From Candidatus Eiseniibacteriota bacterium (GTDB lineage: Bacteria; Eisenbacteria; RBG-16-71-46), in assembly GCA_903921835.1 (NCBI GenBank), contig CAIXRL010000296.1:1-41058 (forward strand): a stretch of DNA of 41,058 bases. Direction: 5' to 3'. The notes below the pieces were generated by a model, which saw only the letters and a list, made by a program, of their open reading frames with translations, made no database searches and was not told the DNA's origin. How positions within the stretch are numbered: position 1 is the first letter of the stretch; every line of letters begins with the position of its first letter. This document shows positions 1 through 41,058 of this stretch, one piece after another. Both the position numbers and the translations under genes were made by a program.

Positions 1-11
1 AGCCGAATTTC

Positions 12-539
12 GTGCGGATCGAATACACCGGGTCGGACCTCACCGACATCGATACATATGCGCTGAAAGTCGATCAGGACTGGCTGCCCGCGTGGTGGGA
101 TGCCGCGATGGTCGAAGACGTGACGCGCCGGATGCGCGCGCTGTGCGTGGCGTCGATCGTGCGGGAGCATCGCGCGATCCTCTGCGGCGGCGTGTGGGCT
201 GTCGGTGGAGCCGCCGTCGTTGATCGCGTGGTGTCGTCCCGGATCGTATCGGTCGGGGGCTCGGCGACCATCACGGACGTCGGGGGCAGCGCGACCATCA
301 CGGACGTCGGGGGCAGCGCGACCATCAGGGTCGTCGGGGGCAGCGCGACCATCACGAACGTCTGGGGCAGCGCGACCATCAGGGTCGTCGGGGGCAGCGC
401 GACCATCACGGACGTCCGGGGCAGCGCGACCATCAGGGTCGTCGGGGGCAGCGCGACCATCACGGACGTCGGGGGCAGCGCGACCATCAGGGACGATCAC
501 CGCGTGGCCGCCCAGAAGCGGGAAGGCGGTGCGAAGTGA
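12..539 (+). CDS. Hypothetical protein with C-terminal nonapeptide (VGGSATITD-like) tandem repeats; possibly 5'-truncated by the window edge
   Basis: GTG at 12, but the frame stays open back to base 3, so the gene may start upstream. Third-position GC is high. The C-terminal half is 9 in-frame copies of a 9-aa unit. The stop overlaps the next GTG (GTGA at 536-539). Confidence 0.55.
   Translation: MRIEYTGSDLTDIDTYALKVDQDWLPAWWDAAMVEDVTRRMRALCVASIVREHRAILCGGVWAVGGAAVVDRVVSSRIVSVGGSATITDVGGSATITDVGGSATIRVVGGSATITNVWGSATIRVVGGSATITDVRGSATIRVVGGSATITDVGGSATIRDDHRVAAQKREGGAK
252..494. repeat. Nine tandem copies of a 27-nt unit (gtcgggggcagcgcgaccatcacggac and variants)
   Basis: Read directly from the sequence. 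The period is exactly 27 nt (9 codons). Copies differ only at the last 2-3 codons (ITD / IRV / ITN) and at G/W/R in codon 2. Confidence 0.95.
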
Positions 540-602
540 CATTCGAGACCCTCAAGACCACCACGCCGCGCCGTCGAGCGCGCGATCAACAGGAGAGCGA
601 GG

Positions 603-758
603 ATGCCTGGTTACCTCACGTGCGTCGGCGGCGGCCTGCTCCTTATTGGCCTGGCGGCGAACCTGTGGCCGGCCGCGTGGTACGGCCTGGCGCTGTTCGG
701 AGCGGGGAGCCTGTGGGGCTGCCTCTCCCTGGCGCGGGGATCCAGGAGGAGGCCGTGA
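603..758 (+). CDS. Small hydrophobic (two-TM-like) protein, 51 aa, below the ORF-track length cutoff
   Basis: ATG at 603 is preceded by aggaga (about 8 nt upstream). Translation: MPGYLTCVGGGLLLIGLAANLWPAAWYGLALFGAGSLWGCLSLARGSRRRP. Third-position GC is about 85%, against about 65% for the overlapping listed frame (536..988). Confidence 0.45.
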   Translation: MPGYLTCVGGGLLLIGLAANLWPAAWYGLALFGAGSLWGCLSLARGSRRRP

Positions 759-988
759 TCGCACGAATGTTGGCCTGGTTGACGGGCGGCGAATGGGTGT
801 CGCCCGGGCATGTCTCGAGTGCGTGCTGTCGGCGGTGGGAAATGCGCGAGGGGCGGCAGGGCTGGACCGAGGCGCCTCGGTGGCGGACGCCTGCAGAGCT
901 GCGCGACATGCGACGCGAGGGCCGGCGCAGTGGCTTGCGCCTCGCCAGGACGAACGGCGCCACGAGCGCCAGCAGGAGGCTTGTGTGA
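755..988 (+). CDS. Hypothetical W/R-rich protein (77 aa)
   Basis: GTG at 755 overlaps the stop of the 603..758 ORF (GTGA). Its own stop overlaps the next GTG at 985 (GTGA). Third-position GC is high. No recognisable motif. Confidence 0.3.
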   Translation: MIARMLAWLTGGEWVSPGHVSSACCRRWEMREGRQGWTEAPRWRTPAELRDMRREGRRSGLRLARTNGATSASRRLV

Positions 989-2088
989 ACGACGAGACCG
1001 ACATGCTGACCGGCGAGGCTGAGCCGCCCGAAGAAGCGGACAGCGAGGCCGACGAGGGAATCGTGATGGATGGCGACCACGTGAAGGCCACTGTGTGCGA
1101 GGCGCTCGACAGCCTACACGGCCTCTACGTGCGGCGCGAGGACGACGACGACGCCCTGCCCAGCCTGAAGGGGCGCGCGCTGGCGAAGGCGGAGAAGGCG
1201 CTCGCGAAGGTCGGCGAGGAGATCGAAGCGGGCTGGACCTTCGTCTCAATGCGCATCCCGGATGACGCGGCGCTCCTGCGGCTGCGGTCCATCTTCGAGG
1301 CCGTGTTCCACGGCGACGGCGAGAAGACCTTCCCGGCGATGTACGACGAGGCGCTGACGCCTCCGGCCGAGCCCCTGCCCGAGTATCCGCGCTGCGGCTG
1401 CGGCGCCGCCCTGGTCCTGCCGGCAGAGCAGGCCGCGGGGAAGTGCGAAGCCTGCGCGCCCACTCTCAATGTGGAGGCCGGTGTCGCGGCGACAAGTGCC
1501 GACGCGACCACCGACGCACCTGGTGCAGCGCCGGCCTCCGCGCCCATAGACGTGCTGCTGCCGTTTCCACCAGCGCCCGTGCCTCCCTTCGATTTCCATG
1601 CCGCCTTCGTGGACATCGCGAAGAAGACGCGCGGCGTCGAGGCCTACCAGAAGACCTATCAGGAGCTGGCTGACCGGACGAAGGACGCAAAGAAGCAGTG
1701 GGAAGCGGCGGCGTCCAGTCTCACGCTCGCCATCACCGAATACGACCGCAAGGCGCGCGAGTCGGAGGAATACGCCGAGCGGCAGGAAAGGCTCCAGGCC
1801 GCCTACGTCGAGAAGCTCGAGGCGGAGGCCGCAGCCAAGGCGGCGCCGGAGCTGCCGCTCGACCAGTCGAGAGGGAAGGACGCGCAGAGCCGCGCGATGG
1901 CCGACGAGCGCGTGTCGGGTCCGGCGACCAAGAGCGGGCCCCTCCCGGAGGTGGACGCCAGCGCCTACCCGGAGGGGGCCACGCCGCTTCAGGATGCGCT
2001 CCCGACGTGCGGGCTCTGCGAGAACGTGCTGGCGCTCGACACCGAGAAGGACGCCGGGATCTGCGAAGGCTGCTCCGGGAAGGGATAG
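985..2088 (+). CDS. Hypothetical protein with two CxxC...CxxC zinc-ribbon-like motifs flanking a coiled-coil segment
   Basis: This is the C-terminal part of the listed 205..2088 ORF. GTG at 985 is coupled to the upstream stop; ATG at 1003 is an alternative start. Motifs: CGCG..x14..CEAC and CGLC..x15..CEGC. The central part is a K/E/A-rich heptad-like stretch. Confidence 0.55.
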   Translation: MNDETDMLTGEAEPPEEADSEADEGIVMDGDHVKATVCEALDSLHGLYVRREDDDDALPSLKGRALAKAEKALAKVGEEIEAGWTFVSMRIPDDAALLRLRSIFEAVFHGDGEKTFPAMYDEALTPPAEPLPEYPRCGCGAALVLPAEQAAGKCEACAPTLNVEAGVAATSADATTDAPGAAPASAPIDVLLPFPPAPVPPFDFHAAFVDIAKKTRGVEAYQKTYQELADRTKDAKKQWEAAASSLTLAITEYDRKARESEEYAERQERLQAAYVEKLEAEAAAKAAPELPLDQSRGKDAQSRAMADERVSGPATKSGPLPEVDASAYPEGATPLQDALPTCGLCENVLALDTEKDAGICEGCSGKG

Positions 2089-2115
2089 GGCGCCATGCGG
2101 AGCGAGACCGGGGTG

Positions 2116-2203
2116 GTCGGGGTAGCTCAATCGGTAGAGCAGACGCGCAGGAGGATTCGCCGATTGCGGGTCACTGATGCTGGCTCGACACCAGCCCCCG
2201 GCC
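2116..2203 (+). ncRNA. tRNA-like element: canonical acceptor stem, D-arm and T-arm, but an expanded, non-canonical anticodon region
   Basis: Acceptor GTCGGGG (2116-2122) pairs with CCCCGGC (2196-2202), including one G-U pair. T8 and A9 are present. D-arm is GCTC-AATCGGTA-GAGC. T-arm is GCTGG-CTCGACA-CCAGC. There are 37 nt between position 26 and the T-stem where about 22 are expected, and I could not fold a 5-bp stem with a 7-nt loop there. Confidence 0.5.
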
Positions 2204-2475
2204 ACCCCTCGTGATGGATGCGGGCCGAAACGAGTAAGCGCCTCACGGCCATCGGAGTAGGCCCACTCACAGGCGGAATCAGGCTGCGGCGTGGCGAGTT
2301 GACACGCGGGAAGGGCGGAAACAAGCGCCCCTGGAAGTTCCGGGCATCAGCACAATCTGCGCCTTGTGGGTCCGGCAGTTGGGTCACGCCAACTGGGCGC
2401 GGCCCAGGGAGAAGCGAGAAGCGCACTGATGCCATAGCCAGGACGTGCGGACACTGGCCAGCCTGAGCGTAGGAC

Positions 2476-3609
2476 ATGACAGACCAGTCAGTAGGAGGAA
2501 CCGTGGCAGACCAACAGATCGACACCGCCCTCGCGCCGGCACAGCCCAGCACGATGGCTCCGCGCAACGAGGTGCTCATGGGGTCGTCGCCGACGACCCT
2601 CGACCAGGCAATCGCGCTCGCCACCGTGATGGCGAAGAGCACCCTGGTCCCGAAGGATTTTCAGAACCAGCCGGCGAACATCGTCATCGCCGTGCAGCTC
2701 GGGGCCGAGCTCGGGCTCGCGCCGATGCAGAGCCTGCAGTCGATCGCCGTCATCAACGGCCGGCCCTCGGTGTGGGGCGACGGGCTGCTCGGCCTGGTCA
2801 TGCGCTCCGGGCTCCTCGAGGACATCAACGAGCCGGAGGTCGGCGACGACATGGTCGCGACCTGCACCGTGCTGCGCAAGGGCTGGAGTCATCCGGTCAC
2901 GCGCGCGTTCACGAAGAAGGACGCCGAGAAGGCGGGCCTGTGGGGCAAGGCCGGGCCCTGGCAGACGTACCCGAGGCGCATGCTGCAGATGCGCGCCAGG
3001 ACGTTTGCCTTGCGCGACGTGTTTGCCGACGTACTCCGTGGTCTCACGTCGATCGAAGAAGCGAGCGACATCCAGGTCCCGTTCGACGAAGTGACGGGCG
3101 AGATCCTCCCTCGTACGGCCGTTCAGGCCAGAGTCATCGAAATGCCGCGGGCCAAGGGCGAGGCGAAGCCGGCCGCGGTGGAGACGTCGAGCGCCTCGCC
3201 TGCTGCGCCCCCGACCCCCGCGGCCGCCCCACGCCCGGCCGCCCCTGCCGCTACGACGCCGGCTCCTGCCCAGACGCACGGAGGCTCCGCGCCATCGGCC
3301 CATGTCTCCAGCCAGGCGCCACAGGCCGCGCCCTCCGCGCCTGCCGCTGCGCTGCAGGCGGGGACGCACGTCATCAAGAGCGTCGTCGAGCGGAAGTCGG
3401 CGTCCGGACGGGTCTACTACCTCGTGACCACGCAGGCCGGCCTGGTGGCCCACACCTGGTCGTCCACGGTCGCCGGTGAAGCGGGCCAGGCGAAGACGGA
3501 CGGCTGCCCGGTGCGCCTGGTTGGGAAAGACACGACGTTTGCGTCGGCCCCGCTGCAGATTACGAAGGTCGAGCGCGCCGAGCGTGAACCGGGCGATGAG
3601 GCGTTCTGA
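2476..3609 (+). CDS. recT: RecT-family single-strand annealing recombinase with a P/A-rich linker and an extra C-terminal domain
   Basis: The N-terminal ~200 aa show RecT hallmarks (LVPKDFQNQPANIVIAVQLGAELGLAPMQSLQSIAVINGRPSVWGD...KAGPWQTYPRRMLQMRARTFALRD). This is followed by about 90 aa of PA-rich low complexity and a ~90-aa C-terminal domain. Confidence 0.85.
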   Translation: MTDQSVGGTVADQQIDTALAPAQPSTMAPRNEVLMGSSPTTLDQAIALATVMAKSTLVPKDFQNQPANIVIAVQLGAELGLAPMQSLQSIAVINGRPSVWGDGLLGLVMRSGLLEDINEPEVGDDMVATCTVLRKGWSHPVTRAFTKKDAEKAGLWGKAGPWQTYPRRMLQMRARTFALRDVFADVLRGLTSIEEASDIQVPFDEVTGEILPRTAVQARVIEMPRAKGEAKPAAVETSSASPAAPPTPAAAPRPAAPAATTPAPAQTHGGSAPSAHVSSQAPQAAPSAPAAALQAGTHVIKSVVERKSASGRVYYLVTTQAGLVAHTWSSTVAGEAGQAKTDGCPVRLVGKDTTFASAPLQITKVERAEREPGDEAF

Positions 3610-3610
3610 C

Positions 3611-3868
3611 ATGGCCCGCGACCGCAAATACCACGTGAAGGTCCGCACGCACGGCGAGCCCTGGCAGACCACCTGGTCGGGACCTGGCGAGGCCGTGGCG
3701 ACGGAGGCGGCGCGTGCGCTGTTTCGCGAGACGCGCGCCGCCTGGGATAGCGAGAGTGGGATCGTGACGGCTCGGGTCACACTGCCCGTCCATCCGTATG
3801 TGCGCGTGGTCTGCGGTGGGGTGAACGTGCTCGACCTCGGGCCGAAAGACCGAAAGCGCGCGTCATGA
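3611..3868 (+). CDS. Hypothetical protein (85 aa)
   Basis: ATG at 3611, 2 nt after the RecT stop. It is the in-frame C-terminal part of listed ORF 3476..3868. Confidence 0.5.
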   Translation: MARDRKYHVKVRTHGEPWQTTWSGPGEAVATEAARALFRETRAAWDSESGIVTARVTLPVHPYVRVVCGGVNVLDLGPKDRKRAS

Positions 3869-3987
3869 GGACCGCGCGATCACTCGCCGCCCTCGTCCTC
3901 GGCGTGACGGTCGTCCTGCCGCTGCTGCTCGTGGCGCGCTGGGTACTCCGCCCGCAGGTCGAGCGTCGGCCGATGCGCTGGAGGTGA
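3865..3987 (+). CDS. Small single-TM protein (40 aa), below the ORF-track cutoff
   Basis: ATGA overlap with the upstream stop. Translation: MRTARSLAALVLGVTVVLPLLLVARWVLRPQVERRPMRWR. The stop lies 4 nt before the next ATG (3992). Confidence 0.35.
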   Translation: MRTARSLAALVLGVTVVLPLLLVARWVLRPQVERRPMRWR

Positions 3988-3991
3988 CGCC

Positions 3992-4315
3992 ATGACGCAG
4001 GCGCACTTGCCGTTCGGCGGAAAGTCGGCGACCGCTCGCGCCTGCTCCATGAAGGCGGCAAACGATGCGGCCAGGACGCGCGGCGTGAAGTCCGCCCTGG
4101 TCTTGCGCATGCTCGCCGAATCCGGCGCCAGAGGCCTCACTCGGCACGACCTCGAGGCCATCACCGGCTACCGCACATCGTCGTTGTGTTCCATCGTCGA
4201 TACCCTCGTAAGCGCGGCGTTCGTCGCCGAACACGGCTCGCGTCCGTCCGGGCCGTGGATGAAGGACTGCACGATCTACGTCCGCACCAGACACCAGGAA
4301 GGCAGGGTCGCGTGA
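3992..4315 (+). CDS. Putative winged-helix DNA-binding protein
   Basis: The segment ALVLRMLAESGARGLTRHDLEAITGYRTSSLCSIVDTLVSAAFV resembles a MarR/wHTH recognition region. This is a motif-level call only. Confidence 0.5.
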   Translation: MTQAHLPFGGKSATARACSMKAANDAARTRGVKSALVLRMLAESGARGLTRHDLEAITGYRTSSLCSIVDTLVSAAFVAEHGSRPSGPWMKDCTIYVRTRHQEGRVA

Positions 4316-4554
4316 ACACGCAGCCTCGGACGATCCGCATCTTCGAGAACGGCGCCGGCACGCGCAAGCGCGGGCCCGGCGTCTGCCGGTCATGTGGTAC
4401 GCGCATCTTCTGGTGCGAGACCGCCAACGGGAAGCCGATCGCGTTTGACGAGGTGCCAGAAGTCATCACGACGGATGGGCGCCTCGAAACCGTGTCCACT
4501 GAAGGTGTTCACTTCTCGACGTGTCCGCAGGCTCGCGAGTGGAGCCGGAAGTGA
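4312..4554 (+). CDS. Small zinc-ribbon-like protein (80 aa)
   Basis: GTGA overlap at 4312-4315. Motif: CRSCGTRIFWC...HFSTCP. Confidence 0.55.
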   Translation: MNTQPRTIRIFENGAGTRKRGPGVCRSCGTRIFWCETANGKPIAFDEVPEVITTDGRLETVSTEGVHFSTCPQAREWSRK

Positions 4555-4766
4555 CACCGCTTCCTCGCCCCGGGCATCCGCACTGGCGCGTGCAGACCAA
4601 AGAGACGCCGTCGGCCTCAGCCTGGACGACGCGCCAGCATCGCGCCGTGGAACCGCCAGAGCCGTTCTACGGGGTGTCGGGCCATGCCTGGTCAGCTCTC
4701 GCGTTGGCCGTGGCCGTGGCGGACCAGGCGGAGTGTTCGGACGACGAGGGCTTGAGGGGGACGTAA
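4551..4766 (+). CDS. Hypothetical protein (71 aa)
   Basis: GTGA overlap at 4551-4554 and TAATG overlap at its 3' end. No motif recognised. Confidence 0.35.
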   Translation: MTPLPRPGHPHWRVQTKETPSASAWTTRQHRAVEPPEPFYGVSGHAWSALALAVAVADQAECSDDEGLRGT

Positions 4767-5065
4767 TGGCTGAGGTGACGGAGCAAGATCGGCAGTGGGC
4801 AAGAAGCCTGCTGACATACGTGAGACCGGAAGCAGCAATCGCGGACGCCCTTGCCGCATCCCGCGCCGAGCGGGACGGTCTGGACGGTCTTTTGGCCCTG
4901 CTGGCACGGTGCGTGCCTGCCGTCAATGGGGACATAGGGGAGTGGCAGAAAATCGTGGATGACCCTCCGGTCTCGGCGGCTGGTCCTGCGGTGGCTCGAC
5001 AGCGGATCGCGGAAGGGAAGGCGCTGCTGGCCGACATCGACCGGGCGCTGGGAGGGAAGAAATGA
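4766..5065 (+). CDS. Hypothetical protein (99 aa)
   Basis: ATG at 4766 (TAATG junction). It is the in-frame tail of listed ORF 4394..5065, whose N-terminal part is R/S-rich shadow-like sequence. Confidence 0.5.
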   Translation: MAEVTEQDRQWARSLLTYVRPEAAIADALAASRAERDGLDGLLALLARCVPAVNGDIGEWQKIVDDPPVSAAGPAVARQRIAEGKALLADIDRALGGKK

Positions 5066-5472
5066 CTAGCCGCGCTGACTGTGGATGTGTCTACGACATG
5101 GGCGTGCGCATGGTGCCGTGCCCGACCCACATCTCGGAGCATCGAGGGAATATCTGCCAGACTACCTGCCTGGACTGCGCCACACGACAGGCCGAGATCG
5201 AACGACTGACCGCTAAACTGGTCGCAGCGGTGGCCACAATCGAGGACTACAAGTCGGCTGGTCAGACAGTGCGCGATGACTGCGCCCAAGAGGCACTCGC
5301 GGAAGCGCAGGTCTGCGGCTGCGGACAGCGCATCGCGGAACGCATCAGGACGGTCAAGGGCAAGGGCTTCAGCGTCGCCAACGCGTGCCCGAGATGCCGA
5401 GGATGGCTGCCATGTGGCTGCGGCTACTACCCAGCCGCGCCGAGCCTGCAGGACCAGCCCGATGCCGAATAG
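5062..5472 (+). CDS. Cysteine-rich hypothetical protein (136 aa, 14 Cys)
   Basis: ATGA overlap at 5062-5065. Multiple CxC/CxxC pairs are present (CGC, CPTH, CLDC, CGCG, CPRC, CGCG). Confidence 0.55.
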   Translation: MTSRADCGCVYDMGVRMVPCPTHISEHRGNICQTTCLDCATRQAEIERLTAKLVAAVATIEDYKSAGQTVRDDCAQEALAEAQVCGCGQRIAERIRTVKGKGFSVANACPRCRGWLPCGCGYYPAAPSLQDQPDAE

Positions 5473-5662
5473 CCGCCACGTCACGCGCCACGCCAGGCAC
5501 GCGCCGCTCAGCGTCTGCTCAGGCAGCGGGCAGACCGCGCCGCACGAGACCATGTGCTACACCGCGCAGCACTGTCCGCTGTGTGACGCCCTGGCGCGCG
5601 TGCGGGAGCTCCAGGTCGGGCAGGGGCGACGGTGCGAGGCGTGCCGGAAGAAGGACGCATGA
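5462..5662 (+). CDS. Small zinc-ribbon-like protein (66 aa; alternative start 5552 gives 36 aa)
   Basis: CPLC...x16...CEAC motif. The stop overlaps the ATG of the next gene (ATGA at 5659-5662). The start is uncertain. Confidence 0.35.
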   Translation: MPNSRHVTRHARHAPLSVCSGSGQTAPHETMCYTAQHCPLCDALARVRELQVGQGRRCEACRKKDA

Positions 5663-6285
5663 CGATCTCGTTCGACGTCGCGACGCACACCTACCGCGAC
5701 GAGTCCGGTAGACGCCTGCCGTCTGTGACGCAGATTCTCGGCGCCGTCCCGCCCTGGCTCGGCCGCTTCGATCTGGTCCCAGCGGACACCCTGGAATACA
5801 AGCGCCAACTCGGGACCGCCGTCCACCACGCGACCGCGCTGCACGACCAGGGCGTCCTCGATTACGACACGCTGGATGACGCGATCCGGCCGTACCTCGA
5901 CGCCTGGTGCCTCTATCGCGCCGAAACAGGCTTCGTCCCGACCGTCATCGAGCAGATCGTGCATCACCCGACACTCGGCTATTGCGGCACCCTGGACCGC
6001 ATCGGGCGGACACCAACCGCGGTGGTGCTCTTGGACGTGAAATCGGCCGACCCGTCCAGCGGCTACCTATCTGGCCCACAGACGGCGGCCTATCTCTGCG
6101 CCTATCTCGCCTGTACGCCCAATCACGGCCTCCCGGCGCGCGTCCAGCGCTGCTCCGTCCACCTGGCCGGCGATGGGCGCTACCGCATCGTCCCTCATAC
6201 GAACCGGCGCGACCTCGACGTGTTCAAGGCCGCGCTCGAACTGTGGAACTTCTCATCCCCTGAACGGAGGATCTCTCGTGCCTGA
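5659..6285 (+). CDS. PD-(D/E)XK (RecB/Cas4-like, YqaJ-type) phage exonuclease
   Basis: Motifs: HTYRDESGRRLPSVTQIL at the N-terminus, GTLD...VVLLDVKS (the D...D-x-K core) and QTAAY near the C-terminus. It sits in the same module as RecT. Confidence 0.75.
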   Translation: MTISFDVATHTYRDESGRRLPSVTQILGAVPPWLGRFDLVPADTLEYKRQLGTAVHHATALHDQGVLDYDTLDDAIRPYLDAWCLYRAETGFVPTVIEQIVHHPTLGYCGTLDRIGRTPTAVVLLDVKSADPSSGYLSGPQTAAYLCAYLACTPNHGLPARVQRCSVHLAGDGRYRIVPHTNRRDLDVFKAALELWNFSSPERRISRA

Positions 6286-7327
6286 TTTTCAGACCATGCA
6301 GACCTTGGCGCGCTCGATGGCGCACTCAATGGGCGTCGTCCTGGAGGACGGCCCGCCCGAACCCAGCCACGATGGCCCCGAGATGCCGCCCGAGCCAGAC
6401 GAGGACATCCCCGAGGAGCCGCCACAGGAGGCGCAGGAGGCCCGCGTCCTGGTGCCCGATGAAGTGCTCGACCCCGAGGCACTGATTCCTACCGCGCTCA
6501 TCGTGGCGAAGCTGGAGGGCATCACGGCGGCGGACGTCGCGAAGTCGGTCATGCTCGCCGAACGCGCGATCCGCGTCGGCCTCATCACCACGGACGCCCA
6601 GCAGACGGACCTCGACGAGCTGCGCGACGCGCTCAAGGCGCACCAAGCCGACATTGAGGCACGCCTCACCCCATACTGCGACGTTGCTTACAAGCTGCAC
6701 AAGGCCCTGACTGGCCTGCGCGCATCGGCGCTCGGGAGGGTGCCGGACGCCGTGAAGCACGCCGGGAACGTCCTGGCGGTCTACATGCGCCAGAAGGCGG
6801 AGGCGGAAGCCGCACGGCAACGGGCCGAACGCGCGAAGGCGCTCGCGGAAGAACGGGCACGTTTGAAGGCGGAAGCGGACGCGGCAGAACTCGAGCGCCA
6901 GCGTCTGGCCGTCGAAGCCGAGCAGGCGCGCCAGGTGGGCGACGAGGACACGGCACAGGCGCTCCTTGCCCAGGCAGACATCGAAGCGACGACCGCCGCA
7001 CAGGCGCGCCAGGAGGCCATCTACGCGACCGCGCCGGCCGTCGCCGCCCAGGACATCATGAAGCCTGACGGCGCATCCGCGGCTGACGCCTGGCAGGCCC
7101 TCCCGGCGCACGCCGAAGACCGGGACGACATGCCGCTGGCGGACAAAACGGCGCTCATCATCTTCGTCGGCGAGCGTCTCTCAGCCAACGATGGGAGCTT
7201 CATTCACCTCCTGTCGGTGGACTGGAAGGCGGCGAAAGCGTTGGCGAAAGCGCAGAAGAGCACGATGCGCGTACCGGGGCTGCGCGCTGTGAATCCGCCC
7301 ACCTATCGCAAAACGACAAGGGGATAG
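6278..7327 (+). CDS. Coiled-coil protein of unknown function (possible recombination accessory protein)
   Basis: GTG at 6278 follows ggagga (ATG at 6296 is an alternative start). It has an acidic N-terminus and a long A/E/R-rich coiled coil. I cannot assign a family without a search. Confidence 0.6.
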   Translation: MPDFQTMQTLARSMAHSMGVVLEDGPPEPSHDGPEMPPEPDEDIPEEPPQEAQEARVLVPDEVLDPEALIPTALIVAKLEGITAADVAKSVMLAERAIRVGLITTDAQQTDLDELRDALKAHQADIEARLTPYCDVAYKLHKALTGLRASALGRVPDAVKHAGNVLAVYMRQKAEAEAARQRAERAKALAEERARLKAEADAAELERQRLAVEAEQARQVGDEDTAQALLAQADIEATTAAQARQEAIYATAPAVAAQDIMKPDGASAADAWQALPAHAEDRDDMPLADKTALIIFVGERLSANDGSFIHLLSVDWKAAKALAKAQKSTMRVPGLRAVNPPTYRKTTRG

Positions 7328-7333
7328 CGAGCC

Positions 7334-8314
7334 ATGTGGGCGAAGATTGACGACGGCACGCCGGACCATCCAAAGCTCTGCGAGGCAGGCGAGCACCTGG
7401 GCGGAGAGGACGCCACCATCGTGGCGTTCGGCTTCTGGGCCAAGGGCCTCTGCTACGCCAATAAGCACCTGACGGACGGGTTCCTTCCGTTGGCCATGGT
7501 CCGCACGTGGTCTGACCGAGCGGTCAAGATTGCAGCGGCACTGGTGGCGGCGCGACTGTGGGACAAGGCTTCCGGTGGATTCAAGATTCACGACTATCAC
7601 GACCACAACCCTCATGCTGACGAGGTGCGCACAAGGAAGGAACAGGACCGAATTCGGAAAGAAAACGAACGACGAAAGAAGCTGGGTCTCCCTCCACCTG
7701 AGGATTGTCCGCCCGGAATCCAAGCGGAATCCGAGCGGAATCCAGCCGGACACATGTCGGACACGTCCGAGGATTGTCCGCCCGGAATCCAAGCGGAATC
7801 CGAGCGGAATCCAGAGCCTCGCGCGCCCGCGGGACGCGCCCGCGGGACGCGCCCGCATCCCGTCCCGTCCCGTCCCGTCCCGTCCCCCTCTGACACAGAG
7901 CGACAGCCAGCCCCGCAACAGCCGGCGGGGGGCGCCCCACGCGCTGGCGTGGCGTGGGCGGGACGACCGTCTGTGCCGCGATCGCTCCACGCCGAGTTCA
8001 TCAGCAAACTCGGGGGGCACCTAGAACACGCCGAGCAAGAGTTGCTCGAATGGTATCCCAGGGCGGCTGAGGCGTTCGGGTACACCGCCATCGGCGACGA
8101 CGACTTCAGGTTCTGGCGCGCCCGCTTCCGGGAGTGGGTCGGCACGACCGTCGCTCCGATCAACGGCAGCAAGCGCACGGCCGAGCAGTCGTCGTCGGAC
8201 GCGGACACGGGTGACTGGTTCGCCGAGTGTCAGCGGCTACACCAGGGCGCGTGCAATGGCAAGCTCGGGCACAGGACGCAGATGGTGATCGACGCGGTGA
8301 GGGCACACACGTGA
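7334..8314 (+). CDS. Putative replication organizer/initiator-like protein with a repeat-rich central linker
   Basis: It lies between the recombination genes and RusA. The N-terminal domain reads MWAKIDDGTPDHPKL...ANKHLTDGFLPLAMV. The central region is built from DNA direct repeats (see the repeat features). The function is inferred from context. Confidence 0.5.
   Translation: MWAKIDDGTPDHPKLCEAGEHLGGEDATIVAFGFWAKGLCYANKHLTDGFLPLAMVRTWSDRAVKIAAALVAARLWDKASGGFKIHDYHDHNPHADEVRTRKEQDRIRKENERRKKLGLPPPEDCPPGIQAESERNPAGHMSDTSEDCPPGIQAESERNPEPRAPAGRARGTRPHPVPSRPVPSPSDTERQPAPQQPAGGAPRAGVAWAGRPSVPRSLHAEFISKLGGHLEHAEQELLEWYPRAAEAFGYTAIGDDDFRFWRARFREWVGTTVAPINGSKRTAEQSSSDADTGDWFAECQRLHQGACNGKLGHRTQMVIDAVRAHT
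7700..7814. repeat. Two 46-nt direct repeats 69 nt apart, each holding three CGGAATCC motifs at 11-bp spacing (six in total)
   Basis: CGGAATCC occurs at 7714, 7725, 7736, 7783, 7794 and 7805. Copy 1 (7700-7745) and copy 2 (7769-7814) are identical as far as I can read. Confidence 0.9.
7823..7856. repeat. 2.6 copies of a 13-nt unit GCGCCCGCGGGAC (each containing the palindrome CCCGCGGG)
   Basis: Read directly from the sequence: 7823-7835, 7836-7848, and a partial copy at 7849-7856. Confidence 0.9.
7859..7883. repeat. (CCCGT)x5 pentanucleotide microsatellite inside a coding region
   Basis: Read directly from the sequence. Because the unit length is not a multiple of 3, gain or loss of a copy would shift the reading frame. 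Confidence 0.9.
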
Positions 8315-8841
8315 CCCTCGAGTTCTTCGCCGCCGGCAAGCCGGAGCCGCAGGGCAGCTCGAAGGGCTTCGTCATCACGGACAAGCGCACCGGCAAGCAG
8401 CGCGCGATCGTCACGAGCGACAACGCGAAGCTGAAACCATGGCGCTGGTCGGTGCAGCTCGCCGCGCGCCTGGCGATGGAGCGGGCCGGGCTGGGAGGGC
8501 AGATGATTGTGGGCAGCCCCGTGCATATCGAGGCGCGGTTCCTGATGCCTGCACCGTTGTGGGCACAGGCGAAGCAGAAGCGTGGAAAGGTCGTGGCGTG
8601 CATCGTGCGCCCCGACGTGGATAAGCTCGCACGCGGCCTCATGGATGCGCTCACCGGCATCGTGCTCCAGGACGACAGCCTGGTCGTCGACCTGCACCCC
8701 ACCAAGCGCTACGCAGTCGGCGTCGAAGAGCCCGGTGTGCATGTGCTCGTCGCGAGCCACCAGCCAGAGACCGCCGCGGTCGCCGTGTCGCCGCCGCTCG
8801 ACGAGGACCCGCCGGAACCAAGCGAGGAGGCGACATGGTGA
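8311..8841 (+). CDS. rusA: RusA-family Holliday junction resolvase
   Basis: GTGA overlap at 8311-8314. Motifs: GKPEPQGSSKG..., the RPDVDKLARGLMDALTGIVLQDDSLVVDLHPTKRY core typical of RusA, and an acidic/Pro-rich tail. Confidence 0.85.
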   Translation: MTLEFFAAGKPEPQGSSKGFVITDKRTGKQRAIVTSDNAKLKPWRWSVQLAARLAMERAGLGGQMIVGSPVHIEARFLMPAPLWAQAKQKRGKVVACIVRPDVDKLARGLMDALTGIVLQDDSLVVDLHPTKRYAVGVEEPGVHVLVASHQPETAAVAVSPPLDEDPPEPSEEATW

Positions 8842-9338
8842 CGCATCGCACACGGCTCGCGAGTCAGACAGTACTCGTGCCAACCGAGGCGACAGGGGAC
8901 CCTGGAAGGTCGCGACGGACAGCGGGAGCACGGGCGCGCAGGAAACGGCCAGGTTTCAGCCTCTCCATGGGGGTAATGGCCACCCAGGATGGCTTGGTCC
9001 TGACCGTCGAGGCGCCCATGGCGCCCACTGGCGCGGCCCCGATCGACTCGGACTACTACGCGCTGCCGCCCGCCGAGCGTCACAGCTGGCTCTGGGAGAC
9101 GATGGACCCACACGCCGACCTGCTCGTGACGGACCAAGGCGTCGAGTTGGTCGCGGCCTACCGTCGTTTAGGTGGTCGCTGCGGCCTCTGCGGAGAGCCT
9201 GTCGACCTTGCGATCAAGCGCGGGCCGACCCAGGCGACGCTGGATCATATCGTGCCGCAGAGTCTCGGCGGGGGATGCGAACGGTCGAACCTGCAACTGG
9301 CGCACCGCGGATGCAATTCGAGGAAAGGGAACCGCTAG
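8835..9338 (+). CDS. HNH endonuclease
   Basis: The C-terminal motif is CGLCGEPV...ATLDHIVPQSLGG...NLQLAHRGCNSRKGN. The start is uncertain (ATG at 8835 or ATG at 8967). It lies directly upstream of the terminase genes. Confidence 0.8.
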   Translation: MVTHRTRLASQTVLVPTEATGDPGRSRRTAGARARRKRPGFSLSMGVMATQDGLVLTVEAPMAPTGAAPIDSDYYALPPAERHSWLWETMDPHADLLVTDQGVELVAAYRRLGGRCGLCGEPVDLAIKRGPTQATLDHIVPQSLGGGCERSNLQLAHRGCNSRKGNR

Positions 9339-9931
9339 TGAGCACGACGGCGACGGGATCCGCACGACGACGGCTGAAGCCGGCGCTGCTCACTCGGCGC
9401 GAGCTCGCCGCGCTGCTCCACGTGGTCCCGATGACGATCACGAAGTGGGAACAGGCGGGGATGCCGATCGCGACGCGTGGTCGGAAGGGCAAGCCGTCGC
9501 GTTATCGGGAGACGGTCGTGCGGTCGTGGCTCCAGCAGCGAGAGGAGGACGCTCAGCGGCCCGGGTCGGTCACGGACGTGGCCAAAGAAAAGGCGAGGCT
9601 CGCCAGAGAACAGGCCGACCTCACGCTACAGACGCGCATGATGCGCGCGCGGGATCTCTTGCCCCGCGAAGAGGTCGAACGCGCGTGGACCGCAGAGGTC
9701 GCCGCGGTGCGCGCGAAGCTGCTGGCGTGGCCGGCGACGCTCGCCGACCAGGTGCACCGGGCGGCCGTGCTCGACGGCCTGGGCGGCGTCGAGCGCGTGC
9801 TCAATGAGGCCATCCGGAACGTGCTGCGCGAGTTGGCCCATGCGAAGGCGAGCACGCCGGAGTCGGAGGCAGAACCGACCGACCTCTTGACTGTCCAGCC
9901 TACTGCGCCACCTGCCGAGGTGTTTGCGTGA
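9338..9931 (+). CDS. Terminase small subunit (Nu1-like, N-terminal HTH)
   Basis: GTG at 9338 overlaps the HNH stop. LTRRELAALLHVVPMTITKWEQAGMPI...GKPSRYRETVVRSWL resembles the Nu1-type HTH. It is followed by a coiled coil and lies directly upstream of, and coupled (GTGA) to, the large terminase. Confidence 0.7.
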   Translation: MSTTATGSARRRLKPALLTRRELAALLHVVPMTITKWEQAGMPIATRGRKGKPSRYRETVVRSWLQQREEDAQRPGSVTDVAKEKARLAREQADLTLQTRMMRARDLLPREEVERAWTAEVAAVRAKLLAWPATLADQVHRAAVLDGLGGVERVLNEAIRNVLRELAHAKASTPESEAEPTDLLTVQPTAPPAEVFA

Positions 9932-11805
9932 CCACGACCCAGGCGCTTCTTCGCACCGTTCGAAAGGGCTGGCTTCCGCCGCCAGACCTGAACGTCTCGA
10001 CGTTCGCCGACCAAGAACTCGTCGTGACGACAGGCCCGCTCGCCGGCACGCACTGGCAGACCGCGTTCGCGCCGTATCAGCGCGGGATCCTGGATGCGTT
10101 CCACAAACCAGGCGTTGAGATCGCCGTGGTGATGGGCAGCTCGCAGTGGGGCAAGACGAGCTGCGCGGTGTGCGTCGTCGCCTTCCACGTCGCGCACGAT
10201 CCGTGCCCCATCCTGATCGTGGAGCCGACCGTGGACCCGATGGCGAAGGACTTCGCAAAGAATCGCCTCGACCCGGTCATCGCGGCGAGCCCCTTGCTGC
10301 GCGAGACCGTGTCGAAGAGGCGCGCGAAGGATGCCAGCAACACGACGCTGGCAAAGACGTTCCGCGGCGGGTCGCTCTCGATCGGCGGCGCGAATTCTGC
10401 GGCATCACTCGCCGCCCGGTCCATCCGGTTGCTCGTGCTCGACGAGGTTGATCGGTATCCGCCTGAGTTACCTGGGGAAGGATCAACACTCGCGATCGCG
10501 TTCAAGCGGACCGCGGCCTATCGGCGGCGCCGACGAATCCTGATGCTCTCATCCCCCACGCTGAAAGGCGCGCCGATCGACGTGTGGTTTCATCGCGGCG
10601 ACCAGCGGCGCTACCACGTCCCGTGCCCGTCGTGCGGCGTGATGCACCCGTTCCAGTGGAAGCAGGTCCACTGGACGCACGACGATCCGGCGACGGCGCG
10701 GCTGCACTGCCCAGCCTGCGACTACACGATCGACGATGCGGAGCGCGTGGCCATCCTCGCGCACGGCCAATGGATTCCGGACTGCCCGGAACGCGCTGAC
10801 AAGTCGGTCGTGTCGTTTCACGTTTGGGAGGCGTATTCACCGCTCTCCTCCCTGGCCGAAATCGTGACGTCGTTCCTGCGGGCTCGAGTGGCTCAGAAGG
10901 CCGGGGATCGGAGCGAGATGCACACCTGGCAGAACACGACACTCGGCGAGCCGATCGAACTGGACCAGGGCGATGGCGTCGAGCCGCACGTGCTGCTGAT
11001 GCGGCGCGAAGCCTACAGTGAGGGCGTCGACATTCCAGACGGCGGTTGCGTCCTGACGATGGGCGTGGACACCCAGGACGACCGCCTCGAGGCACTCGTG
11101 ATCGCCTGGGGGCCAGGGGAGGAATCCTGGATTGTCGACCGACAGACGCTCCCCGGCGATCCGGAAGGCCCGGAGCCGTGGACGATGCTCGACGAGCTGC
11201 TGGTGCGTGAATACCGGCACGCGCTCGGGTTCAGGCTGGCGATCCGTGCGACCTGCGTCGACTCGGCCGGGCACCGCACGACGTTCGTGTACGACTACGC
11301 CAGGCGTAAGGCTGCGCGCCGCGTCTTTGCGATCATCGGCCGCGACGGGCAGCGCCCGATCGTCTCGTCGCCGTCTCCACGGCGCTGGGGGCGCGAACAA
11401 CGCGAGGTGCCGCTCTACACGATTGGGACCGACGCGGCGAAGTCACTGATCGTCTCGCGGCTCTCGTTGACGGAGAAGGGCCCGGGTTTCGTCCATATGC
11501 CTCATGCCGAGTGGGCGGACGAGGAACTCGCGGCGCAGCTCACGAGCGAGCGGCTCGTGACGGTGTGGTCGAAGGGGATTCCCTCGCAGGTCTGGCGGAA
11601 GGTGCGGCCGCGAAATGAAATGCTCGACGCGTTCGTCTACGCGGTGGGCGCGCTCAGGCTGATCCACCCGAATCTGCCGGTGGTCGCGGCGCAGCTCGCG
11701 GCGATGGCTGGGACCGCCACGGTGCAGCCACTCCCACGCCAGGCTGCGCCGTCGCCGCCCCCGCAATCGCGGCGCATCGCGCGCAGTGGGTATCTCGGGC
11801 GATAA
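9928..11805 (+). CDS. Terminase large subunit, lambda gpA family
   Basis: 625 aa. It has a Walker A-like SSQWGKTS and LLVLDEVDRYP, and the overall gpA-type layout including the CPSCG...CPAC zinc motif. Confidence 0.93.
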   Translation: MTTTQALLRTVRKGWLPPPDLNVSTFADQELVVTTGPLAGTHWQTAFAPYQRGILDAFHKPGVEIAVVMGSSQWGKTSCAVCVVAFHVAHDPCPILIVEPTVDPMAKDFAKNRLDPVIAASPLLRETVSKRRAKDASNTTLAKTFRGGSLSIGGANSAASLAARSIRLLVLDEVDRYPPELPGEGSTLAIAFKRTAAYRRRRRILMLSSPTLKGAPIDVWFHRGDQRRYHVPCPSCGVMHPFQWKQVHWTHDDPATARLHCPACDYTIDDAERVAILAHGQWIPDCPERADKSVVSFHVWEAYSPLSSLAEIVTSFLRARVAQKAGDRSEMHTWQNTTLGEPIELDQGDGVEPHVLLMRREAYSEGVDIPDGGCVLTMGVDTQDDRLEALVIAWGPGEESWIVDRQTLPGDPEGPEPWTMLDELLVREYRHALGFRLAIRATCVDSAGHRTTFVYDYARRKAARRVFAIIGRDGQRPIVSSPSPRRWGREQREVPLYTIGTDAAKSLIVSRLSLTEKGPGFVHMPHAEWADEELAAQLTSERLVTVWSKGIPSQVWRKVRPRNEMLDAFVYAVGALRLIHPNLPVVAAQLAAMAGTATVQPLPRQAAPSPPPQSRRIARSGYLGR

Positions 11806-11821
11806 CGACCAAGGGAACGCC

Positions 11822-12025
11822 GTGACCCTGCTCAATCCGGAAACCTGTCGTCACTGCGGCCACCGAGGCTATGTCATTGACAGTCGCGTTGAGCCTGGCT
11901 ACCGTCGTCGGCGCCACGAATGTCCACGCTGCGAGAGGCGCTGGACGTCCTACCAATCACTGATCAATCCGCGCAAAGTGACGCTCAAATCTCCGCCTTC
12001 AACCAGTCGAGCCACTACTAGCTAG
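11822..12025 (+). CDS. NrdR-like zinc-ribbon protein lacking an ATP-cone (67 aa)
   Basis: GTG at 11822 follows aaggga. CRHCGHRGYVIDSRVEPGYRRRRHECPRCERRWTSYQ matches the NrdR N-terminal pattern CxxC..V.DSR....RRR.CxxC..R[FW]T[ST][FY][EQ]. Confidence 0.55.
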   Translation: MTLLNPETCRHCGHRGYVIDSRVEPGYRRRRHECPRCERRWTSYQSLINPRKVTLKSPPSTSRATTS

Positions 12026-12099
12026 TGGCTGTGGCTGCGCCTGCACTGTTCGCGTGTAGGCTACTTCCGTCTTCAACCTACGGAACGGAGGTCTTCGCC

Positions 12100-12315
12100 A
12101 TGCCTCAGTCAGCCGCCGACCTGCAAACGGAACTGCTGGCGCTGCGCGCTCGGAAGCTGGCCGCGGCCGGCATCCGCTCCACACAGTTCGCCGACCAGAT
12201 GACGGCCTTCGACCATCCCGACCTCGACCAACGCATTGCCGCCATTGAGCGCCAGCTCGCCGTGTCAGGCCGGGGCTCGACCACGCGCTACGCCGCGACC
12301 TCGAAGGGACTCTGA
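12100..12315 (+). CDS. gpW-like head-tail joining protein, copy 1 (71 aa)
   Basis: ATG at 12100 follows ggagg. The size, the position after the large terminase and the core IRSTQFADQMTAF...L..RIAAIERQL resemble lambda gpW (VATVQKDGRRVEFT...L..YIAELE). Confidence 0.6.
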   Translation: MPQSAADLQTELLALRARKLAAAGIRSTQFADQMTAFDHPDLDQRIAAIERQLAVSGRGSTTRYAATSKGL

Positions 12316-12317
12316 CC

Positions 12318-12896
12318 GTGCCTGGTCTCGACATTGCGCGCGCGGAGGCGATCACGGGCTGGATGAGTCCTGGCGAGCTGACCTGGCTCGCCGCGCACGC
12401 CCTCGGCACGCGCACTATCATCGAAATTGGGGCCTTCTGCGGTCGGTCCACGCGAGCGCTCGCCGATCACTGCCCGGGCGTGGTCTATGCGGTGGACCCG
12501 TGGGAAGGCTACGCGAACGACGACGGTAGCCAGGCGAAGTGGATCCTCGAGCAAGGTCCCGGGAGTTGGGTCGCGATCGTCGAGGCGTTCAATCGCAACC
12601 TCGCCGACCACATCGCGTCGGGGCGCGTCGTGCCGGTGCGTCTGCGAGCCTTCGACGCCTACCCAAAGATCAGCGTGCAGCAGTCCTTCCGCGCAGACCT
12701 CGTGTTCGTGGATGGGGACCACCGCTACGAAGCGTGCAAGCAGGACATCCAGCTCTATCGAGACCTCGTCGCGCCGGGTGGCGTGCTCGCGGGCCACGAC
12801 TACGGCAGGAACGACTGGCCGGGCGTCAAGCGCGCGGTCGACGAGCTGCTCGGAAAGGTCAACCACCGCGAGTCAATCTGGTGGATGCGGCGATAA
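12318..12896 (+). CDS. Class I SAM-dependent methyltransferase (O-methyltransferase/Methyltransf_24-like)
   Basis: IIEIGAFCGRST (motif I) and LVFVDGDHRYEACKQDI...GGVLAGHDY are typical of this fold. Confidence 0.8.
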   Translation: MPGLDIARAEAITGWMSPGELTWLAAHALGTRTIIEIGAFCGRSTRALADHCPGVVYAVDPWEGYANDDGSQAKWILEQGPGSWVAIVEAFNRNLADHIASGRVVPVRLRAFDAYPKISVQQSFRADLVFVDGDHRYEACKQDIQLYRDLVAPGGVLAGHDYGRNDWPGVKRAVDELLGKVNHRESIWWMRR

Positions 12897-12972
12897 CGAT
12901 GTCCACGTATCACGTCGATCTGCTCGCGGCTCGCCGCGGTAAACTCGCAACCCACTTGAAGGAGAGAGACTC

Positions 12973-13314
12973 ATGGCTTTTGCACTGACCGCACGACAAC
13001 TCGCCCTCGACGCGATCACCTGTGACCGCGTGTCTCTGCACAGCGGCGACCCGGGCGCGGATGGAGCGAGTTACATCTCGGCGGGTGGCCGGGTGGCCGC
13101 GACGTTCAACGCCGCGAATGCTTCGGCCGAGCGTGTGCTGAACGCCGACGTGAACTTCACAGGTTTGGCGGCGAATGCGTCCGTCACCCATTTCGGCGTG
13201 TGGTTGAACGCCGGCACGGTCTACCGCTGCGGCGCGGCGCTGACTGGGGACCAGACGGCCAATGCCGCGGGGGAGTACACTTTGAAAGGTACGACCACGA
13301 AAATTACCGCGTAG
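12973..13314 (+). CDS. Hypothetical beta-rich protein (113 aa)
   Basis: A strong RBS (aaggagagag) precedes ATG at 12973. The protein is Ala/Gly/Thr/Asn-rich with no enzymatic motif. Confidence 0.6.
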   Translation: MAFALTARQLALDAITCDRVSLHSGDPGADGASYISAGGRVAATFNAANASAERVLNADVNFTGLAANASVTHFGVWLNAGTVYRCGAALTGDQTANAAGEYTLKGTTTKITA

Positions 13315-13316
13315 CC

Positions 13317-13895
13317 ATGAGTGCGCGAGTCGGCATCGGCATTCCACTGGTGGCGCTTCGTGCCAAGTCGCTCGTGAGTCTGTGTCAGAACCTGATTCAG
13401 ACGCACGCCGAGATGGCCTTGCTCATCGTCGAGGGGGCGTACATTCAGCACAACCGGGCGTTGCTGGTGAAGCACGCGCGGGAGCAGGGATGTACGCACC
13501 TGTTCTTCATGGATCACGACATGGTGTTCCCGGCCGACACCGTGGACCGGCTGCTCGCGCACGACAAAGACATCGTGGCGTGCGCCTACAACATGCGTGG
13601 GCGATTTCCGCTCGAAAGCGTGGTAACGCTCCACGATGCTGCCGGACAGCGGGTACCAGATGCCGACCTCCCCGGGGAGCTGTTTCGGTGCAGTTCGCTC
13701 GGGTGTGGGGTGATGCTGATCAAAATCCCGGTGTTCGAGCGCATCGCGCAGCCGTGGTTCCACCTGCACATTGAGGGATTCGACCTCCTCTCGACCGAGG
13801 ACGTATGGTTCTGTAACCAGGCACGGCAAGCCGGAATTGACATTTGGTGTGACCCGACGATTCCGGTCCAGCACCAGGGCGAGTTTCTGTTCTAG
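13317..13895 (+). CDS. GT-A fold glycosyltransferase (family 2-like)
   Basis: ATG at 13317 lies within listed ORF 13200..13895. Motifs: LFFMDHDMVF (DxD-like) and STEDVWFCNQARQAGIDIWCD (ED..FC motif). Confidence 0.7.
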   Translation: MSARVGIGIPLVALRAKSLVSLCQNLIQTHAEMALLIVEGAYIQHNRALLVKHAREQGCTHLFFMDHDMVFPADTVDRLLAHDKDIVACAYNMRGRFPLESVVTLHDAAGQRVPDADLPGELFRCSSLGCGVMLIKIPVFERIAQPWFHLHIEGFDLLSTEDVWFCNQARQAGIDIWCDPTIPVQHQGEFLF

Positions 13896-13907
13896 GGAGG
13901 TGTCCGC

Positions 13908-14336
13908 ATGGCGACTGCACGAGTGACCGGTAACGTCACGTCGAACGTCACGACCTGGGCCGACGTGACGGGGCTGTCGTTTGCCTTGGACGCGAACACC
14001 AACTACTACTTCCGGTTCGTGCTGCACCATTCCAGCGCGGCAACCACGACGGGCATCCGGTTCGGCGTGTCGGGGCCAGCGTCTCCGACGGCGCTGCGCG
14101 TGGGTGGAATGGTGCCCATCAGCACGGTGGCGGCCAACTTCGGGTCGCAGACGGCGTACGATACAGCCATCTTCGCCTCGACGACCGGCACGACGGTCGC
14201 TGTCATGACCATCATCGAAGGGTTGATTCGGAACGCGGGAAACACCGGCAATCTCGCGTGCCGTGTGGCGTCCGAGGTGGGGGCAGCCACGGTGACGGTC
14301 CTGGCGAACTCACACGGTGTCGTGCTGCCCATGTAG
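13908..14336 (+). CDS. Hypothetical beta-sandwich-like protein, paralog of the N-terminal domain of the next gene
   Basis: Over its full 142 aa it aligns by eye to residues 1-145 of the 14343..16163 product (RVTGNV...YYFRFVLHHSS...GIRFGVSGPA..ALRVGG versus RRVTGDV...IYFRYVVHVTS...GVCFAINGPAGTLRVGT). Confidence 0.6.
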   Translation: MATARVTGNVTSNVTTWADVTGLSFALDANTNYYFRFVLHHSSAATTTGIRFGVSGPASPTALRVGGMVPISTVAANFGSQTAYDTAIFASTTGTTVAVMTIIEGLIRNAGNTGNLACRVASEVGAATVTVLANSHGVVLPM

Positions 14337-14342
14337 CCGCGC

Positions 14343-16163
14343 ATGGCTGACACCACCACGATCCGCCGTGTCACGGGCGACGTCAATCTCGATGCGACCG
14401 CTGGGACGCCGGCGGAGATTACCGATCTCAACTTTGCGGTCTTCTCGGGCGAGACGATCTACTTCCGCTACGTCGTCCACGTCACCTCCGCCAGCAATAT
14501 CGGGGTGTGCTTCGCCATCAACGGTCCTGCCGGCACGCTTCGCGTCGGCACGCGGCAGCCGTCCAGTGCGACAGTATGCTCCGGCGCGTCGAGTAGCACG
14601 CTCAACGCCGTCATCTTCGCGGAGACGGCCGGCGGAACGGTCCAGCGCATGTGCCTCGTCGAGGGCGTGTTCATCGCCACGGCCGATGGCACACTGAGCC
14701 TGAAAGCCTGCAACGAAGGATCGGGCGCACTCACCCTCTACGAGAACAGCACTGGGGAGTTTGTCTACACCGAGCGTATTCCGATCGGCTACGGCGTTCC
14801 GGCGCTGACACTCGGCGCGACCGGCGAAGGCCGCAGAGTGAGCTACAGCGCGACGGCGACAGTGGCGCTCACGCTGGCACTGGTGGGCGTGGGCGCGGCG
14901 CTACATGCTGGCTCCGGCAGTAGCAGCCTGACGCTGGGCGCGGCCGGCGTAGGCAAGGCTGTCCATTACGGGGCGGGCGCGCCGGCACTCACGCTCAGCG
15001 CGACGGGTGAAGGTGCGGCTCCGGCCGCGGCCGCGAATAACGGATATGGCGTCCCCGCGCTGACCCTGAGCGCAACGGGTGCTGGCGTCTCCGTCCGCTC
15101 TGGATACGGCGTGCCTGCCCTCACGCTGTCCGCCGCGGGCACGGGTGACGCTCCGCCACTCACGGGCTCCGGCGTCGTCAGCCTGACGCTGGCCACGTCT
15201 GGTGTAGGGCGTGCGGAGCATCGAGGCTACGGGACCTCAGCGCTGACGCTCACGGCTGCCGGCGTCGGAGACATGCCGCCGGCGACCGGCTATGGCACGA
15301 GCGCGCTATCGGTGTCGGCGACGGGCGCGGGTCAGACCGTCACGTCAGGGTCAGGCGCGTCCGCCCTCACGCTGACCGCGGCCGGCGTCGGTGTGTCTCC
15401 TCGGTACGGCGGTGGCACCTCCGCGCTGATGCTGGCGACGACTGGCGCTGGTGTGTCGTCTCGCTTCGGCGTGGGCACCGTCCCGCTGTCGCTGTCCGTC
15501 GGTGGCACTGGCCGCCGCGCCGCGTACGGGAGCCACGCGCTGCCGCTCACGCTGGGCGTCGAAGGCGCAGGATGGTCCGCGCGTGCCGGGTGCGGCGCAC
15601 CTGATCTGTCGCTGGTCGCGGCGGGAGAGGGTGAGGCCCCAGCGGTCGGTGTGCGGGACGGCTCCGGCGTCGTCGTGCTGACGCTGGCGGCGCAGGGCGA
15701 AGGACAGTCTCCCTGCGCGGGTAGCGGGGCTCCGGCGCTGTCTTTGGTGGCGGGCGGGTTTGGGGCGCACGTCTCCACCGGTGTCGGCTCTGTCGCCCTT
15801 GATCTCGACGCCGGTGGCGTGGGAGCACAACCAGCGGTCGCCCCGCATGCTGGCTACGGCACGGTTACGGTCTCCCTGGATGCCACTGGCGCAGGAGAGG
15901 CACTATGCGCTGGCGACGGCGTGGTGTCCCTCGTGCTTGGAGTGGTCGGCTCTGGCGGCGGAATTCCTAAAGGATCGGGCGTCGTCACCCTGACGCTGGC
16001 CTGTCATGGTCACGGACCGGTGGCCTTCCTCGCAAGCGCCAGGGTCTACGTGGTCCCGGATGAGCAGCGTCGCCTCGAGATGGACCCAGAGTCGCGGCGG
16101 TACGTCGTGCTGCGGGAGCAGCGCCAGTTCACGGTCGGTCCGGACGAGTCCTCGCGAGGATAG
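14343..16163 (+). CDS. 606-aa repeat protein: N-terminal beta-sandwich-like domain, 20 tandem ~20-aa Gly/Ala/Ser/Thr-rich repeats and a short charged tail
   Basis: The repeat consensus is roughly G-[YS]-G-x-[PS]-A-L-T-L-[ST]-A-x-G-x-G-x(4-8). I counted 20 units between residues 149 and 562. The tail holds an internal duplication (RVYVVPDEQRR / RRYVVLREQRQ). Confidence 0.75.
   Translation: MADTTTIRRVTGDVNLDATAGTPAEITDLNFAVFSGETIYFRYVVHVTSASNIGVCFAINGPAGTLRVGTRQPSSATVCSGASSSTLNAVIFAETAGGTVQRMCLVEGVFIATADGTLSLKACNEGSGALTLYENSTGEFVYTERIPIGYGVPALTLGATGEGRRVSYSATATVALTLALVGVGAALHAGSGSSSLTLGAAGVGKAVHYGAGAPALTLSATGEGAAPAAAANNGYGVPALTLSATGAGVSVRSGYGVPALTLSAAGTGDAPPLTGSGVVSLTLATSGVGRAEHRGYGTSALTLTAAGVGDMPPATGYGTSALSVSATGAGQTVTSGSGASALTLTAAGVGVSPRYGGGTSALMLATTGAGVSSRFGVGTVPLSLSVGGTGRRAAYGSHALPLTLGVEGAGWSARAGCGAPDLSLVAAGEGEAPAVGVRDGSGVVVLTLAAQGEGQSPCAGSGAPALSLVAGGFGAHVSTGVGSVALDLDAGGVGAQPAVAPHAGYGTVTVSLDATGAGEALCAGDGVVSLVLGVVGSGGGIPKGSGVVTLTLACHGHGPVAFLASARVYVVPDEQRRLEMDPESRRYVVLREQRQFTVGPDESSRG
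14787..16028. repeat. Coding tandem-repeat array (20 diverged units of about 54-72 nt)
   Basis: Derived from the protein periodicity. The DNA copies are diverged, so this is an old or selected array rather than a recent slippage product. Confidence 0.8.
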
Positions 16164-16172
16164 GAGAGGGTC

Positions 16173-16475
16173 ATGCCCATCAAGCGCACGATGATGCCCA
16201 CGTTCGACCCGGAGAGCGCCAAGGATTACGGCGTGCTGTGGGCGAGGTGGCTAGAGGCTGGCGAGACGATCACCGCCTCGACGTGGACACTGCCCAGCGG
16301 TCTCGTGCTGGACGAGGACCACGAGGACGACTTCAGCGATACCGAGACGCGGGTCTGGATACGGGCTGACGAAACGGTCGTGATTGGCGAGAACTACGAC
16401 CTCACGAATCACATCGTCACGTCCGCCGGACGTGAAGAGGACCAGACCATCACCATCCCGGTCCGGTCCAGGTGA
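16173..16475 (+). CDS. Hypothetical small beta-rich phage protein (100 aa)
   Basis: The RBS aggagaggg precedes ATG at 16173. The pattern DP..AKDYGVLWARWL..GETITASTW...G...Y.LTNHIVTSAGREEDQTITIPV resembles small Ig-like phage structural or adaptor proteins, but I cannot name the family. Confidence 0.6.
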   Translation: MPIKRTMMPTFDPESAKDYGVLWARWLEAGETITASTWTLPSGLVLDEDHEDDFSDTETRVWIRADETVVIGENYDLTNHIVTSAGREEDQTITIPVRSR

Positions 16476-17374
16476 CGTCCGTCCCCAGGACGGTCAACGT
16501 CGTCTGCCGTAACTGGCAAGACGATCGGGTCCTGCCGCGTTTCGCTCGGTATCTCGCTGACGGTCTCGGCTGGACACTGGCCGCGACGCCCTGCCCGCCG
16601 GAAGACGTCACCGTGTACTACCTGATGGGTTACTTCGAATCGCAGATGTTCACGGCGTGGCCCAGCGCCAGGCCGACCGCCTCGCTCTTTACGCACCGCG
16701 AAGAAGCGCCAGCCGGCAACGCGAAGGCCGCGCTCTACGACGAGATTGCGTGTCTCGTTGACCTGCGGGTCGCGATGTGTCGGCGCTACGCTGAGCCGCT
16801 GCACGCGATCGGACCGACGATTCAGCCTCCGCTGCCAGTCGAGCGAGACCGCTTTACGATCGCGCCGCCGCCGCGACGCCCCCGCCCCGTCGTCGGTCTG
16901 AGTGGATTCACGTACCACAACGCTCGCAAGGGTGAGGACCTGGTCCGTGGCGTCGTCGCGTCCTCGGTTGGAAGGCGCGTCGACTGGATAGCCAGTGGAC
17001 GCGGATGGCCCACGACCATGCGGAGGTACTCCTGGCAGGAGATGCCGCGGTTCTATCAGGGCCTGAACGTGCTCGTGTGCCCGAGCCGCGTCGAGGGCGG
17101 CCCAATGACGGTCCTCGAGGCGCTCGCCTGCGGCGTGCCCGTGGTCGTGCCCGTCGGCGTCGGCATCCTCGACGAGCTGCCCGACATCCCCGGCATCCAT
17201 CGGTATCCGCGTGGCGATCGCGCGGGCCTGGTCGCGGCACTCGGGCGTGCGGCCTTCCCAATCAACGCGCCGGACCGCGACGCGCTACGCGCCGCCACGG
17301 CGGGCCATACCGTCGAGGCGTGGTGCGGCGCGCACGCCAAGGGCTTCTCCGATGTCGTCGAGGCGAGGGGCTGA
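16472..17374 (+). CDS. GT-B fold glycosyltransferase (GT1/GT4-like)
   Basis: GTGA overlap at the start. The C-terminal motif is VLVCPSRVEGGPMTVLEALACGVPVVVP (the E..EG.P....EA.A.G.PV signature). Confidence 0.75.
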   Translation: MTSVPRTVNVVCRNWQDDRVLPRFARYLADGLGWTLAATPCPPEDVTVYYLMGYFESQMFTAWPSARPTASLFTHREEAPAGNAKAALYDEIACLVDLRVAMCRRYAEPLHAIGPTIQPPLPVERDRFTIAPPPRRPRPVVGLSGFTYHNARKGEDLVRGVVASSVGRRVDWIASGRGWPTTMRRYSWQEMPRFYQGLNVLVCPSRVEGGPMTVLEALACGVPVVVPVGVGILDELPDIPGIHRYPRGDRAGLVAALGRAAFPINAPDRDALRAATAGHTVEAWCGAHAKGFSDVVEARG

Positions 17375-17754
17375 TGGCGTTCGAACCGATCTACTACGCC
17401 CTGCACTGCCAGCCTATCGTCGGCCGATCCTTCAAGGTGGGGCACAACGTGCTGATCGACGGGCATGCGCAGATCACGATCGGCGACGACGTCTTCCTCG
17501 GCCACAACGTCATGCTGCTCACAGGCGGGCACGACCCAGGGCAGCGCGGCCCCGCCAGGCAGGCCGCGGTCCGTGCGGCGCCCATCACGATCGGTGACGG
17601 TGTCTGGATCTGCTCTGGCGCGATCGTCTGCCCGGGCGTCGCGATTGGTGCACACGCCGTTGTCGGACCGGGAGCGGTCGTCATGCGGAACGTGCCCGCC
17701 TGCACCATCGTCGGCGGCAACCCTGCGCGGAAGATTCGGAGGCTGGCGCCATGA
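17374..17754 (+). CDS. Hexapeptide-repeat (left-handed beta-helix) acyl/acetyltransferase
   Basis: TGATG junction at the start. Motifs: IGDDVFLGHNVMLLTGGHD...ITIGDGVWICSGAIVCPGVAIGAHAVVGPGAVVMRNVPACTIVGGNPARKI, as in maltose/galactoside O-acetyltransferase-like enzymes. Confidence 0.85.
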   Translation: MAFEPIYYALHCQPIVGRSFKVGHNVLIDGHAQITIGDDVFLGHNVMLLTGGHDPGQRGPARQAAVRAAPITIGDGVWICSGAIVCPGVAIGAHAVVGPGAVVMRNVPACTIVGGNPARKIRRLAP

Positions 17755-18482
17755 GCACTCGTGGCGTGTATGTCGTGGCGTTCGGTCTCCCAGCCAGGGC
17801 CTGCGCCGATCGCCTGATGCGCAGCGTCAAGCTCCACATGCCAGAGATCCCGATCGCGCTCTGCGCCGCGGAACCGATCGGCCCAGAGGATGTCCTCCTC
17901 GCGCAAGCCGACACCGACGTCGGCGGGCGGCGCGCGAAGCTGCTGGCCTACGAGCTCGCGCCGGCAGAGTGGCAGTCCGTGCTCTATCTTGACGCGGACA
18001 CCGAGCTCGTCGCGCCGGTCTATCCGCTCTTCGAATGGGTCGAAGACGGCTGGGAGTTCGTGATCTGTCGCGACGTCGGCGAGACGCTGCATTCGTTCGC
18101 ACGGAAGGGCAACCTGCAGGAGCTCCGCGAGGTCGAGGCTGCCGTCGGCACCTTGTTCGCGGCGCAGTACAACGGCGGCGTGTGGGCCTTCCGGCGCTGT
18201 CCTGCCGTCGCTCGGTTCATGGCGCGCTGGCGCGTGGAGTGGGAGATTCACGCGCAACGCGACCAAGGCGCGTTGATTCGCGCACTCTACGCCGAGCCGG
18301 TCCGAATCCTCCTTCTTGGCTCTGAATGGAACACCTTTCCGAAATACACGCCGACGGTGACGACCGCTGGGATCCTGCACTATCCGATGGAGGCTCGGCG
18401 TTGGGCTGGGAAGTTGCCCGGGCGCATCGACAACGCCGCGGCGTGGGCGGTCGTGCGGAGATGGGAGGCGAGCCGTCCGTGA
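17751..18482 (+). CDS. Nucleotide-diphospho-sugar transferase (GT8-like GT-A fold)
   Basis: ATGA overlap at the start. Motifs: VLYLDADTELV (DxD) and QYNGGVWAF. Confidence 0.65.
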   Translation: MSTRGVYVVAFGLPARACADRLMRSVKLHMPEIPIALCAAEPIGPEDVLLAQADTDVGGRRAKLLAYELAPAEWQSVLYLDADTELVAPVYPLFEWVEDGWEFVICRDVGETLHSFARKGNLQELREVEAAVGTLFAAQYNGGVWAFRRCPAVARFMARWRVEWEIHAQRDQGALIRALYAEPVRILLLGSEWNTFPKYTPTVTTAGILHYPMEARRWAGKLPGRIDNAAAWAVVRRWEASRP

Positions 18483-18931
18483 CGATTCTCAACCTGGGGA
18501 CCGGAAATCGCGTGATAGGAAACGCCTGTAATCACGACCTGGCCAAGCACCGCCCAGAAATTGATGTGGCCTGGGATCTGAACGAGTTCCCATGGCCGTG
18601 GCCCGACGCGAGCTTCGATCTCATCGTCGCCAGGTCAGTCTTCGAGCACTTGCGCCACGACCTGGTGCAGTCCCTCAATGAATGCTGGCGTCTCCTGCGG
18701 CCCCACGGGGAACTGTTCATCAAGCTGCCGTACTGGCAATCAGACGTCAGCCATCAGGACCCGACGCATCGCTGGTTCTTCAGCCTCCGAAGCCTCGACC
18801 AGTTTGACCCCGACACGAAGCGCGGACAGGAGTACGCGTTCTACACGCCGCGTAAATGGAAGGTCGTCACGGCACCGCAACTGAACAGCGCTGGCTCGTC
18901 CCTGATCGCGAAGCTGGAGGTGCGCAAGTGA
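18479..18931 (+). CDS. Class I SAM-dependent methyltransferase (Methyltransf_11/23-like)
   Basis: GTGA overlap at the start. Motifs: ILNLGTGN (motif I), FDLIVARSVFEHL and LRPHGELFIKLP. Confidence 0.7.
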   Translation: MTILNLGTGNRVIGNACNHDLAKHRPEIDVAWDLNEFPWPWPDASFDLIVARSVFEHLRHDLVQSLNECWRLLRPHGELFIKLPYWQSDVSHQDPTHRWFFSLRSLDQFDPDTKRGQEYAFYTPRKWKVVTAPQLNSAGSSLIAKLEVRK

Positions 18932-20103
18932 TGACGCTGCAGCTCGAGGCGGACCAGGCGACGCTGCGCCGTGACCTGGCGGCCCGCTGTCCCGACTATC
19001 CGCGCCCACCGAAGGTCAAGGCGCAACTGCTCGACTACCAGATGATGGCGCTGTTCCTGCTCGCGCGTGACCAGAACCGACCTGGGGCACGCATTCTCGA
19101 GATTGGCACCGGGCACGGCAGTTCGGGCTGGCTCTTGTCGAGAGCCGCGCCGTTGGCGCGCATCACGTCGCTGACGACGTCGGTTGCTGAGCGGGGGATC
19201 GCCGAGCGGCTCTGGCGGAAGGGGGGCTGCCGAAACATTGTGGTGCGCGTCGAGTCATCCTGGGACGTCCTTGCGCGCGACACCGACGCGTGGGATCTGA
19301 TCTTTATCGATGGCGACCACAACCGGATTGCACGCGACCTGCCCTGGTTCAATCGCCTGCGCGAAGGCGGGCTCCTGCTCTGCCATGACTACTCGCCGCA
19401 GGACAGCCGGTCGCCGAGCGGTATCGTGTTCGCGGAACTCAACGCGATGGCGGAGCGCCTCGGCCGACCGTTCGACGTGCGCGTGATCGACGAGGGCAAG
19501 GTCGGGATGGTCGGGTTCTACTGCGGGCCTGGAGAGACGGTCGACTCCCCACCCCAGCCGGCCCAGGCCGCGACGACGCGCCCACTCTCGTCAGGTGCGG
19601 GCCTCGTGCTGCGGCGGGAAGAACCGCAGACGCGGCAACGCGCCCTCGCGAGTCGGTTGGGCGTCTCGGTGTCCGACGACTGGACGCTCCTCTGGCCGCG
19701 GACGCTGTTCGTCGCCGAGGGAGCGATCGTCCCGTGGGACCTCGTCGGCGCCGGGCTCGAGCTCCTGGCACGCTGGGACCTCGCCGCGCCGCTCGCGCCA
19801 GATGCCAAGCTCGCGCAGGACCTCGGCACGCCAGACGATCGCGACCGCACGCGCGCACTTGTGGGGGACCTCCGCATGCCGACCTATGCGCCGGACCTGT
19901 TGTTCGTCCGTGATTCCGACGCCGGCCGTGCGTGCCTCGAGCGGTGGCGCATCGAATGCGACGGTAGTGATGAGCGCCTCGCCTTCCAGCGGGCGCTCTC
20001 GGCCGTCAAGCCGCGCTTCTGCGCGTTGCCGAGGATCTGGCTGGCGGCCCAGGCCGAGCGTGACGCGATCGACCGGCGGTCCGGCGCCAGGAGTCGGCCA
20101 TGA
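18931..20103 (+). CDS. Class I SAM-dependent methyltransferase (O-MTase-like) with a ~190-aa C-terminal domain of unknown function
   Basis: ATG at 18931 (TGATG junction; GTG at 18928 is an alternative start). ILEIGTGHGSS and LIFIDGDHNRIARDLPWFNRLREGGLLLCHDY parallel the 12318 methyltransferase. Confidence 0.7.
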   Translation: MTLQLEADQATLRRDLAARCPDYPRPPKVKAQLLDYQMMALFLLARDQNRPGARILEIGTGHGSSGWLLSRAAPLARITSLTTSVAERGIAERLWRKGGCRNIVVRVESSWDVLARDTDAWDLIFIDGDHNRIARDLPWFNRLREGGLLLCHDYSPQDSRSPSGIVFAELNAMAERLGRPFDVRVIDEGKVGMVGFYCGPGETVDSPPQPAQAATTRPLSSGAGLVLRREEPQTRQRALASRLGVSVSDDWTLLWPRTLFVAEGAIVPWDLVGAGLELLARWDLAAPLAPDAKLAQDLGTPDDRDRTRALVGDLRMPTYAPDLLFVRDSDAGRACLERWRIECDGSDERLAFQRALSAVKPRFCALPRIWLAAQAERDAIDRRSGARSRP

Positions 20104-21119
20104 ACGCCCCGCGCCTGGTCTCGTGCTACTTCGGGTCCGGCGCTGCCGGTCAATGGCCACGCCTGGCGCGCGTGCTCGAGCTCTCCGCGCGCCGGCATTG
20201 TCCCGAGTGGCAGGTCGACGTGCGGGCGATCGTGCCGACGCGTCTCTCGGTGCCGACGCTCACCGCGGCATACGCCCAGAACACGCAGAAGCTGGAATGG
20301 TGGGCGCAGGTCATCGCGGCGGCTCCGGACGGCGATCGCGTGGCCCTGCTCGACGCTGACACGATGGTGCTCGCATCCCTCGACGCCGTATGGGAGCACC
20401 CGTTCGACCTGGCCTACACCACGCGCGCGGAGGGCCATCCGTTCCCGATCAATGCGGGCGTGATCTTCGTGCGAGTCACCGAACAATCGCGAGCCTTCAT
20501 GGTGTCCTGGCGAGACGAGAACCGTCGAATGCTCGTCGACAGCCAGCGCCACAACACGTGGCGCAAGAAGTTCGGCGGGATCAACCAGGCCGCGCTCGGC
20601 TGCCTACTGCCCCAAGCCGACCACCTGGCGTCGCTGTGCGCGTTGCCGTGCGCCGAGTGGAACTGCGAGGACTCGACCTGGGAGACCTTCACGCCGGGCG
20701 CGACGCGGATCGTCCATATCAAGAGCCACCTTCGCCGCGCGATCTTCCTGGGAGTGGCCGGCTCCGGCTCGCTCGCTCGACTGGTCACGCTGTGGCGCGA
20801 GCGTGAGCGAGAGGCGCTGGCCGATCTGCGGTCCCCTGGGCGCCACCAGGTCATGACGGCCCGCCAGGAGGAGGCCGTCCAACCCTCGGCGCAGAATGGT
20901 GCGCCGATCGCGCCGCCTCCAATCCCGACTCCGCGCCCTCACCTCCAGGCGCGCCCGTTCCCTATGCGGCGCCGTGGACGGCCTCGCGGTCCAGGGACGA
21001 TCGCCACCAACGTGCGGATCCCGCAGTCCACGTACGACGCCTATTGCCGTCGCGCCACGGCGGCGGACAAGCCACTGGCCACCGTGCTCCGAGAAGCCCT
21101 CGTGTCTAAGGCGCTCTAA
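20100..21119 (+). CDS. GT-A-like nucleotide-sugar transferase fused in frame, via a Pro-rich linker, to a ribbon-helix-helix-like C-terminal tail
   Basis: ATGA overlap at the start. Motifs: VALLDADTMVL (DxD) and INAGVIFV. The last ~50 aa (RGRPRGPGTIATNVRIPQSTYDAYCRRATAADKPLATVLREALV) look like a CopG/Arc-type RHH. An in-frame ATG at 20964 could also express the tail on its own. Confidence 0.65.
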   Translation: MNAPRLVSCYFGSGAAGQWPRLARVLELSARRHCPEWQVDVRAIVPTRLSVPTLTAAYAQNTQKLEWWAQVIAAAPDGDRVALLDADTMVLASLDAVWEHPFDLAYTTRAEGHPFPINAGVIFVRVTEQSRAFMVSWRDENRRMLVDSQRHNTWRKKFGGINQAALGCLLPQADHLASLCALPCAEWNCEDSTWETFTPGATRIVHIKSHLRRAIFLGVAGSGSLARLVTLWREREREALADLRSPGRHQVMTARQEEAVQPSAQNGAPIAPPPIPTPRPHLQARPFPMRRRGRPRGPGTIATNVRIPQSTYDAYCRRATAADKPLATVLREALVSKAL

Positions 21120-21174
21120 GTATTTCGTATTTCTTGTAGTCAATAAATCGACAACGGCTCGGGACTGAGCGACG
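21120..21174 (+). promoter_or_regulatory. AT-rich intergenic island at the right cassette boundary (possible promoter or recombination scar)
   Basis: gtatttcgtatttcttgtagtcaataaatcgacaa stands out against the GC-rich background and contains the direct repeat GTATTTC x2. I found no convincing -35/-10 pair. Confidence 0.3.
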
Positions 21175-21390
21175 ATGCCTTCCGAGATGGCATACACCGA
21201 GGCCGACCTGAACTCGATTCGGACGGCGCGCCTCCGGGGCGTGCGGACGGTGCAGATTGCCGATCGCGCGACCACGTACACCTCCGATGCGGAGATGCGC
21301 CAGGTCGAACAGGACATCACGCGCGCGCTCGCCGCTATGGCCAGCACGCGGCGGAAGCGCTCCTACGGCGTCTCGAGTAAGGGCTTCTGA
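21175..21390 (+). CDS. gpW-like head-tail joining protein, copy 2 (71 aa)
   Basis: It lies directly upstream of the portal gene, as in lambda. The core VRTVQIADRATTYTSDAEMRQVEQDI resembles lambda gpW. Its length (216 nt) and its C-terminal ...Y..(T/S)SKG(L/F) ending are shared with the 12100 copy. Confidence 0.6.
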   Translation: MPSEMAYTEADLNSIRTARLRGVRTVQIADRATTYTSDAEMRQVEQDITRALAAMASTRRKRSYGVSSKGF

Positions 21391-21392
21391 CG

Positions 21393-22949
21393 ATGGGCAT
21401 GCTGGGCAGCACGCGCGCGTGGTTCCGCCGTGTGGGCAGCGAATCCGGCGCTCCCGTCCCCACCGTCCGAAACTCCGGGTCGTCTCCCTACGAGGCGGGC
21501 GCGTACACGCGCCGCACGCGGGGATGGAATGCCCCCACCACCAGCGCGAATCAGGCCATTCTCGCCTCGCTCTCGACGCTGCGCGACCGCTCTCGCGCGG
21601 CCACGCGGAACGACGGGTACGCCAAAGGCGTGATCGACAAGCTCGTCTCGAACATCATCGGGACCGGGATCAAGCCATTGTCGCAAGCGGAGGATCCGAA
21701 GTTCCGGCGGGACATTCAGGCGCTCTGGCTGCGCTGGACGTACGAGAGCGATGCGGATGGACTGCTCGACTTCGAGGGTCAACAAGGGCAGGCGGTCAGA
21801 ACATGGCTGGAAGCCGGCGAGGCCTTCGGGCGCATCCGGTTGCGCCTGCCCGCTGACGGACTCTCGGTGCCTCTGCAGGTCCAGGTCCTGGAGCCGGAAC
21901 TGTGCCCCTACCAATACAACATGTTTTCGAGCGGGCTGAAGGTGCGGGCCGGGATCGAATTCAATCTGATCGGTAGTCGATCGGCGTATTACTTCTACCC
22001 GTCCAGGCCAGAGCTGGACGACTTCGACCCCTCGCAACTGCGACGCCTCGATGCCGCCTCAGTGATCCACCTGTATGACCCGTTGCGGCCAGGCCAGTTG
22101 CGCGGCATCCCTCACCTGACGCAGGCCCTGGTCAACCTCTACGAGCTCGACCAGTACGACGACGCCACGCTGGTGCGGCAGAAGCTCGCCAACATGTTCG
22201 CCGGATTCATCAAGCGCCCCGCCGACGTGGGCGACCTCGCCGAGCTCGATACACTCACCGGCCTGAAGGCGGACACTCATGACGGCAAGCCGCTGGCGTC
22301 GTTGGAGCCGGGGCTGATGCAGGAACTCGACCCGGGCGAGGAGGTGCAGTGGTCCAATCCGCCCGACGCAGGCCCGGGCTATCCGGACTTCATGCGCCAG
22401 CAACTCTACGGCGTCTCTGCGGCAACCGGCGTGCCGTACGAGGTGCTGACGGGAGACATGCGGGGCGTCAACGATCGCGTGGTGCGGGTCCTGCTCAACG
22501 AGTTCCGCGGTCGCGTGGCTGCTTGGCAGCACAGCATTGTGGCCCAGGCGTTCTGCCGCCCGATCTGGCGTGCCTGGATGGACCGAGTAGTGCTCTCTGG
22601 CGCGCTGGCCATCCCGCGGGCTGAGTACCTCCGCAATCCCGAGCGCTGGACTGCTGTGAAGTGGACACCGCCGCGGGTGCCATACATCCAGCCGGTCCAG
22701 GACATCGAAGCGCAGAAGGCCGCTATTCGCTCTGGACTCACCTCGCGGAGCGCGACGGTCAGCGAGTACGGCGAGGACGCCGAGGCGATCGACACCGAGC
22801 AGGCGATCGACAACCAGCGGGCCGACGCGCTCGGCCTCACGTACGACACCGATCCGCGGAAGGTGTCGGTCGCGGGACTCACGCAGGTGCAGCCGCCCGG
22901 CAGCGTGCTGCCGGATGACAGTGGCAACAGTGAAGGGACACAGCCATGA
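21393..22949 (+). CDS. Portal protein, lambda gpB family
   Basis: 518 aa. The N-terminal region RTRGWNAPTTSANQAILASLSTLRDRSRAATRNDGYAKGVIDKLVSNIIGTGIKP is typical of lambda-type portals, and the gene order fits. Confidence 0.92.
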   Translation: MGMLGSTRAWFRRVGSESGAPVPTVRNSGSSPYEAGAYTRRTRGWNAPTTSANQAILASLSTLRDRSRAATRNDGYAKGVIDKLVSNIIGTGIKPLSQAEDPKFRRDIQALWLRWTYESDADGLLDFEGQQGQAVRTWLEAGEAFGRIRLRLPADGLSVPLQVQVLEPELCPYQYNMFSSGLKVRAGIEFNLIGSRSAYYFYPSRPELDDFDPSQLRRLDAASVIHLYDPLRPGQLRGIPHLTQALVNLYELDQYDDATLVRQKLANMFAGFIKRPADVGDLAELDTLTGLKADTHDGKPLASLEPGLMQELDPGEEVQWSNPPDAGPGYPDFMRQQLYGVSAATGVPYEVLTGDMRGVNDRVVRVLLNEFRGRVAAWQHSIVAQAFCRPIWRAWMDRVVLSGALAIPRAEYLRNPERWTAVKWTPPRVPYIQPVQDIEAQKAAIRSGLTSRSATVSEYGEDAEAIDTEQAIDNQRADALGLTYDTDPRKVSVAGLTQVQPPGSVLPDDSGNSEGTQP

Positions 22950-24022
22950 GGAACTGGTATCGCATCGAAGCCAAGGCGCAGCAAGACGTGGCTGACGTCT
23001 ACGTGTTCGCCGAGATCGGCAAGTCGTATTGGGACGATGAGACGGTGACCGCGTCGAAGTTCGTCACCGACCTCAACGCCCTGCCGGACGCCGTCAAGAC
23101 CATTCGCGTCCACGTGAACTCGCCGGGCGGGTCCGTGTTCGAGGCGCACGCGATCGCAAATGCGCTCCGGGCGCAACGCAGCGTCAAGGGGCGCGCCGTG
23201 GAGATGACGATCGACGGGATCGCCGCGAGCGCCGCCACCATCATCACCAGCGCGGGCAGCCCGATCCGCATCGCCGATAACGCGATGATGATGATTCACG
23301 ACCCCATCGCGATCGAAATGGGGCCGGCCTCCGCCCTCCGGAAGATGGCCGACGCCCTCGACGGCATCAAGAATTCCATCATCGCCGCCTACCGGTGGGT
23401 CTCACAGAAGACCGCTGACGAGCTCGCCACGATGATGACCGACACGACCTGGATGGACGCGGCACAGGCCATTGAGAACGGACTCGCCACCGAGATCGTC
23501 CAGGGCGCCCAGGTCACGAACTGCTTCCGCCCGGACGCGCTGGCCCGACTCGGCGTGGTGCCCGACCCGTTCCGTGCGCGCGTGGAGGCCATGGCCCAGA
23601 CACCAGAGACGCCGCCGCTGGCCCAGCAACCCGCCGCGGCAGCCGACATCCTGCGTCTCTGCGCGGACGCGGATCTCGACCTGGCCTTCGCCGGCGCGCT
23701 GGTTGCCTCTAGCGCGACCCCCGACCAGGCGCAGGCCCGGATCGCCGATGAACAGGGGATACGCCGAGAGGCCACGGCGCGCGCCGAGACCATCACGGCC
23801 ATCTGCGACAAGGCGAAGCTGCCCGAACTCGCGCAGGGCTACATCGAGGGCGCCATGAGCGTCGATGCCGTGAGCGCCCACTTGACCGTGTTGACGGCCA
23901 AGCTCGACTCCGTCGAGATCGACGGCAGCCTCGCCCCCGATCGGGGCACCACGACCAAGGCTCGCATTGACGTGTCGGCGGTCTACGCCGAACGCAACCG
24001 CATGAAGGAGAAGACATCATGA
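22946..24022 (+). CDS. Head maturation protease (S49/ClpP-like, lambda gpC-like) with a C-terminal scaffold-like domain
   Basis: ATGA overlap at the start. Motifs: VHVNSPGGSVFEAHAIANAL and IDGIAASAATIITSAG. The C-terminal half is A/Q/E-rich. Confidence 0.88.
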   Translation: MRNWYRIEAKAQQDVADVYVFAEIGKSYWDDETVTASKFVTDLNALPDAVKTIRVHVNSPGGSVFEAHAIANALRAQRSVKGRAVEMTIDGIAASAATIITSAGSPIRIADNAMMMIHDPIAIEMGPASALRKMADALDGIKNSIIAAYRWVSQKTADELATMMTDTTWMDAAQAIENGLATEIVQGAQVTNCFRPDALARLGVVPDPFRARVEAMAQTPETPPLAQQPAAAADILRLCADADLDLAFAGALVASSATPDQAQARIADEQGIRREATARAETITAICDKAKLPELAQGYIEGAMSVDAVSAHLTVLTAKLDSVEIDGSLAPDRGTTTKARIDVSAVYAERNRMKEKTS

Positions 24023-24390
24023 GCGTACTGACCGAAGGCCGACACACCGGCGAGTTCCTCCTCTCCGAACTGCCGGGCACTCTCTCGCGCGACACGGCGA
24101 CCGTCGTGGTTCCGGCCGCGACCACGCTCGAACCCGGGACCGTCCTCGGACAGATCTCCGGCTCGGGCCACTACGCGCCCTACGACGACCGCATGTCGGA
24201 CGGACGCGAGGAAGCGGCGGCCATCCTGTTCGACACGCTGGTCAACGCGGACGACGAGCCGGCGGACATGGAAGCGGTCGTCATCAACGCGGGCGCCGAA
24301 GTGCGGGCTGATGCGCTCGGGTGGGAAGCCGGCGTCGACGACGATGGCGGCCTCGTGGCCCTGGCCGAACTGCTGATCAAGGCGCGGTAA
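24019..24390 (+). CDS. Head decoration protein (lambda gpD-like)
   Basis: ATGA overlap at the start; 123 aa. The N-terminus GRHTGEFLLSE and its position between protease and major capsid protein fit gpD. Confidence 0.8.
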   Translation: MSVLTEGRHTGEFLLSELPGTLSRDTATVVVPAATTLEPGTVLGQISGSGHYAPYDDRMSDGREEAAAILFDTLVNADDEPADMEAVVINAGAEVRADALGWEAGVDDDGGLVALAELLIKAR

Positions 24391-24463
24391 CGCGGCGTCT
24401 CCAGGCTGGGCGCATCGCGCCGGCCCGGCGAGCCCTGAATTTCGACACTGAGGAGAACCGATC

Positions 24464-25453
24464 ATGCCCATGCTCGACGTATTCAAAACCGATGCGTTCT
24501 CGGTGGTCTCCCTCACCGACGCGATCCTGAAGCGGCCCTACCGGCCGGGGCGGATCGGCTCGCTGGGGTTGTTCCGTGAACGCGGCATCACCACGACCTC
24601 GGCCGTGGTCGAACAGAAGGACGGCCAGTTGTCGCTGATCGCGACGTCCCCGCGCGGCGGCCCGGCCAGCGCCATCGGCGGCACGTCCCGCACCGCGCGC
24701 ATCTTCAAGGCGTCGCACCTCGAGCGCGAGGCGAAGGTCATGGCCGACGAGGTCCAGGGCGTGCGTGCCTTCGGGTCGGAGAACTCGACCCAGGCCGTTC
24801 AGGATCTGGTCAACGAGCGGTTGACAGACCTGCGGGCCATGCACGAGGCCACGCTGGAGTACCACCGGGCGGGGGCCATCAAGGGATTGATCCTCGACTC
24901 GAACGGCTCAACCCCGATCTATAACCTGTTCACGGAGTTCGGCATCCGACAGCAGAGTTTCGAGCTGGACCTCGCTGACGACATCCGCAATCAGAGCGTG
25001 GCGATCCAGCGCCTGAGCGAGGATGAACTCGGCGCCGACGCCGTGACCGGCTACCGCGCATTCTGCGGTGACACCTTCTTCGACGCACTGCTCGAGGCCG
25101 ATGCTGTGCAGGAGTCCCTGAAGTATCAGGCCAGCACCCTTCTTCGAGACGACGTACGGAGCGGGTTCCAGTACGGCGGCATCACCTGGGAGAACTACCG
25201 CGGCCGCGTGGGCCAGGTCGATTTCTTCCCGACCGGCGAGGCCTATGTCGTGCCGATCGGGACGTCGATCTTCGCGACGTACTTCGCGCCGGCCGACTTC
25301 ATGGAGGCCGTGAACACGCTCGGCCTGCCGCTCTACGCGAAGATGTTCTTCGACGACGACCTCGGAAGGTGGGCGGCCGTTCATACCCAGAGCAATCCTT
25401 TGGCGCTCTGTCTGCGGCCGAGGGCCGTCATCCAGGTCACGCTCGGCACGTAA
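24464..25453 (+). CDS. Major capsid protein, lambda gpE family
   Basis: 329 aa. The N-terminus MPMLDVFKTDAFSVVSLTDAILKRPYRPGRIGSLGLF is typical of gpE-family capsid proteins. The RBS is gaggag. Confidence 0.93.
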   Translation: MPMLDVFKTDAFSVVSLTDAILKRPYRPGRIGSLGLFRERGITTTSAVVEQKDGQLSLIATSPRGGPASAIGGTSRTARIFKASHLEREAKVMADEVQGVRAFGSENSTQAVQDLVNERLTDLRAMHEATLEYHRAGAIKGLILDSNGSTPIYNLFTEFGIRQQSFELDLADDIRNQSVAIQRLSEDELGADAVTGYRAFCGDTFFDALLEADAVQESLKYQASTLLRDDVRSGFQYGGITWENYRGRVGQVDFFPTGEAYVVPIGTSIFATYFAPADFMEAVNTLGLPLYAKMFFDDDLGRWAAVHTQSNPLALCLRPRAVIQVTLGT

Positions 25454-25459
25454 GGCGCC

Positions 25460-25801
25460 ATGGCTTCCGACCTACGGCCTCTGCTGGGGCCGATCTTCGA
25501 CGCGTTCGGGGTGCCGGCCACAGTGACACGGCCGGCCCCTGACGAGGAACCGATCGAGACCACCGTCGTGTGGGTCTCGGCGGCGACTGACGACGTGCCG
25601 TCTGGCGCCGAGCTCGGACGGAAAGAACCCAGGAAGGCGCTCTCGATCCGACGCGCGGACGTGCCGACACTGCCGCGCAAGACGACGATCGAGGCGCCCG
25701 AGTCGCTCGGTGGAGACGTGAAGCGCTGGCGCGTGGACAGCATTGAACGAGACGACGTCGACGAAATACGCGCGCTGGTCATTCCCGAGCCGGAACCCTG
25801 A
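25460..25801 (+). CDS. Putative head-tail connector/head-closure protein
   Basis: Called from position and size only (113 aa). Confidence 0.5.
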   Translation: MASDLRPLLGPIFDAFGVPATVTRPAPDEEPIETTVVWVSAATDDVPSGAELGRKEPRKALSIRRADVPTLPRKTTIEAPESLGGDVKRWRVDSIERDDVDEIRALVIPEPEP

Positions 25802-25805
25802 ACCC

Positions 25806-26249
25806 ATGGACCTGATCAAGACCGCCCGTACGCTGATCCTCGAAGCCGCACAGGCGCGGCTCGTGCTGATCCTGCGCGCGAGCGGCTACGCGACCGACGC
25901 GGGCCAGTGCGTCTTCGCGGGCGAGATTACCGCCATCGGTCCGGACGATCCCGAGCAGGCGATCTCGGTCGTCCTCGGCATCGACACACCTGGCCGGCCG
26001 TTGACGCAGGTACCGATCCAGATCAGCGCACTGGCCCGGGCCGACATCGACGAGCCCTGGCTGGCGGCTGAGGCCATCCTCGGCGACATCAGGACCGCGA
26101 TGGAGACGACCGACCGCACGCTCGGCGGCCTGGTCAAGACGATGGAGAAGGGATCGGTGCAGCCCTATCCACGCGAGCCAGGAAGCACGGTCGTCGGCGT
26201 GACGATCACGTATCTGGCGACCTACGTCGATTGGTGGGGGCATCTCTAA
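25806..26249 (+). CDS. Putative neck/tail-completion protein
   Basis: ATG at 25806 lies within listed ORF 25743..26249. Called from position only. Confidence 0.5.
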   Translation: MDLIKTARTLILEAAQARLVLILRASGYATDAGQCVFAGEITAIGPDDPEQAISVVLGIDTPGRPLTQVPIQISALARADIDEPWLAAEAILGDIRTAMETTDRTLGGLVKTMEKGSVQPYPREPGSTVVGVTITYLATYVDWWGHL

Positions 26250-26857
26250 TGGCCTCCCTGGCTCTCTCCTCGTCAGTGGCCCAGCGAGCCATCGAACGGC
26301 TGAAGACCTCCGCCCCGCAGGCCATCGTCCGCGCGCTGAACAAGTCGATCGCGTCGGCGAAGGTCGCCCTGGCGAAGTCGGTGAGTCAGGACACCGGCAT
26401 GAAGTCGGCCACCGTCAAGGATCGGATCGCCATCCTCCCGGCGACGGTCACTCGCCAGGCCGCGCAGTTGACCACGAGTGCCCAGCGGATCCCGCTGATC
26501 GACTGGGATGCGCGCGGGCCGTACCCGTCGAGGGGCAATGGGAAGGGCGTCAGCGTCAGCCTGCGGACGTCGGGCGTCCAGTCGATCAAGGCCAGGGGCC
26601 AGTCGCTCGGAGTCGGAGGATCGACCGGTGGAGGCCGTGGGCGCTACCCGACTGCCTTCATCGCCATCATGAAGAGCGGCCACCGCGGGGTGTTCTCGCG
26701 TGCCGGCACGAAGCGGACGCCCATCTACCAGATGTACGGTCCCTCGCTCGCGCGCGTGTCCGACCGGTTCTCGGCCGTGGCCGCGGCGCGCGGCATGGAG
26801 CAGCTCCGCAAGAACCTCGCCTCTGAGTTTCGATACGTCATGCGCACCGGCGCGTAA
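26249..26857 (+). CDS. Putative tail-completion protein (gpZ-like)
   Basis: TAATG junction at the start. AIVRALNKS...AFIAIMKSGHRGVFSR...PIYQMYGPS resembles minor tail protein Z-type sequences. This is a motif-level call. Confidence 0.55.
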   Translation: MASLALSSSVAQRAIERLKTSAPQAIVRALNKSIASAKVALAKSVSQDTGMKSATVKDRIAILPATVTRQAAQLTTSAQRIPLIDWDARGPYPSRGNGKGVSVSLRTSGVQSIKARGQSLGVGGSTGGGRGRYPTAFIAIMKSGHRGVFSRAGTKRTPIYQMYGPSLARVSDRFSAVAAARGMEQLRKNLASEFRYVMRTGA

Positions 26858-26874
26858 CAGGAGAGCAGATCACC

Positions 26875-27486
26875 ATGGACAACAATTCCGTTCCGTTCGA
26901 AATCGTCGCCACCGGCGAGGTGGATCTCTACCTGGCGCCGGTGAGCACCCCGTTTCCGACCACGCCGTCCGAGACGCCCCCGGCGCCGTGGGCGCTGATC
27001 GGCAAGAGCGGCGGGCAGAACTACGACCCGGCCGGCATCACGATCGCCTTGGCGCAGAGCACGACCGAGCTGCGCGGCCTCAAGGACGTCGAGACGCGCA
27101 AGGTCATCCGCACGTCGGCCTCGAAGAAGCTGTCCGGCAACGTCTTCGACATCACGGCCGAGACGATGGCTCTCGCGCTCAACGGCAACGCCATCGTCGA
27201 GACGCCTGGCGGCGCAGATAAGGGCTTCCAGACCATCGGGCTGTCGCTCGGGTCGATGGTGACCACCTACGCGCTCCTGATGCGCAGCGTCTCGCCGTAT
27301 CTCGCGGACGGCGCGAGCCAGTGGTGCTTCCCGATCGTCGTGCAGTCGGGCAGCCCCTCGGTCGTCTACAGCAACAACGGCGCGGCGGGCCTGGCGCTCG
27401 AATTCACCGCCCTGGTCGACACGACCCAGGCGGCCGCCAAGCGCTCGGGCTGGTACGAAGCCGAGCACGAGGATGCTTCCAGCTAA
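26875..27486 (+). CDS. Major tail (tube) protein
   Basis: The RBS is aggagag. The gene is 203 aa and lies directly upstream of the chaperone pair and the tape measure gene. Confidence 0.7.
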   Translation: MDNNSVPFEIVATGEVDLYLAPVSTPFPTTPSETPPAPWALIGKSGGQNYDPAGITIALAQSTTELRGLKDVETRKVIRTSASKKLSGNVFDITAETMALALNGNAIVETPGGADKGFQTIGLSLGSMVTTYALLMRSVSPYLADGASQWCFPIVVQSGSPSVVYSNNGAAGLALEFTALVDTTQAAAKRSGWYEAEHEDASS

Positions 27487-27703
27487 CCTGGCCGAACGGT
27501 GCGCGGCCTTGCGCGTCGAAGTGAAGATGCACAAGGCCGCCATCGCTCGGCATCGTCGCCAGCTCGGGACCGCGAAGGCCGCCCTGGTGGAGGTAGAGGC
27601 CAGATGTTTGCGCCTCGGCCTCACCGTCGAACTGATCGAACGCGCCCCCAATTCGTTTACCGACCTTCACAGGTCCAGCGAAGGAACAGGATTCCATGGC
27701 TGA
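27473..27703 (+). CDS. Hypothetical small coiled-coil protein (76 aa)
   Basis: It overlaps both neighbours by 8-14 nt and has moderately high third-position GC. No motif recognised. Confidence 0.35.
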   Translation: MLPANLAERCAALRVEVKMHKAAIARHRRQLGTAKAALVEVEARCLRLGLTVELIERAPNSFTDLHRSSEGTGFHG

Positions 27704-28100
27704 ACAGACACCGCCTGCGCCGACACCCCTCCTTGATCTGGACACCCTCGCGGAGCGTCCGTTCGTGCTGATCGACCAGGTCAAGTACGAACTCCGCACA
27801 CCAGAGGAGGTCTCCGTTCTGGAGCATCGCCGCCTCGGCAAGCTCGGCGCCAGGCTGGACGCGATCGAAAAGACCGAAGACCCCAGCGAGGAGGAGGAGC
27901 AGGAATACGAACAGTTGCTCAAGACGCTGAGCGGACGAGTCCTCCTGGCCCCAGACGAGGTGAAGGCGCGGTTGAACAGTTCCCAGCGGGTCGCGGTGGC
28001 CGTGGCTTTTACGAGGCTCCGGCAGACGAGCAGACCCTCTCTGGCCGGAGCGAAGACCAAGGCGCCAGCGGAGAAGGTTCGAAGCCGACGCAAGGCGTGA
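27696..28100 (+). CDS. Tail assembly chaperone (gpG-like)
   Basis: It has an acidic central stretch (EDPSEEEEQEYEQ) and lies immediately upstream of the tape measure gene. The -1 frame is open across its 3' end. Confidence 0.6.
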   Translation: MAEQTPPAPTPLLDLDTLAERPFVLIDQVKYELRTPEEVSVLEHRRLGKLGARLDAIEKTEDPSEEEEQEYEQLLKTLSGRVLLAPDEVKARLNSSQRVAVAVAFTRLRQTSRPSLAGAKTKAPAEKVRSRRKA

Positions 28101-28456
28101 GACGAGACGACTGGGGCGAGTTGATTCCGCGCCTCGTCGCCAGATATGGGGGCGACGCGATGACCTGGCTCGATCGAACCCCGCGCGCCATCGTCCGAGC
28201 CTGCCTCCTGATGTTGCCGCGGCTCCAGGCGGAGGAATCATTACTGACATCGCAGCGGATCGCCGTGGGAACCGGGTCCATGAAATCAGCCGACAGTCGG
28301 CAGATCACGAGTGGCTGGATCAGGGCGATGCGTAACCAAGGAACATCGATGGCGCCAGGCCCCTCGTCGAAAGCGTCCATCCGCGCGTTTTGCGCGAATG
28401 GTGGCATGGGGTACGTCAGAACGCCGAAACCGTCACGGGTCGATACGCAGCCATGA
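28097..28456 (+). CDS. gpT-like ORF, probably expressed as a G-T fusion by -1 frameshifting
   Basis: It is in the -1 frame relative to 27696..28100. That frame is open for more than 200 nt upstream of the nominal GTG at 28097. The stop overlaps the tape-measure ATG (ATGA). Confidence 0.5.
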   Translation: MRRDDWGELIPRLVARYGGDAMTWLDRTPRAIVRACLLMLPRLQAEESLLTSQRIAVGTGSMKSADSRQITSGWIRAMRNQGTSMAPGPSSKASIRAFCANGGMGYVRTPKPSRVDTQP

Positions 28457-31400
28457 GCCCGATCTCCCTCGAACGCGCGGTCCTCGAACTGGCGACCGAC
28501 TCCGCCAAGTTCAACACTGAACTGGATAAGGCGAAGCAGCGCGTCGCGGACCTCGAGGGGAAGTTCGCCTCGGCTAGCCAGCGCGCCGAGGGATTCGGCT
28601 CCGTCATCAAAACGGCGGCGGGCACGTTCAGTGGCTTCCTCGGGGCGCAAGCGGTTCTTTCTGGCGTCGGCTCCGCGTTCAGCGCGATCGGATCGGCGGC
28701 CATCACGATGAACAGTAATCTGGGGCGATCCACGTTGCAGTTCACGACGCTGATGGGCAGTTCGGACCAAGCAAAGAGCCAAGTCAAGGACCTCTTCGAG
28801 ATCGACAAGAAGACCCCGTTTGAAACTGGTCCCATCATCGAAGCCTCGAAGGCGCTCCAGACATTCGGCGGCAGCGCGCTCAATACCAAGGAGAACATCA
28901 TCGAGATCGGTGACGCCGCCGCCGCGACGGGCGCGCCGATCAATGAACTGGGCTTCTGGACAGGACGCCTCTACAGCGCGCTCAAGAGCGGGCAACCGTT
29001 CGGTGAAGCGGCCATGAGAATGCAGGAGCTGGGTGTCATGTCGCCCCAGGTCCGGCAGCAAATGGAGGCGATGCAGAAGGCTGGCAAGTCGGCTGATGAA
29101 ATCTTTGCGGTGTTCTCGAAAGACCTCGAGAAGTTCTCTGGTGCGATGGAGGTGCAGGCCCGAACCTGGGAAGGCGCGACGTCCACGTTTAGCGACTCCG
29201 CCAACATGATGGCGGCTGAGGCGTTCAAGCCGCTCTTTGAGGTGCTCAAGGACAGCCTCAACGAGATCAACGACTGGCTGGGGTCTGACCAGGCGCAGGG
29301 CCTGATCACGTGGTTCGCCGAGACCGTCGGCGGGGCGGTGGACAAGGCGAATGGCGCGTTGTCGGGCTTCGGGGACTGGCTGAAAGAGAACGACGTCCCG
29401 AACACGCTCGTCGCCTCCTGGACGTTGGCCGCAGAGGGCATAAAGGGGCCGACGGCGTCGATCGTCGCAGACATCAACGCGATGTGGGTGGCGATGTCGA
29501 GGCAACTGGGGGAGAAAGGCAACCTTGGGATTGCGGACGCACTGAAGGCGGCGCTGCTCGACTGGGTCGGTCAGCAGGCCGCGGCCGTCACGTTGATCTC
29601 TGACAACGTCAACGACTTCAGGGCAAGGCAGCTCGGGAGCAACACGCCCAATATTCCCGGCGCGCCGTCCCTCTTCGTGCCACAGGGTGGCTTGCAGATC
29701 CCAACCTCTCCGATCGGCGCAGACCTGATCAACGGGGAGGGATTTGGAACGGCGACAAAGACCGCGCTGACCACGGGTCAGAAGTCAGCGGAGGATGCCC
29801 ACAAGAAAGCGATCGACGAACTCGCGCACGCGACCGACACGCTCACGGAAGCCCAGCAGGCGCAGATCCTCTCCGATCTGGCGCTCGGTCTGAGCGAGTC
29901 GCAAATCGCTGACGCCATCAAACTGCACGACAGCACAGTCAAGCACTTCATCGAGACGGTGAAGGAGCGGAAGAAGGCCGAAGACGAACAGCAGAAGGAC
30001 AGCGTCGCCTGGAACGAGGCCTACATCGAGACCGTGGCGCACATCCACGACTCCCAGGCGAAGTATCTCCGAGAACTTGCGGCAGACCGAGTGAAGGCGG
30101 CCGAGTCCATCAAGAACGCGACGGACAAAACCAACCTCGACCAACTCACGGCGGTGAATCATTTCGCGGCCGAGTTGGAAAAGTCGTCGATGAGTACGAC
30201 GAACTACCAGATCCTCCAGAACACGCGGGCGCATGACTCGGCGATCCGCGACCTCCGAGACGTGACGAATCTCTCGAAGCCGGAGTTTGACCGACGCAAG
30301 AAGATCCTCGACGACTACTTCGCTCACGAAGGCAAGCTGATCACGGACAGTCACAAAGACTGGGTGGACGCCTTGTCGGGATTGGGCAACAGCTTCCGGC
30401 TGCTCGCCCAGTCGGCCGGCGAGGGCGGCCTGGGGTCAGTCGCGCAGGCGTTGGCGAACATCGTCGGCGGCATGGAGTTGGCGACGACGGCCGGCATCAA
30501 CTTCAAGAAGGCGCTCGATACCAAAGATACGGAAGTCAAGGTCGTGGGTGTGGCGGGCGCCGTCATCCAATTAGCCGCGGCGATGTCTCAGGCCACGAAC
30601 AACACGAACAAGCTCCAGGCGGCGCTGGGCGGCGCGGCGACTGGCTATGCTGCCGGCATCGGGGCGGGCCTCTCAAAGGCCTCGTCCGGCATCGTCGGTG
30701 CGATGCTGGCGATCAAGTCGTATTTCGATGCCTACGAGGCCCAAGGTGAGCAGGCGCGCCAGACCGCCGAGAGCATTCGGAAGGCCTGGCAATTGCTCAC
30801 TGGTGACCTGAGTAATCTTACTGCGGGAGCTGGCGGCGGCGCGATTCAGGGGCTCGATCTACTGGGCTCGACTGTCGGGAAGGGCGCACAGGACCTCATC
30901 GACAAGTTGACGCGGGCTGGGAGCGCCTGGGCCGACAAAATCATAGACCTTCAGTCGAAGATCAATCTCGGCACGATCAGCCTGGACGATTACAAGTTCG
31001 CGGTCGCCCAGATCAACGCGGAACTCGACAAGTTTCAGGCACAGCTCGATGGCGTGGGCATCGCCATCCAAGGCGTGGACGCCCGAAGCGCGGCCTTCGT
31101 CTCGCCGTTCCAGAAGAGCCTCGACGACATCGCTGACCTTCGGAAGCAATTGGCGGAATTGCCGACCGACATTGAAGGGCTGGCAGCGGCGGACGCCCTC
31201 ACCAAGCAACTGACCCAGAAGTCCGACGCGTTGAAGGACTGGGCGGCGCACGCGCAGCCCGAGTTCGATCGGCTGAGCGTCTACATCGCGGGGGCGCTGG
31301 GAGCCGGCATCGCGAAGGGCCTCTCGCCGATAGAGCTGATGAAGCAGCTCAAGCCGGCGTTTGACGCGCTGAAAACGGGCACGGGCGAGATGGGCCTGTC

Positions 31401-32406
31401 GTCGACGCCGATGGCGGAGAAGATGCTCGGCGTTCAGGCGACGATCGACAAGGCCCCGGTGGCGTTCGAGGCGCTCGCGTCGGTGCAACAGATGTGGACG
31501 GGCTTCAACCAGGCCAACATGATGACGAAGGACCTGGCGTTCACGATGGCCGACGACATCACCGAGCAGTTCGATCGGATCTCGGCCTCGGGCGGAAACA
31601 TCGCCACAGCGATGGCGCTGAATCAGCCGGTCCTCCAGCAGATGTGGGAGGCACAGCAGAAGTTCGGGATGTACACCGACGAGGGCACGGTGGCGCTGTT
31701 GAACCAGGCGGAAACCGCGGGGCTGGTCGGAGAGAACCAGAGGTCGGTTGACCAGCAGATCCTGGACGTGCTGACGCAGATCCGCGACATCTTCGGGGGA
31801 AGTAACGGCGTCACGGCTGGCGCGACCGGGTTCACGTCGGCGCTCGAGGCCGCCAAGGCCAAGGCGCAAGGCCTGCATGACGAGTTGGCGAAGGTCCCGA
31901 CCGAGATGGACTTCACGGTCACGCGCACCATCGTCGACAAGCCGGGGCGGACGTACGACGAGGACGGTAACCCACTCACGATGCACCTCGGCGGCATCGT
32001 CTCTCGGATGCACCAGGGAGGCGTGGTCTGGCCTGGCGGCGCGGCGATCGCGCGGGCGCACACGGGGATGCTGGTCGGCCCCTCGGCCCTCGCCGCCAAC
32101 GAGGTCCCCCTCATCGGCCAGGTCGGCGAGGTGATGCTCTCGCGGAACGTCGGCGTGCCGAACGCCGCGGCCATGGTGGACATGCTCAATCGCGGGCGGC
32201 TCTCGGCACGCGACGATGCGGCGCGTTCCACGGCGCCCCCGCAGGTCACCATCCACCATTACGAGATCAAGGCCATCGACACCCAGGGCGTCAAACAGTT
32301 CTTCGAGAACGGCGGCGTGCGAGCCCACGCAGAGGCGGTGCGCGTGAACGCCGGCCACCAGAACGATTACCTCCGCAAGGTCCTGAAGCAGCTCGTGAAG
32401 GATTAG
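28453..32406 (+). CDS. Tail tape measure protein (1317 aa)
   Basis: ATG at 28453 lies within listed ORF 28390..32406. The protein is long, A/G/Q-rich and helical, and its position is right. Confidence 0.9.
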   Translation: MSPISLERAVLELATDSAKFNTELDKAKQRVADLEGKFASASQRAEGFGSVIKTAAGTFSGFLGAQAVLSGVGSAFSAIGSAAITMNSNLGRSTLQFTTLMGSSDQAKSQVKDLFEIDKKTPFETGPIIEASKALQTFGGSALNTKENIIEIGDAAAATGAPINELGFWTGRLYSALKSGQPFGEAAMRMQELGVMSPQVRQQMEAMQKAGKSADEIFAVFSKDLEKFSGAMEVQARTWEGATSTFSDSANMMAAEAFKPLFEVLKDSLNEINDWLGSDQAQGLITWFAETVGGAVDKANGALSGFGDWLKENDVPNTLVASWTLAAEGIKGPTASIVADINAMWVAMSRQLGEKGNLGIADALKAALLDWVGQQAAAVTLISDNVNDFRARQLGSNTPNIPGAPSLFVPQGGLQIPTSPIGADLINGEGFGTATKTALTTGQKSAEDAHKKAIDELAHATDTLTEAQQAQILSDLALGLSESQIADAIKLHDSTVKHFIETVKERKKAEDEQQKDSVAWNEAYIETVAHIHDSQAKYLRELAADRVKAAESIKNATDKTNLDQLTAVNHFAAELEKSSMSTTNYQILQNTRAHDSAIRDLRDVTNLSKPEFDRRKKILDDYFAHEGKLITDSHKDWVDALSGLGNSFRLLAQSAGEGGLGSVAQALANIVGGMELATTAGINFKKALDTKDTEVKVVGVAGAVIQLAAAMSQATNNTNKLQAALGGAATGYAAGIGAGLSKASSGIVGAMLAIKSYFDAYEAQGEQARQTAESIRKAWQLLTGDLSNLTAGAGGGAIQGLDLLGSTVGKGAQDLIDKLTRAGSAWADKIIDLQSKINLGTISLDDYKFAVAQINAELDKFQAQLDGVGIAIQGVDARSAAFVSPFQKSLDDIADLRKQLAELPTDIEGLAAADALTKQLTQKSDALKDWAAHAQPEFDRLSVYIAGALGAGIAKGLSPIELMKQLKPAFDALKTGTGEMGLSSTPMAEKMLGVQATIDKAPVAFEALASVQQMWTGFNQANMMTKDLAFTMADDITEQFDRISASGGNIATAMALNQPVLQQMWEAQQKFGMYTDEGTVALLNQAETAGLVGENQRSVDQQILDVLTQIRDIFGGSNGVTAGATGFTSALEAAKAKAQGLHDELAKVPTEMDFTVTRTIVDKPGRTYDEDGNPLTMHLGGIVSRMHQGGVVWPGGAAIARAHTGMLVGPSALAANEVPLIGQVGEVMLSRNVGVPNAAAMVDMLNRGRLSARDDAARSTAPPQVTIHHYEIKAIDTQGVKQFFENGGVRAHAEAVRVNAGHQNDYLRKVLKQLVKD

Positions 32407-32409
32407 ACC

Positions 32410-33258
32410 ATGTCTTCCGCGGATTGCCTCTACTGCCGTCCCTCGGATCTCGTGACGAGCCACGCGACGTGGTCGGTGGCGTCTGGCACGCTGTCGACCG
32501 ATCCCAGCTACAACCTGACGGCGCTGGTCGCGCACAACCCGGCGCTGCCCTGCAAGTTTACGGATGCCTCGCCAACGGCCGTCGCGATCGTTGGCGACTT
32601 CGGCGCGGCGCATCGCGTGGACGGCCTGTTGATCCCGCATCACAACTTCGCCACGTCGGCAGCCGTGCTGTTCCAGATGAACGCGACGAACGTCTGGACC
32701 GCGCCGTCGCTGAGCGCTCCGCTGACGGTCTCGGCGGCCCGTCCAGGCTCGCCAGGCCACTCGCGCAGCCCCTGGCTGGACCTCCGCACCGTCGCCGGCT
32801 ACGCGACCGCCGGCTACCGGTACTGCCGGATCTATATCCCGGCGCAGACCATGGCGCCGCAGCTCGCCGGCTTCGCCCTGGTCGGCCTCTGGCGGACGTT
32901 CGACGGCGTCGTCGAGCAGAACGCCGAGCTCTCGCACAACCGCTCCTGGGTGCAGTCGCTGACGACGGCGGCCGGCGTCAAGTCGTTTTACGAACGGAAT
33001 GTCGTGCAGCGCACGCTGGCCGGGAAGCTGTTCTGCTTCGGCACCGACTGGCAAGACTGGCGCGACCTGTCGGATGACGCCGGCGGGCCGGTGCGCCCGT
33101 TCCCGTTCATCCTGGACGACTCGATCGTGGACGATGGCGGCCTGCTGATGCGCCTGAGCGACGAGACGGCCGGCGCGCTGAAACTCACTGCGCTGTCGAA
33201 CACCAATGGGACCTTCGCGTTCACGCTGGACGAAGCTGGTCGCGGCCTGCCGCTGTAG
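32410..33258 (+). CDS. Minor/distal tail protein
   Basis: It is the first gene after the tape measure gene (282 aa). No enzymatic motif. Confidence 0.6.
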   Translation: MSSADCLYCRPSDLVTSHATWSVASGTLSTDPSYNLTALVAHNPALPCKFTDASPTAVAIVGDFGAAHRVDGLLIPHHNFATSAAVLFQMNATNVWTAPSLSAPLTVSAARPGSPGHSRSPWLDLRTVAGYATAGYRYCRIYIPAQTMAPQLAGFALVGLWRTFDGVVEQNAELSHNRSWVQSLTTAAGVKSFYERNVVQRTLAGKLFCFGTDWQDWRDLSDDAGGPVRPFPFILDDSIVDDGGLLMRLSDETAGALKLTALSNTNGTFAFTLDEAGRGLPL

Positions 33259-33270
33259 GGGGAGACGCTC

Positions 33271-34293
33271 ATGATCGTCTGGATGGATAGCTGCCAACGG
33301 CTGCGGACGGATGCGTTGGCGAGTCAACGATATGGCACTGCCAGCGCCGCGTGGACGGCCACGGGCGGGCGCAATAACGGTCCTCGGATAACGGTGGGCG
33401 TCGGGTTCTACGCCGCGCTGGTCGTGCCCCTGCACCCGCCGCCGTCAGGGTCAACCTTCCTGCTCGGGTGCCGCTTGTGCAGCAAGCCGAACACATATCC
33501 GGGCTGGGTGGGACCGACGTGGGAAGGCGCCGCGCAGGTCGGACTCGAGATCGCGGCCGACGGCACGTTGTCGATCAGGGTGGGCCCCACCGGAACCGTG
33601 TTGGCCAGCGCCTATGCGGCCTACGACGGAGAGGTGCGCTACCTGTCCTTTGAGATGGGGGTCGACGCCTCGGCCGGGTACACGCGGGTGTATCTCGACG
33701 GCGTGGCCATTGACTATCTGTGCCTCGACGATCTCGACACGCGGCCCCAGGTGGGCGGTCTGTGGGATGGATTCTATGTCGGGGGATCGTGGGGGCCGAG
33801 TTTTTGCGATCTGCTCGTCGCCGACGGGACAGACCCGTCCGGTGCGGGTCACGACCTCCACGACATCTGGATGGACGCGCGGGTGGATTACCTGCCCGTG
33901 AACGGCAACGGCTATAGCAGCGAGTTCGTCGGGGAAGACGCGGACTCGGTGAACAACTTCGCGCAGGTGGACGAGACGTCCCCGGACGACGACACGACCT
34001 ACGTCGAGTCCGGCGTTCCGGCCATCGACGGGTACGCCAAGGCGGCGTGTCCGGCCGGCACGGCGACGGTCCTCGGCGCGGCGGTGTATGCGAGGGGGAA
34101 GAAGACGGATGCGGGCGTGGCGGCGGCCAAGGTCGGCCTGCGCTCTGGCAGCACGAACGAGATGAGCGACGCCCAGGCGCTGGCGGTCCATTATGCCGAC
34201 GCGTACCTACACGTCGGCCACGACCCGGATGATGGCGCCGCGTTCACCCCGTCCTCGTTCGACGCGATGGAAGTCGTGGTGGAGAAGGCCTAG
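33271..34293 (+). CDS. Tail protein with a probable concanavalin/LamG-like beta-sandwich
   Basis: Called from position. It has a beta-rich N-terminal half (GTLSIRVGPTG...VRYLSFEM...YTRVYLDGV). Motif-level call only. Confidence 0.5.
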   Translation: MIVWMDSCQRLRTDALASQRYGTASAAWTATGGRNNGPRITVGVGFYAALVVPLHPPPSGSTFLLGCRLCSKPNTYPGWVGPTWEGAAQVGLEIAADGTLSIRVGPTGTVLASAYAAYDGEVRYLSFEMGVDASAGYTRVYLDGVAIDYLCLDDLDTRPQVGGLWDGFYVGGSWGPSFCDLLVADGTDPSGAGHDLHDIWMDARVDYLPVNGNGYSSEFVGEDADSVNNFAQVDETSPDDDTTYVESGVPAIDGYAKAACPAGTATVLGAAVYARGKKTDAGVAAAKVGLRSGSTNEMSDAQALAVHYADAYLHVGHDPDDGAAFTPSSFDAMEVVVEKA

Positions 34294-37200
34294 ATGAGTG
34301 CTCACGCCTACTGGCGCCTGCTGGTGACGGCCACCTCGGGGGGAGGTGGCAGCAGCGCCGCCGTATGCGAACTGGAGATGTTCGATACGAGCGGGGCGGC
34401 GCTGTGCAGCGGCGGCACGCCGAGTGCCTCGTCGTACTACGGGGACGTGAACACGTACGGCCCGGCGAAGGCGTTTGACGGCAACCTAGTCGGGACGGAC
34501 GGATCGTTCTGGTCGTCGAACGGCATGGGTGGCGGCGGCGAGTGGGTAGCCTACCAATTCGCGAGCGCCGTGGATGTGGCATCGTTCCGTCTCACGGGCC
34601 GGGTCGGGTATACCCTCCAGTACCCCACTGTGTTCAAGCTGCAGTACAGCGACGACGGAACAATCTGGACGGATGCGACAGGTTCGTTGTCCGCGACGTG
34701 GGATGAGTACGCAAGACGACGGTGCTCGTTTCCAGTTGGATCTCCCGCGTCGGGACTGTACTGCATGTGGCGCGTGCGTGCGCTGTCCACACAGTCCGGG
34801 ACCACACCGTCTTGTGCCAAGCTGGAGTTGAGGTCGGCGATGGGCGGGTCGGACCAAACCGATGCCACGAACGGTATCGCTGACTCGTTGTGGGGCACTC
34901 AGTATCCGTCTCTCGCTTTCGACGCCGACGCGTCGACGTTGTGGAACTGCAACGTCACCAACGTGGGCTGGCTCGGCTTTGCATTTAGCACGCCGCTGTC
35001 GATAGTCGAAGCGACCTGGACCGTACGGAACGACGCGTACTACACCCAAGGGCCGTCCTCGTGCGTGCTGGAGGCGAGCAACGACGGCGGTGCGACGTGG
35101 ACGCAGATCGGAAACACACTATCACCCGCGACCTGGGCTCAGGGGGCCACGCAGACTCTGACCTTCGTGGGCGCGACGAATGAAGCCCCCGTCGTCGAGG
35201 CCGGGCCCGACCAGACCGTCACCCTTCTAACCACCGCCACCGCCACGCTCGCCGGGAGCGCCACCGATGATGGCCTCCCCGATCCGCCTGCCGCGCTGAC
35301 ATATCTCTGGACGGTGGTCTCCAGCCCCGGCGGCAGTACGGTCACATTCACCGATGACACCGATCCCGAGACCGATGTCGAGTTCGATACGCTCGGTGAG
35401 TACGTCCTCCGGCTCACCGCCGACGACGGCGAACTAACCGGCGATGACGATGTCACGATTACGGTCGCGGCACCGCCCCCCGCCCGGTTCACCCAGGTCG
35501 GCGCAGACATCGCCTGGCAGACCGCGATCGCGGCCCGGTTCACGCAGGTCGGCGTCGAGGTGGCCTATATCGCCGATCCGTGCGAGGCCCCGCCAGATGG
35601 CGAAGACCTTACGACGGCCACGAGCGGACCGCTCCTGTTCTCAACCTACGATCCCCTCGGTACCGGCGCCCTGCAGGCGTATGACGAGGTCAGCGCGCCG
35701 GATGATGCGGACTACTACGGCGGGCGCAAATGGCCCTGGCTGATGTCTCTGGGGCCCGTCCGTCGCGCCCTGAGCGACCACAAGGGCAACTACGAGGTGG
35801 GCCGGTTCGACGTGTCCTTCGCCGACCCGGAGCGACGGCTGCGGCAACTGCTCGCGACGGCGCCGGGGAAATACACGCCGAGCCGGGAAGTCGCGGCGTA
35901 TCTGGTTAGCGACGCCGGGCGGCGCGCGAAGGTGACGCCGCACCTGGTCGCGTGGGGGCTGGTCGAAGGCAGCCCGAAATACAACTCAGATCTCTCCGTG
36001 GGCCTGTCCTGCCGCGACGTCATCGGCGGCGGGAATCGGGGATGGGGCCTGGACGGAGAGGCGCTGATCCCGAAGAGGCTGATTGCGGCGCCTGAGTTCC
36101 CCGAGGCCAGGCCAGAGGTGCAGACGCTCGGCGTGCCGTTCCCGCTCGGGATTCTGGGCGACGCCGGCAGCGCGACCGGGGCGCCGACGCTGACCGGGAA
36201 CACCGACAAGGATCGGGGCTACATCGCCGACATTTCGGGCGATGCGGCGGGTTGGGGCGACTTGCCCGCGTCACCCGCGCCCCCGACGAATCTCGTGCTG
36301 ACCGAGACGGCCAACGCGCTGGCTGACATGGGCACGGACGCGCACTCGGCGGTGCGGTTCTTCGTTCAGGTGTTCCCCTTCGACGTGAACGGCGTCATGG
36401 GCAACCCCTTGCCGTTCGTCTCATGGGACGCCGGCGCGGACATCACGCTGTCTGGACGGGCCTATCAGCTCGATGCCTCGTGGGACGCCTCGCCTGACGC
36501 GGTGAAGTACCGCGCGGTGCTCGGCGGCTCCTGGTACGGCGTCGGCTACAACCAGTACATCGAGACGAGCGGCACGAGCTGCACCTTCACGAAGTCTCCC
36601 GATTGGGTGCCTGAGCTGATCGTGACCCCGTCGATGATCACGCCGGGCGCGCAGGTCATTCCCGATTGGGGCGATGGCCCGGTCTACTACGGGGTCGCGG
36701 CGATCATGGCTGACGGCGACACCGCGATCACCACGCACGGCTACCAGGGCCAAGGGTCACCGTTCCGCCGTCCACGCCGCGTCGAGTGGGAAGCGGTCGC
36801 CCTGTCGCTCGGCTACCGCGTCTACCGCAGGGGGCCAATCGGCACCTGGACCAGGCAGTGGGACGTCGCGGCGGGCGTGCTCATGTTGGACGATCCGCTG
36901 GACGATTCGACGGGCGTGATCATCGCCGGGGTCTCGCCGCCAAAGGGATCGGTCGCGCCGATCTACGTGGGCGACGTGACGATTGACGGCCAGACCTGGC
37001 GCGAGCTGCTCGTAGCCGGGTGCGCGATCAGCGACATCACGTCGTGGGCCTACGACGACGGATCGACGGTGACCTGGGACAGCGGCGCGGGGACCGATTT
37101 CCTCATTCCCGGCGCCGCCGGGTGGGCGGATCGGTTTGGCGCCCCCTACCGCGATCTCGTCGGCGCGGACGGCGTGACCAGGCGGCGCACGGTCATCTAC

Positions 37201-38103
37201 GCGCGCGGCCCGCTTGGGGATGCGATCGCGGCCGGGACCGCCACGCTGCGCGTCAATCTCGATGGCGTCGAGGACGTGGGCAACGGCACCGGAGTGGTCC
37301 TGACCGACCTGTACGACCAGGCCATTTGGCTCCTCGAGCAACTCGTGCTCCAGAACTATCTGACGGGCGACTGGACGTGCCCGCCGACCTTTCCCGGCAC
37401 GAGCGTGTGCCAGATCAACCGATCCTCCTTCCGCGCGGTCGGCGCGCAGCGGCGGCTGGAGATTGCCGGCGGCTACGTCGGCGCGTGGGTGGTTGGCGCG
37501 GAAGGCGAGCGCGTGAGCGCCCAGCAGTGGATTCAGCGGATCTGCCAGAGCGGGCAATTCCGCATCGGGCCGAATCGCTTCTGGCAGATCAAGGCGTGGG
37601 CGCTCAATGCGGCGCTCGTGACGGCCATGCTCCCGCACGTCCGTGAGTTCCACGCCGTCGACAAGGACTCGGGCGATCCGGTCCCTCACCCTGACCACCT
37701 GGCGAACGTGCTGCCCTATACCTTCGGTCCGCCGCTCGACTCAGGCACGGATTGGCTGGGCAGCGCGGAACTGAAAGACGCCGCGTCGATCACCGCCTAC
37801 GGCCAGGAGTATCCCGGCGACCAGCTCTCGCTCTACTGCCTCCGGTCGCAGGCGCTCGCCGCGCACGCCGCCGGCCAGGCGATGCTCTACTCGCGGCTCA
37901 TCCCGCACACGATCGAGCCGGTGGGCGATCTGCGGTTCACAGCGCTGGACCTCGGCGACGCGTTTCTCTACGACCACTACCGCGGCCTCGGAAGCGACGG
38001 CTACAGCGAGCGGCCGTTCGTCGTGATCGGGTGGACGTTTCTGTCGCCACAGCGGCAGATTCAGCCCGAATGTTTGGACCTGGGGGACATCCTGACCCCC
38101 TAA
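34294..38103 (+). CDS. Host-specificity/central tail fibre protein (gpJ/GTA-type) with two N-terminal discoidin (F5/8 type C)-like domains and a PKD-like domain
   Basis: AKAFDGNLVGTDGSFWSSN...YSDDGTIWTD and AFDADASTLWNC...SNDGGATWTQ are discoidin-like. APVVEAGPDQTVTL...LTYLWTVVSSPGG...LRLTADDGELTGDDDVTITV is PKD-like. The remaining ~850 aa form a large tail-tip domain. Confidence 0.85.
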   Translation: MSAHAYWRLLVTATSGGGGSSAAVCELEMFDTSGAALCSGGTPSASSYYGDVNTYGPAKAFDGNLVGTDGSFWSSNGMGGGGEWVAYQFASAVDVASFRLTGRVGYTLQYPTVFKLQYSDDGTIWTDATGSLSATWDEYARRRCSFPVGSPASGLYCMWRVRALSTQSGTTPSCAKLELRSAMGGSDQTDATNGIADSLWGTQYPSLAFDADASTLWNCNVTNVGWLGFAFSTPLSIVEATWTVRNDAYYTQGPSSCVLEASNDGGATWTQIGNTLSPATWAQGATQTLTFVGATNEAPVVEAGPDQTVTLLTTATATLAGSATDDGLPDPPAALTYLWTVVSSPGGSTVTFTDDTDPETDVEFDTLGEYVLRLTADDGELTGDDDVTITVAAPPPARFTQVGADIAWQTAIAARFTQVGVEVAYIADPCEAPPDGEDLTTATSGPLLFSTYDPLGTGALQAYDEVSAPDDADYYGGRKWPWLMSLGPVRRALSDHKGNYEVGRFDVSFADPERRLRQLLATAPGKYTPSREVAAYLVSDAGRRAKVTPHLVAWGLVEGSPKYNSDLSVGLSCRDVIGGGNRGWGLDGEALIPKRLIAAPEFPEARPEVQTLGVPFPLGILGDAGSATGAPTLTGNTDKDRGYIADISGDAAGWGDLPASPAPPTNLVLTETANALADMGTDAHSAVRFFVQVFPFDVNGVMGNPLPFVSWDAGADITLSGRAYQLDASWDASPDAVKYRAVLGGSWYGVGYNQYIETSGTSCTFTKSPDWVPELIVTPSMITPGAQVIPDWGDGPVYYGVAAIMADGDTAITTHGYQGQGSPFRRPRRVEWEAVALSLGYRVYRRGPIGTWTRQWDVAAGVLMLDDPLDDSTGVIIAGVSPPKGSVAPIYVGDVTIDGQTWRELLVAGCAISDITSWAYDDGSTVTWDSGAGTDFLIPGAAGWADRFGAPYRDLVGADGVTRRRTVIYARGPLGDAIAAGTATLRVNLDGVEDVGNGTGVVLTDLYDQAIWLLEQLVLQNYLTGDWTCPPTFPGTSVCQINRSSFRAVGAQRRLEIAGGYVGAWVVGAEGERVSAQQWIQRICQSGQFRIGPNRFWQIKAWALNAALVTAMLPHVREFHAVDKDSGDPVPHPDHLANVLPYTFGPPLDSGTDWLGSAELKDAASITAYGQEYPGDQLSLYCLRSQALAAHAAGQAMLYSRLIPHTIEPVGDLRFTALDLGDAFLYDHYRGLGSDGYSERPFVVIGWTFLSPQRQIQPECLDLGDILTP

Positions 38104-38147
38104 CCTTTGGCCGGCTGCCCGGCGCAACCGACCGAGGAGAGATGACG

Positions 38148-38555
38148 ATGAGCCGCGTTGAAATCCTGCTCCGCAACCACCGCTGGGTGATCTTGATCGG
38201 CACGCTGGCGCTCCTGGCGGTCAACGCCTCGGCGCAGGGGTCCGTGCCGGTCCCGCAGGTCACGACGACGGGCGCGGTTGAGGGCGAGTTCGTGAAGTGG
38301 GCGCTGACGCAGGGCGGCCTCACCGTCGTCGTGCTCGTGCTGTTCTGGAGCTACCGGCGCGACACGGCGCGCATCATCTCCGAAGCGCACGACCGCAACG
38401 AAACGCTTCGCAGCATCATGCAGGAGGCGATCACCGCCATGTCCACGCACGCGGAAGCGGCGCGGAGCCAGGCGGCGAACTTCTCCCACCTGGCACGCAC
38501 GGTCGAGACCTGCGAGGCCGTGCGGCGCATGATGCGCGAGGGTGAGAGCGGGTAA
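38148..38555 (+). CDS. Membrane protein, holin candidate
   Basis: The RBS gaggaga precedes ATG at 38148. There are two hydrophobic segments (WVILIGTLALLAV and GLTVVVLVLFWSY) and a charged helical C-terminus. It lies directly upstream of the endolysin. Confidence 0.5.
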   Translation: MSRVEILLRNHRWVILIGTLALLAVNASAQGSVPVPQVTTTGAVEGEFVKWALTQGGLTVVVLVLFWSYRRDTARIISEAHDRNETLRSIMQEAITAMSTHAEAARSQAANFSHLARTVETCEAVRRMMREGESG

Positions 38556-38574
38556 CGCAGCCGAGAGCAGTGAC

Positions 38575-39111
38575 ATGACTGAAGCCGCGATCATCAACGG
38601 GATCCTCGACCGCGAGGGTGGCACCTACTCGAACCGCGTCAGCGACAAAGGCGGTCCCACGAAGTGGGGGGTGACGCTCCCGGTCCTGGCCGAGTTTCGT
38701 GGCGTGTCGGTGAAGATCGATCAGCTCAAGGCCCTGACCCGCGACGAAGGCTACGAGGTGTTCGAGCACCTCTTTATCCGCCAGTCCGGGTTCGAGCGGC
38801 TGGCCGATGAGGACGTCCGCGCGATGCTGTGCGATTGGGCGGTCAACACCTCCGTGGCCCGGGCCACCAGGTGGCTGCAGCGGGCGCTCGGCGTGGAGCC
38901 GGTGGACGGCCAGTGTGGGATGCAGACGGCGGCCGCGGCGAACGCGATCGATGGCCGGACGCTGCTGAAACGCCTCGGCCTGGCGAGGCAGGTGTTCTAC
39001 GTGCGGACGGCGCTGACCGACATTCCGGTGGAGACGATCAAGACGACCGACCTCGACAACCTCGAGGGCTGGCTGGATCGAAACTGGGCGGTGAGCGTCG
39101 ATCCGCTGTGA
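38575..39111 (+). CDS. Endolysin, glycoside hydrolase family 108 N-acetylmuramidase with a PG_binding_3-like domain
   Basis: GILDREGGTYSNRVSDKGGPTKWGVT (the EGG...D.GG.T.(Y/W)G motif) and RWLQRALGVEPVDGQCGMQT. Confidence 0.85.
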   Translation: MTEAAIINGILDREGGTYSNRVSDKGGPTKWGVTLPVLAEFRGVSVKIDQLKALTRDEGYEVFEHLFIRQSGFERLADEDVRAMLCDWAVNTSVARATRWLQRALGVEPVDGQCGMQTAAAANAIDGRTLLKRLGLARQVFYVRTALTDIPVETIKTTDLDNLEGWLDRNWAVSVDPL

Positions 39112-39141
39112 AGTGAGATATGGACCGTCAAGTACTGGCTC

Positions 39142-39312
39142 GTGCGATCCGGGGTCCTGACGAAAGATCAGGCTCTGAGGTATCACCTGGCGCAGCAGGT
39201 CGCGGAGAACGACAAGACGGCAGGGACGAAGTATTCCCTCGTGAACACCATCGTCACGCCGGCCGGGCGGAAGTACGAGCGGACCATTGTCATTCCGGTG
39301 AGGGAGCGATGA
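39142..39312 (+). CDS. Small hypothetical protein (56 aa), below the ORF-track cutoff
   Basis: This frame has about 80% third-position GC, whereas the listed ATG-39120 frame has low GC3 across the same bases. The stop overlaps ATG at 39309 (ATGA). The start is uncertain (GTG at 39142, no clear RBS). Confidence 0.4.
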   Translation: MRSGVLTKDQALRYHLAQQVAENDKTAGTKYSLVNTIVTPAGRKYERTIVIPVRER

Positions 39313-40508
39313 CCGAGCAAGAACGACTCGCGCAAGACATCCGGGAATGCGACGACGCCTACACAGCGCTGCTTGGGCGGGCACTCGTGGCCGAGCCGAA
39401 AGACTACGGCGGGCTGGCGAATGCCATCATGCGGCGCAAGACCGAGGACGCGCTGGCGTTCGAGGCGTGGGTCAAGGGCAGTGCGGAATACGCGGCGCTG
39501 CATCCGCCGACCCCGCCGGCACCGGAGCATGTCGATCCGTCAGGGATTCCGCTGACCCAGCTTGCGCGGATTCGAGGATCGATGTGGACGGCGCGCTGCA
39601 ACATCCCGTTCGGCCCGAGGCCCGGCAAGGATGACAACATCCTGGCGATGGACTATTACGAGCACTACGGCGCGGGTGACCGAAGCCTGATGCTCTCGAC
39701 CTACACCGGGCTCGGCTACACGCACGCCGTGACCGGCCCGCTGGTGGACCCGGACGGATACCACGGATCGTACCCGCTGACGCCGAACCTGCCGACGCCT
39801 GCCGAGTGGGACGCCTATCTGGACGCGATGCAGGAATGGTGGGACGCCGGGATCACGCCGATCCATTTCTGCCGTCCAGACGGCTGGTCGCTCGAACAGA
39901 TGGCCGCGCTCGAACCGTTCTACCTGCAGCCTCGGGCGCAGAAGCTGCTGCGGATCGTCGTGCCGTCAGGTTGGGAGCCGGCGAAATACGAGTGGTCGTC
40001 GCAGACGTGGGCCGAGTTCATGAAGTGGGGACGACGCATCTTCCCGAACGCGCTGATTCTGCTGCACACCGTGCCGGACGTGGACGCGCCAGTAGGTACG
40101 GACGCGAGAGGCGACGACAACGGCAAGCCGAACGCGGACGGGTGGAAGCGGGTCGCGCCGCATATTCACGGCTGGCTCGTGCAGTCCTCGGCGTTCGCTG
40201 AACCTGACGCGCACGGCGATACGAACCACCCGGAGAAGACGAACTTCGACAACTGGGCCGACCTCTTCGACTCTCGACAAGAGAAGTCGTACCCGAACCG
40301 GTTCCGCAACGGCTACGCGGGATGGCCCATGGGCAGTCTCTGGGGGGCTAACACGTCGATCAAGATCATCGCGGCAGAGTACGGATCGTGGTGGGCATTC
40401 TGGAAGAACCGGCCCCATTCCGAGGCGTGTGCGTGGGGAGATCGCGCGCTATCCGTTGGGGCTGACGGTGTGCTGGATGGATGCAGCCTGTCGGCTGTCA
40501 TCCCGTAA
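39309..40508 (+). CDS. Hypothetical 399-aa protein inside the lysis region (N-terminal DUF4214-like segment plus a large W/Y/P-rich domain)
   Basis: ATG at 39309 follows gagggag. GC3 rises sharply from this point in the listed 39120..40508 frame. No catalytic motif recognised. Confidence 0.65.
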   Translation: MTEQERLAQDIRECDDAYTALLGRALVAEPKDYGGLANAIMRRKTEDALAFEAWVKGSAEYAALHPPTPPAPEHVDPSGIPLTQLARIRGSMWTARCNIPFGPRPGKDDNILAMDYYEHYGAGDRSLMLSTYTGLGYTHAVTGPLVDPDGYHGSYPLTPNLPTPAEWDAYLDAMQEWWDAGITPIHFCRPDGWSLEQMAALEPFYLQPRAQKLLRIVVPSGWEPAKYEWSSQTWAEFMKWGRRIFPNALILLHTVPDVDAPVGTDARGDDNGKPNADGWKRVAPHIHGWLVQSSAFAEPDAHGDTNHPEKTNFDNWADLFDSRQEKSYPNRFRNGYAGWPMGSLWGANTSIKIIAAEYGSWWAFWKNRPHSEACAWGDRALSVGADGVLDGCSLSAVIP

Positions 40509-40518
40509 GGAGGATCGT

Positions 40519-41058
40519 ATGAATCTCTCGCGTGACAGTCTCGTGCTGTGGGTGGGCATGATCGGCGCGGTCCTGACGGCCGTCGCCAACCAGGCGGGCG
40601 TCTTCCCGCCGGAGTGGTATCCCTACATCAACATGGGCGCCTTGGTCTGCGCGACGATCTGCGGCTGGATGAAAACGAGTCCGCTCCCGGGCGCGAAGGA
40701 TGGGCAAAAGGTGGACGTGACGAAACTCGCGCCGCTGTTGGTCGTCGCCGTCGCCCTGACGGTGATGGGCTGCGCGAAACCGGCCTCCATTCAATCGCCA
40801 GAGGCTACGCGGGCATGGCAGGCGAATCAAGTGCTGACGCGGGTGGCTGAAGTGCAGGCGGCGGCGATCCAGGCCGAGGCATCGGGCGCCCTGAAAACTG
40901 CCGACGTGCGGATCATTGTGACCGCGACCGTCGCCGTCGCCAAGGCCGCGAAGGACGCCCCAGAGGGCTGGCCCAAAGTGGCGCTGACGGCGCTGCAACA
41001 GGCGAAGGCGCAGCTGCCACCCGCGGTGCTGGCGTCGTCGCCTGTGGCCTATGCGCTG
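40519..41058 (+). CDS. Membrane protein with two N-terminal TM segments followed by an internal lipoprotein-type signal (lipobox ..TVMGC); 3'-truncated by the window end
   Basis: A strong RBS (aaggagga) precedes ATG at 40519. The frame is open to the last base (180 codons, verified codon by codon). It is absent from the ORF track because there is no stop. An in-frame ATG at 40669 would start MKTSPLPGAKDGQKVDVTKLAPLLVVAVALTVMGC (Cys codon at 40771). Confidence 0.6.
   Translation, partial: MNLSRDSLVLWVGMIGAVLTAVANQAGVFPPEWYPYINMGALVCATICGWMKTSPLPGAKDGQKVDVTKLAPLLVVAVALTVMGCAKPASIQSPEATRAWQANQVLTRVAEVQAAAIQAEASGALKTADVRIIVTATVAVAKAAKDAPEGWPKVALTALQQAKAQLPPAVLASSPVAYAL

Follow-up and report, generated by a model that had tools for sequence, protein, structure and literature searches.

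The locus considered here raises the question of what a tRNA-shaped sequence with no recognizable anticodon arm is, and what it might do, between two genes of a phage early region. The window, i.e., the whole stretch of DNA that was analyzed, is one complete 41-kb contig (C296) of a MAG of 4.7 Mb, which comprises 850 contigs and is 80% complete. Judged from its genes, the contig is phage-like, encoding a RecT-family annealing protein, a replication initiator, and terminase subunits. The element and the genes identified around it, namely its upstream neighbor, recT, and those for replication and the terminase, are all on the + strand, and the proteins encoded next to the element had no informative family or PDB match. 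The RpoB protein of the MAG (contig C353) was nearest to those of Eisenbacteria/Thermoanaerobaculia-type MAGs, with about 72% identity to named ones, whereas the relatives of the window's RecT were mostly from proteobacterial prophages. Therefore, the binning of this phage contig with the MAG may not reflect its host, and the host assignment is uncertain.

The element lies in a gap that the initial annotation had described as non-coding from 2089 to 2475. It was found that GC3 periodicity, which is 0.9 to 1.0 in the flanking genes, collapses over about 2110 to 2470, and this loss supports the assignment of the gap as non-coding. The gap probably reaches 2502, because the alignment with the closest relative's RecT begins at the GTG at 2503, just 3′ of an AGGAGGA (2493 to 2499), which makes this GTG a more likely recT start than the ATG at 2476. 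The portion of the gap downstream of the element had fold z-scores of −0.67 (+ strand) and −1.31 (− strand), amounting to no structure signal, and neither promoter- or terminator-like sites nor an Rfam match was found in the gap. The surroundings of the element are as follows.

2209 to 2502, + strand: remainder of the non-coding gap, with no significant structure and no recognized element
2476 to 3609, + strand: listed open reading frame of the RecT-family annealing protein, likely start GTG 2503
7334 to 8314, + strand: replication initiator
8582 to 11805, + strand: small and large terminase subunits

Because the element is on the strand that encodes the phage early operon, it is probably transcribed within the early mRNA.

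Structure and tRNA ancestry of the element

The tRNA core spans 2116 to 2202 (+), upstream of recT, and 21 nt separate the stop codon of the upstream gene from the element, the parts of which are given below.

2102 to 2105, + strand: outer extension of the closing stalk, GCGA, 4 bp, pairing with 2209 to 2212 after a 4-nt 5′ bulge (2106 to 2109); weak, from RNAfold of the whole gap
2110 to 2122, + strand: 5′ strand of the 13-bp closing helix, GGGGTGGTCGGGG, from the inverted repeat and the folds
2110 to 2115, + strand: 5′ strand of the extra 6-bp stalk, within the 13-bp helix 2110 to 2122/2196 to 2208
2116 to 2122, + strand: acceptor 5′ strand GTCGGGG (positions 1 to 7), 7/7 pairs with 2196 to 2202, one of them T-G
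2123 to 2124, + strand: T8 and A9
2125 to 2140, + strand: D arm GCTC / AATCGGTA / GAGC, 4/4 stem pairs, with A14, G18G19, and A21
2141, + strand: A26
2142 to 2178, + strand: anticodon region, 37 nt up to the T arm
2142 to 2172, + strand: extended hairpin ("rod") replacing the anticodon arm, predicted by RNAfold, without a 7-nt anticodon loop
2173 to 2178, + strand: variable region ACTGAT, 6 nt
2179 to 2195, + strand: T arm GCTGG / CTCGACA / CCAGC, 5/5 pairs, with G53, C54, T55, C56, G57, A58, and C61
2196 to 2208, + strand: 3′ strand of the closing helix, CCCCGGCCACCCC, in which CCCCGGC (2196 to 2202) is the acceptor 3′ strand

All 16 of the 16 stem pairs and 11 of the 12 conserved core positions are intact. 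The description of everything outside the anticodon arm as textbook thus held for the acceptor (7/7), D (4/4), and T (5/5) stems and for the core nucleotides, but not for T-loop position 54, which is C in the element and T in all of the 34 core-matching MAG tRNAs. In addition, T2178 could form a 15:48 Levitt pair with A2130. CCA is not encoded at the 3′ end of the element, and the MAG tRNAs listed end in CCA. The 7-bp acceptor stem reported at first is present but does not stop there: the helix runs on for 6 more pairs to 13 bp, an extension longer than that of any of the 49 evaluable MAG tRNAs (maximum 5).

When the sequence was re-cut, the earlier count of 37 nt between position 26 and the T stem was reproduced. 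Within it, the initial annotation had recognized a 7-bp stem with one G-G mismatch enclosing a 17-nt loop; we recovered the stem, but the loop pairs on (A-U, G-U, a tandem GA/GA, and two G-C pairs), leaving only AUUCG. In the RNAfold prediction the rod therefore consists, from its base, of 3 bp, the G-G mismatch, 5 bp, the tandem GA/GA, 2 bp, and the 5-nt loop AUUCG. Several other features of this region were considered and set aside. A 16-codon open reading frame from the TTG at 2164, 3′ of an AGGAGG, was judged to be due to chance because the AGGAGG is buried in the helix; the likeness of the rod strands to the acceptor stem of tRNA-Lys was not significant once multiple comparisons were allowed for; and a likeness of the loop (GGATTCGCC) to an origin iteron, CGGAATCC, was not accompanied by any enrichment in the gap.

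The minimum-free-energy fold given by RNAfold was the cloverleaf, at −44 kcal/mol (z = −2.7). The ensemble probability of the cloverleaf was 0.81 for the element, compared to a best value of 0.49 and a median of 0.15 for 51 tRNAs of the MAG, only 39% of which fold as a cloverleaf in this calculation. The minimum free energy of the rod, −13.7 kcal/mol, was in the lowest 4% both of shuffled sequences and of 31-mers from the window (p about 0.04). Because the rod and the stalk both add helix, these departures from a tRNA are not those that random decay predicts.

To evaluate the tRNA ancestry of the element, we used a strict core pattern comprising a 7/7 acceptor stem, T8, and a 4/4 D stem with A14, GG, and A21, followed on the T side by a 5/5 stem with G53, T55, C56, R57, A58, and C61, and allowing any spacing of 21 to 48 nt between position 26 and the T stem. 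On both strands of the MAG (9.4 Mb) there were 28 matches, 27 of which had the normal spacing of 21 to 22 nt; the only oddly spaced match, at 37 nt, was the element itself. There were no matches in 600 simulated windows. The D arm is identical to that of the MAG tRNA-Lys(UUU) at 18 of 19 bases and has 23- to 27-nt matches to annotated phage tRNA-Trp, tRNA-Cys, and tRNA-Asn genes, and the exact 17-nt T arm of the element is also the T arm of a phage tRNA-Tyr (locus L138) and a phage tRNA-Gln (locus L144) called by ARAGORN. Because the core pattern is beyond chance and both the D arm and the T arm match real tRNA genes, descent of the element from a tRNA gene is strongly supported by sequence comparison.

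The two phage genes that share the T arm, tRNA-Tyr-GUA at 1521 to 1607 (−) of L138 and tRNA-Gln-UUG at 475 to 549 (+) of L144, are in tRNA arrays on AT-rich IMG/VR contigs, and both have C54. Therefore, C54 alone does not disqualify a phage tRNA.

We also looked for a decoding tRNA in this sequence. ARAGORN at default settings found no tRNA or tmRNA in the window, Rfam gave nothing at the gathering score and no tRNA match at E ≤ 10 (551 nt), and none of the 43 matches listed for RF00005 across the whole MAG is on this contig. No single contiguous deletion, of any position or length, restored a 5-bp stem and 7-nt loop with U33 and R37, the best outcome being 4 of 5 anticodon stem pairs without U33, and a search of the 37 nt by hand found no 5-bp stem with a 7-nt loop containing U33. 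The possibility that software would reveal a standard anticodon loop missed by eye was thus not borne out by default ARAGORN, Rfam, or the deletion search. It had also been proposed that a spurious element would fail covariance scoring and match no tRNA family; the element does fail the Rfam tRNA model, but its core is far beyond chance. The analysis shows a cloverleaf of tRNA origin that lies on the coding strand and is unable to decode. A tmRNA was rejected as well, since ARAGORN -m and Rfam found none and the element has a complete D arm but lacks a G3-U70 pair.

Relatives and gene order at the recT locus

No homologue of the element was found by BLAST against 50,697 phage records, by pattern scans of IMG/VR and a metagenome collection, or in related RecT, TerL (terminase), and upstream-gene loci. 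A covariance model of the element matched nothing but ordinary tRNAs in about 0.75 Mb of loci (the window with 68 loci, making 69 sources, two upstream-gene loci, and 16 further loci) and in 102 genomes of the order, where the lone 45-bit match was a tRNA-Lys(UUU). A 19-mer match in locus L146 is within coding sequence and was rejected as a chance match. On this evidence the element is a real but isolated curiosity with a putative function and no relatives found, and its main value as it stands is as a documented single, unconserved case.

The closest RecT (66% identity, loci L007/L009) begins 33 nt after its upstream gene, and in the closest relative the homologue of the window's upstream gene is directly followed by other genes. 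In the RecT relatives P0004, P0034, P0012, and P0003 (the last from the gene table only), recT overlaps the preceding gene; in P0001, P0004, P0034, and P0012, recT is at most 33 nt after the upstream gene or overlaps it. A recT-adjacent gap like that of the window was therefore absent from all five RecT relatives inspected (P0001, P0003, P0004, P0012, and P0034).

Comparison of the early region (1 to 7330) with L007/L009 showed that genes have changed place. In L007, an exonuclease gene and a gene encoding 345 amino acids are upstream of recT, and a gene encoding 284 amino acids is far downstream; in the window, the 284-amino acid homologue precedes the gap, and the exonuclease and 345-amino acid genes are downstream of recT. 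Because the gene order differs in this way, the element is at a synteny breakpoint.

In locus L086, from a prophage of a Desulfuromonas MAG, a canonical tRNA-Arg(UCU) gene (2060 to 2136) was observed among small same-strand open reading frames about 800 nt upstream of recT. Its presence in that early operon indicates that phage tRNA genes do occur in the neighborhood of recT.

Possible roles and known tRNA-like RNAs

The reading that we prefer, although we give it somewhat less than an even chance, is that of a non-decoding cloverleaf, derived from a tRNA and carried in the early transcript as an RNase-processed module. The tRNA body, namely the stack of the acceptor and T arms and the elbow formed by the D-loop and T-loop, has been kept, with the anticodon arm turned into a rod-like hairpin and the acceptor helix lengthened to a 13-bp stalk. 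Host RNA-processing enzymes would then handle the element as a structured module, the candidate cutters being RNase III in the stalk, or RNase P and 3′ tRNA-end nucleases at the tRNA-like ends. Such a cut would separate recT from the upstream gene in the early transcript and free a stable, non-decoding RNA of about 90 to 100 nt.

The intact stems, the ensemble probability of 0.81, and the fact that both departures from a tRNA add helix point to a structure that is maintained rather than decaying. Against a processed module are the lack of any homologue, and hence of support from conservation or covariation, and the five RecT relatives without such a gap; moreover, a gene-order breakpoint is a place where junk can persist. 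The manner of processing also has constraints. A fully paired leader and trailer are unfavorable for RNase P and RNase Z, and a 13-bp stalk is short for RNase III. Because the paired flanks oppose simple entry by RNase P or RNase Z, the live options are cleavage of the stalk by RNase III or no processing.

Small structured RNAs and stalks that host RNase P or RNase III cuts from longer phage transcripts are familiar from the T4 species 1 and 2 RNAs, the C4 RNAs of P1/P7, the CI RNAs of P4, and the RNase III sites of T7. Processing of these RNAs is documented, as is function for some of them, but the element has no sequence or Rfam similarity to any. Compared to a canonical, phage-borne class I tRNA (RF00005), the element has the same 7-bp acceptor stem, T8, D arm (A14/G18G19/A21), and T arm (G53/T55/C56/A58/C61), and differs in that a 31-nt rod takes the place of the anticodon stem-loop, position 54 is C, the variable loop has 6 nt, CCA is lacking, and the closing helix extends to 13 bp.

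A closer parallel in proposed action is provided by the t-elements of plant mitochondria, non-canonical tRNA-like cloverleaves located between or beside genes in mRNA precursors, where they direct cuts by RNase P and RNase Z (PMC1920247). The processed-module reading would give the element the same role of a cis signal for tRNA-processing nucleases. For the element, sequence and fold show a cloverleaf in a same-strand intergenic position, and its place within a polycistronic transcript is putative; t-elements, however, are organellar and have mapped transcript ends, whereas the element is from a phage, is known from its sequence, and has a paired leader and trailer. If functional, the element would be a bacterial-virus counterpart of the t-elements, and it would be a further hint that phages put the tRNA body to uses other than decoding, in forms missed by standard tRNA finders and Rfam.

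Y RNAs were also compared. Like the element, YrlA and Yrn1 do not decode, their D and T arms resemble those of tRNAs, and their 5′ and 3′ ends pair in a long stem; some Y RNAs are phage-encoded. The arm order of Yrn1 is that of the element, whereas YrlA is permuted (T arm, acceptor-like hairpin, D arm), and in Mycobacterium smegmatis RNase P cleaves the tRNA-like domain of YrlA, to which CCA is added (PMC4201824). Assignment of the element as a Y RNA was rejected, as there is no Ro60/TROVE gene (PF05731) in the MAG and no Rfam match, and the GNCGAAN0-1G motif is absent from the sequence read (2089 to 2125).

The strongest competitor of the processed-module reading, and one that we consider nearly as likely, is that the element is an inert relic without function, i.e., a phage tRNA gene whose anticodon arm was destroyed by a recent local rearrangement at a module junction. 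This would fit with the element being a singleton that is absent from all relatives examined and with its position at the synteny breakpoint, where the exonuclease and 345-amino acid genes have moved from one side of recT to the other relative to L007. The C54, the 6-nt variable loop, and the missing CCA are compatible with degeneration, and canonical tRNA genes, such as the tRNA-Arg(UCU) of L086, occur in early operons near recT. However, decay would be expected to disrupt pairing, yet no stem pair is broken and what has changed adds helix; none of the genuine MAG tRNAs has so well defined a fold; no single indel accounts for the arm; and the C54 T arm is present in apparently working phage tRNAs. 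Of the proposals of the initial annotation, those of a phage tRNA, decayed or derived, and of a tRNA-mimic RNA remain; tRNA ancestry is strongly supported, but neither proposal is singled out.

The second of these, a trans-acting tRNA mimic that would bind or titrate a tRNA-recognizing factor such as a host anticodon nuclease or another tRNA-targeting defense, or a modification or processing enzyme, seems improbable to us. The elbow and acceptor features are preserved, while the loop that anticodon nucleases cut is missing; among host sequences, the element is most similar to tRNA-Lys(UUU); and phage tRNAs are known to counter tRNA-cleaving defenses (PMC10264068, PMC11464382). The likeness to tRNA-Lys nevertheless does not extend beyond generic sequence of the D arm and T stem, neither a partner gene nor conservation supports the role, and the known cases are decoding tRNAs rather than anticodon-less ones. 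A decoy role in trans is therefore possible but unsupported. We regard as similarly doubtful the more general proposal that the element belongs to an undescribed, sequence-diverse class of anticodon-less, stalk-closed, tRNA-shaped RNAs of phage early operons, which would be excised and act in trans as tRNA decoys, for example toward tRNA-targeting defenses or tRNA-binding enzymes.

Attachment-site, intron, and chance readings

Less favored than any of the above, and in our view very unlikely, is a tRNA-derived attachment or recombination site, either an attP or a fossil attL/attR, as had been suggested at first. Sequences derived from tRNA genes are common at phage att sites, and the rod amounts to an imperfect inverted repeat of 9 bp; its two arms, however, are 13 nt apart, too far for a tyrosine-recombinase core. 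The att scenario had led to the suggestion that the 5′ and 3′ halves might both match one host tRNA. When the element and its halves were searched by BLAST against the MAG (which is 80% complete and whose assignment as the host is uncertain) and the element was compared with 54 MAG tRNAs, the longest match was 19 nt of the D arm, that of tRNA-Lys(UUU) given above, and no MAG tRNA shared more than this generic arm. Furthermore, the element retains both halves of a tRNA and not just a 3′ fragment, it sits inside an early operon, and none of the 15 integrase matches (PF00589) in the MAG is on this contig.

Weak or partial RF00005 matches were observed elsewhere in the MAG, at C757:12346-12456 (−), C684:894-967, and C685:804-866. 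One of the three consists of a T arm, acceptor 3′ strand, and CCA with no proper 5′ half, and the other two, tRNA-like pieces no more than about 120 nt away from integrase genes, are likely att-type fragments.

A working tRNA with an intervening sequence, also raised by the initial annotation as a tRNA with a mini-insertion or intron, is just as hard to sustain. Its only basis is that ARAGORN at relaxed settings (-ps, -i) calls a tRNA-Leu(CAG) in which the variable arm is long and the intron is 8 nt. No such call was made at default settings, the anticodon stem required contains an A-A mismatch as well as a G-U pair, the D arm of the element is of the class I type, the Rfam tRNA model gave no match at E ≤ 10, and no deletion restores an anticodon arm. 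No route for the removal of an 8-nt tRNA intron is known in bacteria. The relaxed settings are also unspecific, producing about 11 extra calls in 352 kb of related phage DNA (approximately 1 per 30 kb) and a second call in the window, a "tRNA-Ala(CGC) with 2-nt intron" at 12518 to 12610, which we took as a false positive and used as a control. The tRNA-Leu(CAG) call was rejected for this lack of specificity, and we caution that relaxed tRNA-finder calls are unreliable here.

Finally, although GC-rich sequence folds easily, the reading of the element as a chance fold in GC-rich DNA is effectively refuted by the absence of the core pattern from the simulated windows and from all other non-tRNA sequence of the MAG.

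Irregular tRNA-like sequences were also seen in other phages. Streptomyces phage Blueeyedbeauty (NC_048720.1; 595 to 745 of locus L147, about 65987 to 66137 of the genome) has an unannotated sequence resembling a tRNA 5′ half, GTCGTGG TA GCTC AATGGGTA GAGC, between its annotated tRNA-Ile and tRNA-Ser genes, followed about 100 nt later by a T-arm-like CCGG-TTCGACT-CCGG without a matching acceptor 3′ strand. Three unrelated phage contigs have tRNA cores with over-long anticodon regions (40 to 66 nt, as opposed to 21 to 22 nt), at 1629 to 1720 and 1891 to 1981 (−) of L013, 6749 to 6864 (−) of L011, and 3010 to 3122 (−) of L014. Default ARAGORN misses or mis-sizes these cores, one of which resembles a tRNA-Tyr(GUA) into which about 20 nt have been inserted 3′ of position 37.

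Follow-up and report, generated by a model that had tools for sequence, protein, structure and literature searches.

The 41,058-nucleotide stretch of DNA analysed here (the window) comes from an uncultured lambda-like siphophage that carries, inside its late (virion) operon, a cassette of fibre-type genes and soluble sugar-modifying enzymes. On balance we lean towards the view that this cassette is a mosaic fibre-plus-enzyme module that would glycosylate virion proteins, of the fibre and/or the head, late in infection, in the cytoplasm and independently of a lipid carrier. It comprises 13 co-oriented ORFs over 12318-21119, as an earlier note on this DNA had described; these and the other genes given below with coordinates lie on the + strand.

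The flanking genes follow the lambda order that the earlier note had recognised, from a Nu1-like TerS and a gpA-type TerL through a lambda-family portal, a ClpP-type protease, gpD, gpE and FII to Z. The TerL gene (9928-11805; Pfam GpA_ATPase E 3e-73, GpA_nuclease E 7e-84) forms the left flank of a variable interval, and the portal gene (21393-22949; Phage_portal_2 E 6e-105) the right one. Overlapping the TerL stop codon is an ORF for a 79-aa zinc-ribbon protein (11786-12025; weak Pfam Zn_ribbon_NrdR match, E 1e-5) that had been overlooked; its homologues in L001 and L003, 61-70% identical, also lie 3' of TerL in the TerL-portal interval. The interval holds two W genes. W2 (21175-21390, 71 aa) is the conserved gpW/Ad1 head-tail adaptor (PHROG 2545 'head-tail adaptor Ad1', E 7.5e-16) and directly abuts the portal gene, both in the window and in relatives, where its homologues are 35-70% identical. 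W1 (12100-12315) is a divergent second copy; 29% identity to W2 across the full length (E 5e-6) makes the two paralogues, although Pfam matches of W1 are not significant (E 0.06-0.09) and it has no PHROG match. A W1 homologue is the only W ahead of the portal in L105, and in L104 one lies immediately 5' of a homologue of the first cassette gene. The cassette had been placed between gpW and the portal on the strength of W1, which is indeed a 5' member of the W family, but a foreign paralogue and not the conserved W. Given two W genes, that insertion point was therefore wrong in detail; on gene order, the cassette is placed between TerL/W1 and W2. Among relatives the TerL-W interval is a hot spot for cargo, the gap ranging from 0.24 to 8.7 kb, and the more distant L013 and L027 carry DNA methylases within the same TerL-portal interval, so that position alone implies no virion function.

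The cassette is tightly packed, with intergenic gaps of -4 to +76 nt and overlapping start and stop codons, and its GC3 of 0.77-0.85 matches the remainder of the phage. An independent gene caller gave the same ORFs on an identical metagenome contig. Neither promoter-like nor + strand terminator-like sites were found inside it. No transmembrane helices are predicted in its products, and domain searches reveal no genes for membrane components, flippases, polymerases or lipid carriers, nor any of the Gtr, Wzy and Oac types. This agrees with the absence of such genes reported from the sequence, and, together with the location inside a late structural operon, with the judgement that serotype conversion is a poor fit.

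The four beta-rich, non-enzymatic proteins singled out previously are most likely all virion fibre components of the podophage GP4 type. The Gp80-like protein (12973-13314; GP4 fibre I family) scores 29.3 bits against Pfam Gp80 (cutoff 27) and matches PHROG 240 'head protein' (E 3e-17); copies 65-84% identical adjoin repeat proteins in L081, L087 and L106. The largest of the four, rep606 (14343-16163, 606 aa), consists of an N-terminal TNF/C1q-like knob and tandem repeats, as indicated by AF2, Foldseek and repeat parsing. Its repetitive nature, already noted, amounts to 20 repeats of ~20 aa (aa 149-561) at the protein level, while TRF detected none at the DNA level. In the AF2 model residues 1-145 have a pLDDT of ~90, the repeats form beta-hairpins (pLDDT 55-84), and the C-terminal region (aa 494-606), which overlaps the last three repeats, falls below 50. 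Foldseek matches include TNF-like lectins, Pgp3, collagen X NC1 and phage tail-fibre knobs, and rep606 homologues adjoin Gp77- or Gp80-like genes. A stand-alone knob, b142 (13908-14336, 142 aa), is 36% identical to the rep606 N-terminus and takes its TNF/C1q-like fold assignment from the rep606 model; 2283 representative clusters contain knob domains of this type, for the most part C-terminal and alongside collagen and tail-repeat domains. The fourth protein (16173-16475) resembles the Ig-like Gp77 adaptor (Pfam Gp77 E 8e-18, 65 bits against a cutoff of 27; 25% identity to GP4 gp77, PDB 8jou_D), and the gene order gp80...gp77 is common to GP4 and the cassette. In GP4, Gp77 forms a ring around the head-to-tail adaptor. 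In actinophages, Gp77-like genes sit among minor tail genes, and hence attachment of the fibre at the neck is not implied.

Most of the domain calls made for the enzymes hold. Pfam confirms three SAM methyltransferases and one hexapeptide (LbH) acyltransferase. MT24a (12318-12896), a class I enzyme of the Methyltransf_24 family (CmcI/sugar O-methyltransferase clan; E 9e-18), has homologues at the same locus in L104 (80% identical) and L001 (67%). MT11 (18479-18931, coordinates taken from the independent gene caller) is a class I Methyltransf_11 enzyme (E 5e-10), and MT24b (18931-20103) joins a Methyltransf_24 domain (E 6e-10) to an uncharacterised C-terminal domain of ~220 aa with no Pfam match. 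These families are of the small-molecule/sugar O-methyltransferase type and not DNA methyltransferases. The acyltransferase gene (17374-17754; Hexapep E 1e-12) is inserted between GT4 and GT243, a place where it is missing in L087 and most other loci.

The glycosyltransferases comprise one GT-B enzyme, by Pfam, and two GT-A enzymes with DxD motifs, all as previously called and the latter two GT8-like by AF2/Foldseek and hhalign, in addition to a small GT-A enzyme. The last, GTA1 (13317-13895, 192 aa), matches PHROG 1574 (E 2e-23) and a PHROG glycosyltransferase family (E 2.4e-5), and its family profile matches the STIV A197 GT-A enzyme (E 1.4e-4) and procollagen galactosyltransferase (E 0.02). 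The GT-B enzyme, GT4 (16472-17374), matches Glycos_transf_1 (E 3e-10), and its gene stands beside that of GT243 in at least 75 viral contigs. GT243 (17751-18482, 243 aa, DxD at YLDADT) has no Pfam match and is assigned through homology to the GT339 family profile (hhalign 94%, E 9e-8, DxD motifs aligned); it is found in at least 85 viral contigs. GT339 (20100-21119, 339 aa) is modelled as a GT8/glycogenin-like GT-A enzyme (AF2 pLDDT 86), with Foldseek matches to glycogenin, GlyE, PBCV-1 A64R and Skp1 alpha-galactosyltransferase (E 1e-8 to 1e-7) and also to UGGT. These nearest structural relatives act on proteins or protein-linked glycans: GlyE belongs to the pneumococcal serine-rich-repeat adhesin pathway and A64R is a capsid glycosyltransferase of PBCV-1. 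A GT-A fold resembling that of A64R and WaaJ has also been reported for phage glycosyltransferases that hypermodify DNA, and the class of substrate can therefore not be read from the fold. The C-terminal extension of GT339 ends in a two-helix, RHH-like motif that could bind DNA. GT339 has at least 262 homologues, some of them PF03407, and is a conserved resident just 5' of W in this lineage: among the 11 closest relatives, 7 have a homologue there. By tblastn, GT4, GT243 and GT339 have no match among 50,697 deposited phage genomes.

The suggestion of a self-contained module does not survive comparison with other loci: the cassette is a mosaic, made up of four or more blocks that are found apart from one another elsewhere. 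At least 75 contigs from uncultured viruses carry the GT4-GT243-MT11-MT24b block, and in every one whose context was examined it lies inside a head module. In those HK97-type contigs that were examined, capsid genes stand on one side of the block and connector genes on the other. In L167 portal, S78 protease and capsid genes are followed by a GT4::GT243 fusion and then MT24, and some 18 loci besides L167 have ORFs of matching size in the same order. Fibre genes and sugar enzymes occur together in three head-module backgrounds, namely the window, L087 and L106. L087 carries GT4, GT243, MT11, MT24b, GT339, a Gp80-like gene and a repeat protein at the same TerL-portal site in a different order. 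In L106, whose portal and capsid families differ from those of the window, the MCP gene is followed by a Gp80-like gene, a glycine-rich protein, a rep606-like protein and the connector, and ~2 kb farther along by GT2, MT24 (RMNT_CmcI) and GT-B. In the unrelated phage L090, a GTA1 homologue (51% identity) next to a knob gene and a knob-containing protein make up a conserved three-gene block. GT339 and methyltransferases are present in many relatives that lack these fibre genes, and the fibre thus cannot be the only or general acceptor.

Which molecules, then, would the enzymes act on? The module would supply an extra GP4-type fibre set (Gp77-like adaptor, Gp80-like subunit, free knob and knob-plus-repeat protein) and soluble enzymes (GT4, two GT8-like GT-A, the small GT-A, three methyltransferases and the LbH acyltransferase). 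Late in infection the enzymes would draw on host nucleotide sugars in the cytoplasm and build up an O-glycan, modified by methylation and acylation, directly on the virion proteins, either ahead of assembly or in its course, with no need of a lipid carrier or an export step. The GT4-GT243-MT11-MT24b block and GT339 would probably serve a head-associated or otherwise common virion protein, and the small GT-A that travels with knob genes probably the fibre. We infer that the acceptors are proteins and neither DNA nor host glycans, as we do which proteins these are and where the fibre attaches. The virion glycan proposed in the earlier note is partly supported by the fibre proteins, their recurrent linkage to sugar enzymes and the place of the enzyme block in head modules.

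Alternatively, two independent cargoes may have met here, an ordinary tail or baseplate fibre set, unglycosylated and not neck-mounted, being parked beside enzymes whose sole target would be a protein of the head (capsid, decoration protein or portal region). At least 70 contigs have the enzyme block but no fibre genes, L081 has a fibre block without recognisable enzymes in the ~10 kb examined upstream of it, and both the cargo hot spot and the actinophage Gp77-like genes accord with such a coincidence. Yet the GTA1-knob-knob block is conserved, fibre genes and enzymes recur together in L087 and L106, and in the sequences compared neither MCP and gpD nor the tail-tube proteins have an acceptor-like, Ser/Thr-rich C-terminal extension that tracks the presence of glycosyltransferases; we consider this account unlikely.

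Somewhat less probable still is remodelling of the host envelope, in which the enzymes would modify a glycopolymer precursor (LPS core, O-antigen, EPS or teichoic-like polymers) at the cytoplasmic face, masking receptors and blocking superinfection, the fibre genes being unrelated neighbours. TarP, a soluble GT-A enzyme encoded by a prophage, acts in this way on S. aureus wall teichoic acid, and LPS and EPS loci commonly encode GT8, GT4 and GT2-type enzymes and Methyltransf_24 proteins; work on DNA glycosyltransferases notes that similar phage GT-A enzymes are structurally related to WaaJ and WaaO, and the many relatives with enzymes alone suit this account as well. Against it, no membrane component was found, the HK97-type contigs examined have the block flanked by capsid and connector genes, and linkage to fibre genes recurs in L087, L090 and L106. 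The genes are translationally coupled within the late head operon, have neither a promoter-like nor a + strand terminator-like site to themselves, and do not constitute a lysogeny-expressed moron. Sugar hypermodification of phage DNA, by which the enzymes would decorate a hydroxymethylated base against restriction and the RHH-like tail would target GT339, is very improbable. The GT-A enzymes of 5hmC-hypermodifying phages, whose top PDB match is PBCV-1 A64R, are encoded near terminase, ParB and methyltransferase genes; the RHH-like end of GT339 and the DNA methylases of L013 and L027 also speak for this reading. But a scan of ORFs covering 41 kb of the ~44.9-kb genome detected neither a thymidylate-synthase-like hydroxymethylase nor a TET/5mYOX or C5-methyltransferase, the methyltransferases belong to the small-molecule/sugar type, and the enzyme genes are interleaved with late-operon fibre genes and not with replication genes.

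Glycosylation of virion proteins has precedents, and the arrangement, which had been taken as undescribed, is known in principle from the sources cited here. In cluster O mycobacteriophages such as Corndog, one O-methyltransferase gene and three glycosyltransferase genes lie between those for portal and protease (PMC4351075); in Che8, Corndog and Myrna, phage glycosyltransferases are reported to glycosylate capsid and tail tube (Freeman 2023, as cited in PMC12363180). Going by these accounts, experimental demonstration that phage enzymes glycosylate virions so far concerns only a few mycobacteriophages. In the lambda-like siphophage described here, such a glycan may serve in shielding, stability or adsorption.

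The window, with a GC content of about 67%, holds a single phage, and near-identical contigs of up to ~44.9 kb indicate that it represents most of the genome of an uncultured phage, with ~4 kb lying outside it. At least 11 contigs from several samples, among them ENA ERZ18626952, carry the sequence, and gene calls made independently on metagenome contigs 99.995-100% identical to the window are the same. The left part encodes RecT, a PD-(D/E)XK nuclease, RusA, an HNH protein and a Nu1-like small terminase. The HNH endonuclease gene (8835-9338; Pfam HNH on the identical metagenome contig L088) lies immediately 5' of the small terminase gene, an arrangement known for HNH-assisted packaging. TerL is of the gpA type (9928-11805), and the lambda-family portal gene (21393-22949) is followed by genes for a ClpP-type protease, gpD, gpE, FII, Z, a 1338-aa tape-measure protein, a 1269-aa tail-tip protein with F5/8-type-C (galactose-binding-like) and PKD domains (34294-38103) and an endolysin (38542-39111). 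The flanking genes therefore follow the lambda order Nu1-A-W-B(portal)-C(protease)-D-E-FII-Z, as the earlier note had read it from the large terminase to the major capsid protein, with families matched by Pfam (Nu1, weakly, GpA, Phage_portal_2, CLP_protease, HDPD, Phage_cap_E, Phage_attach and Minor_tail_Z) and, for W, by PHROG. The tape-measure protein together with the gpZ and gpFII homologues makes the phage a siphophage. The 15.6-kb head region, compared by megablast with deposited phages, matched none of them. The endolysin combines GH108 with PG_binding_3, which is typical for phages infecting Gram-negative-type hosts. Homologues of the cassette protein GT339 (48-51% identity) occur on short contigs binned as Longimicrobium (Gemmatimonadota; L101, L102, GTDB MAGs); this lineage is a possible host of the phage group, only a hint given that binning of phage contigs is unreliable. 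The GH108 endolysin and these MAG homologues point to a bacterium of Gram-negative type with high GC as the probable host, and Longimicrobium and other high-GC bacteria of soil are the candidates.

The interval between TerL and portal spans 9.6 kb, and all its genes are co-oriented. Gaps between them range from -20 to +76 nt (-4 to +76 nt inside the 13-ORF cassette), six junctions show 1- or 4-nt overlaps, and no promoter-like or + strand terminator-like sites were found across the interval. GC3 of the interval genes is 0.77-0.85, the exception being a 79-aa ORF at 0.62. This ORF (11786-12025), with four cysteines and a weak NrdR-like zinc-ribbon match, overlaps the TerL stop by 20 nt and is 61-70% conserved in the TerL-portal interval of two related loci, L001 and L003; the metagenome gene caller did not call it. 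A recent foreign origin judged by composition was rejected, the GC and GC3 of the cassette being the same as those of the phage.

The earlier note had placed the cassette between gpW and the portal gene. We find that it does lie downstream of one W gene, W1 (12100-12315), but that a second, W2 (21175-21390), still abuts the portal gene, so that the cassette occupies the space from TerL/W1 to W2. W2 (71 aa) is the conserved head-tail adaptor (PHROG 2545, E 7.5e-16); it ends 2 nt before the portal start, and in relatives where it is found W likewise stands directly 5' of the portal gene, in line with the synteny anticipated in that note. W1 is a divergent paralogue, 29% identical to W2, and neither protein has a significant match in Pfam at E <= 1. 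In the related locus L105 the W1 homologue is the sole W. In another, L104, the W1 homologue is followed 2 nt later by a methyltransferase gene 80% identical to MT24a of the window, then by a GT-A-like gene and the portal gene, an arrangement from which we conclude that W1 and MT24a came as a unit from a lineage with cargo between W and portal. In L087, the closest relative with the same enzymes, the W protein (9628-10161) is 177 aa long, with an extra beta-rich N-terminal domain of ~110 aa fused to W, and its gene directly follows a repeat-protein gene. A test of that domain for likeness to Gp77 gave only a non-significant match to YtkA (E 0.17), which assigns it to no family, and it is not used here as adaptor evidence.

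Between TerL and portal lies a hot spot for cargo, and the cassette itself is a mosaic. Across 80 portal relatives the two genes lie from ~0.24 kb to 8.7 kb apart, and in more distant relatives the gap holds two tandem ParB_N-N6/N4 DNA methylase genes (L013, 2677-6435; L027, 4337-7104), which shows that the site takes unrelated cargo. The notion of the cassette as one unit does not hold, since its blocks occur separately in other loci: the zinc-ribbon ORF in L001 and L003; W1-MT24a in L104; the series Gp80-like, repeat protein, Gp77 in L081, where it closes a tail-like module; GTA1 with a knob and a knob-containing protein in L090 (51%, 71% and 43% identity), where they stand last in a podophage-like structural module; the block GT4-GT243-MT11-MT24b; and GT339-W2-portal in L001, L002, L003, L007, L009, L010 and L011. 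In its varied cargo and variable TerL-portal gap the site resembles the 'moron' hot spots of lambda-like phages. Unlike moron cargo, the cassette has no promoter- or terminator-like sites of its own, is co-translated with structural genes and is flanked by two W paralogues.

Pfam confirms the three methyltransferases, the GT-B/GT4-like enzyme and the hexapeptide acyltransferase that had been claimed from the sequence alone: Methyltransf_24 is found twice (MT24a, 12318-12896; MT24b, 18931-20103), Methyltransf_11 once (MT11, 18479-18931), a GT4-type GT-B at 16472-17374 and the acyltransferase at 17374-17754. The GT-A-type enzymes of the cassette are likewise assigned, GT339 by model and Foldseek, GT243 by hhalign and GTA1 by profile. 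GT339 (339 aa; from 20100) matched nothing in Pfam; among its homologues, at least 262, a few scored PF03407 and a few are fused to GT2. An AF2 model built from 30 homologues (pLDDT 86) predicts a GT-A fold with a DxD motif, whose best PDB matches by Foldseek are glycogenin-2, pneumococcal GlyE, a GT8 enzyme and PBCV-1 A64R (these four at E ~1e-8) and Skp1 alpha-galactosyltransferase, and the sequence profile matches 6mw5 (E 1e-4). By its modelled fold GT339 is a GT8/glycogenin-like GT-A enzyme, an assignment of fold and not of CAZy family. GT243 (243 aa; from 17751) is homologous to the GT339 family, and the hhalign alignment (94%, E 9e-8) brings their DxD motifs into register. GTA1 (192 aa; from 13317) matches PHROG 1574 and one PHROG glycosyltransferase family, and its family profile matches the GT-A enzyme STIV A197 (E 1.4e-4) and procollagen galactosyltransferase; phmmer of GTA1 against the PDB returned no useful match. 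Because the cassette carries no nucleotide-sugar synthesis gene, sugar donors would have to be supplied by the host.

GT339 also carries a C-terminal extension (residues ~245-339; 20820-21119), in which a disordered linker is followed, after 'NVRIPQSTY', by two confidently predicted helices. The extension is restricted to the closest homologues, most family members being ~245 aa long. Pfam at E <= 1 gave no significant match for the C-termini of GT339 and MT24b, and PHROG gave for that of GT339 a weak Arc-like repressor match (E 5e-4). From this weak match and the two predicted helices, the tail is possibly a ribbon-helix-helix serving DNA binding or dimerisation.

The core of the enzyme set is widespread. 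IMG/VR holds at least 85 relatives of GT243, and in the 80 loci kept GT4 accompanies it in 75, MT24b in 58 and MT11 in 50, with the order unchanged. The two glycosyltransferase genes are separate in the window, with the acyltransferase gene between them; in L087 GT4 directly adjoins GT243 and no hexapeptide transferase intervenes, and in L167 they are fused in one 600-aa ORF (8933-10735). Some 18 other long loci match L167 in ORF sizes and order, with an ORF of ~550-640 aa at the fusion position, which suggests that they carry the GT4::GT243 fusion as well. L167 is of the HK97 type (Phage_portal, S78 protease, Phage_capsid, GT4::GT243, MT24), and taken with the lineage of the window it shows the enzyme block embedded in two unrelated head-module types, HK97-like and lambda-like. 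By tblastn against 50,697 deposited phage genomes GT4, GT243 and GT339 gave no match. MT24a gave distant matches (<60% identity, the top ones listed 25-30%) in 30 Mycobacterium phage records.

The four non-enzymatic proteins of the cassette are fibre parts. Gp77L (100 aa; from 16173) clearly belongs to Pfam Gp77, the family of the GP4 fibre-tail adaptor (PF23148, 65.2 bits against a cutoff of 27, E 8e-18; pairwise with GP4 gp77, E 3e-6). Gp80L (113 aa; from 12973) is a marginal member of Gp80, GP4 fibre I (PF23140, 29.3 bits against a cutoff of 27), its pairwise match to GP4 gp80 spanning just 21 residues; it also matches PHROG 240 'head protein'. The protein b142 (142 aa; 13908-14336) is 36% identical to the N-terminus (14343-14780) of the 606-aa protein rep606, and the domain that they share occurs in 2283 representative clusters (50% identity), mostly forming the C-terminal ~135 aa, in company with collagen, phage-tail-repeat or DUF2460 domains; rep606 has it at the N-terminus instead. 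The AF2 model of the domain is a confident beta-sandwich, and Foldseek finds its neighbours among TNF/C1q-like trimers and the knobs borne by phage tail-fibre and collagen-like proteins. This TNF/C1q-like knob domain has no Pfam family, and its profile found no match among PDB sequences. The remainder of rep606 holds 20 tandem repeats of ~20 aa each (aa 149-561; consensus G-[YS]-G-x-x-A-L-T-L-x-A-x-G-x-G), modelled by AF2 as beta-hairpins with moderate confidence; TRF found no tandem repeat in the cassette DNA, so the repetition is seen at the protein level only. Neither rep606 nor Gp80L gave a useful phmmer match in the PDB.

In the Ralstonia podophage GP4, 15 copies of the 93-aa Ig-like gp77 ring the dodecameric head-to-tail adaptor and hold the fibre sets, and the encircled adaptor is bound to the portal (PMC11445570; PDB 8JOU). 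The window shares with GP4 the Gp77 and Gp80 families and the outer gene order: GP4 runs gp80, gp79, gp78, gp77, and the window runs gp80-like, large protein, gp77-like. It differs in having, as a siphophage, lambda-type genes for W, FII, Z and the tape-measure protein in place of the podophage tail with adaptor I/II and nozzle. Moreover, its middle fibre proteins are TNF-like knob and repeat proteins with no homology to GP4 gp78 and gp79, and its fibre module lies 5' of the portal gene, interleaved with sugar enzymes. A location of the fibre at the neck is attractive given the GP4 analogy and a fibre module that lies close to W and portal, but it can only be inferred, as Gp77-like genes of actinophages sit among minor tail genes.

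Fibre genes and sugar enzymes stand together in three independent cases, the window, L087 and L106. L087 has an order different from that of the window (TerL, GT4, GT243, MT11, MT24b, GT339, Gp80-like, repeat protein, W, portal), with identities to the window of 57-80% for the enzymes and the Gp80-like protein and 42% for the repeat protein. L106 has Phage_portal_3 and a DUF6260 capsid gene, after which come genes for a Gp80-like protein (84%), a glycine-rich 888-aa protein, a rep606-like 594-aa protein and a connector, and ~2 kb downstream of these GT2, MT24 (RMNT_CmcI) and GT-B. The pairing of GTA1 with a knob gene is also conserved. Loci with the enzyme block or with GT339, however, mostly lack the fibre genes of the window, which counts against an exclusive link, and the reading of enzymes and fibres as independent cargoes is a serious alternative. 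Ser and Thr make up 19% of rep606; no Ser/Thr-rich C-terminal extension of the major capsid protein (MCP), gpD or tail tube tracks the presence of glycosyltransferases.

The gene content is best explained by a candidate role late in infection, the direct glycosylation of virion proteins in the cytoplasm together with tailoring by methyl and acyl groups. It is favoured by late expression shared with structural genes and by an enzyme set that is soluble throughout, and also by the structural neighbours of GT339, which act on proteins or protein-linked glycans, and by the published mycobacteriophage precedent. The common enzyme block and GT339 would modify a head-associated virion protein or another shared one, and GTA1 the knob/repeat fibre. 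Virion glycosylation, as proposed in the earlier note, is a reasonable candidate that the comparative data strengthen. Serotype conversion, which that note already considered a poor fit, was rejected as the leading explanation: Pfam families of the GtrA/GtrB/Gtr type, Wzy and Oac are lacking, hydropathy shows no transmembrane-like segments in the 13 products outside known soluble cores, and the genes are embedded in the late operon. The same operon context and lack of membrane parts make it improbable that the enzymes remodel host glycans. Sugar hypermodification of DNA would be compatible with the fold of GT339 and might accommodate its ribbon-helix-helix-like tail, otherwise unaccounted for, but it too is disfavoured and was rejected as the leading explanation, as no 5mYOX/TET, ThyS-like hydroxymethylase or C5-methyltransferase was detected among the ORFs scanned across the 41-kb window.

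The precedent comes from mycobacteriophages. In Corndog (cluster O) gp35-38, between portal and protease, place glycosyltransferases and an O-methyltransferase in the head-gene block (PMC4351075). Glycosyltransferases of Che8 (cluster F), Corndog and Myrna (cluster C) are reported to glycosylate capsid and tail-tube subunits, shielding virions from antibodies (PMC12363180). The window resembles the Che8/Corndog type in having phage-encoded soluble glycosyltransferases and an O-methyltransferase within the virion structural operon of a siphophage. Unlike that type, its GT4, GT243 and GT339 show by tblastn no sequence match to the mycobacteriophage enzymes, MT24a alone having distant relatives there; its set is larger, with four glycosyltransferases, three methyltransferases and one acyltransferase; its enzymes are tied to a dedicated fibre module in a phage of a probable Gram-negative-type host; and its MCP and tail tube have no Ser/Thr-rich C-terminal acceptor tail.

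In Gram-positive bacteria, serine-rich-repeat adhesins are O-glycosylated in the cytoplasm by GtfA/B GT4 initiators and then by GT8/GT2 extenders such as GlyE. The window likewise combines soluble GT4, GT8-like and GT2-like enzymes, free of a lipid carrier, near a long repeat-rich, Ser/Thr-containing fibrillar protein, and GlyE (PDB 5gvv) ranks second among the structural matches of GT339. The adhesin system, in contrast, is bacterial and coupled to accessory Sec export, and its repeats are far more serine-rich than those of rep606; the likeness would be one of mechanism and not of acceptor homology. Among viruses, Mimivirus has gene clusters for fibril glycosylation. The GT-A enzymes A64R of PBCV-1 and A197 of STIV are virus-encoded as in the window and glycosylate virion proteins with no need of the host's secretory pathways; A64R is among the top structural matches of GT339, and A197 is the best PDB sequence-profile match of the GTA1 family. 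Unlike the window phage, PBCV-1 and STIV have eukaryotic or archaeal hosts and unrelated virions, and the likeness is at the level of the fold only (12-16% identity).

A bolder extension of virion glycosylation, which we put forward tentatively and consider rather unlikely, is a collar that carries glycans. At the neck, a ring of Gp77-like protein would surround a gpW-type adaptor and bear Gp80-like/TNF-knob repeat fibres that are O-glycosylated, methylated and acylated, the glycans being added in the cytoplasm by the soluble GT4, GT8-like and small GT-A enzymes. Such a collar would parallel, in phages, the glycosylation of serine-rich-repeat adhesins, and the block would be a widespread, as yet uncultured virion-glycosylation system in phages of non-actinobacterial hosts. 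It would account for the module between two W genes and for the extra beta-rich domain on the L087 W protein.

The system would belong to phage virion glycosylation and not to a separate category. Experimental proof of virion glycosylation by phage enzymes has so far been limited to a few mycobacteriophages, in which antibody recognition is altered, and many uncultured phages carry a different, larger enzyme set inside their head modules, the GT4-GT243-MT11-MT24b block alone occurring on at least 75 viral contigs with two unrelated head-gene types. Most interesting is the combination of this wide spread in uncultured phages with no deposited-phage match for GT4, GT243 or GT339 and with candidate acceptors encoded alongside; these, the fibre genes beside the enzymes, are directly testable. 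The two-W structure and the mosaic of blocks illustrate the shuffling of fibre and enzyme modules at a cargo hot spot of the head operon. If the proposed role is true, virion glycosylation would extend beyond actinophages, by way of a compact protein glycosylation toolkit free of a lipid carrier, with relevance to phage stability, adsorption and immune or defence evasion.

Follow-up and report, generated by a model that had tools for sequence, protein, structure and literature searches.

Fibre I of the Ralstonia podophage GP4 is reportedly a beads-on-a-string fibre, seen by cryo-EM, that combines gp80 dimers, a rope, and a 15-fold gp77 fibre-tail adaptor. To our knowledge, fibres of this type have so far been seen only in GP4, Sf14, and Bas63. 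In GP4 and Bas63, an Ig-like collar carries the rope, which runs through grooves of the whisker monomers "like beads on a string"; strands of this single-chain rope complete the incomplete beta-sandwiches of the whisker or gp80 monomers (PMC12609058). In GP4, the rope is a protein of its own and threads five dimers; in Bas63, it extends the collar at the N-terminus and threads two (PMC12609058). In the whisker and collar of the myophages Bas63 and Sf14, whisker dimers wrap the rope, and a rope strand completes the sandwiches (PMC12609058, PMC11821841).

In the PDB entry 8jou of the GP4 fibre, 10 chains are gp80 and 3 are gp77, and the GP4 genes are ordered gp80-gp79-gp78-gp77. GP4 gp79 is a 325-aa protein annotated as virion-associated. 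It has ~11 units of ~20 aa that follow the pattern GxGxxx(I/L)x(L/M)xxxGxG, and an R-rich tail comes after them. Gene order, annotation, and the agreement of ~11 units with 10 gp80 chains suggest that gp79 is the GP4 rope, although a PDB sequence search with gp79 and gp78 found nothing and Pfam contains no rope family. Here, we describe a locus with a similar arrangement in a 41,058-nucleotide stretch of DNA (the window), whose virus is a lambda-like siphophage.

Organization of the locus

The features considered here are as follows.

12100-12315, + strand: gpW/Ad1-like head-tail adaptor paralogue at the upstream edge of the cassette; a tentative part
12973-13314, + strand: Gp80-family bead (whisker / fibre I), 113 aa; PF23140, phrog_240
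13317-13895, + strand: small GT-A-like glycosyltransferase, 192 aa, with a DHD motif; phrog_1574, phrog_12406
13908-14336, + strand: free knob gene, 142 aa; TNF/C1q-like predicted fold
14343-16163, + strand: 606-aa repeat-protein gene (head, 20-unit array, and charged tail)
14343-14780, + strand: N-terminal knob or head of the 606-aa protein, aa 1-146; 36% identical to the 142-aa protein; AF2 model
14787-16031, + strand: candidate rope region of 20 units, aa 149-563; core G[SY]GxxALTLxAxGxG; phrog_19041
16032-16163, + strand: charged C-terminal tail, aa 564-606, and stop codon; proposed collar-binding anchor
16173-16475, + strand: Gp77-family Ig-like collar (fibre-tail adaptor), 100 aa; PF23148, 8jou_D

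The 142-aa and 606-aa genes, both also called as genes on the source contig, sit between a Gp80-family and a Gp77-family gene. The bead product matched the Pfam Gp80 family PF23140 with E=1.2e-6, at 29.3 bits just above the cut-off of 27, and phrog_240 with E=3e-17, while BLASTP against GP4 gp80 aligned only a 21-aa stretch with the motif SLH(S/T)GDPG. The collar product matched PF23148 with E=8e-18 (65 bits, cut-off 27) and 8jou_D with E=0.021, and it is 41% identical to gp27 of the Gordonia phage Vasanti. The glycosyltransferase matched phrog_1574 (E=3.5e-23) and the glycosyltransferase family phrog_12406 (E=3e-5). At the upstream edge, the product of 12100-12315 is 29% identical (E=5e-6) to a 71-aa protein encoded at 21175-21390, which belongs to phrog_2545 (head-tail adaptor Ad1, E=7.5e-16); a tie between this adaptor paralogue and the fibre is speculative.

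A GGGAGG ribosome-binding site precedes the 142-aa gene. The 606-aa gene starts 6 nt past the stop codon of the 142-aa gene and has no Shine-Dalgarno sequence of its own, and this arrangement suggests that translation of the two genes may be coupled.

A TNF/C1q-like domain common to both proteins

The preliminary description regarded the two products as paralogues with a common beta-domain. This relationship was confirmed by BLASTP, which aligned residues 5-137 of the 142-aa protein with residues 9-138 of the 606-aa protein at 36% identity over 135 aa (E=2e-17). Structure prediction gave jelly-roll models for both, and the model of the 142-aa protein is all-beta. The AF2 model of the 142-aa protein reached a pLDDT of 94.9 and a pTM of 0.88, and the head of the 606-aa protein was modelled with a pLDDT of ~85-97 over aa 11-140. 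Foldseek searches of the PDB with the 142-aa model returned the TNF-like lectins PLTL (9ib6) and BC2L-C-Nt (2wq4) as best matches (TM ~0.6), and the head model recovered the same set of TNF-like lectins, 4-1BBL, and C1q. The modelled fold is a ten-strand jelly-roll beta-sandwich, with a Foldseek probability of 1.0 to PLTL, BC2L-C-Nt, 4-1BBL, C1q domains, and Pgp3. The best matches of the 142-aa model in BFVD were tail-fibre, collagen-repeat, and lambda-Stf-repeat phage proteins (TM 0.72-0.87). By its predicted fold, the common domain is therefore a jelly roll of the TNF/C1q-like type, which serves as the knob in collagen-like and Stf-like tail fibres.

Although the predicted fold resembles that of BC2L-C-Nt from Burkholderia cenocepacia and PLTL from Photorhabdus laumondii, trimeric lectins with a sugar site between protomers, sequence identity to these lectins is only 10-15%. 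Unlike them, the domain in the window is N-terminal on a presumed single-chain rope and is also present as a free protein. The knob family comprises 3182 representatives at E<=1e-3; the domain is C-terminal in most of the proteins among the matches listed, and single chains bearing two knob domains in tandem exist. Pfam searches found no family for either the 142-aa or the 606-aa protein, PDB sequence searches with both gave chance matches only, and neither megablast of positions 13000-17000 nor tblastn of the two proteins produced a match among GenBank phages.

Two unrelated phages (L007 and L012) have the same three genes, for a glycosyltransferase, a free knob, and a knob-headed rope, indicating that the knob duplication is old. 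Among the window, L007, and L012, the free copies are 63-71% identical to one another and the heads 45-46%, with 28-41% identity between free copies and heads. A recent duplication was thus rejected, as both lineages predate the divergence of three unrelated phages.

The 20-unit array and the charged tail

The array spans aa 149-563 and consists of exactly 20 units, the number counted in the preliminary description, with periods of 20 (14 times), 21 (three times), and 24 aa (three times). The unit core reads G-[SY]-G-x-x-A-L-T-L-x-A-x-G-x-G, with G13 and G15 conserved in 20/20 units, G1, L7, and L9 in 19/20, and G3 in 18/20. This core motif occurs 20 times in the region; in 2000 shuffled versions of that region, the mean was 0.2 and the maximum 3. 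Tandem Repeats Finder detected zero tandem repeats at the DNA level in the 606-aa gene. The 45-nt cores share a mean identity of 57% (58% between adjacent units), with third codon positions 40% identical over all core pairs, and the peptide cores share a mean identity of 52%. A slippage array or recent DNA tandem repeat was accordingly rejected; the divergence of the DNA copies with retention of the peptide cores indicates an old array maintained at the protein level, as had been proposed.

The 606-aa array matched phrog_19041 with E=3.4e-8, the same PHROG to which GP4 gp79 belongs (E=1.8e-26). BLASTP of the array against GP4 gp79 scored 33.5 bits, ~7 SD above 1000 shuffles (17.1 ± 2.2 bits, maximum 28.5). 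A 20-aa single-unit HMM, which is short and composition-penalised, scored GP4 gp79, Vasanti gp28, and the L007 rope no higher than shuffled sequences. An autocorrelation peak at 20 aa is common to the array, GP4 gp79, the L012 and L007 ropes, and all 10 of the homologues analysed (P0004 was left out). The 20-aa period was found in several repeat families of unrelated sequence, and the array homologues carry mutually unrelated N-terminal heads.

The charged tail (aa 564-606) reads ...ARVYVVPDEQRRLEMDPESRRYVVLREQRQFTVGPDESSRG and does contain the mini-duplication previously ascribed to it, in the form of mini-repeats of ~10 aa with the pattern R-x-hydrophobic-x-V. Comparable R-rich mini-repeat tails are present in GP4 gp79, gp24 of the Mycobacterium phage Mendokysei, and the proteins of L030, L027, and L013, and Vasanti gp28 has R-rich mini-repeats at its N-terminus.

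Linkage of repeat proteins to bead and collar genes

Relatives of the window bead with 65-84% identity lie just upstream of repeat proteins with the same motif in L003, L006, L013, L019, L020, and L023. The ALTL-type motif goes with beads at least 70% identical to the one in the window, and other motifs accompany beads that are more distant. Six metagenome loci with an array homologue were examined, and a gene of ~111-115 aa was found upstream in five of them; it is directly adjacent in L005, L006, L010, and L011, but not in L003, and L004 has no such gene upstream. Four of these five genes are detectably linked to Gp80, and the one in L011 is related only to that in L005. In IMG/VR, ORFs of at least 200 aa within 3.5 kb downstream of a Gp80-like gene were screened for periodicity; a 20-21-aa-periodic ORF was present in 15 of 36 distinct Gp80-like loci, as against 3 of 150 other ORFs. 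A collagen-like fibre was rejected, the sole collagen match among the 15 (L062) being a false positive with a different motif.

In L003, in L012, and in at least 14 loci from IMG/VR, a Gp77-like gene lies on the downstream side of the bead or rope gene. In addition, the ropes P0006 and P0011 carry, as a C-terminal fusion, the small protein encoded downstream of P0009, suggesting that the proximal end of the rope is its C-terminus, as in Bas63. This fused partner is 100 aa long and not detectably Gp77-like; hhalign of Gp77-like proteins against the L005-type downstream or fused domain found no relation (probability 0.1%).

Comparison with GP4 and Bas63

The window shares with GP4 fibre I the gene order bead, candidate rope, collar, with flanks of the Gp80 and Gp77 families. 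The 606-aa protein resembles GP4 gp79 in its PHROG, its ~20-aa period, its unit of GxG, hydrophobic-x-hydrophobic, and GxG, and its R-rich tail. Several differences separate the two systems. The candidate rope of the window has 20 units, which would give about twice the bead capacity of gp79 with its ~11, and carries a 146-aa TNF/C1q-like head, whereas gp79 begins almost directly with its repeats. Between its bead and rope genes, the window has two additional genes, for a free knob paralogue and for a glycosyltransferase. The bead has 113 aa rather than 140, with a Pfam match barely above threshold, and a siphophage is compared here with a podophage.

As in Bas63, where the rope is N-terminal to the Ig-like collar, the collar gene of the window directly follows the end of the gene that encodes the tail, and this polarity matches the fused forms P0006 and P0011. 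In contrast, the Bas63 rope, a short extension of the collar, takes up two dimers and lacks a distal head; the candidate rope of the window is a protein in its own right, 606 aa long, with a head and 20 units.

Proposed assembly

The 606-aa protein almost certainly belongs to a fibre of the virion, and it is most likely the central rope of a beads-on-a-string fibre. We consider it probable on balance that the complete arrangement corresponds to a rope of the GP4 fibre-I or Bas63 whisker type, with beads, a C-terminal anchor, a knob at the tip, and a co-assembling free paralogue. Each ~20-aa unit would provide one short amphipathic beta-strand (A-L-T-L-x-A) with Gly turns on either side, and this strand would enter the groove of one Gp80-like monomer (12973-13314) and complete its incomplete beta-sandwich. 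About 20 Gp80-like monomers, or ~10 dimers, could thus be strung on a single 606-aa chain; threading and the ratio of one unit per monomer are extrapolated from GP4 and Bas63, with indirect support from the 20-aa period kept by unrelated repeat families and from the co-variation of bead and motif. The charged tail may lock the rope into a Gp77-like collar ring (16173-16475), presumably at the head-tail junction. The N-terminal knob would then lie at the distal end, as a likely, putative glycan- or receptor-binding tip. The 142-aa protein is an anciently diverged free copy of the rope's knob, and we speculate that it most likely joins the single head of the rope in an oligomeric, probably trimeric, knob.

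A broader reading, in which sipho-, podo-, and myophages share modular single-chain ropes, seems doubtful to us when all its parts are taken together. Here, the 20-aa repeat would act as a ruler, recruiting one Gp80-like monomer per unit; the distal heads would be swappable (TNF-like, LamG-like, FN3-like, beta-helix, or inserted enzymes); and two copies of the free paralogue would complete the single head as a heterotrimeric knob, with the syntenic GT-A glycosyltransferase modifying the assembly.

Alternative explanations

The 606-aa protein could instead be a self-standing homotrimer with a triple beta-spiral or beta-solenoid shaft and an N-terminal homotrimeric knob, the Gp80-like protein being a separate decoration. 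The fold of the knob is one typically found in trimers (TNF, C1q, BC2L-C-Nt, and PLTL), and it recurs in collagen-repeat, lambda-Stf-repeat, and "tail fiber" proteins of other phages. AF2 also built beta-hairpins for units 5-12, in which each unit forms two short strands split by Gly turns (pLDDT 70-80 over aa 240-390). The adenovirus fibre and reovirus sigma1 combine a triple beta-spiral shaft with a trimeric beta-sandwich knob and, like the 606-aa protein, place short pseudo-repeats with Gly turns beside a jelly-roll knob; their period is 15 aa as against 20 in the window, and their polarity is opposite. We know of no sequence or profile match between these proteins and the array, and the synteny with bead and collar genes points to a different assembly principle.

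We nevertheless regard the homotrimer as unlikely. The pTM of the 606-aa model was 0.43, with pLDDT values of 50-80 over aa 150-400 and below 50 past aa 400, that is, over the final 200 residues; the five models, built on a shallow alignment of 11 homologues for the array, disagreed, with mean pLDDT values of 47-62. Only two hydrophobic positions are conserved per 20 aa. Moreover, the linkage between the repeat protein and Gp80-like genes is tight and specific, the repeat protein shares its PHROG with GP4 gp79, ropes bear heads of many unrelated types, and a homotrimer needs no conserved free head paralogue, although such a copy is kept in all three knob-headed cases. Of the earlier suggestion of a beta-solenoid or fibre, the fibre component was retained, and the self-standing solenoid was not, given the low pTM, the Gp80/Gp77 flanks, and phrog_19041.

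The Ser/Thr-rich array had also been named the obvious candidate acceptor, next to eight sugar-modifying enzymes. In such a reading, it would be a mucin-like, exposed substrate for glycosyl-, methyl-, and acyltransferases, with glycosylation as its main purpose. Family matches supported six of these neighbours as sugar or methyl/acyl transferases (MT24, GT-A-like, GT4, hexapeptide acyltransferase, MT11, and MT24), and the remaining two (243 aa and 339 aa) had no significant family match; six to eight transferase genes surround the module. The array contains 9.6% Ser and 9.2% Thr, and synteny between one GT-A-like gene and the knob pair extends over three unrelated phages; in L007 and L012, the homologue of this gene immediately precedes the free knob gene (local HMM, E ~1e-107). 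However, the conserved positions of the array are Gly and Leu rather than Ser or Thr, and the rope model buries the unit cores in the bead grooves. The repeat family and the bead gene mostly occur without a GT-A-like copy within 5 kb: the HMM of this family, the one glycosyltransferase family searched for there, matched within 5 kb of the Gp80-like gene in 0 of 67 IMG/VR loci. In L006, a GT-A-like homologue lies ~4.5 kb downstream of the rope gene. Since the ropes of L007 and L012 use different repeat sequences, the conserved glycosyltransferase co-occurs with the TNF-like knob and not with the repeats, and the modification could just as well be directed at the knob, the bead, the capsid, or a host glycan. 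These results did not support the array as the acceptor, and we hold this role to be highly unlikely; some glycosylation link to the knob/rope module may nonetheless exist, because the GT-A-like gene accompanies the knob pair in two other phages.

Finally, a flexible, largely unstructured Gly/Ala-rich spacer that holds the knob off the particle, with neither beads nor a repeat fold, would suit the composition (Gly 21%, Ala 18%) and the low AF2 confidence across half of the array, but it is exceedingly improbable, as six near-invariant positions per unit and an exact 20-aa register would not be preserved in a spacer whose third codon positions have diverged to 40% identity between units, nor would a spacer co-vary with the bead family.

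Discussion

If the rope model is correct, this type of fibre would be widespread, occurring in lambda-like siphophages, actinophages, and many uncultured phages. Its actinophage members would include Mendokysei and Vasanti, where the annotation of these proteins goes no further than "minor tail protein" or "hypothetical". How many 20-aa units the rope has, ~8-25 in the ALTL-type relatives considered here, would determine the length of the fibre, and the rope would bear functional heads. The combination of a Gp80-like gene, a 20-aa-periodic protein, and a Gp77-like gene offers an annotation rule for families that lack annotation, and gp79 (phrog_19041) becomes the candidate rope gene of GP4. 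Arrays of this kind would then no longer be mistaken for disordered linkers or glycosylation targets. We also hypothesize that a single-chain fibre may gain a normally trimeric, lectin-like tip by means of a free paralogue. Should the broader reading of modular ropes hold as well, the neck whisker would become a programmable receptor-binding or enzymatic fibre.

Genomic setting of the repeat protein

The window (~67% GC) comes from a metagenomic assembly (ENA ERZ18626952, scaffold_136, 44.5 kb) and represents a lambda-like siphophage, in which every gene lies on the + strand. Genes for a ClpP-like protease, a gpD-like decoration protein and an E-type major capsid protein were identified, together with genes for FII-like and Z-like proteins, a tape measure protein and a GH108 endolysin. 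In contrast to lambda, this virus carries a ~9-kb block between terminase and portal, and the genes of a putative fibre, here termed bead, rope and collar, lie inside that block.

Genes of the terminase-portal block and a putative tail fibre gene of the window
9928-11805, +, gpA-type large terminase
12100-12315, +, 71-aa gpW/Ad1-like head-tail adaptor paralogue
12318-12896, +, Methyltransf_24
12973-13314, +, bead, 113 aa, upstream of the rope; PF23140 ("podophage GP4 fiber I protein gp80"), above the curated cut-off
13317-13895, +, GT-A-like glycosyltransferase
13908-14336, +, free knob, 142 aa
14343-16163, +, candidate rope, 606 aa
16173-16475, +, collar, 100 aa, downstream of the rope; PF23148 ("GP4 fiber-tail adaptor gp77"), above the curated cut-off
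16472-21119, +, transferase run directly after the collar: GT4 (300 aa), hexapeptide acyltransferase (126 aa), 243-aa protein, Methyltransf_11, Methyltransf_24 (390 aa), 339-aa protein
21175-21390, +, 71-aa gpW/Ad1-like head-tail adaptor; phrog_2545, E=7.5e-16
21393-22949, +, lambda-family portal
34294-38103, +, 1269-aa protein with F5/8-type-C (discoidin) and PKD-like domains, after the tape-measure and distal tail genes

The two 71-aa adaptor paralogues (29% identity, E=5e-6) bracket the entire fibre-plus-transferase block. Their duplication could be a trace of how the block was gained, or the extra copy could serve as a docking adaptor for the collar. The 1269-aa protein is probably the central tail fibre or tip, which would give this virion a further glycan-binding device.

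The flanking genes and GP4 gp79 point to a bead-rope-collar fibre

The bead and collar families belong to an assembly described in the cryo-EM study of the myophage Bas63 (PMC12609058). In Bas63 and in the Ralstonia podophage GP4, the connector bears an Ig-like collar ring from which a "rope" projects, and dimers of the whisker protein (gp80) are strung on this rope "like beads on a string", with the rope passing through the monomer grooves and completing their incomplete beta-sandwiches (PMC12609058). In that account, the rope is an N-terminal extension of the collar protein in Bas63 and a separate protein in GP4, with two and five dimers per rope, respectively. The 100-aa collar protein of the window also matched chain D of the GP4 structure (8jou_D), an entry that contains 10 gp80 and 3 gp77 chains.

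In the GP4 genome (MH638294), gp80 (140 aa) is followed by gp79, a 325-aa protein annotated "virion-associated", then by gp78 (568 aa) and gp77 (93 aa). Gp79 consists, almost from its N-terminus, of ~11 units of ~20 aa (GxGxxx(I/L)x(L/M)xxxGxG) and ends in an R-rich tail, ERQLFVEDDSRTLVV.... Because of this gene order, the annotation and the agreement of ~11 units with 10 gp80 monomers, we infer that gp79 is the GP4 rope; neither gp79 nor gp78 matched a PDB sequence. Over its full length, gp79 belongs to phrog_19041 (E=1.8e-26), the single PHROG matched by the window array (E=3.4e-8). Moreover, BLASTP of gp79 against the 606-aa protein gave 33.5 bits, compared with 17.1 ± 2.2 (maximum 28.5) for 1000 shuffles, and both proteins showed an autocorrelation peak at lag 20.

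Anatomy of the 606-aa protein

The preliminary description had reported a paralogous pair, one member of which carries 20 tandem repeats and a tail with its own mini-duplication, and these observations were confirmed. The 142-aa protein aligned with residues 9-138 of the 606-aa protein at 36% identity (E=2e-17). Residues 149-563 divide into exactly 20 units, of which 14 have a period of 20, three of 21 and three of 24; their 15-aa core is G-[SY]-G-x-x-A-L-T-L-x-A-x-G-x-G, with six nearly invariant positions, and the core motif occurs 20 times in the array, compared with a mean of 0.2 after shuffling the region. R-x-hydrophobic-x-V mini-repeats occur in the tail (aa 564-606). At the DNA level, TRF detected no tandem repeat in the gene, and the 45-nt cores are 57% identical between units, with 40% identity at third codon positions. 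Therefore, the array is old and has been kept by selection on the peptide; the preliminary description had likewise taken it to be maintained. The identical 606-aa sequence is present on nine contigs from several samples.

The preliminary interpretation was partly supported. AlphaFold2 (AF2) modelled the head with pLDDT ~85-97 across aa 11-140, and the array as hairpins with pLDDT of 50-80 at aa 150-400 and <50 further on (overall pTM 0.43; shallow array alignment), which argues neither for nor against a self-standing shaft. A segment that acquires its fold by binding a partner would be expected to give such a model. The final strands of the head (aa 120-148, 14700-14790; …NEGSGALTLYENSTGEF…) look like a repeat unit. 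In addition, the knob-family HMM gave partial matches within the arrays of the window rope and of the rope from phage locus L012; these may be compositional, or a clue to how the head meets the first bead.

Bead, rope and collar genes co-occur in other genomes

Database searching gave 11 homologues of the 606-aa protein, which resemble it solely in the array and have mutually unrelated N-terminal domains. Six contexts were examined: in L003, L005, L006, L010 and L011, but not in L004, a gene of ~111-115 aa lies upstream of the rope homologue, directly adjoining it in four and separated by one gene in L003, where a Gp77-like gene also follows. Four of these five upstream genes are linked to Gp80, two by 65-78% identity to the window bead and two by weak or faint PF23140 matches; the L011 gene is related only to its L005 counterpart.

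Scanning IMG/VR with the bead alignment yielded 67 loci, of which 36 were distinct and extended 1.5 kb or more downstream. An ORF of at least 200 aa with strong 20-21-aa periodicity was found within 3.5 kb downstream of the bead in 15 of the 36, compared with 3 of 150 other ORFs there, and a Gp77-like gene follows in at least 14 loci. One of the 15 periodic ORFs was rejected as a collagen false positive. The periodic proteins are built alike, with a variable head followed by 20-aa repeats and a short tail; their repeat sequences are of several unrelated types that have the period of 20 in common. The ALTL-type motif accompanies beads at least 70% identical to that of the window, and other motifs accompany more distant beads. 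Furthermore, a small protein encoded downstream of one representative homologue, P0009, has its homologous counterpart in a C-terminally fused domain of two others (P0006 and P0011), which argues that the proximal end of the rope is its C-terminus, as in Bas63; the fused domain showed no detectable Gp77 likeness.

Cultured actinophages also have the module. In Mendokysei, gp24 ("minor tail protein"), in which a head is combined with some six 20-aa units and with tail repeats of the form DRxAIV, lies between Gp77-like gp23 and Gp80-like gp25. Gp28 of Gordonia phage Vasanti (L008, 4986-6769, "minor tail protein") has an N-terminal R-rich mini-repeat tail, 24-aa repeats and a C-terminal head; its polarity is reversed, yet the tail-encoding end abuts the Gp77-like collar gene gp27, as in the window. 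The preceding 146-aa gp26 had no detectable similarity to Gp80 and belongs, like a 145-aa protein of L007, to phrog_644/26662, which may represent a second bead family. In L012 (1236-aa rope, 6436-10146) and L031 (853-aa rope, 5322-7883), a large globular enzyme-like domain splits two repeat arrays.

The head and its paralogue are a conserved pair of predicted TNF-like knobs

A profile of both paralogues matched 3182 representative proteins at E<=1e-3; the domain has no Pfam entry. Among the matches listed, it is mostly C-terminal in proteins of 200-900 aa, sometimes in tandem pairs and sometimes beside lectin-like or glycosidase domains. AF2 predicted an all-beta sandwich for the 142-aa protein (pLDDT 94.9). 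In the PDB, its fold was best matched by PLTL and BC2L-C-Nt, both TNF-like lectins; 4-1BBL, C1q domains, Pgp3, a Bdellovibrio fibre tip and the phi812 spike knob came next, and viral-library matches (TM 0.72-0.87) were phage proteins named tail fibres or carrying collagen/lambda-Stf repeats. Therefore, the shared domain is a predicted TNF/C1q-like receptor-binding knob. This fold usually functions as a trimer. In our preferred reading, the rope is a single chain whose lone head would need free protomers, and the 142-aa protein would supply them to complete an oligomeric knob. Pairing of the domain recurs outside the window: four proteins of ~290-310 aa (P0012, P0013, P0015 and P0035) consist almost wholly of two tandem copies, and P0014 and P0020 carry two at the C-terminal end.

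The order GT-A-like glycosyltransferase, free knob, knob-headed rope was also found in two unrelated phages, L007, whose replication genes include family-A DNA polymerase and UDG matches, and L012, a low-GC phage with a Mu-type portal in which Gp80 precedes the block and Gp77 follows it. Identities were 63-71% between free knobs, 45-46% between heads and 28-41% between free knobs and heads; thus, the duplication is older than these phages and both copies have been kept. Ropes with other heads had no free knob copy nearby. In the window, the 6-nt gap from the 142-aa stop to the 606-aa ATG (14334-14345) lacks a Shine-Dalgarno sequence, and GGAGG-like sites are clear at the 142-aa and collar genes, which suggests that the paralogues are translationally coupled.

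The array as a glycosylation substrate

The array had been called the obvious candidate acceptor for eight neighbouring sugar-modifying enzymes. Six of the eight are supported as transferases, and two (243 and 339 aa) have no family assignment. The acceptor role itself was not borne out, because none of the 67 IMG/VR loci had a match to the GT-A-like HMM, the only glycosyltransferase family searched, at a distance of up to 5 kb from the Gp80-like gene, conservation in the array falls on Gly and Leu rather than Ser/Thr, and the sole syntenic glycosyltransferase tracks the knob pair and not any particular repeat sequence. The bead/rope module thus mostly occurs without a nearby copy of this family. 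The GT-A-like enzyme may have some connection with the window fibre.

Proposed fibre

We consider it fairly probable that the 606-aa protein is the rope of a bead-rope-collar fibre of the known GP4/Bas63 type, here in a lambda-like siphophage. The head (aa 1-146), completed by the 142-aa paralogue, would form a distal knob whose ligand would be a surface glycan or receptor. Each of the 20 units of the rope (aa 149-563) would bind one Gp80-like monomer, and therefore ~10 dimers would be threaded, twice the five of GP4. At the head-tail junction, the R-rich tail (aa 564-606) would lock into a ring of the Gp77-like collar. Features of the window version are the long rope, the TNF-like head, the conserved free paralogue of that head and the associated glycosyltransferase. 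Elsewhere in the family, the interrupted ropes of L012 and L031 would put mid-fibre cargo between two bead strings.

Follow-up and report, generated by a model that had tools for sequence, protein, structure and literature searches.

A glycosyltransferase, methyltransferase and acetyltransferase cassette in the head module of an uncultured lambda-like phage, with a virion part as candidate acceptor

Introduction

Phages are known to carry glycan enzymes among their head genes. In the Cluster O mycobacteriophage Corndog, the genes gp35-gp38, which encode an O-methyltransferase and three glycosyltransferases, lie between the gene for the portal and that for the protease, and their products are soluble and not virion components (PMC4351075). 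The genes of this cassette are joined by overlaps of 4-8 nt, and virion glycosylation has been described in both Corndog and Che8 (Freeman et al. 2023, Cell Host Microbe 31:1216). Sugars are also placed on phage DNA, by hypermodification clusters that combine a C5-methyltransferase with a 5mYOX/TET or thymidylate-synthase-like hydroxymethylase and a glycosyltransferase; the enzymes of these clusters add one to three sugars, WaaJ/WaaO-related GT-A enzymes extend glycans on 5hmC DNA, and the clusters can adjoin structural genes (bioRxiv 10.1101/2023.12.21.572611).

What, then, is the acceptor of a further set of such enzymes found in the head operon of a lambda-like phage? An earlier note on this DNA had proposed a soluble glycan-tailoring operon of seven coupled genes with a cytoplasmic acceptor, and the locus is compared here with the systems above.

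The locus and its boundaries

The window, which is the whole stretch of DNA analysed (41,058 nucleotides), belongs to an uncultured lambda-like siphovirus, as judged from profile matches of its head-module genes. It covers 41 kb out of a genome of ~44.5 kb, and a near-identical twin contig in ENA (L010) is 44.5 kb long. An inserted block separates the large-terminase gene from the genes for gpW and the portal; it is made up of a GP4-like fibre module that closes with gene 1, and then of genes 2-7, which are six soluble enzyme genes. The block is bounded as follows.

9928..11805, + strand: large terminase subunit (gpA type; PF05876 E = 3e-73, PF20454 E = 7e-84), left bound of the block
12100..12315, + strand: gpW-like paralogue, 71 aa, left edge of the inserted block; a 71-aa gene is also called in the twin
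21175..21390, + strand: gpW head-tail adaptor (phrog_2545 E = 7.5e-16), bounding the cassette on the right
21393..22949, + strand: lambda-family portal (PF05136 E = 6e-105), right of gpW

The 71-aa protein matches the gpW copy at 21175-21390 over its full length (BLASTP E = 5e-6, 29% identity). Read-through of the late head operon includes the block; a search of 11700-21500 gave no site resembling a sigma-70-type promoter or an intrinsic terminator, and the contig yielded no integrase.

The fibre module and gene 1

12973..13314, + strand: Gp80-like fibre protein, 113 aa (PF23140, 29.3 bits against a cut-off of 27)
13317..13895, + strand: small GT2-like GT-A protein, 192 aa, within the fibre module (tentative assignment; phrog_1574 E = 3.5e-23)
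13908..16163, + strand: 142-aa knob protein and 606-aa Gly/Ala/Ser/Thr repeat fibre protein (from translations; flanked by the Gp80 and Gp77 matches)
16173..16475, + strand: gene 1, Gp77-type fibre-tail adaptor, 100 aa (PF23148 E = 8e-18)

The GT2-like protein weakly matches phrog_12406, a glycosyltransferase family, and the motifs FMDHDM and STEDVWF are readable in its sequence. Gene 1 has tblastn matches in 74 actinophage and cyanophage records, several of them adjoining minor tail genes. By homology gene 1 is assigned a structural role and no enzymatic one, as the last gene of the upstream GP4-like fibre module. Its inclusion in a seven-gene glycan unit by the earlier note therefore does not hold, since the predicted Gp77 adaptor is part of a module that is separable: in the relative L008 both the Gp80 gene and the Gp77 gene are found outside the cassette, upstream of the small terminase gene. 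The fibre module was not found in the examined stretch of L005.

MT24a and the enzymes of genes 2 to 7

12318..12896, + strand: Methyltransf_24 methyltransferase, MT24a, 192 aa (PF13578 E = 9e-18)
16472..17374, + strand: gene 2, GT4-family GT-B glycosyltransferase, 300 aa (PF00534, PF13692)
17374..17754, + strand: gene 3, short LacA/Maa/WcaF-type hexapeptide O-acetyltransferase, 126 aa (PF00132)
17751..18482, + strand: gene 4, GT8-like retaining GT-A glycosyltransferase, 243 aa (homologues with PF01501; fold)
18479..18931, + strand: gene 5, compact class-I SAM methyltransferase, MT11, 150 aa (PF08241 E = 5e-10)
18931..19584, + strand: gene 6, N-terminal part, Methyltransf_24 domain, MT24b (PF13578 E = 6e-10)
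19585..20103, + strand: gene 6, C-terminal part, domain X, GT-A-like without DxD
20100..20840, + strand: gene 7, catalytic part, GT8-clan/GT77-like GT-A glycosyltransferase (homologues with PF03407)
20967..21119, + strand: gene 7, tail, AT-hook-like RGRPR and then ribbon-helix-helix (RHH; profile matches, predicted helices)
21115..21154, no strand: AT-rich patch with GTATTTC twice, candidate operator or promoter (28% G+C; function putative)

The view of genes 2-7 as a soluble glycan-building and tailoring set is borne out by family assignments and kept catalytic motifs, and the class given to each enzyme by the earlier note stands, with gene 2 placed in GT4, gene 5 in Methyltransf_11 and gene 6 in Methyltransf_24. 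Gene 2 keeps the EX7E motif, with the E-x7-E stretch aligning to WaaB (PDB 5n7z), and its product is 80% identical to its counterpart in L005, 65% in L018 and 48-55% in the HK97-type phages L017, L019 and L020. The acyltransferase call for gene 3 is confirmed by a WcaF-family model (E = 1e-24) and by alignment to residues 66-185 of LacA (PDB 1kqa), in which the catalytic His of GH-P is kept. Gene 4 has homologues with PF01501, some of them fused to GT4; D81 and D83 of its DxD are invariant in the alignment, and the AlphaFold2 model (pLDDT 90.5) has LgtC, LARGE1, glycogenin and UGGT as top Foldseek matches. In gene 5 phrog_6636 spans residues 2-104, and a length of 150-156 aa is kept in L005, L017, L018, L019 and L020. 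SAM motif I is kept in the cassette methyltransferases, and domain X of gene 6 is without DxD.

The methyltransferases at 12318 and 18931, which had been regarded as paralogs, do have the DGDH...(G/C)HDY layout in common, but their kinship is only distant (BLASTP E = 3e-5 over 40 residues). MT24a is 67% identical to the methyltransferase of a minimal cassette in L004, and MT24b has as counterpart in L018 a separate 206-aa gene (64% identity) and is absent from L005. The extra domain noted in gene 6 is real, as domain X shares 76% identity with a 172-aa protein that stands alone in L005. It is matched by 405 cluster representatives at E <= 0.001, and its profile aligns with the GT8 profile (hhalign probability 94%, E = 1.3e-7) with no conserved Asp in the DxD columns of that comparison; domain X may thus be non-catalytic.

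Gene 7 has an invariant DxD (D85 and D87), and its GT-A assignment is confirmed by the predicted fold (AlphaFold2 pLDDT 86.7) and by Foldseek matches that include a GT8 protein (3tzt), GlyE, glycogenin, GlaT1 and PBCV-1 A64R. Its profile matches GlaT1 (6mw5) at E = 2e-4 and the gene 4 family with an hhalign probability of 95.9%. In the tail, G-R-P is invariant in the 12 tailed homologues, two C-terminal helices are predicted (pLDDT > 90), and the profile matches the RHH proteins AvtR (4hv0, E = 0.004) and VapB26 (E = 0.006); there is also an Arc-like PHROG match (E = 5e-4), and the RHH_1 model matches two of the 12. The AT-rich patch just downstream is the lowest-G+C 40-nt window of the whole 41-kb contig, the next lowest being 40%, and visibly A/T-rich stretches occupy the equivalent position in L004, L005 and L006.

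Gene junctions

16472-16475, + strand: junction of genes 1 and 2, GTGA
17372-17376, + strand: junction of genes 2 and 3, TGATG
17751-17754, + strand: junction of genes 3 and 4, ATGA
18479-18482, + strand: junction of genes 4 and 5, GTGA
18929-18933, + strand: junction of genes 5 and 6, TGATG
20100-20103, + strand: junction of genes 6 and 7, ATGA

All six overlaps were read directly and then recomputed, and each lies where it had been reported. An independent gene caller gave the same seven genes on the twin contig (100, 300, 126, 243, 150, 390 and 339 aa). Start/stop overlaps are frequent across the late operon of this phage, but they hold the genes of this block closely packed, with six of six junctions overlapping against 4 of the 17 others in the same operon (Fisher p = 0.002, in a post-hoc test), and they are retained in L005, L017, L018, L019 and L020. 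The stoichiometric co-expression that had been claimed does not follow: overlaps permit coupling and do not imply a 1:1 ratio, and a GGAGG-like Shine-Dalgarno sequence of its own precedes five of the six downstream genes.

Recurrence in other phages

A variable glycosyltransferase/methyltransferase cassette occupies the same terminase-to-gpW spot in seven other lambda-type contigs. HK97-type phages also carry the GT4, GT8, MT11 and X core, there with 40-60% identity and placed directly after the major capsid gene; no portal or capsid similarity was detectable between these phages and the present one. The last cassette gene or domain in HK97-type L017, L019 and L020 is a helix-hairpin-helix (HhH) protein, and in L020 it is fused to domain X. 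Other fusions join GT8 to GT4, MT24 to X (in the window; separate in L018) and GT77 to MT24, the last in a Mu-type head module. Such fusions, as gene architecture, point to a functional link between the cassette parts.

What do the enzymes modify?

Given that the core set lies within the head modules of unrelated phages, the most likely role of genes 2-7 is to decorate a part of the virion with a small modified glycan late in infection, a reading held with middling confidence in which the acceptor is taken from context. The enzymes would draw on host nucleotide-sugars, acetyl-CoA and SAM; genes for sugar synthesis are absent. A short oligosaccharide would be assembled by three active glycosyltransferases, namely GT4, GT8 and the GT8-clan/GT77 enzyme, and then tailored by two or three O-methyltransferases and one O-acetyltransferase. 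The enzymes would act on a soluble acceptor in the cytoplasm, for which a protein of the virion, for instance the capsid shell or the fibre encoded next door, is the likeliest candidate; the structural neighbours of gene 7 include enzymes that glycosylate proteins, among them GlyE, glycogenin, GlaT1 and A64R, the capsid glycosyltransferase of PBCV-1. Domain X would probably serve as a non-catalytic acceptor-binding or scaffolding partner, and the AT-hook/RHH tail of gene 7 probably binds the AT-rich patch, for regulation or tethering. The outcome would be a glycan-coated virion.

Some observations run against a virion acceptor. The end of the capsid protein coincides with that of its Pfam model and the end of the tail-tube protein has no obvious Ser/Thr-rich tail, so that neither shows a C-terminal extension of the kind reported as acceptor in mycobacteriophages. 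DNA-binding parts occur in both lineages (AT-hook/RHH here, HhH in the HK97-type) and are unneeded by a protein-glycosylation model. Head modules may also simply tolerate insertions of late-expressed genes.

The enzymes could instead act at the inner membrane face on lipid-linked O-antigen, capsule or exopolysaccharide intermediates, altering the cell surface so as, for example, to block superinfection or keep released virions from re-adsorbing to debris. The earlier note had set the envelope aside as the products have no obvious membrane segment. The observation stands, in that a Kyte-Doolittle scan, a crude test, gave no convincing helix in the cassette products and its two highest windows fall in conserved fold cores; the logic is weak, because the glycosyltransferases that build O-antigen and capsule are usually soluble and only peripheral to the membrane. 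Envelope-glycan glycosyltransferases normally lack membrane segments, which counts for this alternative, as do the best characterised relatives of the enzymes (the WcaF family, the LPS galactosyltransferase WaaB and LgtC), which act on envelope glycans and so tell against a virion acceptor. Family scans of the cassette products revealed no nucleotide-sugar synthesis, flippase (Wzx), polymerase (Wzy) or phosphoglycosyl-transferase gene; the missing flippase and polymerase could come from the host. The case against an envelope target is one of genomic context: the cassette sits in the late head operon with no promoter or terminator of its own, it adjoins capsid or portal genes in lambda-type and HK97-type lineages (with the GT77-MT24 fusion in a Mu-type head module), and, unlike classic conversion genes, it has no integrase or attachment site beside it. 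Gtr-type and Oac-type membrane proteins are missing from its products, and expression only in the late lytic phase would give little time for a surface change. Envelope remodelling is therefore considered rather unlikely.

Less probable still is that the AT-hook/RHH tail, or HhH in HK97-type relatives, brings the enzymes to phage DNA around packaging, so that DNA or a DNA-associated protein is glycosylated. The invariant GRP motif of the RHH-like tail, the terminal HhH proteins and the placing of the cassette between a packaging (terminase) gene and the portal gene all speak for it, and the extension of 5hmC-DNA glycans by WaaJ/WaaO-related GT-A enzymes is a precedent (bioRxiv 10.1101/2023.12.21.572611). 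However, no thymidylate-synthase-like hydroxymethylase, TET/JBP dioxygenase or C5 cytosine methyltransferase was found on the contig (41 of ~44.5 kb) or in the bin, and there is therefore no known DNA hydroxyl for glycosylation; the three methyltransferases belong to families (PF13578, PF08241) of small-molecule or O-methyltransferase type and not to DNA methyltransferase families, and most gene 7 family members lack the RHH tail. The least probable reading, a very unlikely one, is that a soluble metabolite or nucleotide-sugar is made or altered and no macromolecule is decorated. Every cassette product is soluble, free sugars are substrates of LacA/Maa-type acetyltransferases, and bacterial gene 7 homologues in Longimicrobium lie in a biosynthetic neighbourhood of amino-acid or ATP-grasp type; against this, three or four serial glycosyltransferases with a conserved non-catalytic GT-like partner suggest an oligosaccharide on a defined acceptor, and the constant head-module location is left unexplained. 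Among the cytoplasmic acceptors that had been proposed (protein, nucleotide-sugar or DNA), the DNA part is weakened by the missing genes and a protein is favoured by context.

Comparison with known systems

Fibre I of Ralstonia podophage GP4 bears only on gene 1 of the seven-gene set: its gp77 is matched by gene 1 (PF23148) and its gp80 by the ORF at 12973-13314 (PF23140), although here these parts are found in a siphovirus, between terminase and portal genes. With the DNA-hypermodification clusters the cassette has in common phage GT-A/GT-B enzymes related to LPS enzymes, one of which bears a DNA-binding tail, but the defining base-hydroxymethylation genes are missing. Serine-rich-repeat adhesin glycosylation (GtfA/B GT4 with GT8 enzymes such as GlyE) likewise has a soluble GT4 alongside GT8-clan GT-A enzymes in the cytoplasm, and a Gly/Ala/Ser/Thr-rich repeat protein is encoded next to the cassette; the gene 7 model matches GlyE as well as the cytoplasmic GT8-clan protein glycosylation enzymes glycogenin, Skp1 GlaT1 and PBCV-1 A64R. 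This resemblance is only at fold level (12-17% identity), the same fold also takes in LPS enzymes such as LgtC, the accessory secretion system is missing, and no fibre module is seen in the examined stretch of relatives that have the same enzymes.

With Corndog the likeness is one of arrangement, an O-methyltransferase and several glycosyltransferases with overlapping genes being set in a head-gene operon. No sequence similarity of the cassette enzymes to gp35-38 was detectable, and the families here are GT4, the GT8 clan, a hexapeptide acetyltransferase and PF13578/PF08241 methyltransferases. The insertion runs from terminase to gpW, the DxD-less GT-like partner and the DNA-binding tail are extras, and the host, as far as can be told, is not an actinobacterium. 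Read from the genes alone, the cassette is best regarded as analogous, and not homologous, to that of Corndog, with unrelated enzymes leading to what would be the same end.

Genomic setting of the cassette

The seven genes at 16173-21119 hold a probable phage head-module glycosylation cassette, and its carrier is an uncultured, high-G+C, lambda-like phage lineage. The window is an entire contig from a metagenome bin and represents a lambda-like siphovirus, in which a Nu1-like small terminase and the gpA large terminase (9928-11805) are followed by a 9-kb block, gpW (21175-21390) and a lambda-family portal, and then by the ClpP protease, gpD (24019-24390), the gpE capsid (24464-25453), FII, gpZ and the major tail protein. 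Size and position suggest that the 1338-aa ORF at 28390-32406 is the tape measure, and L010, a near-identical metagenome contig of 44.5 kb, has a weak TMP_3 match at the same place. The cassette has the large terminase on its left and gpW and the portal on its right, in a region (11700-21500) where a scan found no sigma-70-type promoter-like and no intrinsic-terminator-like site. No terminase of a cultured phage exceeds 42% identity, and among the 50,697 GenBank phage records searched neither megablast of the region nor tblastn of the GT4, GT8 and GT77 proteins gave a match; distant matches to GenBank phages were obtained only for the large terminase (at most 42% identity), the Gp77 adaptor and MT24a, the separate methyltransferase at 12318-12896.

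Several features of the surrounding DNA can be recorded alongside. The long 449-aa ORF at 8582-9931 is not a single gene, as L010 calls RusA (176 aa), HNH (167 aa) and a Nu1/DUF1441-like small terminase (206 aa) there. The early region holds a recombination module with a RecT-family annealase and a PD-(D/E)XK nuclease (2476-3609 and 5632-6285), and no integrase families were detected on the contig. A 67-aa ORF (11822-12025), located after the terminase and ahead of the first gpW-like gene, resembles an NrdR-type zinc ribbon (PF22811, 26.3 bits, cut-off 27.2). Two 71-aa gpW-like paralogues (12100-12315 and 21175-21390; BLASTP E = 5e-6) flank the whole inserted block, an arrangement consistent with its entry by recombination at gpW.

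Gene packing and coupling

Re-reading of the sequence from 16100 to 21420, with recomputation, recovers all six junctions between the seven genes where the earlier note had placed them.

Stop/start junctions of the cassette
16472, forward strand: GTGA, gene 1 to gene 2
17372-17376, forward strand: TGATG, gene 2 to gene 3
17751, forward strand: ATGA, gene 3 to gene 4
18479, forward strand: GTGA, gene 4 to gene 5
18929-18933, forward strand: TGATG, gene 5 to gene 6
20100, forward strand: ATGA, gene 6 to gene 7

Read directly, the overlaps are -1 or -4 nt, and an independent gene caller applied to L010 arrives at the same set, its seven products being 100, 300, 126, 243, 150, 390 and 339 aa long. 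Every junction in the block overlaps (6/6), as against four of 17 elsewhere among the 23 tabulated for the plus-strand late operon (post-hoc Fisher p = 0.002). Related cassettes retain the overlaps, with six consecutive -4 junctions in the lambda-type contig L018 and mainly -1, -4 or -8 in three HK97-type relatives (L017, L019 and L020), while gp34-38 of mycobacteriophage Corndog overlap by -4, -8, -4 and -4; the tight packing is therefore real and typical of such cassettes. These stop/start overlaps are of the kind associated with translationally coupled operons, making the coupling here putative. Five of the six downstream genes have their own GGAGG-like Shine-Dalgarno sequence 7-12 nt upstream, so that coupling is possible rather than obligatory, and the stoichiometric (1:1) co-expression that the earlier note drew from the overlaps does not follow.

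Enzymes of the cassette

Gene 2 matches PF00534 and PF13692 above their cut-offs, and its stretch EGGPMTVLE aligns to WaaB as the E-x7-E motif of the C-terminal Rossmann domain, which by sequence identifies a GT4 (GT-B) enzyme. Gene 3 is a short O-acetyltransferase of the LacA/Maa/WcaF type with the left-handed beta-helix: it aligns to LacA (PDB 1kqa, E = 1.2e-19) with the catalytic His in register, and it is missing about 65 N-terminal LacA residues, as is its orthologue in the lambda-type relative L005. Gene 5 encodes MT11, a compact class-I methyltransferase of 150 aa, a length kept in five relatives; its reading as a truncated fragment can be rejected on this ground and because its PHROG match spans residues 2-104.

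Direct searches of Pfam, NCBIfam and PDB sequences returned nothing for genes 4 and 7, whose own proteins fall below the Pfam thresholds, and it took homologue profiles and predicted folds to place both in families. Homologues of gene 4 carry PF01501 (GT8), some of them fused to GT4, and D81, D83 and H210 are invariant in the alignment; the model (pLDDT 90.5) matches LgtC, LARGE1, glycogenin, UGGT and GT6 enzymes. Gene 7 belongs with the GT8-clan/GT77-like GT-A enzymes: PF03407 is present in its homologues, D85, D87 and H206 are invariant, Foldseek matches of its model (pLDDT 86.7) include the GT8 protein 3tzt, GlyE, glycogenin, UGGT, GlaT1 and PBCV-1 A64R, its profile matches GlaT1 (E = 2e-4), and hhalign marks it as a distant homologue of gene 4 (95.9%). 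In both, the predicted fold, the DxD and a C-terminal His as likely metal ligand are those of retaining GT-A enzymes of the GT8 clan.

Gene 6 is a fusion of a Methyltransf_24 part, MT24b (residues 1-218), to a further domain, X (residues 219-390). X is 76% identical to a free-standing protein of L005, and in L018 the two parts are separate genes. The X family has 405 cluster representatives and its profile is homologous to that of GT8 (hhalign 94%, E = 1.3e-7), while the DxD columns contain no conserved Asp among 32 aligned members, unlike an active GT-A enzyme; X is therefore GT-A-derived and probably non-catalytic. In the HK97-type relatives the X family (L020 10196-11236; L017 12744-13843; L019 10430-11553) has a short repeated motif, LVxVExxPGRxVKC-like, with a helix-hairpin-helix domain following it or fused to it, and the motif forms a C-terminal extension in many aligned X homologues. 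As for the two Methyltransf_24 proteins, MT24a and MT24b, proposed earlier as paralogues, the shared DGDH...(G/C)HDY layout holds, with a relationship that is only distant.

Gene 1 and the fibre module

The earlier note counted gene 1 (16173-16475), as a beta-rich protein, in the glycan-tailoring operon. It is structural, matching PF23148, the podophage GP4 fibre-tail adaptor gp77 (E = 8e-18, 65.2 bits, cut-off 27), and its relatives in cultured actinophages adjoin minor tail genes. Upstream lie a Gp80-like protein (12973-13314), which as a nearby partner scores 29.3 bits against PF23140 (cut-off 27), a 142-aa protein and a 606-aa repeat protein, and together with gene 1 these form a fibre module. 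The lambda-type relative L008 keeps its 597-aa, Gp80 and Gp77 genes apart from the cassette, upstream of the small terminase, and the L005 stretch examined has no fibre genes, though the same enzymes are present at 77-92% identity; the link between genes 1 and 2 is therefore positional only. For the same reasons the neighbouring repeat fibre is unsupported as the specific acceptor as a general rule, although the enzymes may possibly glycosylate it in the window's own phage. Inside the fibre module, 13317-13895 encodes a 192-aa protein in which FMDHDM and STEDVWF motifs can be recognised and which weakly matches glycosyltransferase family phrog_12406. It looks like a small GT2-type GT-A enzyme, which would be a fourth glycosyltransferase in the block, and comparison with the GT8 profile found no relationship.

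The gene 7 tail and the A/T-rich patch

Beyond its enzyme domain, gene 7 has a tail in which a Pro-rich linker leads to an AT-hook-like motif, its G-R-P invariant, and then to a terminal ribbon-helix-helix (RHH), the tail profile matching the RHH proteins AvtR (E = 0.004) and VapB26 (E = 0.006), and RHH_1 matching two of 12 tailed family members. Just past the gene 7 stop codon and before gpW, 21115-21154 is the contig's lowest 40-nt window in G+C (28%, the next lowest being 40%) and contains GTATTTC twice; visibly A/T-rich stretches occupy the equivalent place in three lambda-type relatives (L004, L005 and L006). An AT-hook combined with an RHH would be well suited to binding this patch, which is a candidate operator or tethering site for the tail.

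Relatives and mosaic structure

How far does the cassette extend beyond this phage? Comparison of neighbourhoods around homologues of genes 4 and 7 places a variable glycosyltransferase/methyltransferase cassette at the same terminase-to-gpW spot in seven other lambda-type contigs (the P0003 contig, L004, L005, L006, L007, L008 and L018). A gene 7 family member is last or nearly last in six of the seven; in L007 it is first, directly after the terminase. The smallest cassette, in L004, has a 120-aa ORF, an MT24, a 279-aa protein and a GT77+RHH gene, while L018 has GT4, GT8, MT11, MT24, X and GT77 each as its own gene. Near the tail genes of L004 a bAvd gene (PF22296, 20597-20995) suggests a diversity-generating retroelement.

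DNA identity between the window and L005
Terminase region: 82.5%
Genes 2-5: 79.6%
X and gene 7: 73.8%
Portal and head genes: 67-69%

Identity to L005 is thus uneven, and 12100-16475 and the MT24 half of gene 6 are without an L005 counterpart, which makes the block a mosaic with three or more units.

The most telling clue among the relatives is that the GT4+GT8+MT11+X core recurs at 40-60% protein identity in the three HK97-type siphoviruses, which carry a PF04860 portal, S78 protease and PF05065 capsid and have no detectable portal or capsid similarity to the window phage. In them the core follows the major capsid gene immediately and precedes the head-completion genes, and the cassettes end with a helix-hairpin-helix protein or an X-HhH fusion. 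Faint matches to sulfotransferase families (E = 0.01-0.05) in L017 (9999-10715, 238 aa) and L019 (9298-10053, 251 aa) hint at sulfation as a further tailoring step. Matches in the genome-contig scan were confined to three MAG contigs, two of Longimicrobium and one labelled Akkermansia. The last of these, L014, encodes a 476-aa GT77-like + Methyltransf_24 fusion (8419-9849) shortly downstream of the portal and protease genes of a Mu-type head module (Portal_Mu, Mu-like protease), and a bacterial gene 7 family member in Longimicrobium has an unrelated biosynthetic neighbourhood. The core moves between unrelated head-gene modules, always beside capsid or portal genes, and reaches more widely across phage lineages than could be seen from the window.

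Likely function and alternatives

The cassette is soluble by hydropathy scan, belongs to a late operon, has its catalytic motifs intact (gene 2 E-x7-E, gene 3 His, the DxD of genes 4 and 7) and occurs repeatedly inside head modules. Late in infection its enzymes would assemble a short oligosaccharide on an acceptor in the cytoplasm and tailor it, drawing on host nucleotide-sugars, and a virion protein is the most likely acceptor. The cassette set contains no sugar-synthesis, flippase, polymerase or priming genes. The observation behind the earlier note is confirmed, and its interpretation as soluble glycan tailoring holds in part. The hydropathy scan agrees with it in finding no convincing membrane helix in the cassette products, the two top windows being a conserved GT-B strand and a beta-helix coil. 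What does not hold is the step from missing membrane segments to the exclusion of an envelope polysaccharide, since envelope-glycan enzymes are normally soluble. Remodelling of envelope glycans is accordingly to be weighed in its own right; the nearest characterised enzymes, WcaF, WaaB and LgtC, speak for it, but the genomic context counts against it and leaves it unlikely.

DNA as the target is a more doubtful proposition. DNA-binding parts accompany the cassettes in both lineages, and glycans on 5hmC DNA can be extended by GT-A enzymes resembling WaaJ/WaaO (bioRxiv 10.1101/2023.12.21.572611), but the contig and the bin have no hydroxymethylase, TET or C5-methyltransferase. A variant that is slightly harder still to credit is a DNA-tethered glycosylation machine acting at packaging, with the X-HhH of the HK97-type and the AT-hook/RHH tail of the lambda-type cassettes bringing enzymes onto DNA; either DNA or a DNA-bound head protein would then be modified, by a chemistry free of hydroxymethyl-pyrimidines. 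Least probable of all is that the cassette makes a small-molecule product.

A virion-protein acceptor would have wider consequences. To our knowledge, glycosylation of tailed-phage virions has been shown experimentally only in mycobacteriophages, where it dampens antibody recognition. If the virions here are decorated, glycan coats would be widespread and horizontally exchanged in environmental phages rather than an actinophage oddity, and surface diversity could readily arise from the variable cassette content. The cassette would then also offer a defined gene set testable in E. coli that includes candidates for a non-catalytic partner and for a DNA-binding regulator.

Comparison with known systems

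The defining genes of a DNA sugar-hypermodification cluster are a thymidylate-synthase-like dNMP hydroxymethylase, or a C5-methyltransferase with TET/5mYOX, and searches with PF00303, PF12851 and PF00145 found nothing in either the contig or the bin as a whole, the window lacking about 3.4 kb of the phage genome. Lysogenic conversion of the Gtr/Oac type involves membrane GtrA/GtrB/GtrC or acyltransferase_3 proteins expressed as a separate moron near an integrase or attachment site, whereas the scans found no such Pfam families, no convincing membrane helix and no promoter-like or terminator-like site for the cassette, and no integrase family on the contig.

The glycosylation cassettes of Corndog and Che8 are closer in kind. 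No window enzyme resembles Corndog gp35-gp38, the best BLASTP match (E = 0.02) covering the SAM motif only and all glycosyltransferase pairs giving E > 0.1, so that the likeness is one of analogy and not of membership. The acceptors of the Corndog/Che8 type are, in the summary of Freeman 2023 within PMC12619734, C-terminal extensions of the capsid and tail-tube subunits; here PF03864 spans residues 13-326 of the 329-residue capsid, and the C-terminus of the tail-tube protein (26875-27486), by reading, has no obvious Ser/Thr-rich tail. What is shared is the layout (PMC4351075 for Corndog), in which glycosyltransferase and O-methyltransferase genes are tightly packed inside the head/structural operon, and by this analogy Corndog is the precedent for a head-module glycosylation cassette.

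Follow-up and report, generated by a model that had tools for sequence, protein, structure and literature searches.

The G and T reading frames and their relatives

The analysed DNA, referred to here as the window, is a stretch of 41,058 nucleotides that makes up an entire 41-kb contig from a metagenome-assembled genome and has a GC content of 67%. A search for a terminal repeat of the contig found none. Pfam and PHROG matches define a lambda-like gene order that runs from capsid E through genes for an FII-like head-tail attachment protein, a Z-like tail completion protein and the major tail protein to G, T and the tape measure gene (Table 1). Two small ORFs lie between the major tail and tape measure genes, and this order is the same in the relatives. 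The start of the second ORF (28097-28456) has a remainder of 2 on division by three and the start of the first (27696-28100) has a remainder of 0, which places the second in the −1 frame of the first, as the initial annotation had proposed. No stop interrupts the −1 frame between 27737 and the TGA at 28454-28456, a longer extent than the limit of at least about 27860 given in that annotation. The window and all 42 distinct loci share this −1 placement of T relative to G; an apparently different frame in relative L011 is an artefact of choosing the longest ORF. The tape measure ATG overlaps the T stop in the sequence ATGA.

Table 1. Coordinates of the features at the G/T locus of the window and of the corresponding loci in relatives.
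Feature	Coordinates	Strand	Remarks
Major capsid protein E	24464-25453		lambda-like neighbour
Major tail protein gene	26875-27486	+	phrog_117, E = 5e-8; position kept in all relatives
G, tail assembly chaperone (probable), zero frame, 134 aa	27696-28100	+	from the ORF list; ATG start
Slip site G_GCU_UUU (putative)	28004-28010	+	essential tetramer U_UUU 28007-28010; Phe-105 codon 28008-28010
Linker of the predicted GT product, −1 frame (YEAPADEQ...GVRRD)	28010-28108	+	overlaps the zero-frame G tail; 17-65 codons among relatives
Spacer ACGAG, 5 nt	28011-28015	+	first stem pair 5-6 nt past the Phe codon in folds of the window and relatives
Stimulatory hairpin (proposed)	28016-28051	+	5′ arm 28016-28026, loop 28027-28040, 3′ arm 28041-28051
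GTG overlapping the G stop (GTGA)	28097-28099	+	possible separate T start, in this genome only
T domain, −1 frame	28109-28456	+	stop TGA 28454-28456; opens with conserved DWGELIPRLVxxYGG
Tape measure protein gene, 1317 aa	28453-32406	+	PF20155 TMP_3; phrog_973, E = 5.8e-13
Heptamer locus, relative L004	3311-3318
Heptamer locus, relative L007	1401-1407
Heptamer locus, relative L028	1432-1437
Heptamer locus, relative L039	1411-1416
Isolated phage Aussie (L056)	OR786373 26049-26740
Isolated phage StopSmel (L058)	OR786374 24089-24786
Isolated phage Mwe-Yong1112-1 (L057)	MZ436628 13003-13691

The module holds two further genes. The 168-aa protein encoded at 25743-26249 has weak tail-terminator PHROG matches and sits before the Z-like protein (26231-26857), whereas lambda has Z and then U between FII and the major tail gene. 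The apparent gap of about 190 nt that separates G from the major tail gene is in fact coding: a small ORF on the forward strand (27473-27703, ATG at 27473) encodes 76 aa with the motif ...HKAAIxRHRxQLGxAxAALxxLEAECxRLGIxL..., and its stop overlaps the G start (ATGGCTGA). This ORF looks helical, has no PHROG match and is kept in L002, L004, L005, L007, L033, StopSmel and Mwe-Yong1112-1; where source records give gene calls for that gap, the ORF is not among them.

Within the host lineage, none of the 60 closest genomes contains a G homologue, and relatives were therefore drawn from viral contigs and metagenomes. With G as the query, a word-indexed search turned up only six relatives, whose contigs were then taken, and a profile of the T domain (alignment A1) added 25 viral, 7 genomic and 17 metagenomic loci. 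The genomic loci include Hyphomicrobiales, Devosia, Erythrobacter and Porphyrobacter. Removal of duplicates left 42 distinct loci. A profile of G matches 2515 cluster representatives at E ≤ 0.001 among 1.84 billion proteins. Three isolated phages are in the sample, the Sinorhizobium phages Aussie and StopSmel and the Microcystis phage Mwe-Yong1112-1. In all three the G and T families are the same, and a GTT TTT ACC slip site is separated by 5 nt from a hairpin with a folding energy of −20 to −28 kcal/mol; their protein identity to the window is 30-47%. Their records list both ORFs as "hypothetical protein" and give no join.

G was modelled with AlphaFold2 using 37 relatives, and the model, with a mean pLDDT of 79.6, is confident over residues 20-112, which form a folded core of a β-hairpin followed by four helices. 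The best match to the model in BFVD is A0A6J5R1M6, annotated "Tail assembly chaperone" (E = 1.3e-5, TM 0.62/0.70), and further, weaker BFVD matches also carry chaperone annotations. G thus has a chaperone-like fold as judged from predicted structures and from the annotation of these matches; a Foldseek search of the PDB with the same model gave no significant match. The T domain is modelled as a helical bundle (pLDDT 77.9) with no significant structural match in a Foldseek search of BFVD. No Pfam, PHROG or NCBIfam model covers either protein: Pfam has no match for the window proteins, 37 G relatives or 36 T relatives, the PHROG chaperone families have none for window G and T or the 37 G relatives, and NCBIfam has none for window G or T. 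PDB sequences contain no match to G or T, and hhalign comparison with lambda G and lambda T gives probabilities below 1%.

Residues 115-134 of G are predicted to be a disordered tail. The zero-frame sequence past Phe-105 (28011-28097 and its counterparts) is basic, is predicted to be disordered and shows no conservation of its own, and its length ranges from 29 to about 70 residues among the window and relatives. The only nearly invariant stretch in this tail, T-G-A, arises where the DNA encoding the T motif DWG is read in the other frame.

A conserved candidate slip site and its downstream hairpin

The zero-frame reading at the run of four T residues is GCT TTT ACG, and the run lies 88-91 nt before the G stop (28098-28100), in agreement with the approximately 90 nt of the initial annotation, which had named this run as the likeliest slip site. 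The comparison bears out that choice. Each of the 42 distinct loci has exactly one in-phase U_UUY. It coincides with the conserved Phe at the end of the G core and precedes the DWG motif by 51-195 nt. The slippery sequence is thus conserved in phase within the overlap of the two frames. The window has the tetramer form and not the classical heptamer; its G gene contains no canonical X_XXY_YYZ heptamer. Canonical heptamers do occur at the same place and in the right phase in four lineages, as T_TTT_TTT in L004/L008 and as T_TTT_TTC in L007, L028 and L039.

Codon usage at the site departs from that of the surrounding genes. The codon before the Phe ends in T at all 42 loci, compared with a third-position T frequency of 10% elsewhere in these genes, and this holds for codons for Ala, Val, Leu, Thr, Ser, Cys and Phe (GCT, GTT, CTT, ACT, AGT, TGT or TTT). 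The Phe codon itself is TTT at 35 of the 42 loci, whereas 16 of 163 Phe codons elsewhere are TTT. tRNA-Phe decodes UUU and UUC alike. A single sequence would be only suggestive, because T_TTY occurs in phase five times in the 2298 codons of the window structural genes, the G site being the only T_TTT among them. It is the conservation across the 42 relatives that makes the case, at the level of sequence comparison, that the T run is non-random. The base before the P-site codon equals the first base of that codon at 35 of 42 loci, so first-position pairing would be kept on slipping; this match is given little weight because it is near expectation in GC-rich DNA.

The initial annotation had suggested that RNA folding be used to look for a stem-loop or pseudoknot downstream of the run. 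A stem-loop is present. The first six sequences each fold, at minimum free energy (MFE), to a hairpin that begins 5-6 nt past the Phe codon, and so do most of the 42 loci; the stems of the divergent groups differ widely in sequence. The MFE of the 50 nt downstream of the site averages −23.3 kcal/mol, whereas 2299 control windows taken from these loci average −15.8 kcal/mol (Mann-Whitney p = 3e-17, a value that overstates the case since the sequences are related and not independent). A pseudoknot is unsupported: when the hairpin loop was tested for base pairing to 35 nt of downstream sequence, the z score relative to shuffled sequences averaged only −0.6.

A MAFFT alignment of all 39 slip regions misaligned the divergent group. 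The covariation count was therefore confined to the 21 sequences with a gap-free alignment, and each of the others was assessed from its own fold. Among the 21 aligned sequences, 85.7% of the cells of the 11-bp stem (28016-28026 with 28041-28051) pair and compensatory changes on both sides are present at 8 of the 11 stem pairs. None of 500 shuffles reached the observed stem values, and sliding the partner by 1-3 columns lowers pairing to 29-51%. A covariance model built from the aligned sequences finds this place as its sole match at E < 0.1 in the 41-kb window, with a strong score, and recovers the predicted site in the left-out sequences of Aussie, StopSmel, Mwe-Yong1112-1, L012 and L018. 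Rfam has no matching family in 27600-28500. Because two frames are coding across the stem, protein constraint could account for some of its conservation, and the relatives share phylogeny; the compensatory changes are the part of the sequence evidence that argues for an RNA structure.

Hairpins in the lineages with heptamers (L004, L007, L028 and L039) are weaker or displaced, with MFE values of −15 to −26 kcal/mol, and the main helix of L028 and L039 begins 14-16 nt downstream. With four lineages, a trade-off between the strength of the slip site and that of the stimulator is suggestive at most.

Routes to the T domain

The T domain starts with the nearly invariant sequence DWGELIPRLVxxYGG, in which D1, W2, G3, L5, P7 and R8 are nearly invariant in alignments A1 and A5. 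The very unlikely alternative to frameshifting is that T is translated independently, either from the GTG at 28097 by termination-reinitiation at GTGA or from an internal ATG at 28157 (Met-17 of the T domain), the upstream −1 frame being merely an open GC-rich off-frame. The overlap of the GTG with the G stop would suit such a start, long open off-frames are common at 67% GC, and the gene callers of the source records begin T at the internal Met, which lies behind a GGAGG-like string of YGG codons. That start is 17 codons into the domain and would discard its best-conserved part. In 33 of 39 relatives there is no ATG, GTG or TTG in the T frame between the T run and the DWG motif, and at 38 of 39 loci the G stop is downstream of this motif, which is thereby buried inside the G ORF. 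The single exception is the window, where the G stop (28098) precedes the motif (28109). T could thus also be made separately from the GTG in this genome, but on these sequence comparisons the GTG cannot be the family's route to T expression, because those 33 relatives lack a T-frame start ahead of the motif. Independent translation also leaves unexplained the invariant wobble T, the preference for TTT and the covarying hairpin. The best 150 of the 2515 representatives of the G family are 124-182 aa long, and therefore none of them is an in-frame G-T fusion.

A −1 frameshift at another position is more improbable still. It would occur either at the run of A residues at 27868-27871 (AAAA, zero-frame GAA AAG) or at an unrecognised site within 28011-28097. 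The A run was considered a weaker alternative in the initial annotation, and the comparison agrees. Its appeal is that A_AAG is the most shift-prone tetramer in Escherichia coli (PMC4066793) and that the −1 frame is open from 27737. The run is found in the window only, however, and −1 stops lie between its equivalent position and the T run in relatives L038, L006, L016, L033 and L025 (2, 30, 35, 38 and 39 nt upstream of the T run, respectively), which excludes it as the slip site. In L038 the −1 frame has a TGA one codon before the T run, and in L006 the stop is 10 codons before. Translation in the −1 frame from 27870 gives the Arg/Gly-rich off-frame sequence that had been described for it and would exchange half of the conserved G core for that sequence. 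Downstream of the T run there is no other in-phase Z_ZZN tetramer in the window between 28011 and the G stop, and none is common to the relatives.

Transcriptional slippage, in which RNA polymerase adds one U on the T run and the altered mRNAs are read normally into the T frame, is scarcely credible: one added U gives the same frame and runs of 6-8 T are present in L004, L007, L018, L028, L039 and L041, but in the window and in most relatives the run is no longer than 4-5 T, which falls short of the slippage tracts cited in the literature (T5C5, U6 and homopolymeric heptamers; PMC5009743, PMC4066793), the strict codon phase at 42 of 42 loci matters to ribosomes and not to RNA polymerase, and a hairpin at 5-nt spacing is a classical ribosomal stimulator.

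The reading favored here is that a lambda-like siphophage encodes its G/GT tail assembly chaperone pair in G and the −1 ORF that stops at 28456, and expresses the pair by −1 frameshifting at U_UUU; the estimated probability is roughly 0.88 on the sequence evidence. The G/G-T arrangement of long-tailed phages assumed by the initial annotation is borne out by the lambda-like gene order and by the chaperone matches of the G model. Most ribosomes would read G through to its stop and produce the 134-aa protein of 15.0 kDa. A small fraction would slip back one base, with tRNA-Phe leaving UUU at 28008-28010 and re-pairing on UUU at 28007-28009, and the hairpin 5 nt downstream would stimulate the slip. 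A 5-nt spacer suggests an A-site position for the UUU codon at the moment of contact between ribosome and stem. In this case the P-site tRNA-Ala would re-pair poorly, moving from GCU to GGC with a mispair at the middle position. The next codon after the slip would be UAC (Tyr, 28010-28012), and translation would continue in the −1 frame to 28453; the product would be the same whichever tRNA slips.

The predicted GT product has 253 aa (about 27.8 kDa) and would consist of G residues 1-105, an acidic linker of 33 aa and the 115-aa T domain. At the predicted junction ...VAVAF is followed directly by YEAPAD..., and the corresponding junction peptide is VAVAVAFYEAPADEQTLSGR. By analogy with lambda, the G part would bind the tape measure protein and the T part would recruit the major tail protein. 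A weak tetramer would give the low GT:G ratio needed in tail assembly. The run of four U residues alone is a weak signal. The tetranucleotide is the minimal −1 site (PMC5009743), and Z_ZZN tetramers alone are barely shifty in E. coli, where those with a 3′ structure give 0.26-5.6% frameshifting and rank in the order A_AAG >> U_UUC > U_UUU (PMC4066793). In lambda, G outnumbers GT by about 30:1 (PMC5009743), and a percent-level efficiency would suit a chaperone pair with such a counterpart.

Comparison with known frameshifting systems

The proposed mechanism is an ordinary one, since both the G/GT kind of gene pair and the tetramer type of signal have long been known, and the finding leaves the understanding of phage tail assembly and of frameshifting unchanged. 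The conserved frameshift in the tail chaperone genes of long-tailed phages is reviewed in PMC5009743, and the data set of Xu et al. is described in PMC10885494. What is new, as far as sequences can define it, is a large unnamed chaperone family, mostly from alphaproteobacterial phages, with an unannotated frameshift and a signal defined by comparison. The annotation of the whole family would be corrected: the three isolated phages list its members as "hypothetical protein", and metagenomic records either leave them uncalled or give them a wrong start. This is a comparatively supported candidate for a tail chaperone frameshift with a four-base slip site plus a hairpin, which would explain why such genes in GC-rich phages are missed by heptamer-based predictors. 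The precise junction peptide and the small RNA element named here are both testable. A broader proposal is doubtful at present: across this very large unnamed family of GC-rich, mostly alphaproteobacterial siphophages (2515 representatives), the GT:G ratio may be set by a minimal U_UUY plus hairpin instead of a heptamer, with slip site and hairpin strength trading off against each other. If the trade-off is true, the family would be a natural titration series for the tuning of −1 frameshift efficiency.

Some of the slip-site sequences resemble motif classes of the PRFect program. The PRFect authors put forward the "twoonefour", "twofive" and "five" classes as hypotheses drawn from actinophage annotations, and these had neither comparative nor structural support. 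GGCTTTT, GGTTTTT/CCTTTTT and TGTTTTT appear to fall in these classes when judged by motif name alone (PMC10885494). Unlike the classes as set out there, the shared element here is U_UUY plus a hairpin, in a mostly alphaproteobacterial phage family.

The closest parallel to the signal itself is in the insertion sequences. IS1 and IS3 elements use Z_ZZN motifs of this kind, and U_UUY is among the three most shift-prone tetramers (PMC4066793); the IS1222 signal is G_CGA_AAG (PMC5009743). As in those systems, the site here would need a stem-loop or pseudoknot a few nucleotides downstream, and a low, percent-level efficiency is expected. Unlike in IS1 and IS3, the genes are phage tail chaperones and not a transposase, and the stimulator, which belongs to no Rfam family, looks like a simple hairpin.

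The closest parallel to the gene pair is lambda gpG/gpGT. In both cases two overlapping ORFs lie between the major tail and tape measure genes, the second ORF is in the −1 frame with no start of its own (the window itself has the GTG at 28097), and the stop of the second ORF abuts the tape measure start. The fusion product, predicted here, shares the N-terminal chaperone domain in the same way. The two systems differ in that the proteins have no detectable sequence similarity to lambda G or T and in that the slip site is a U_UUU tetramer, unlike the G_GGA_AAG of lambda. The slip site is also 30 codons before the G stop in the window and up to about 70 codons before it in relatives, compared with a few codons in lambda, and, again unlike lambda, it is followed by a conserved 3′ hairpin on which the site is taken to depend.
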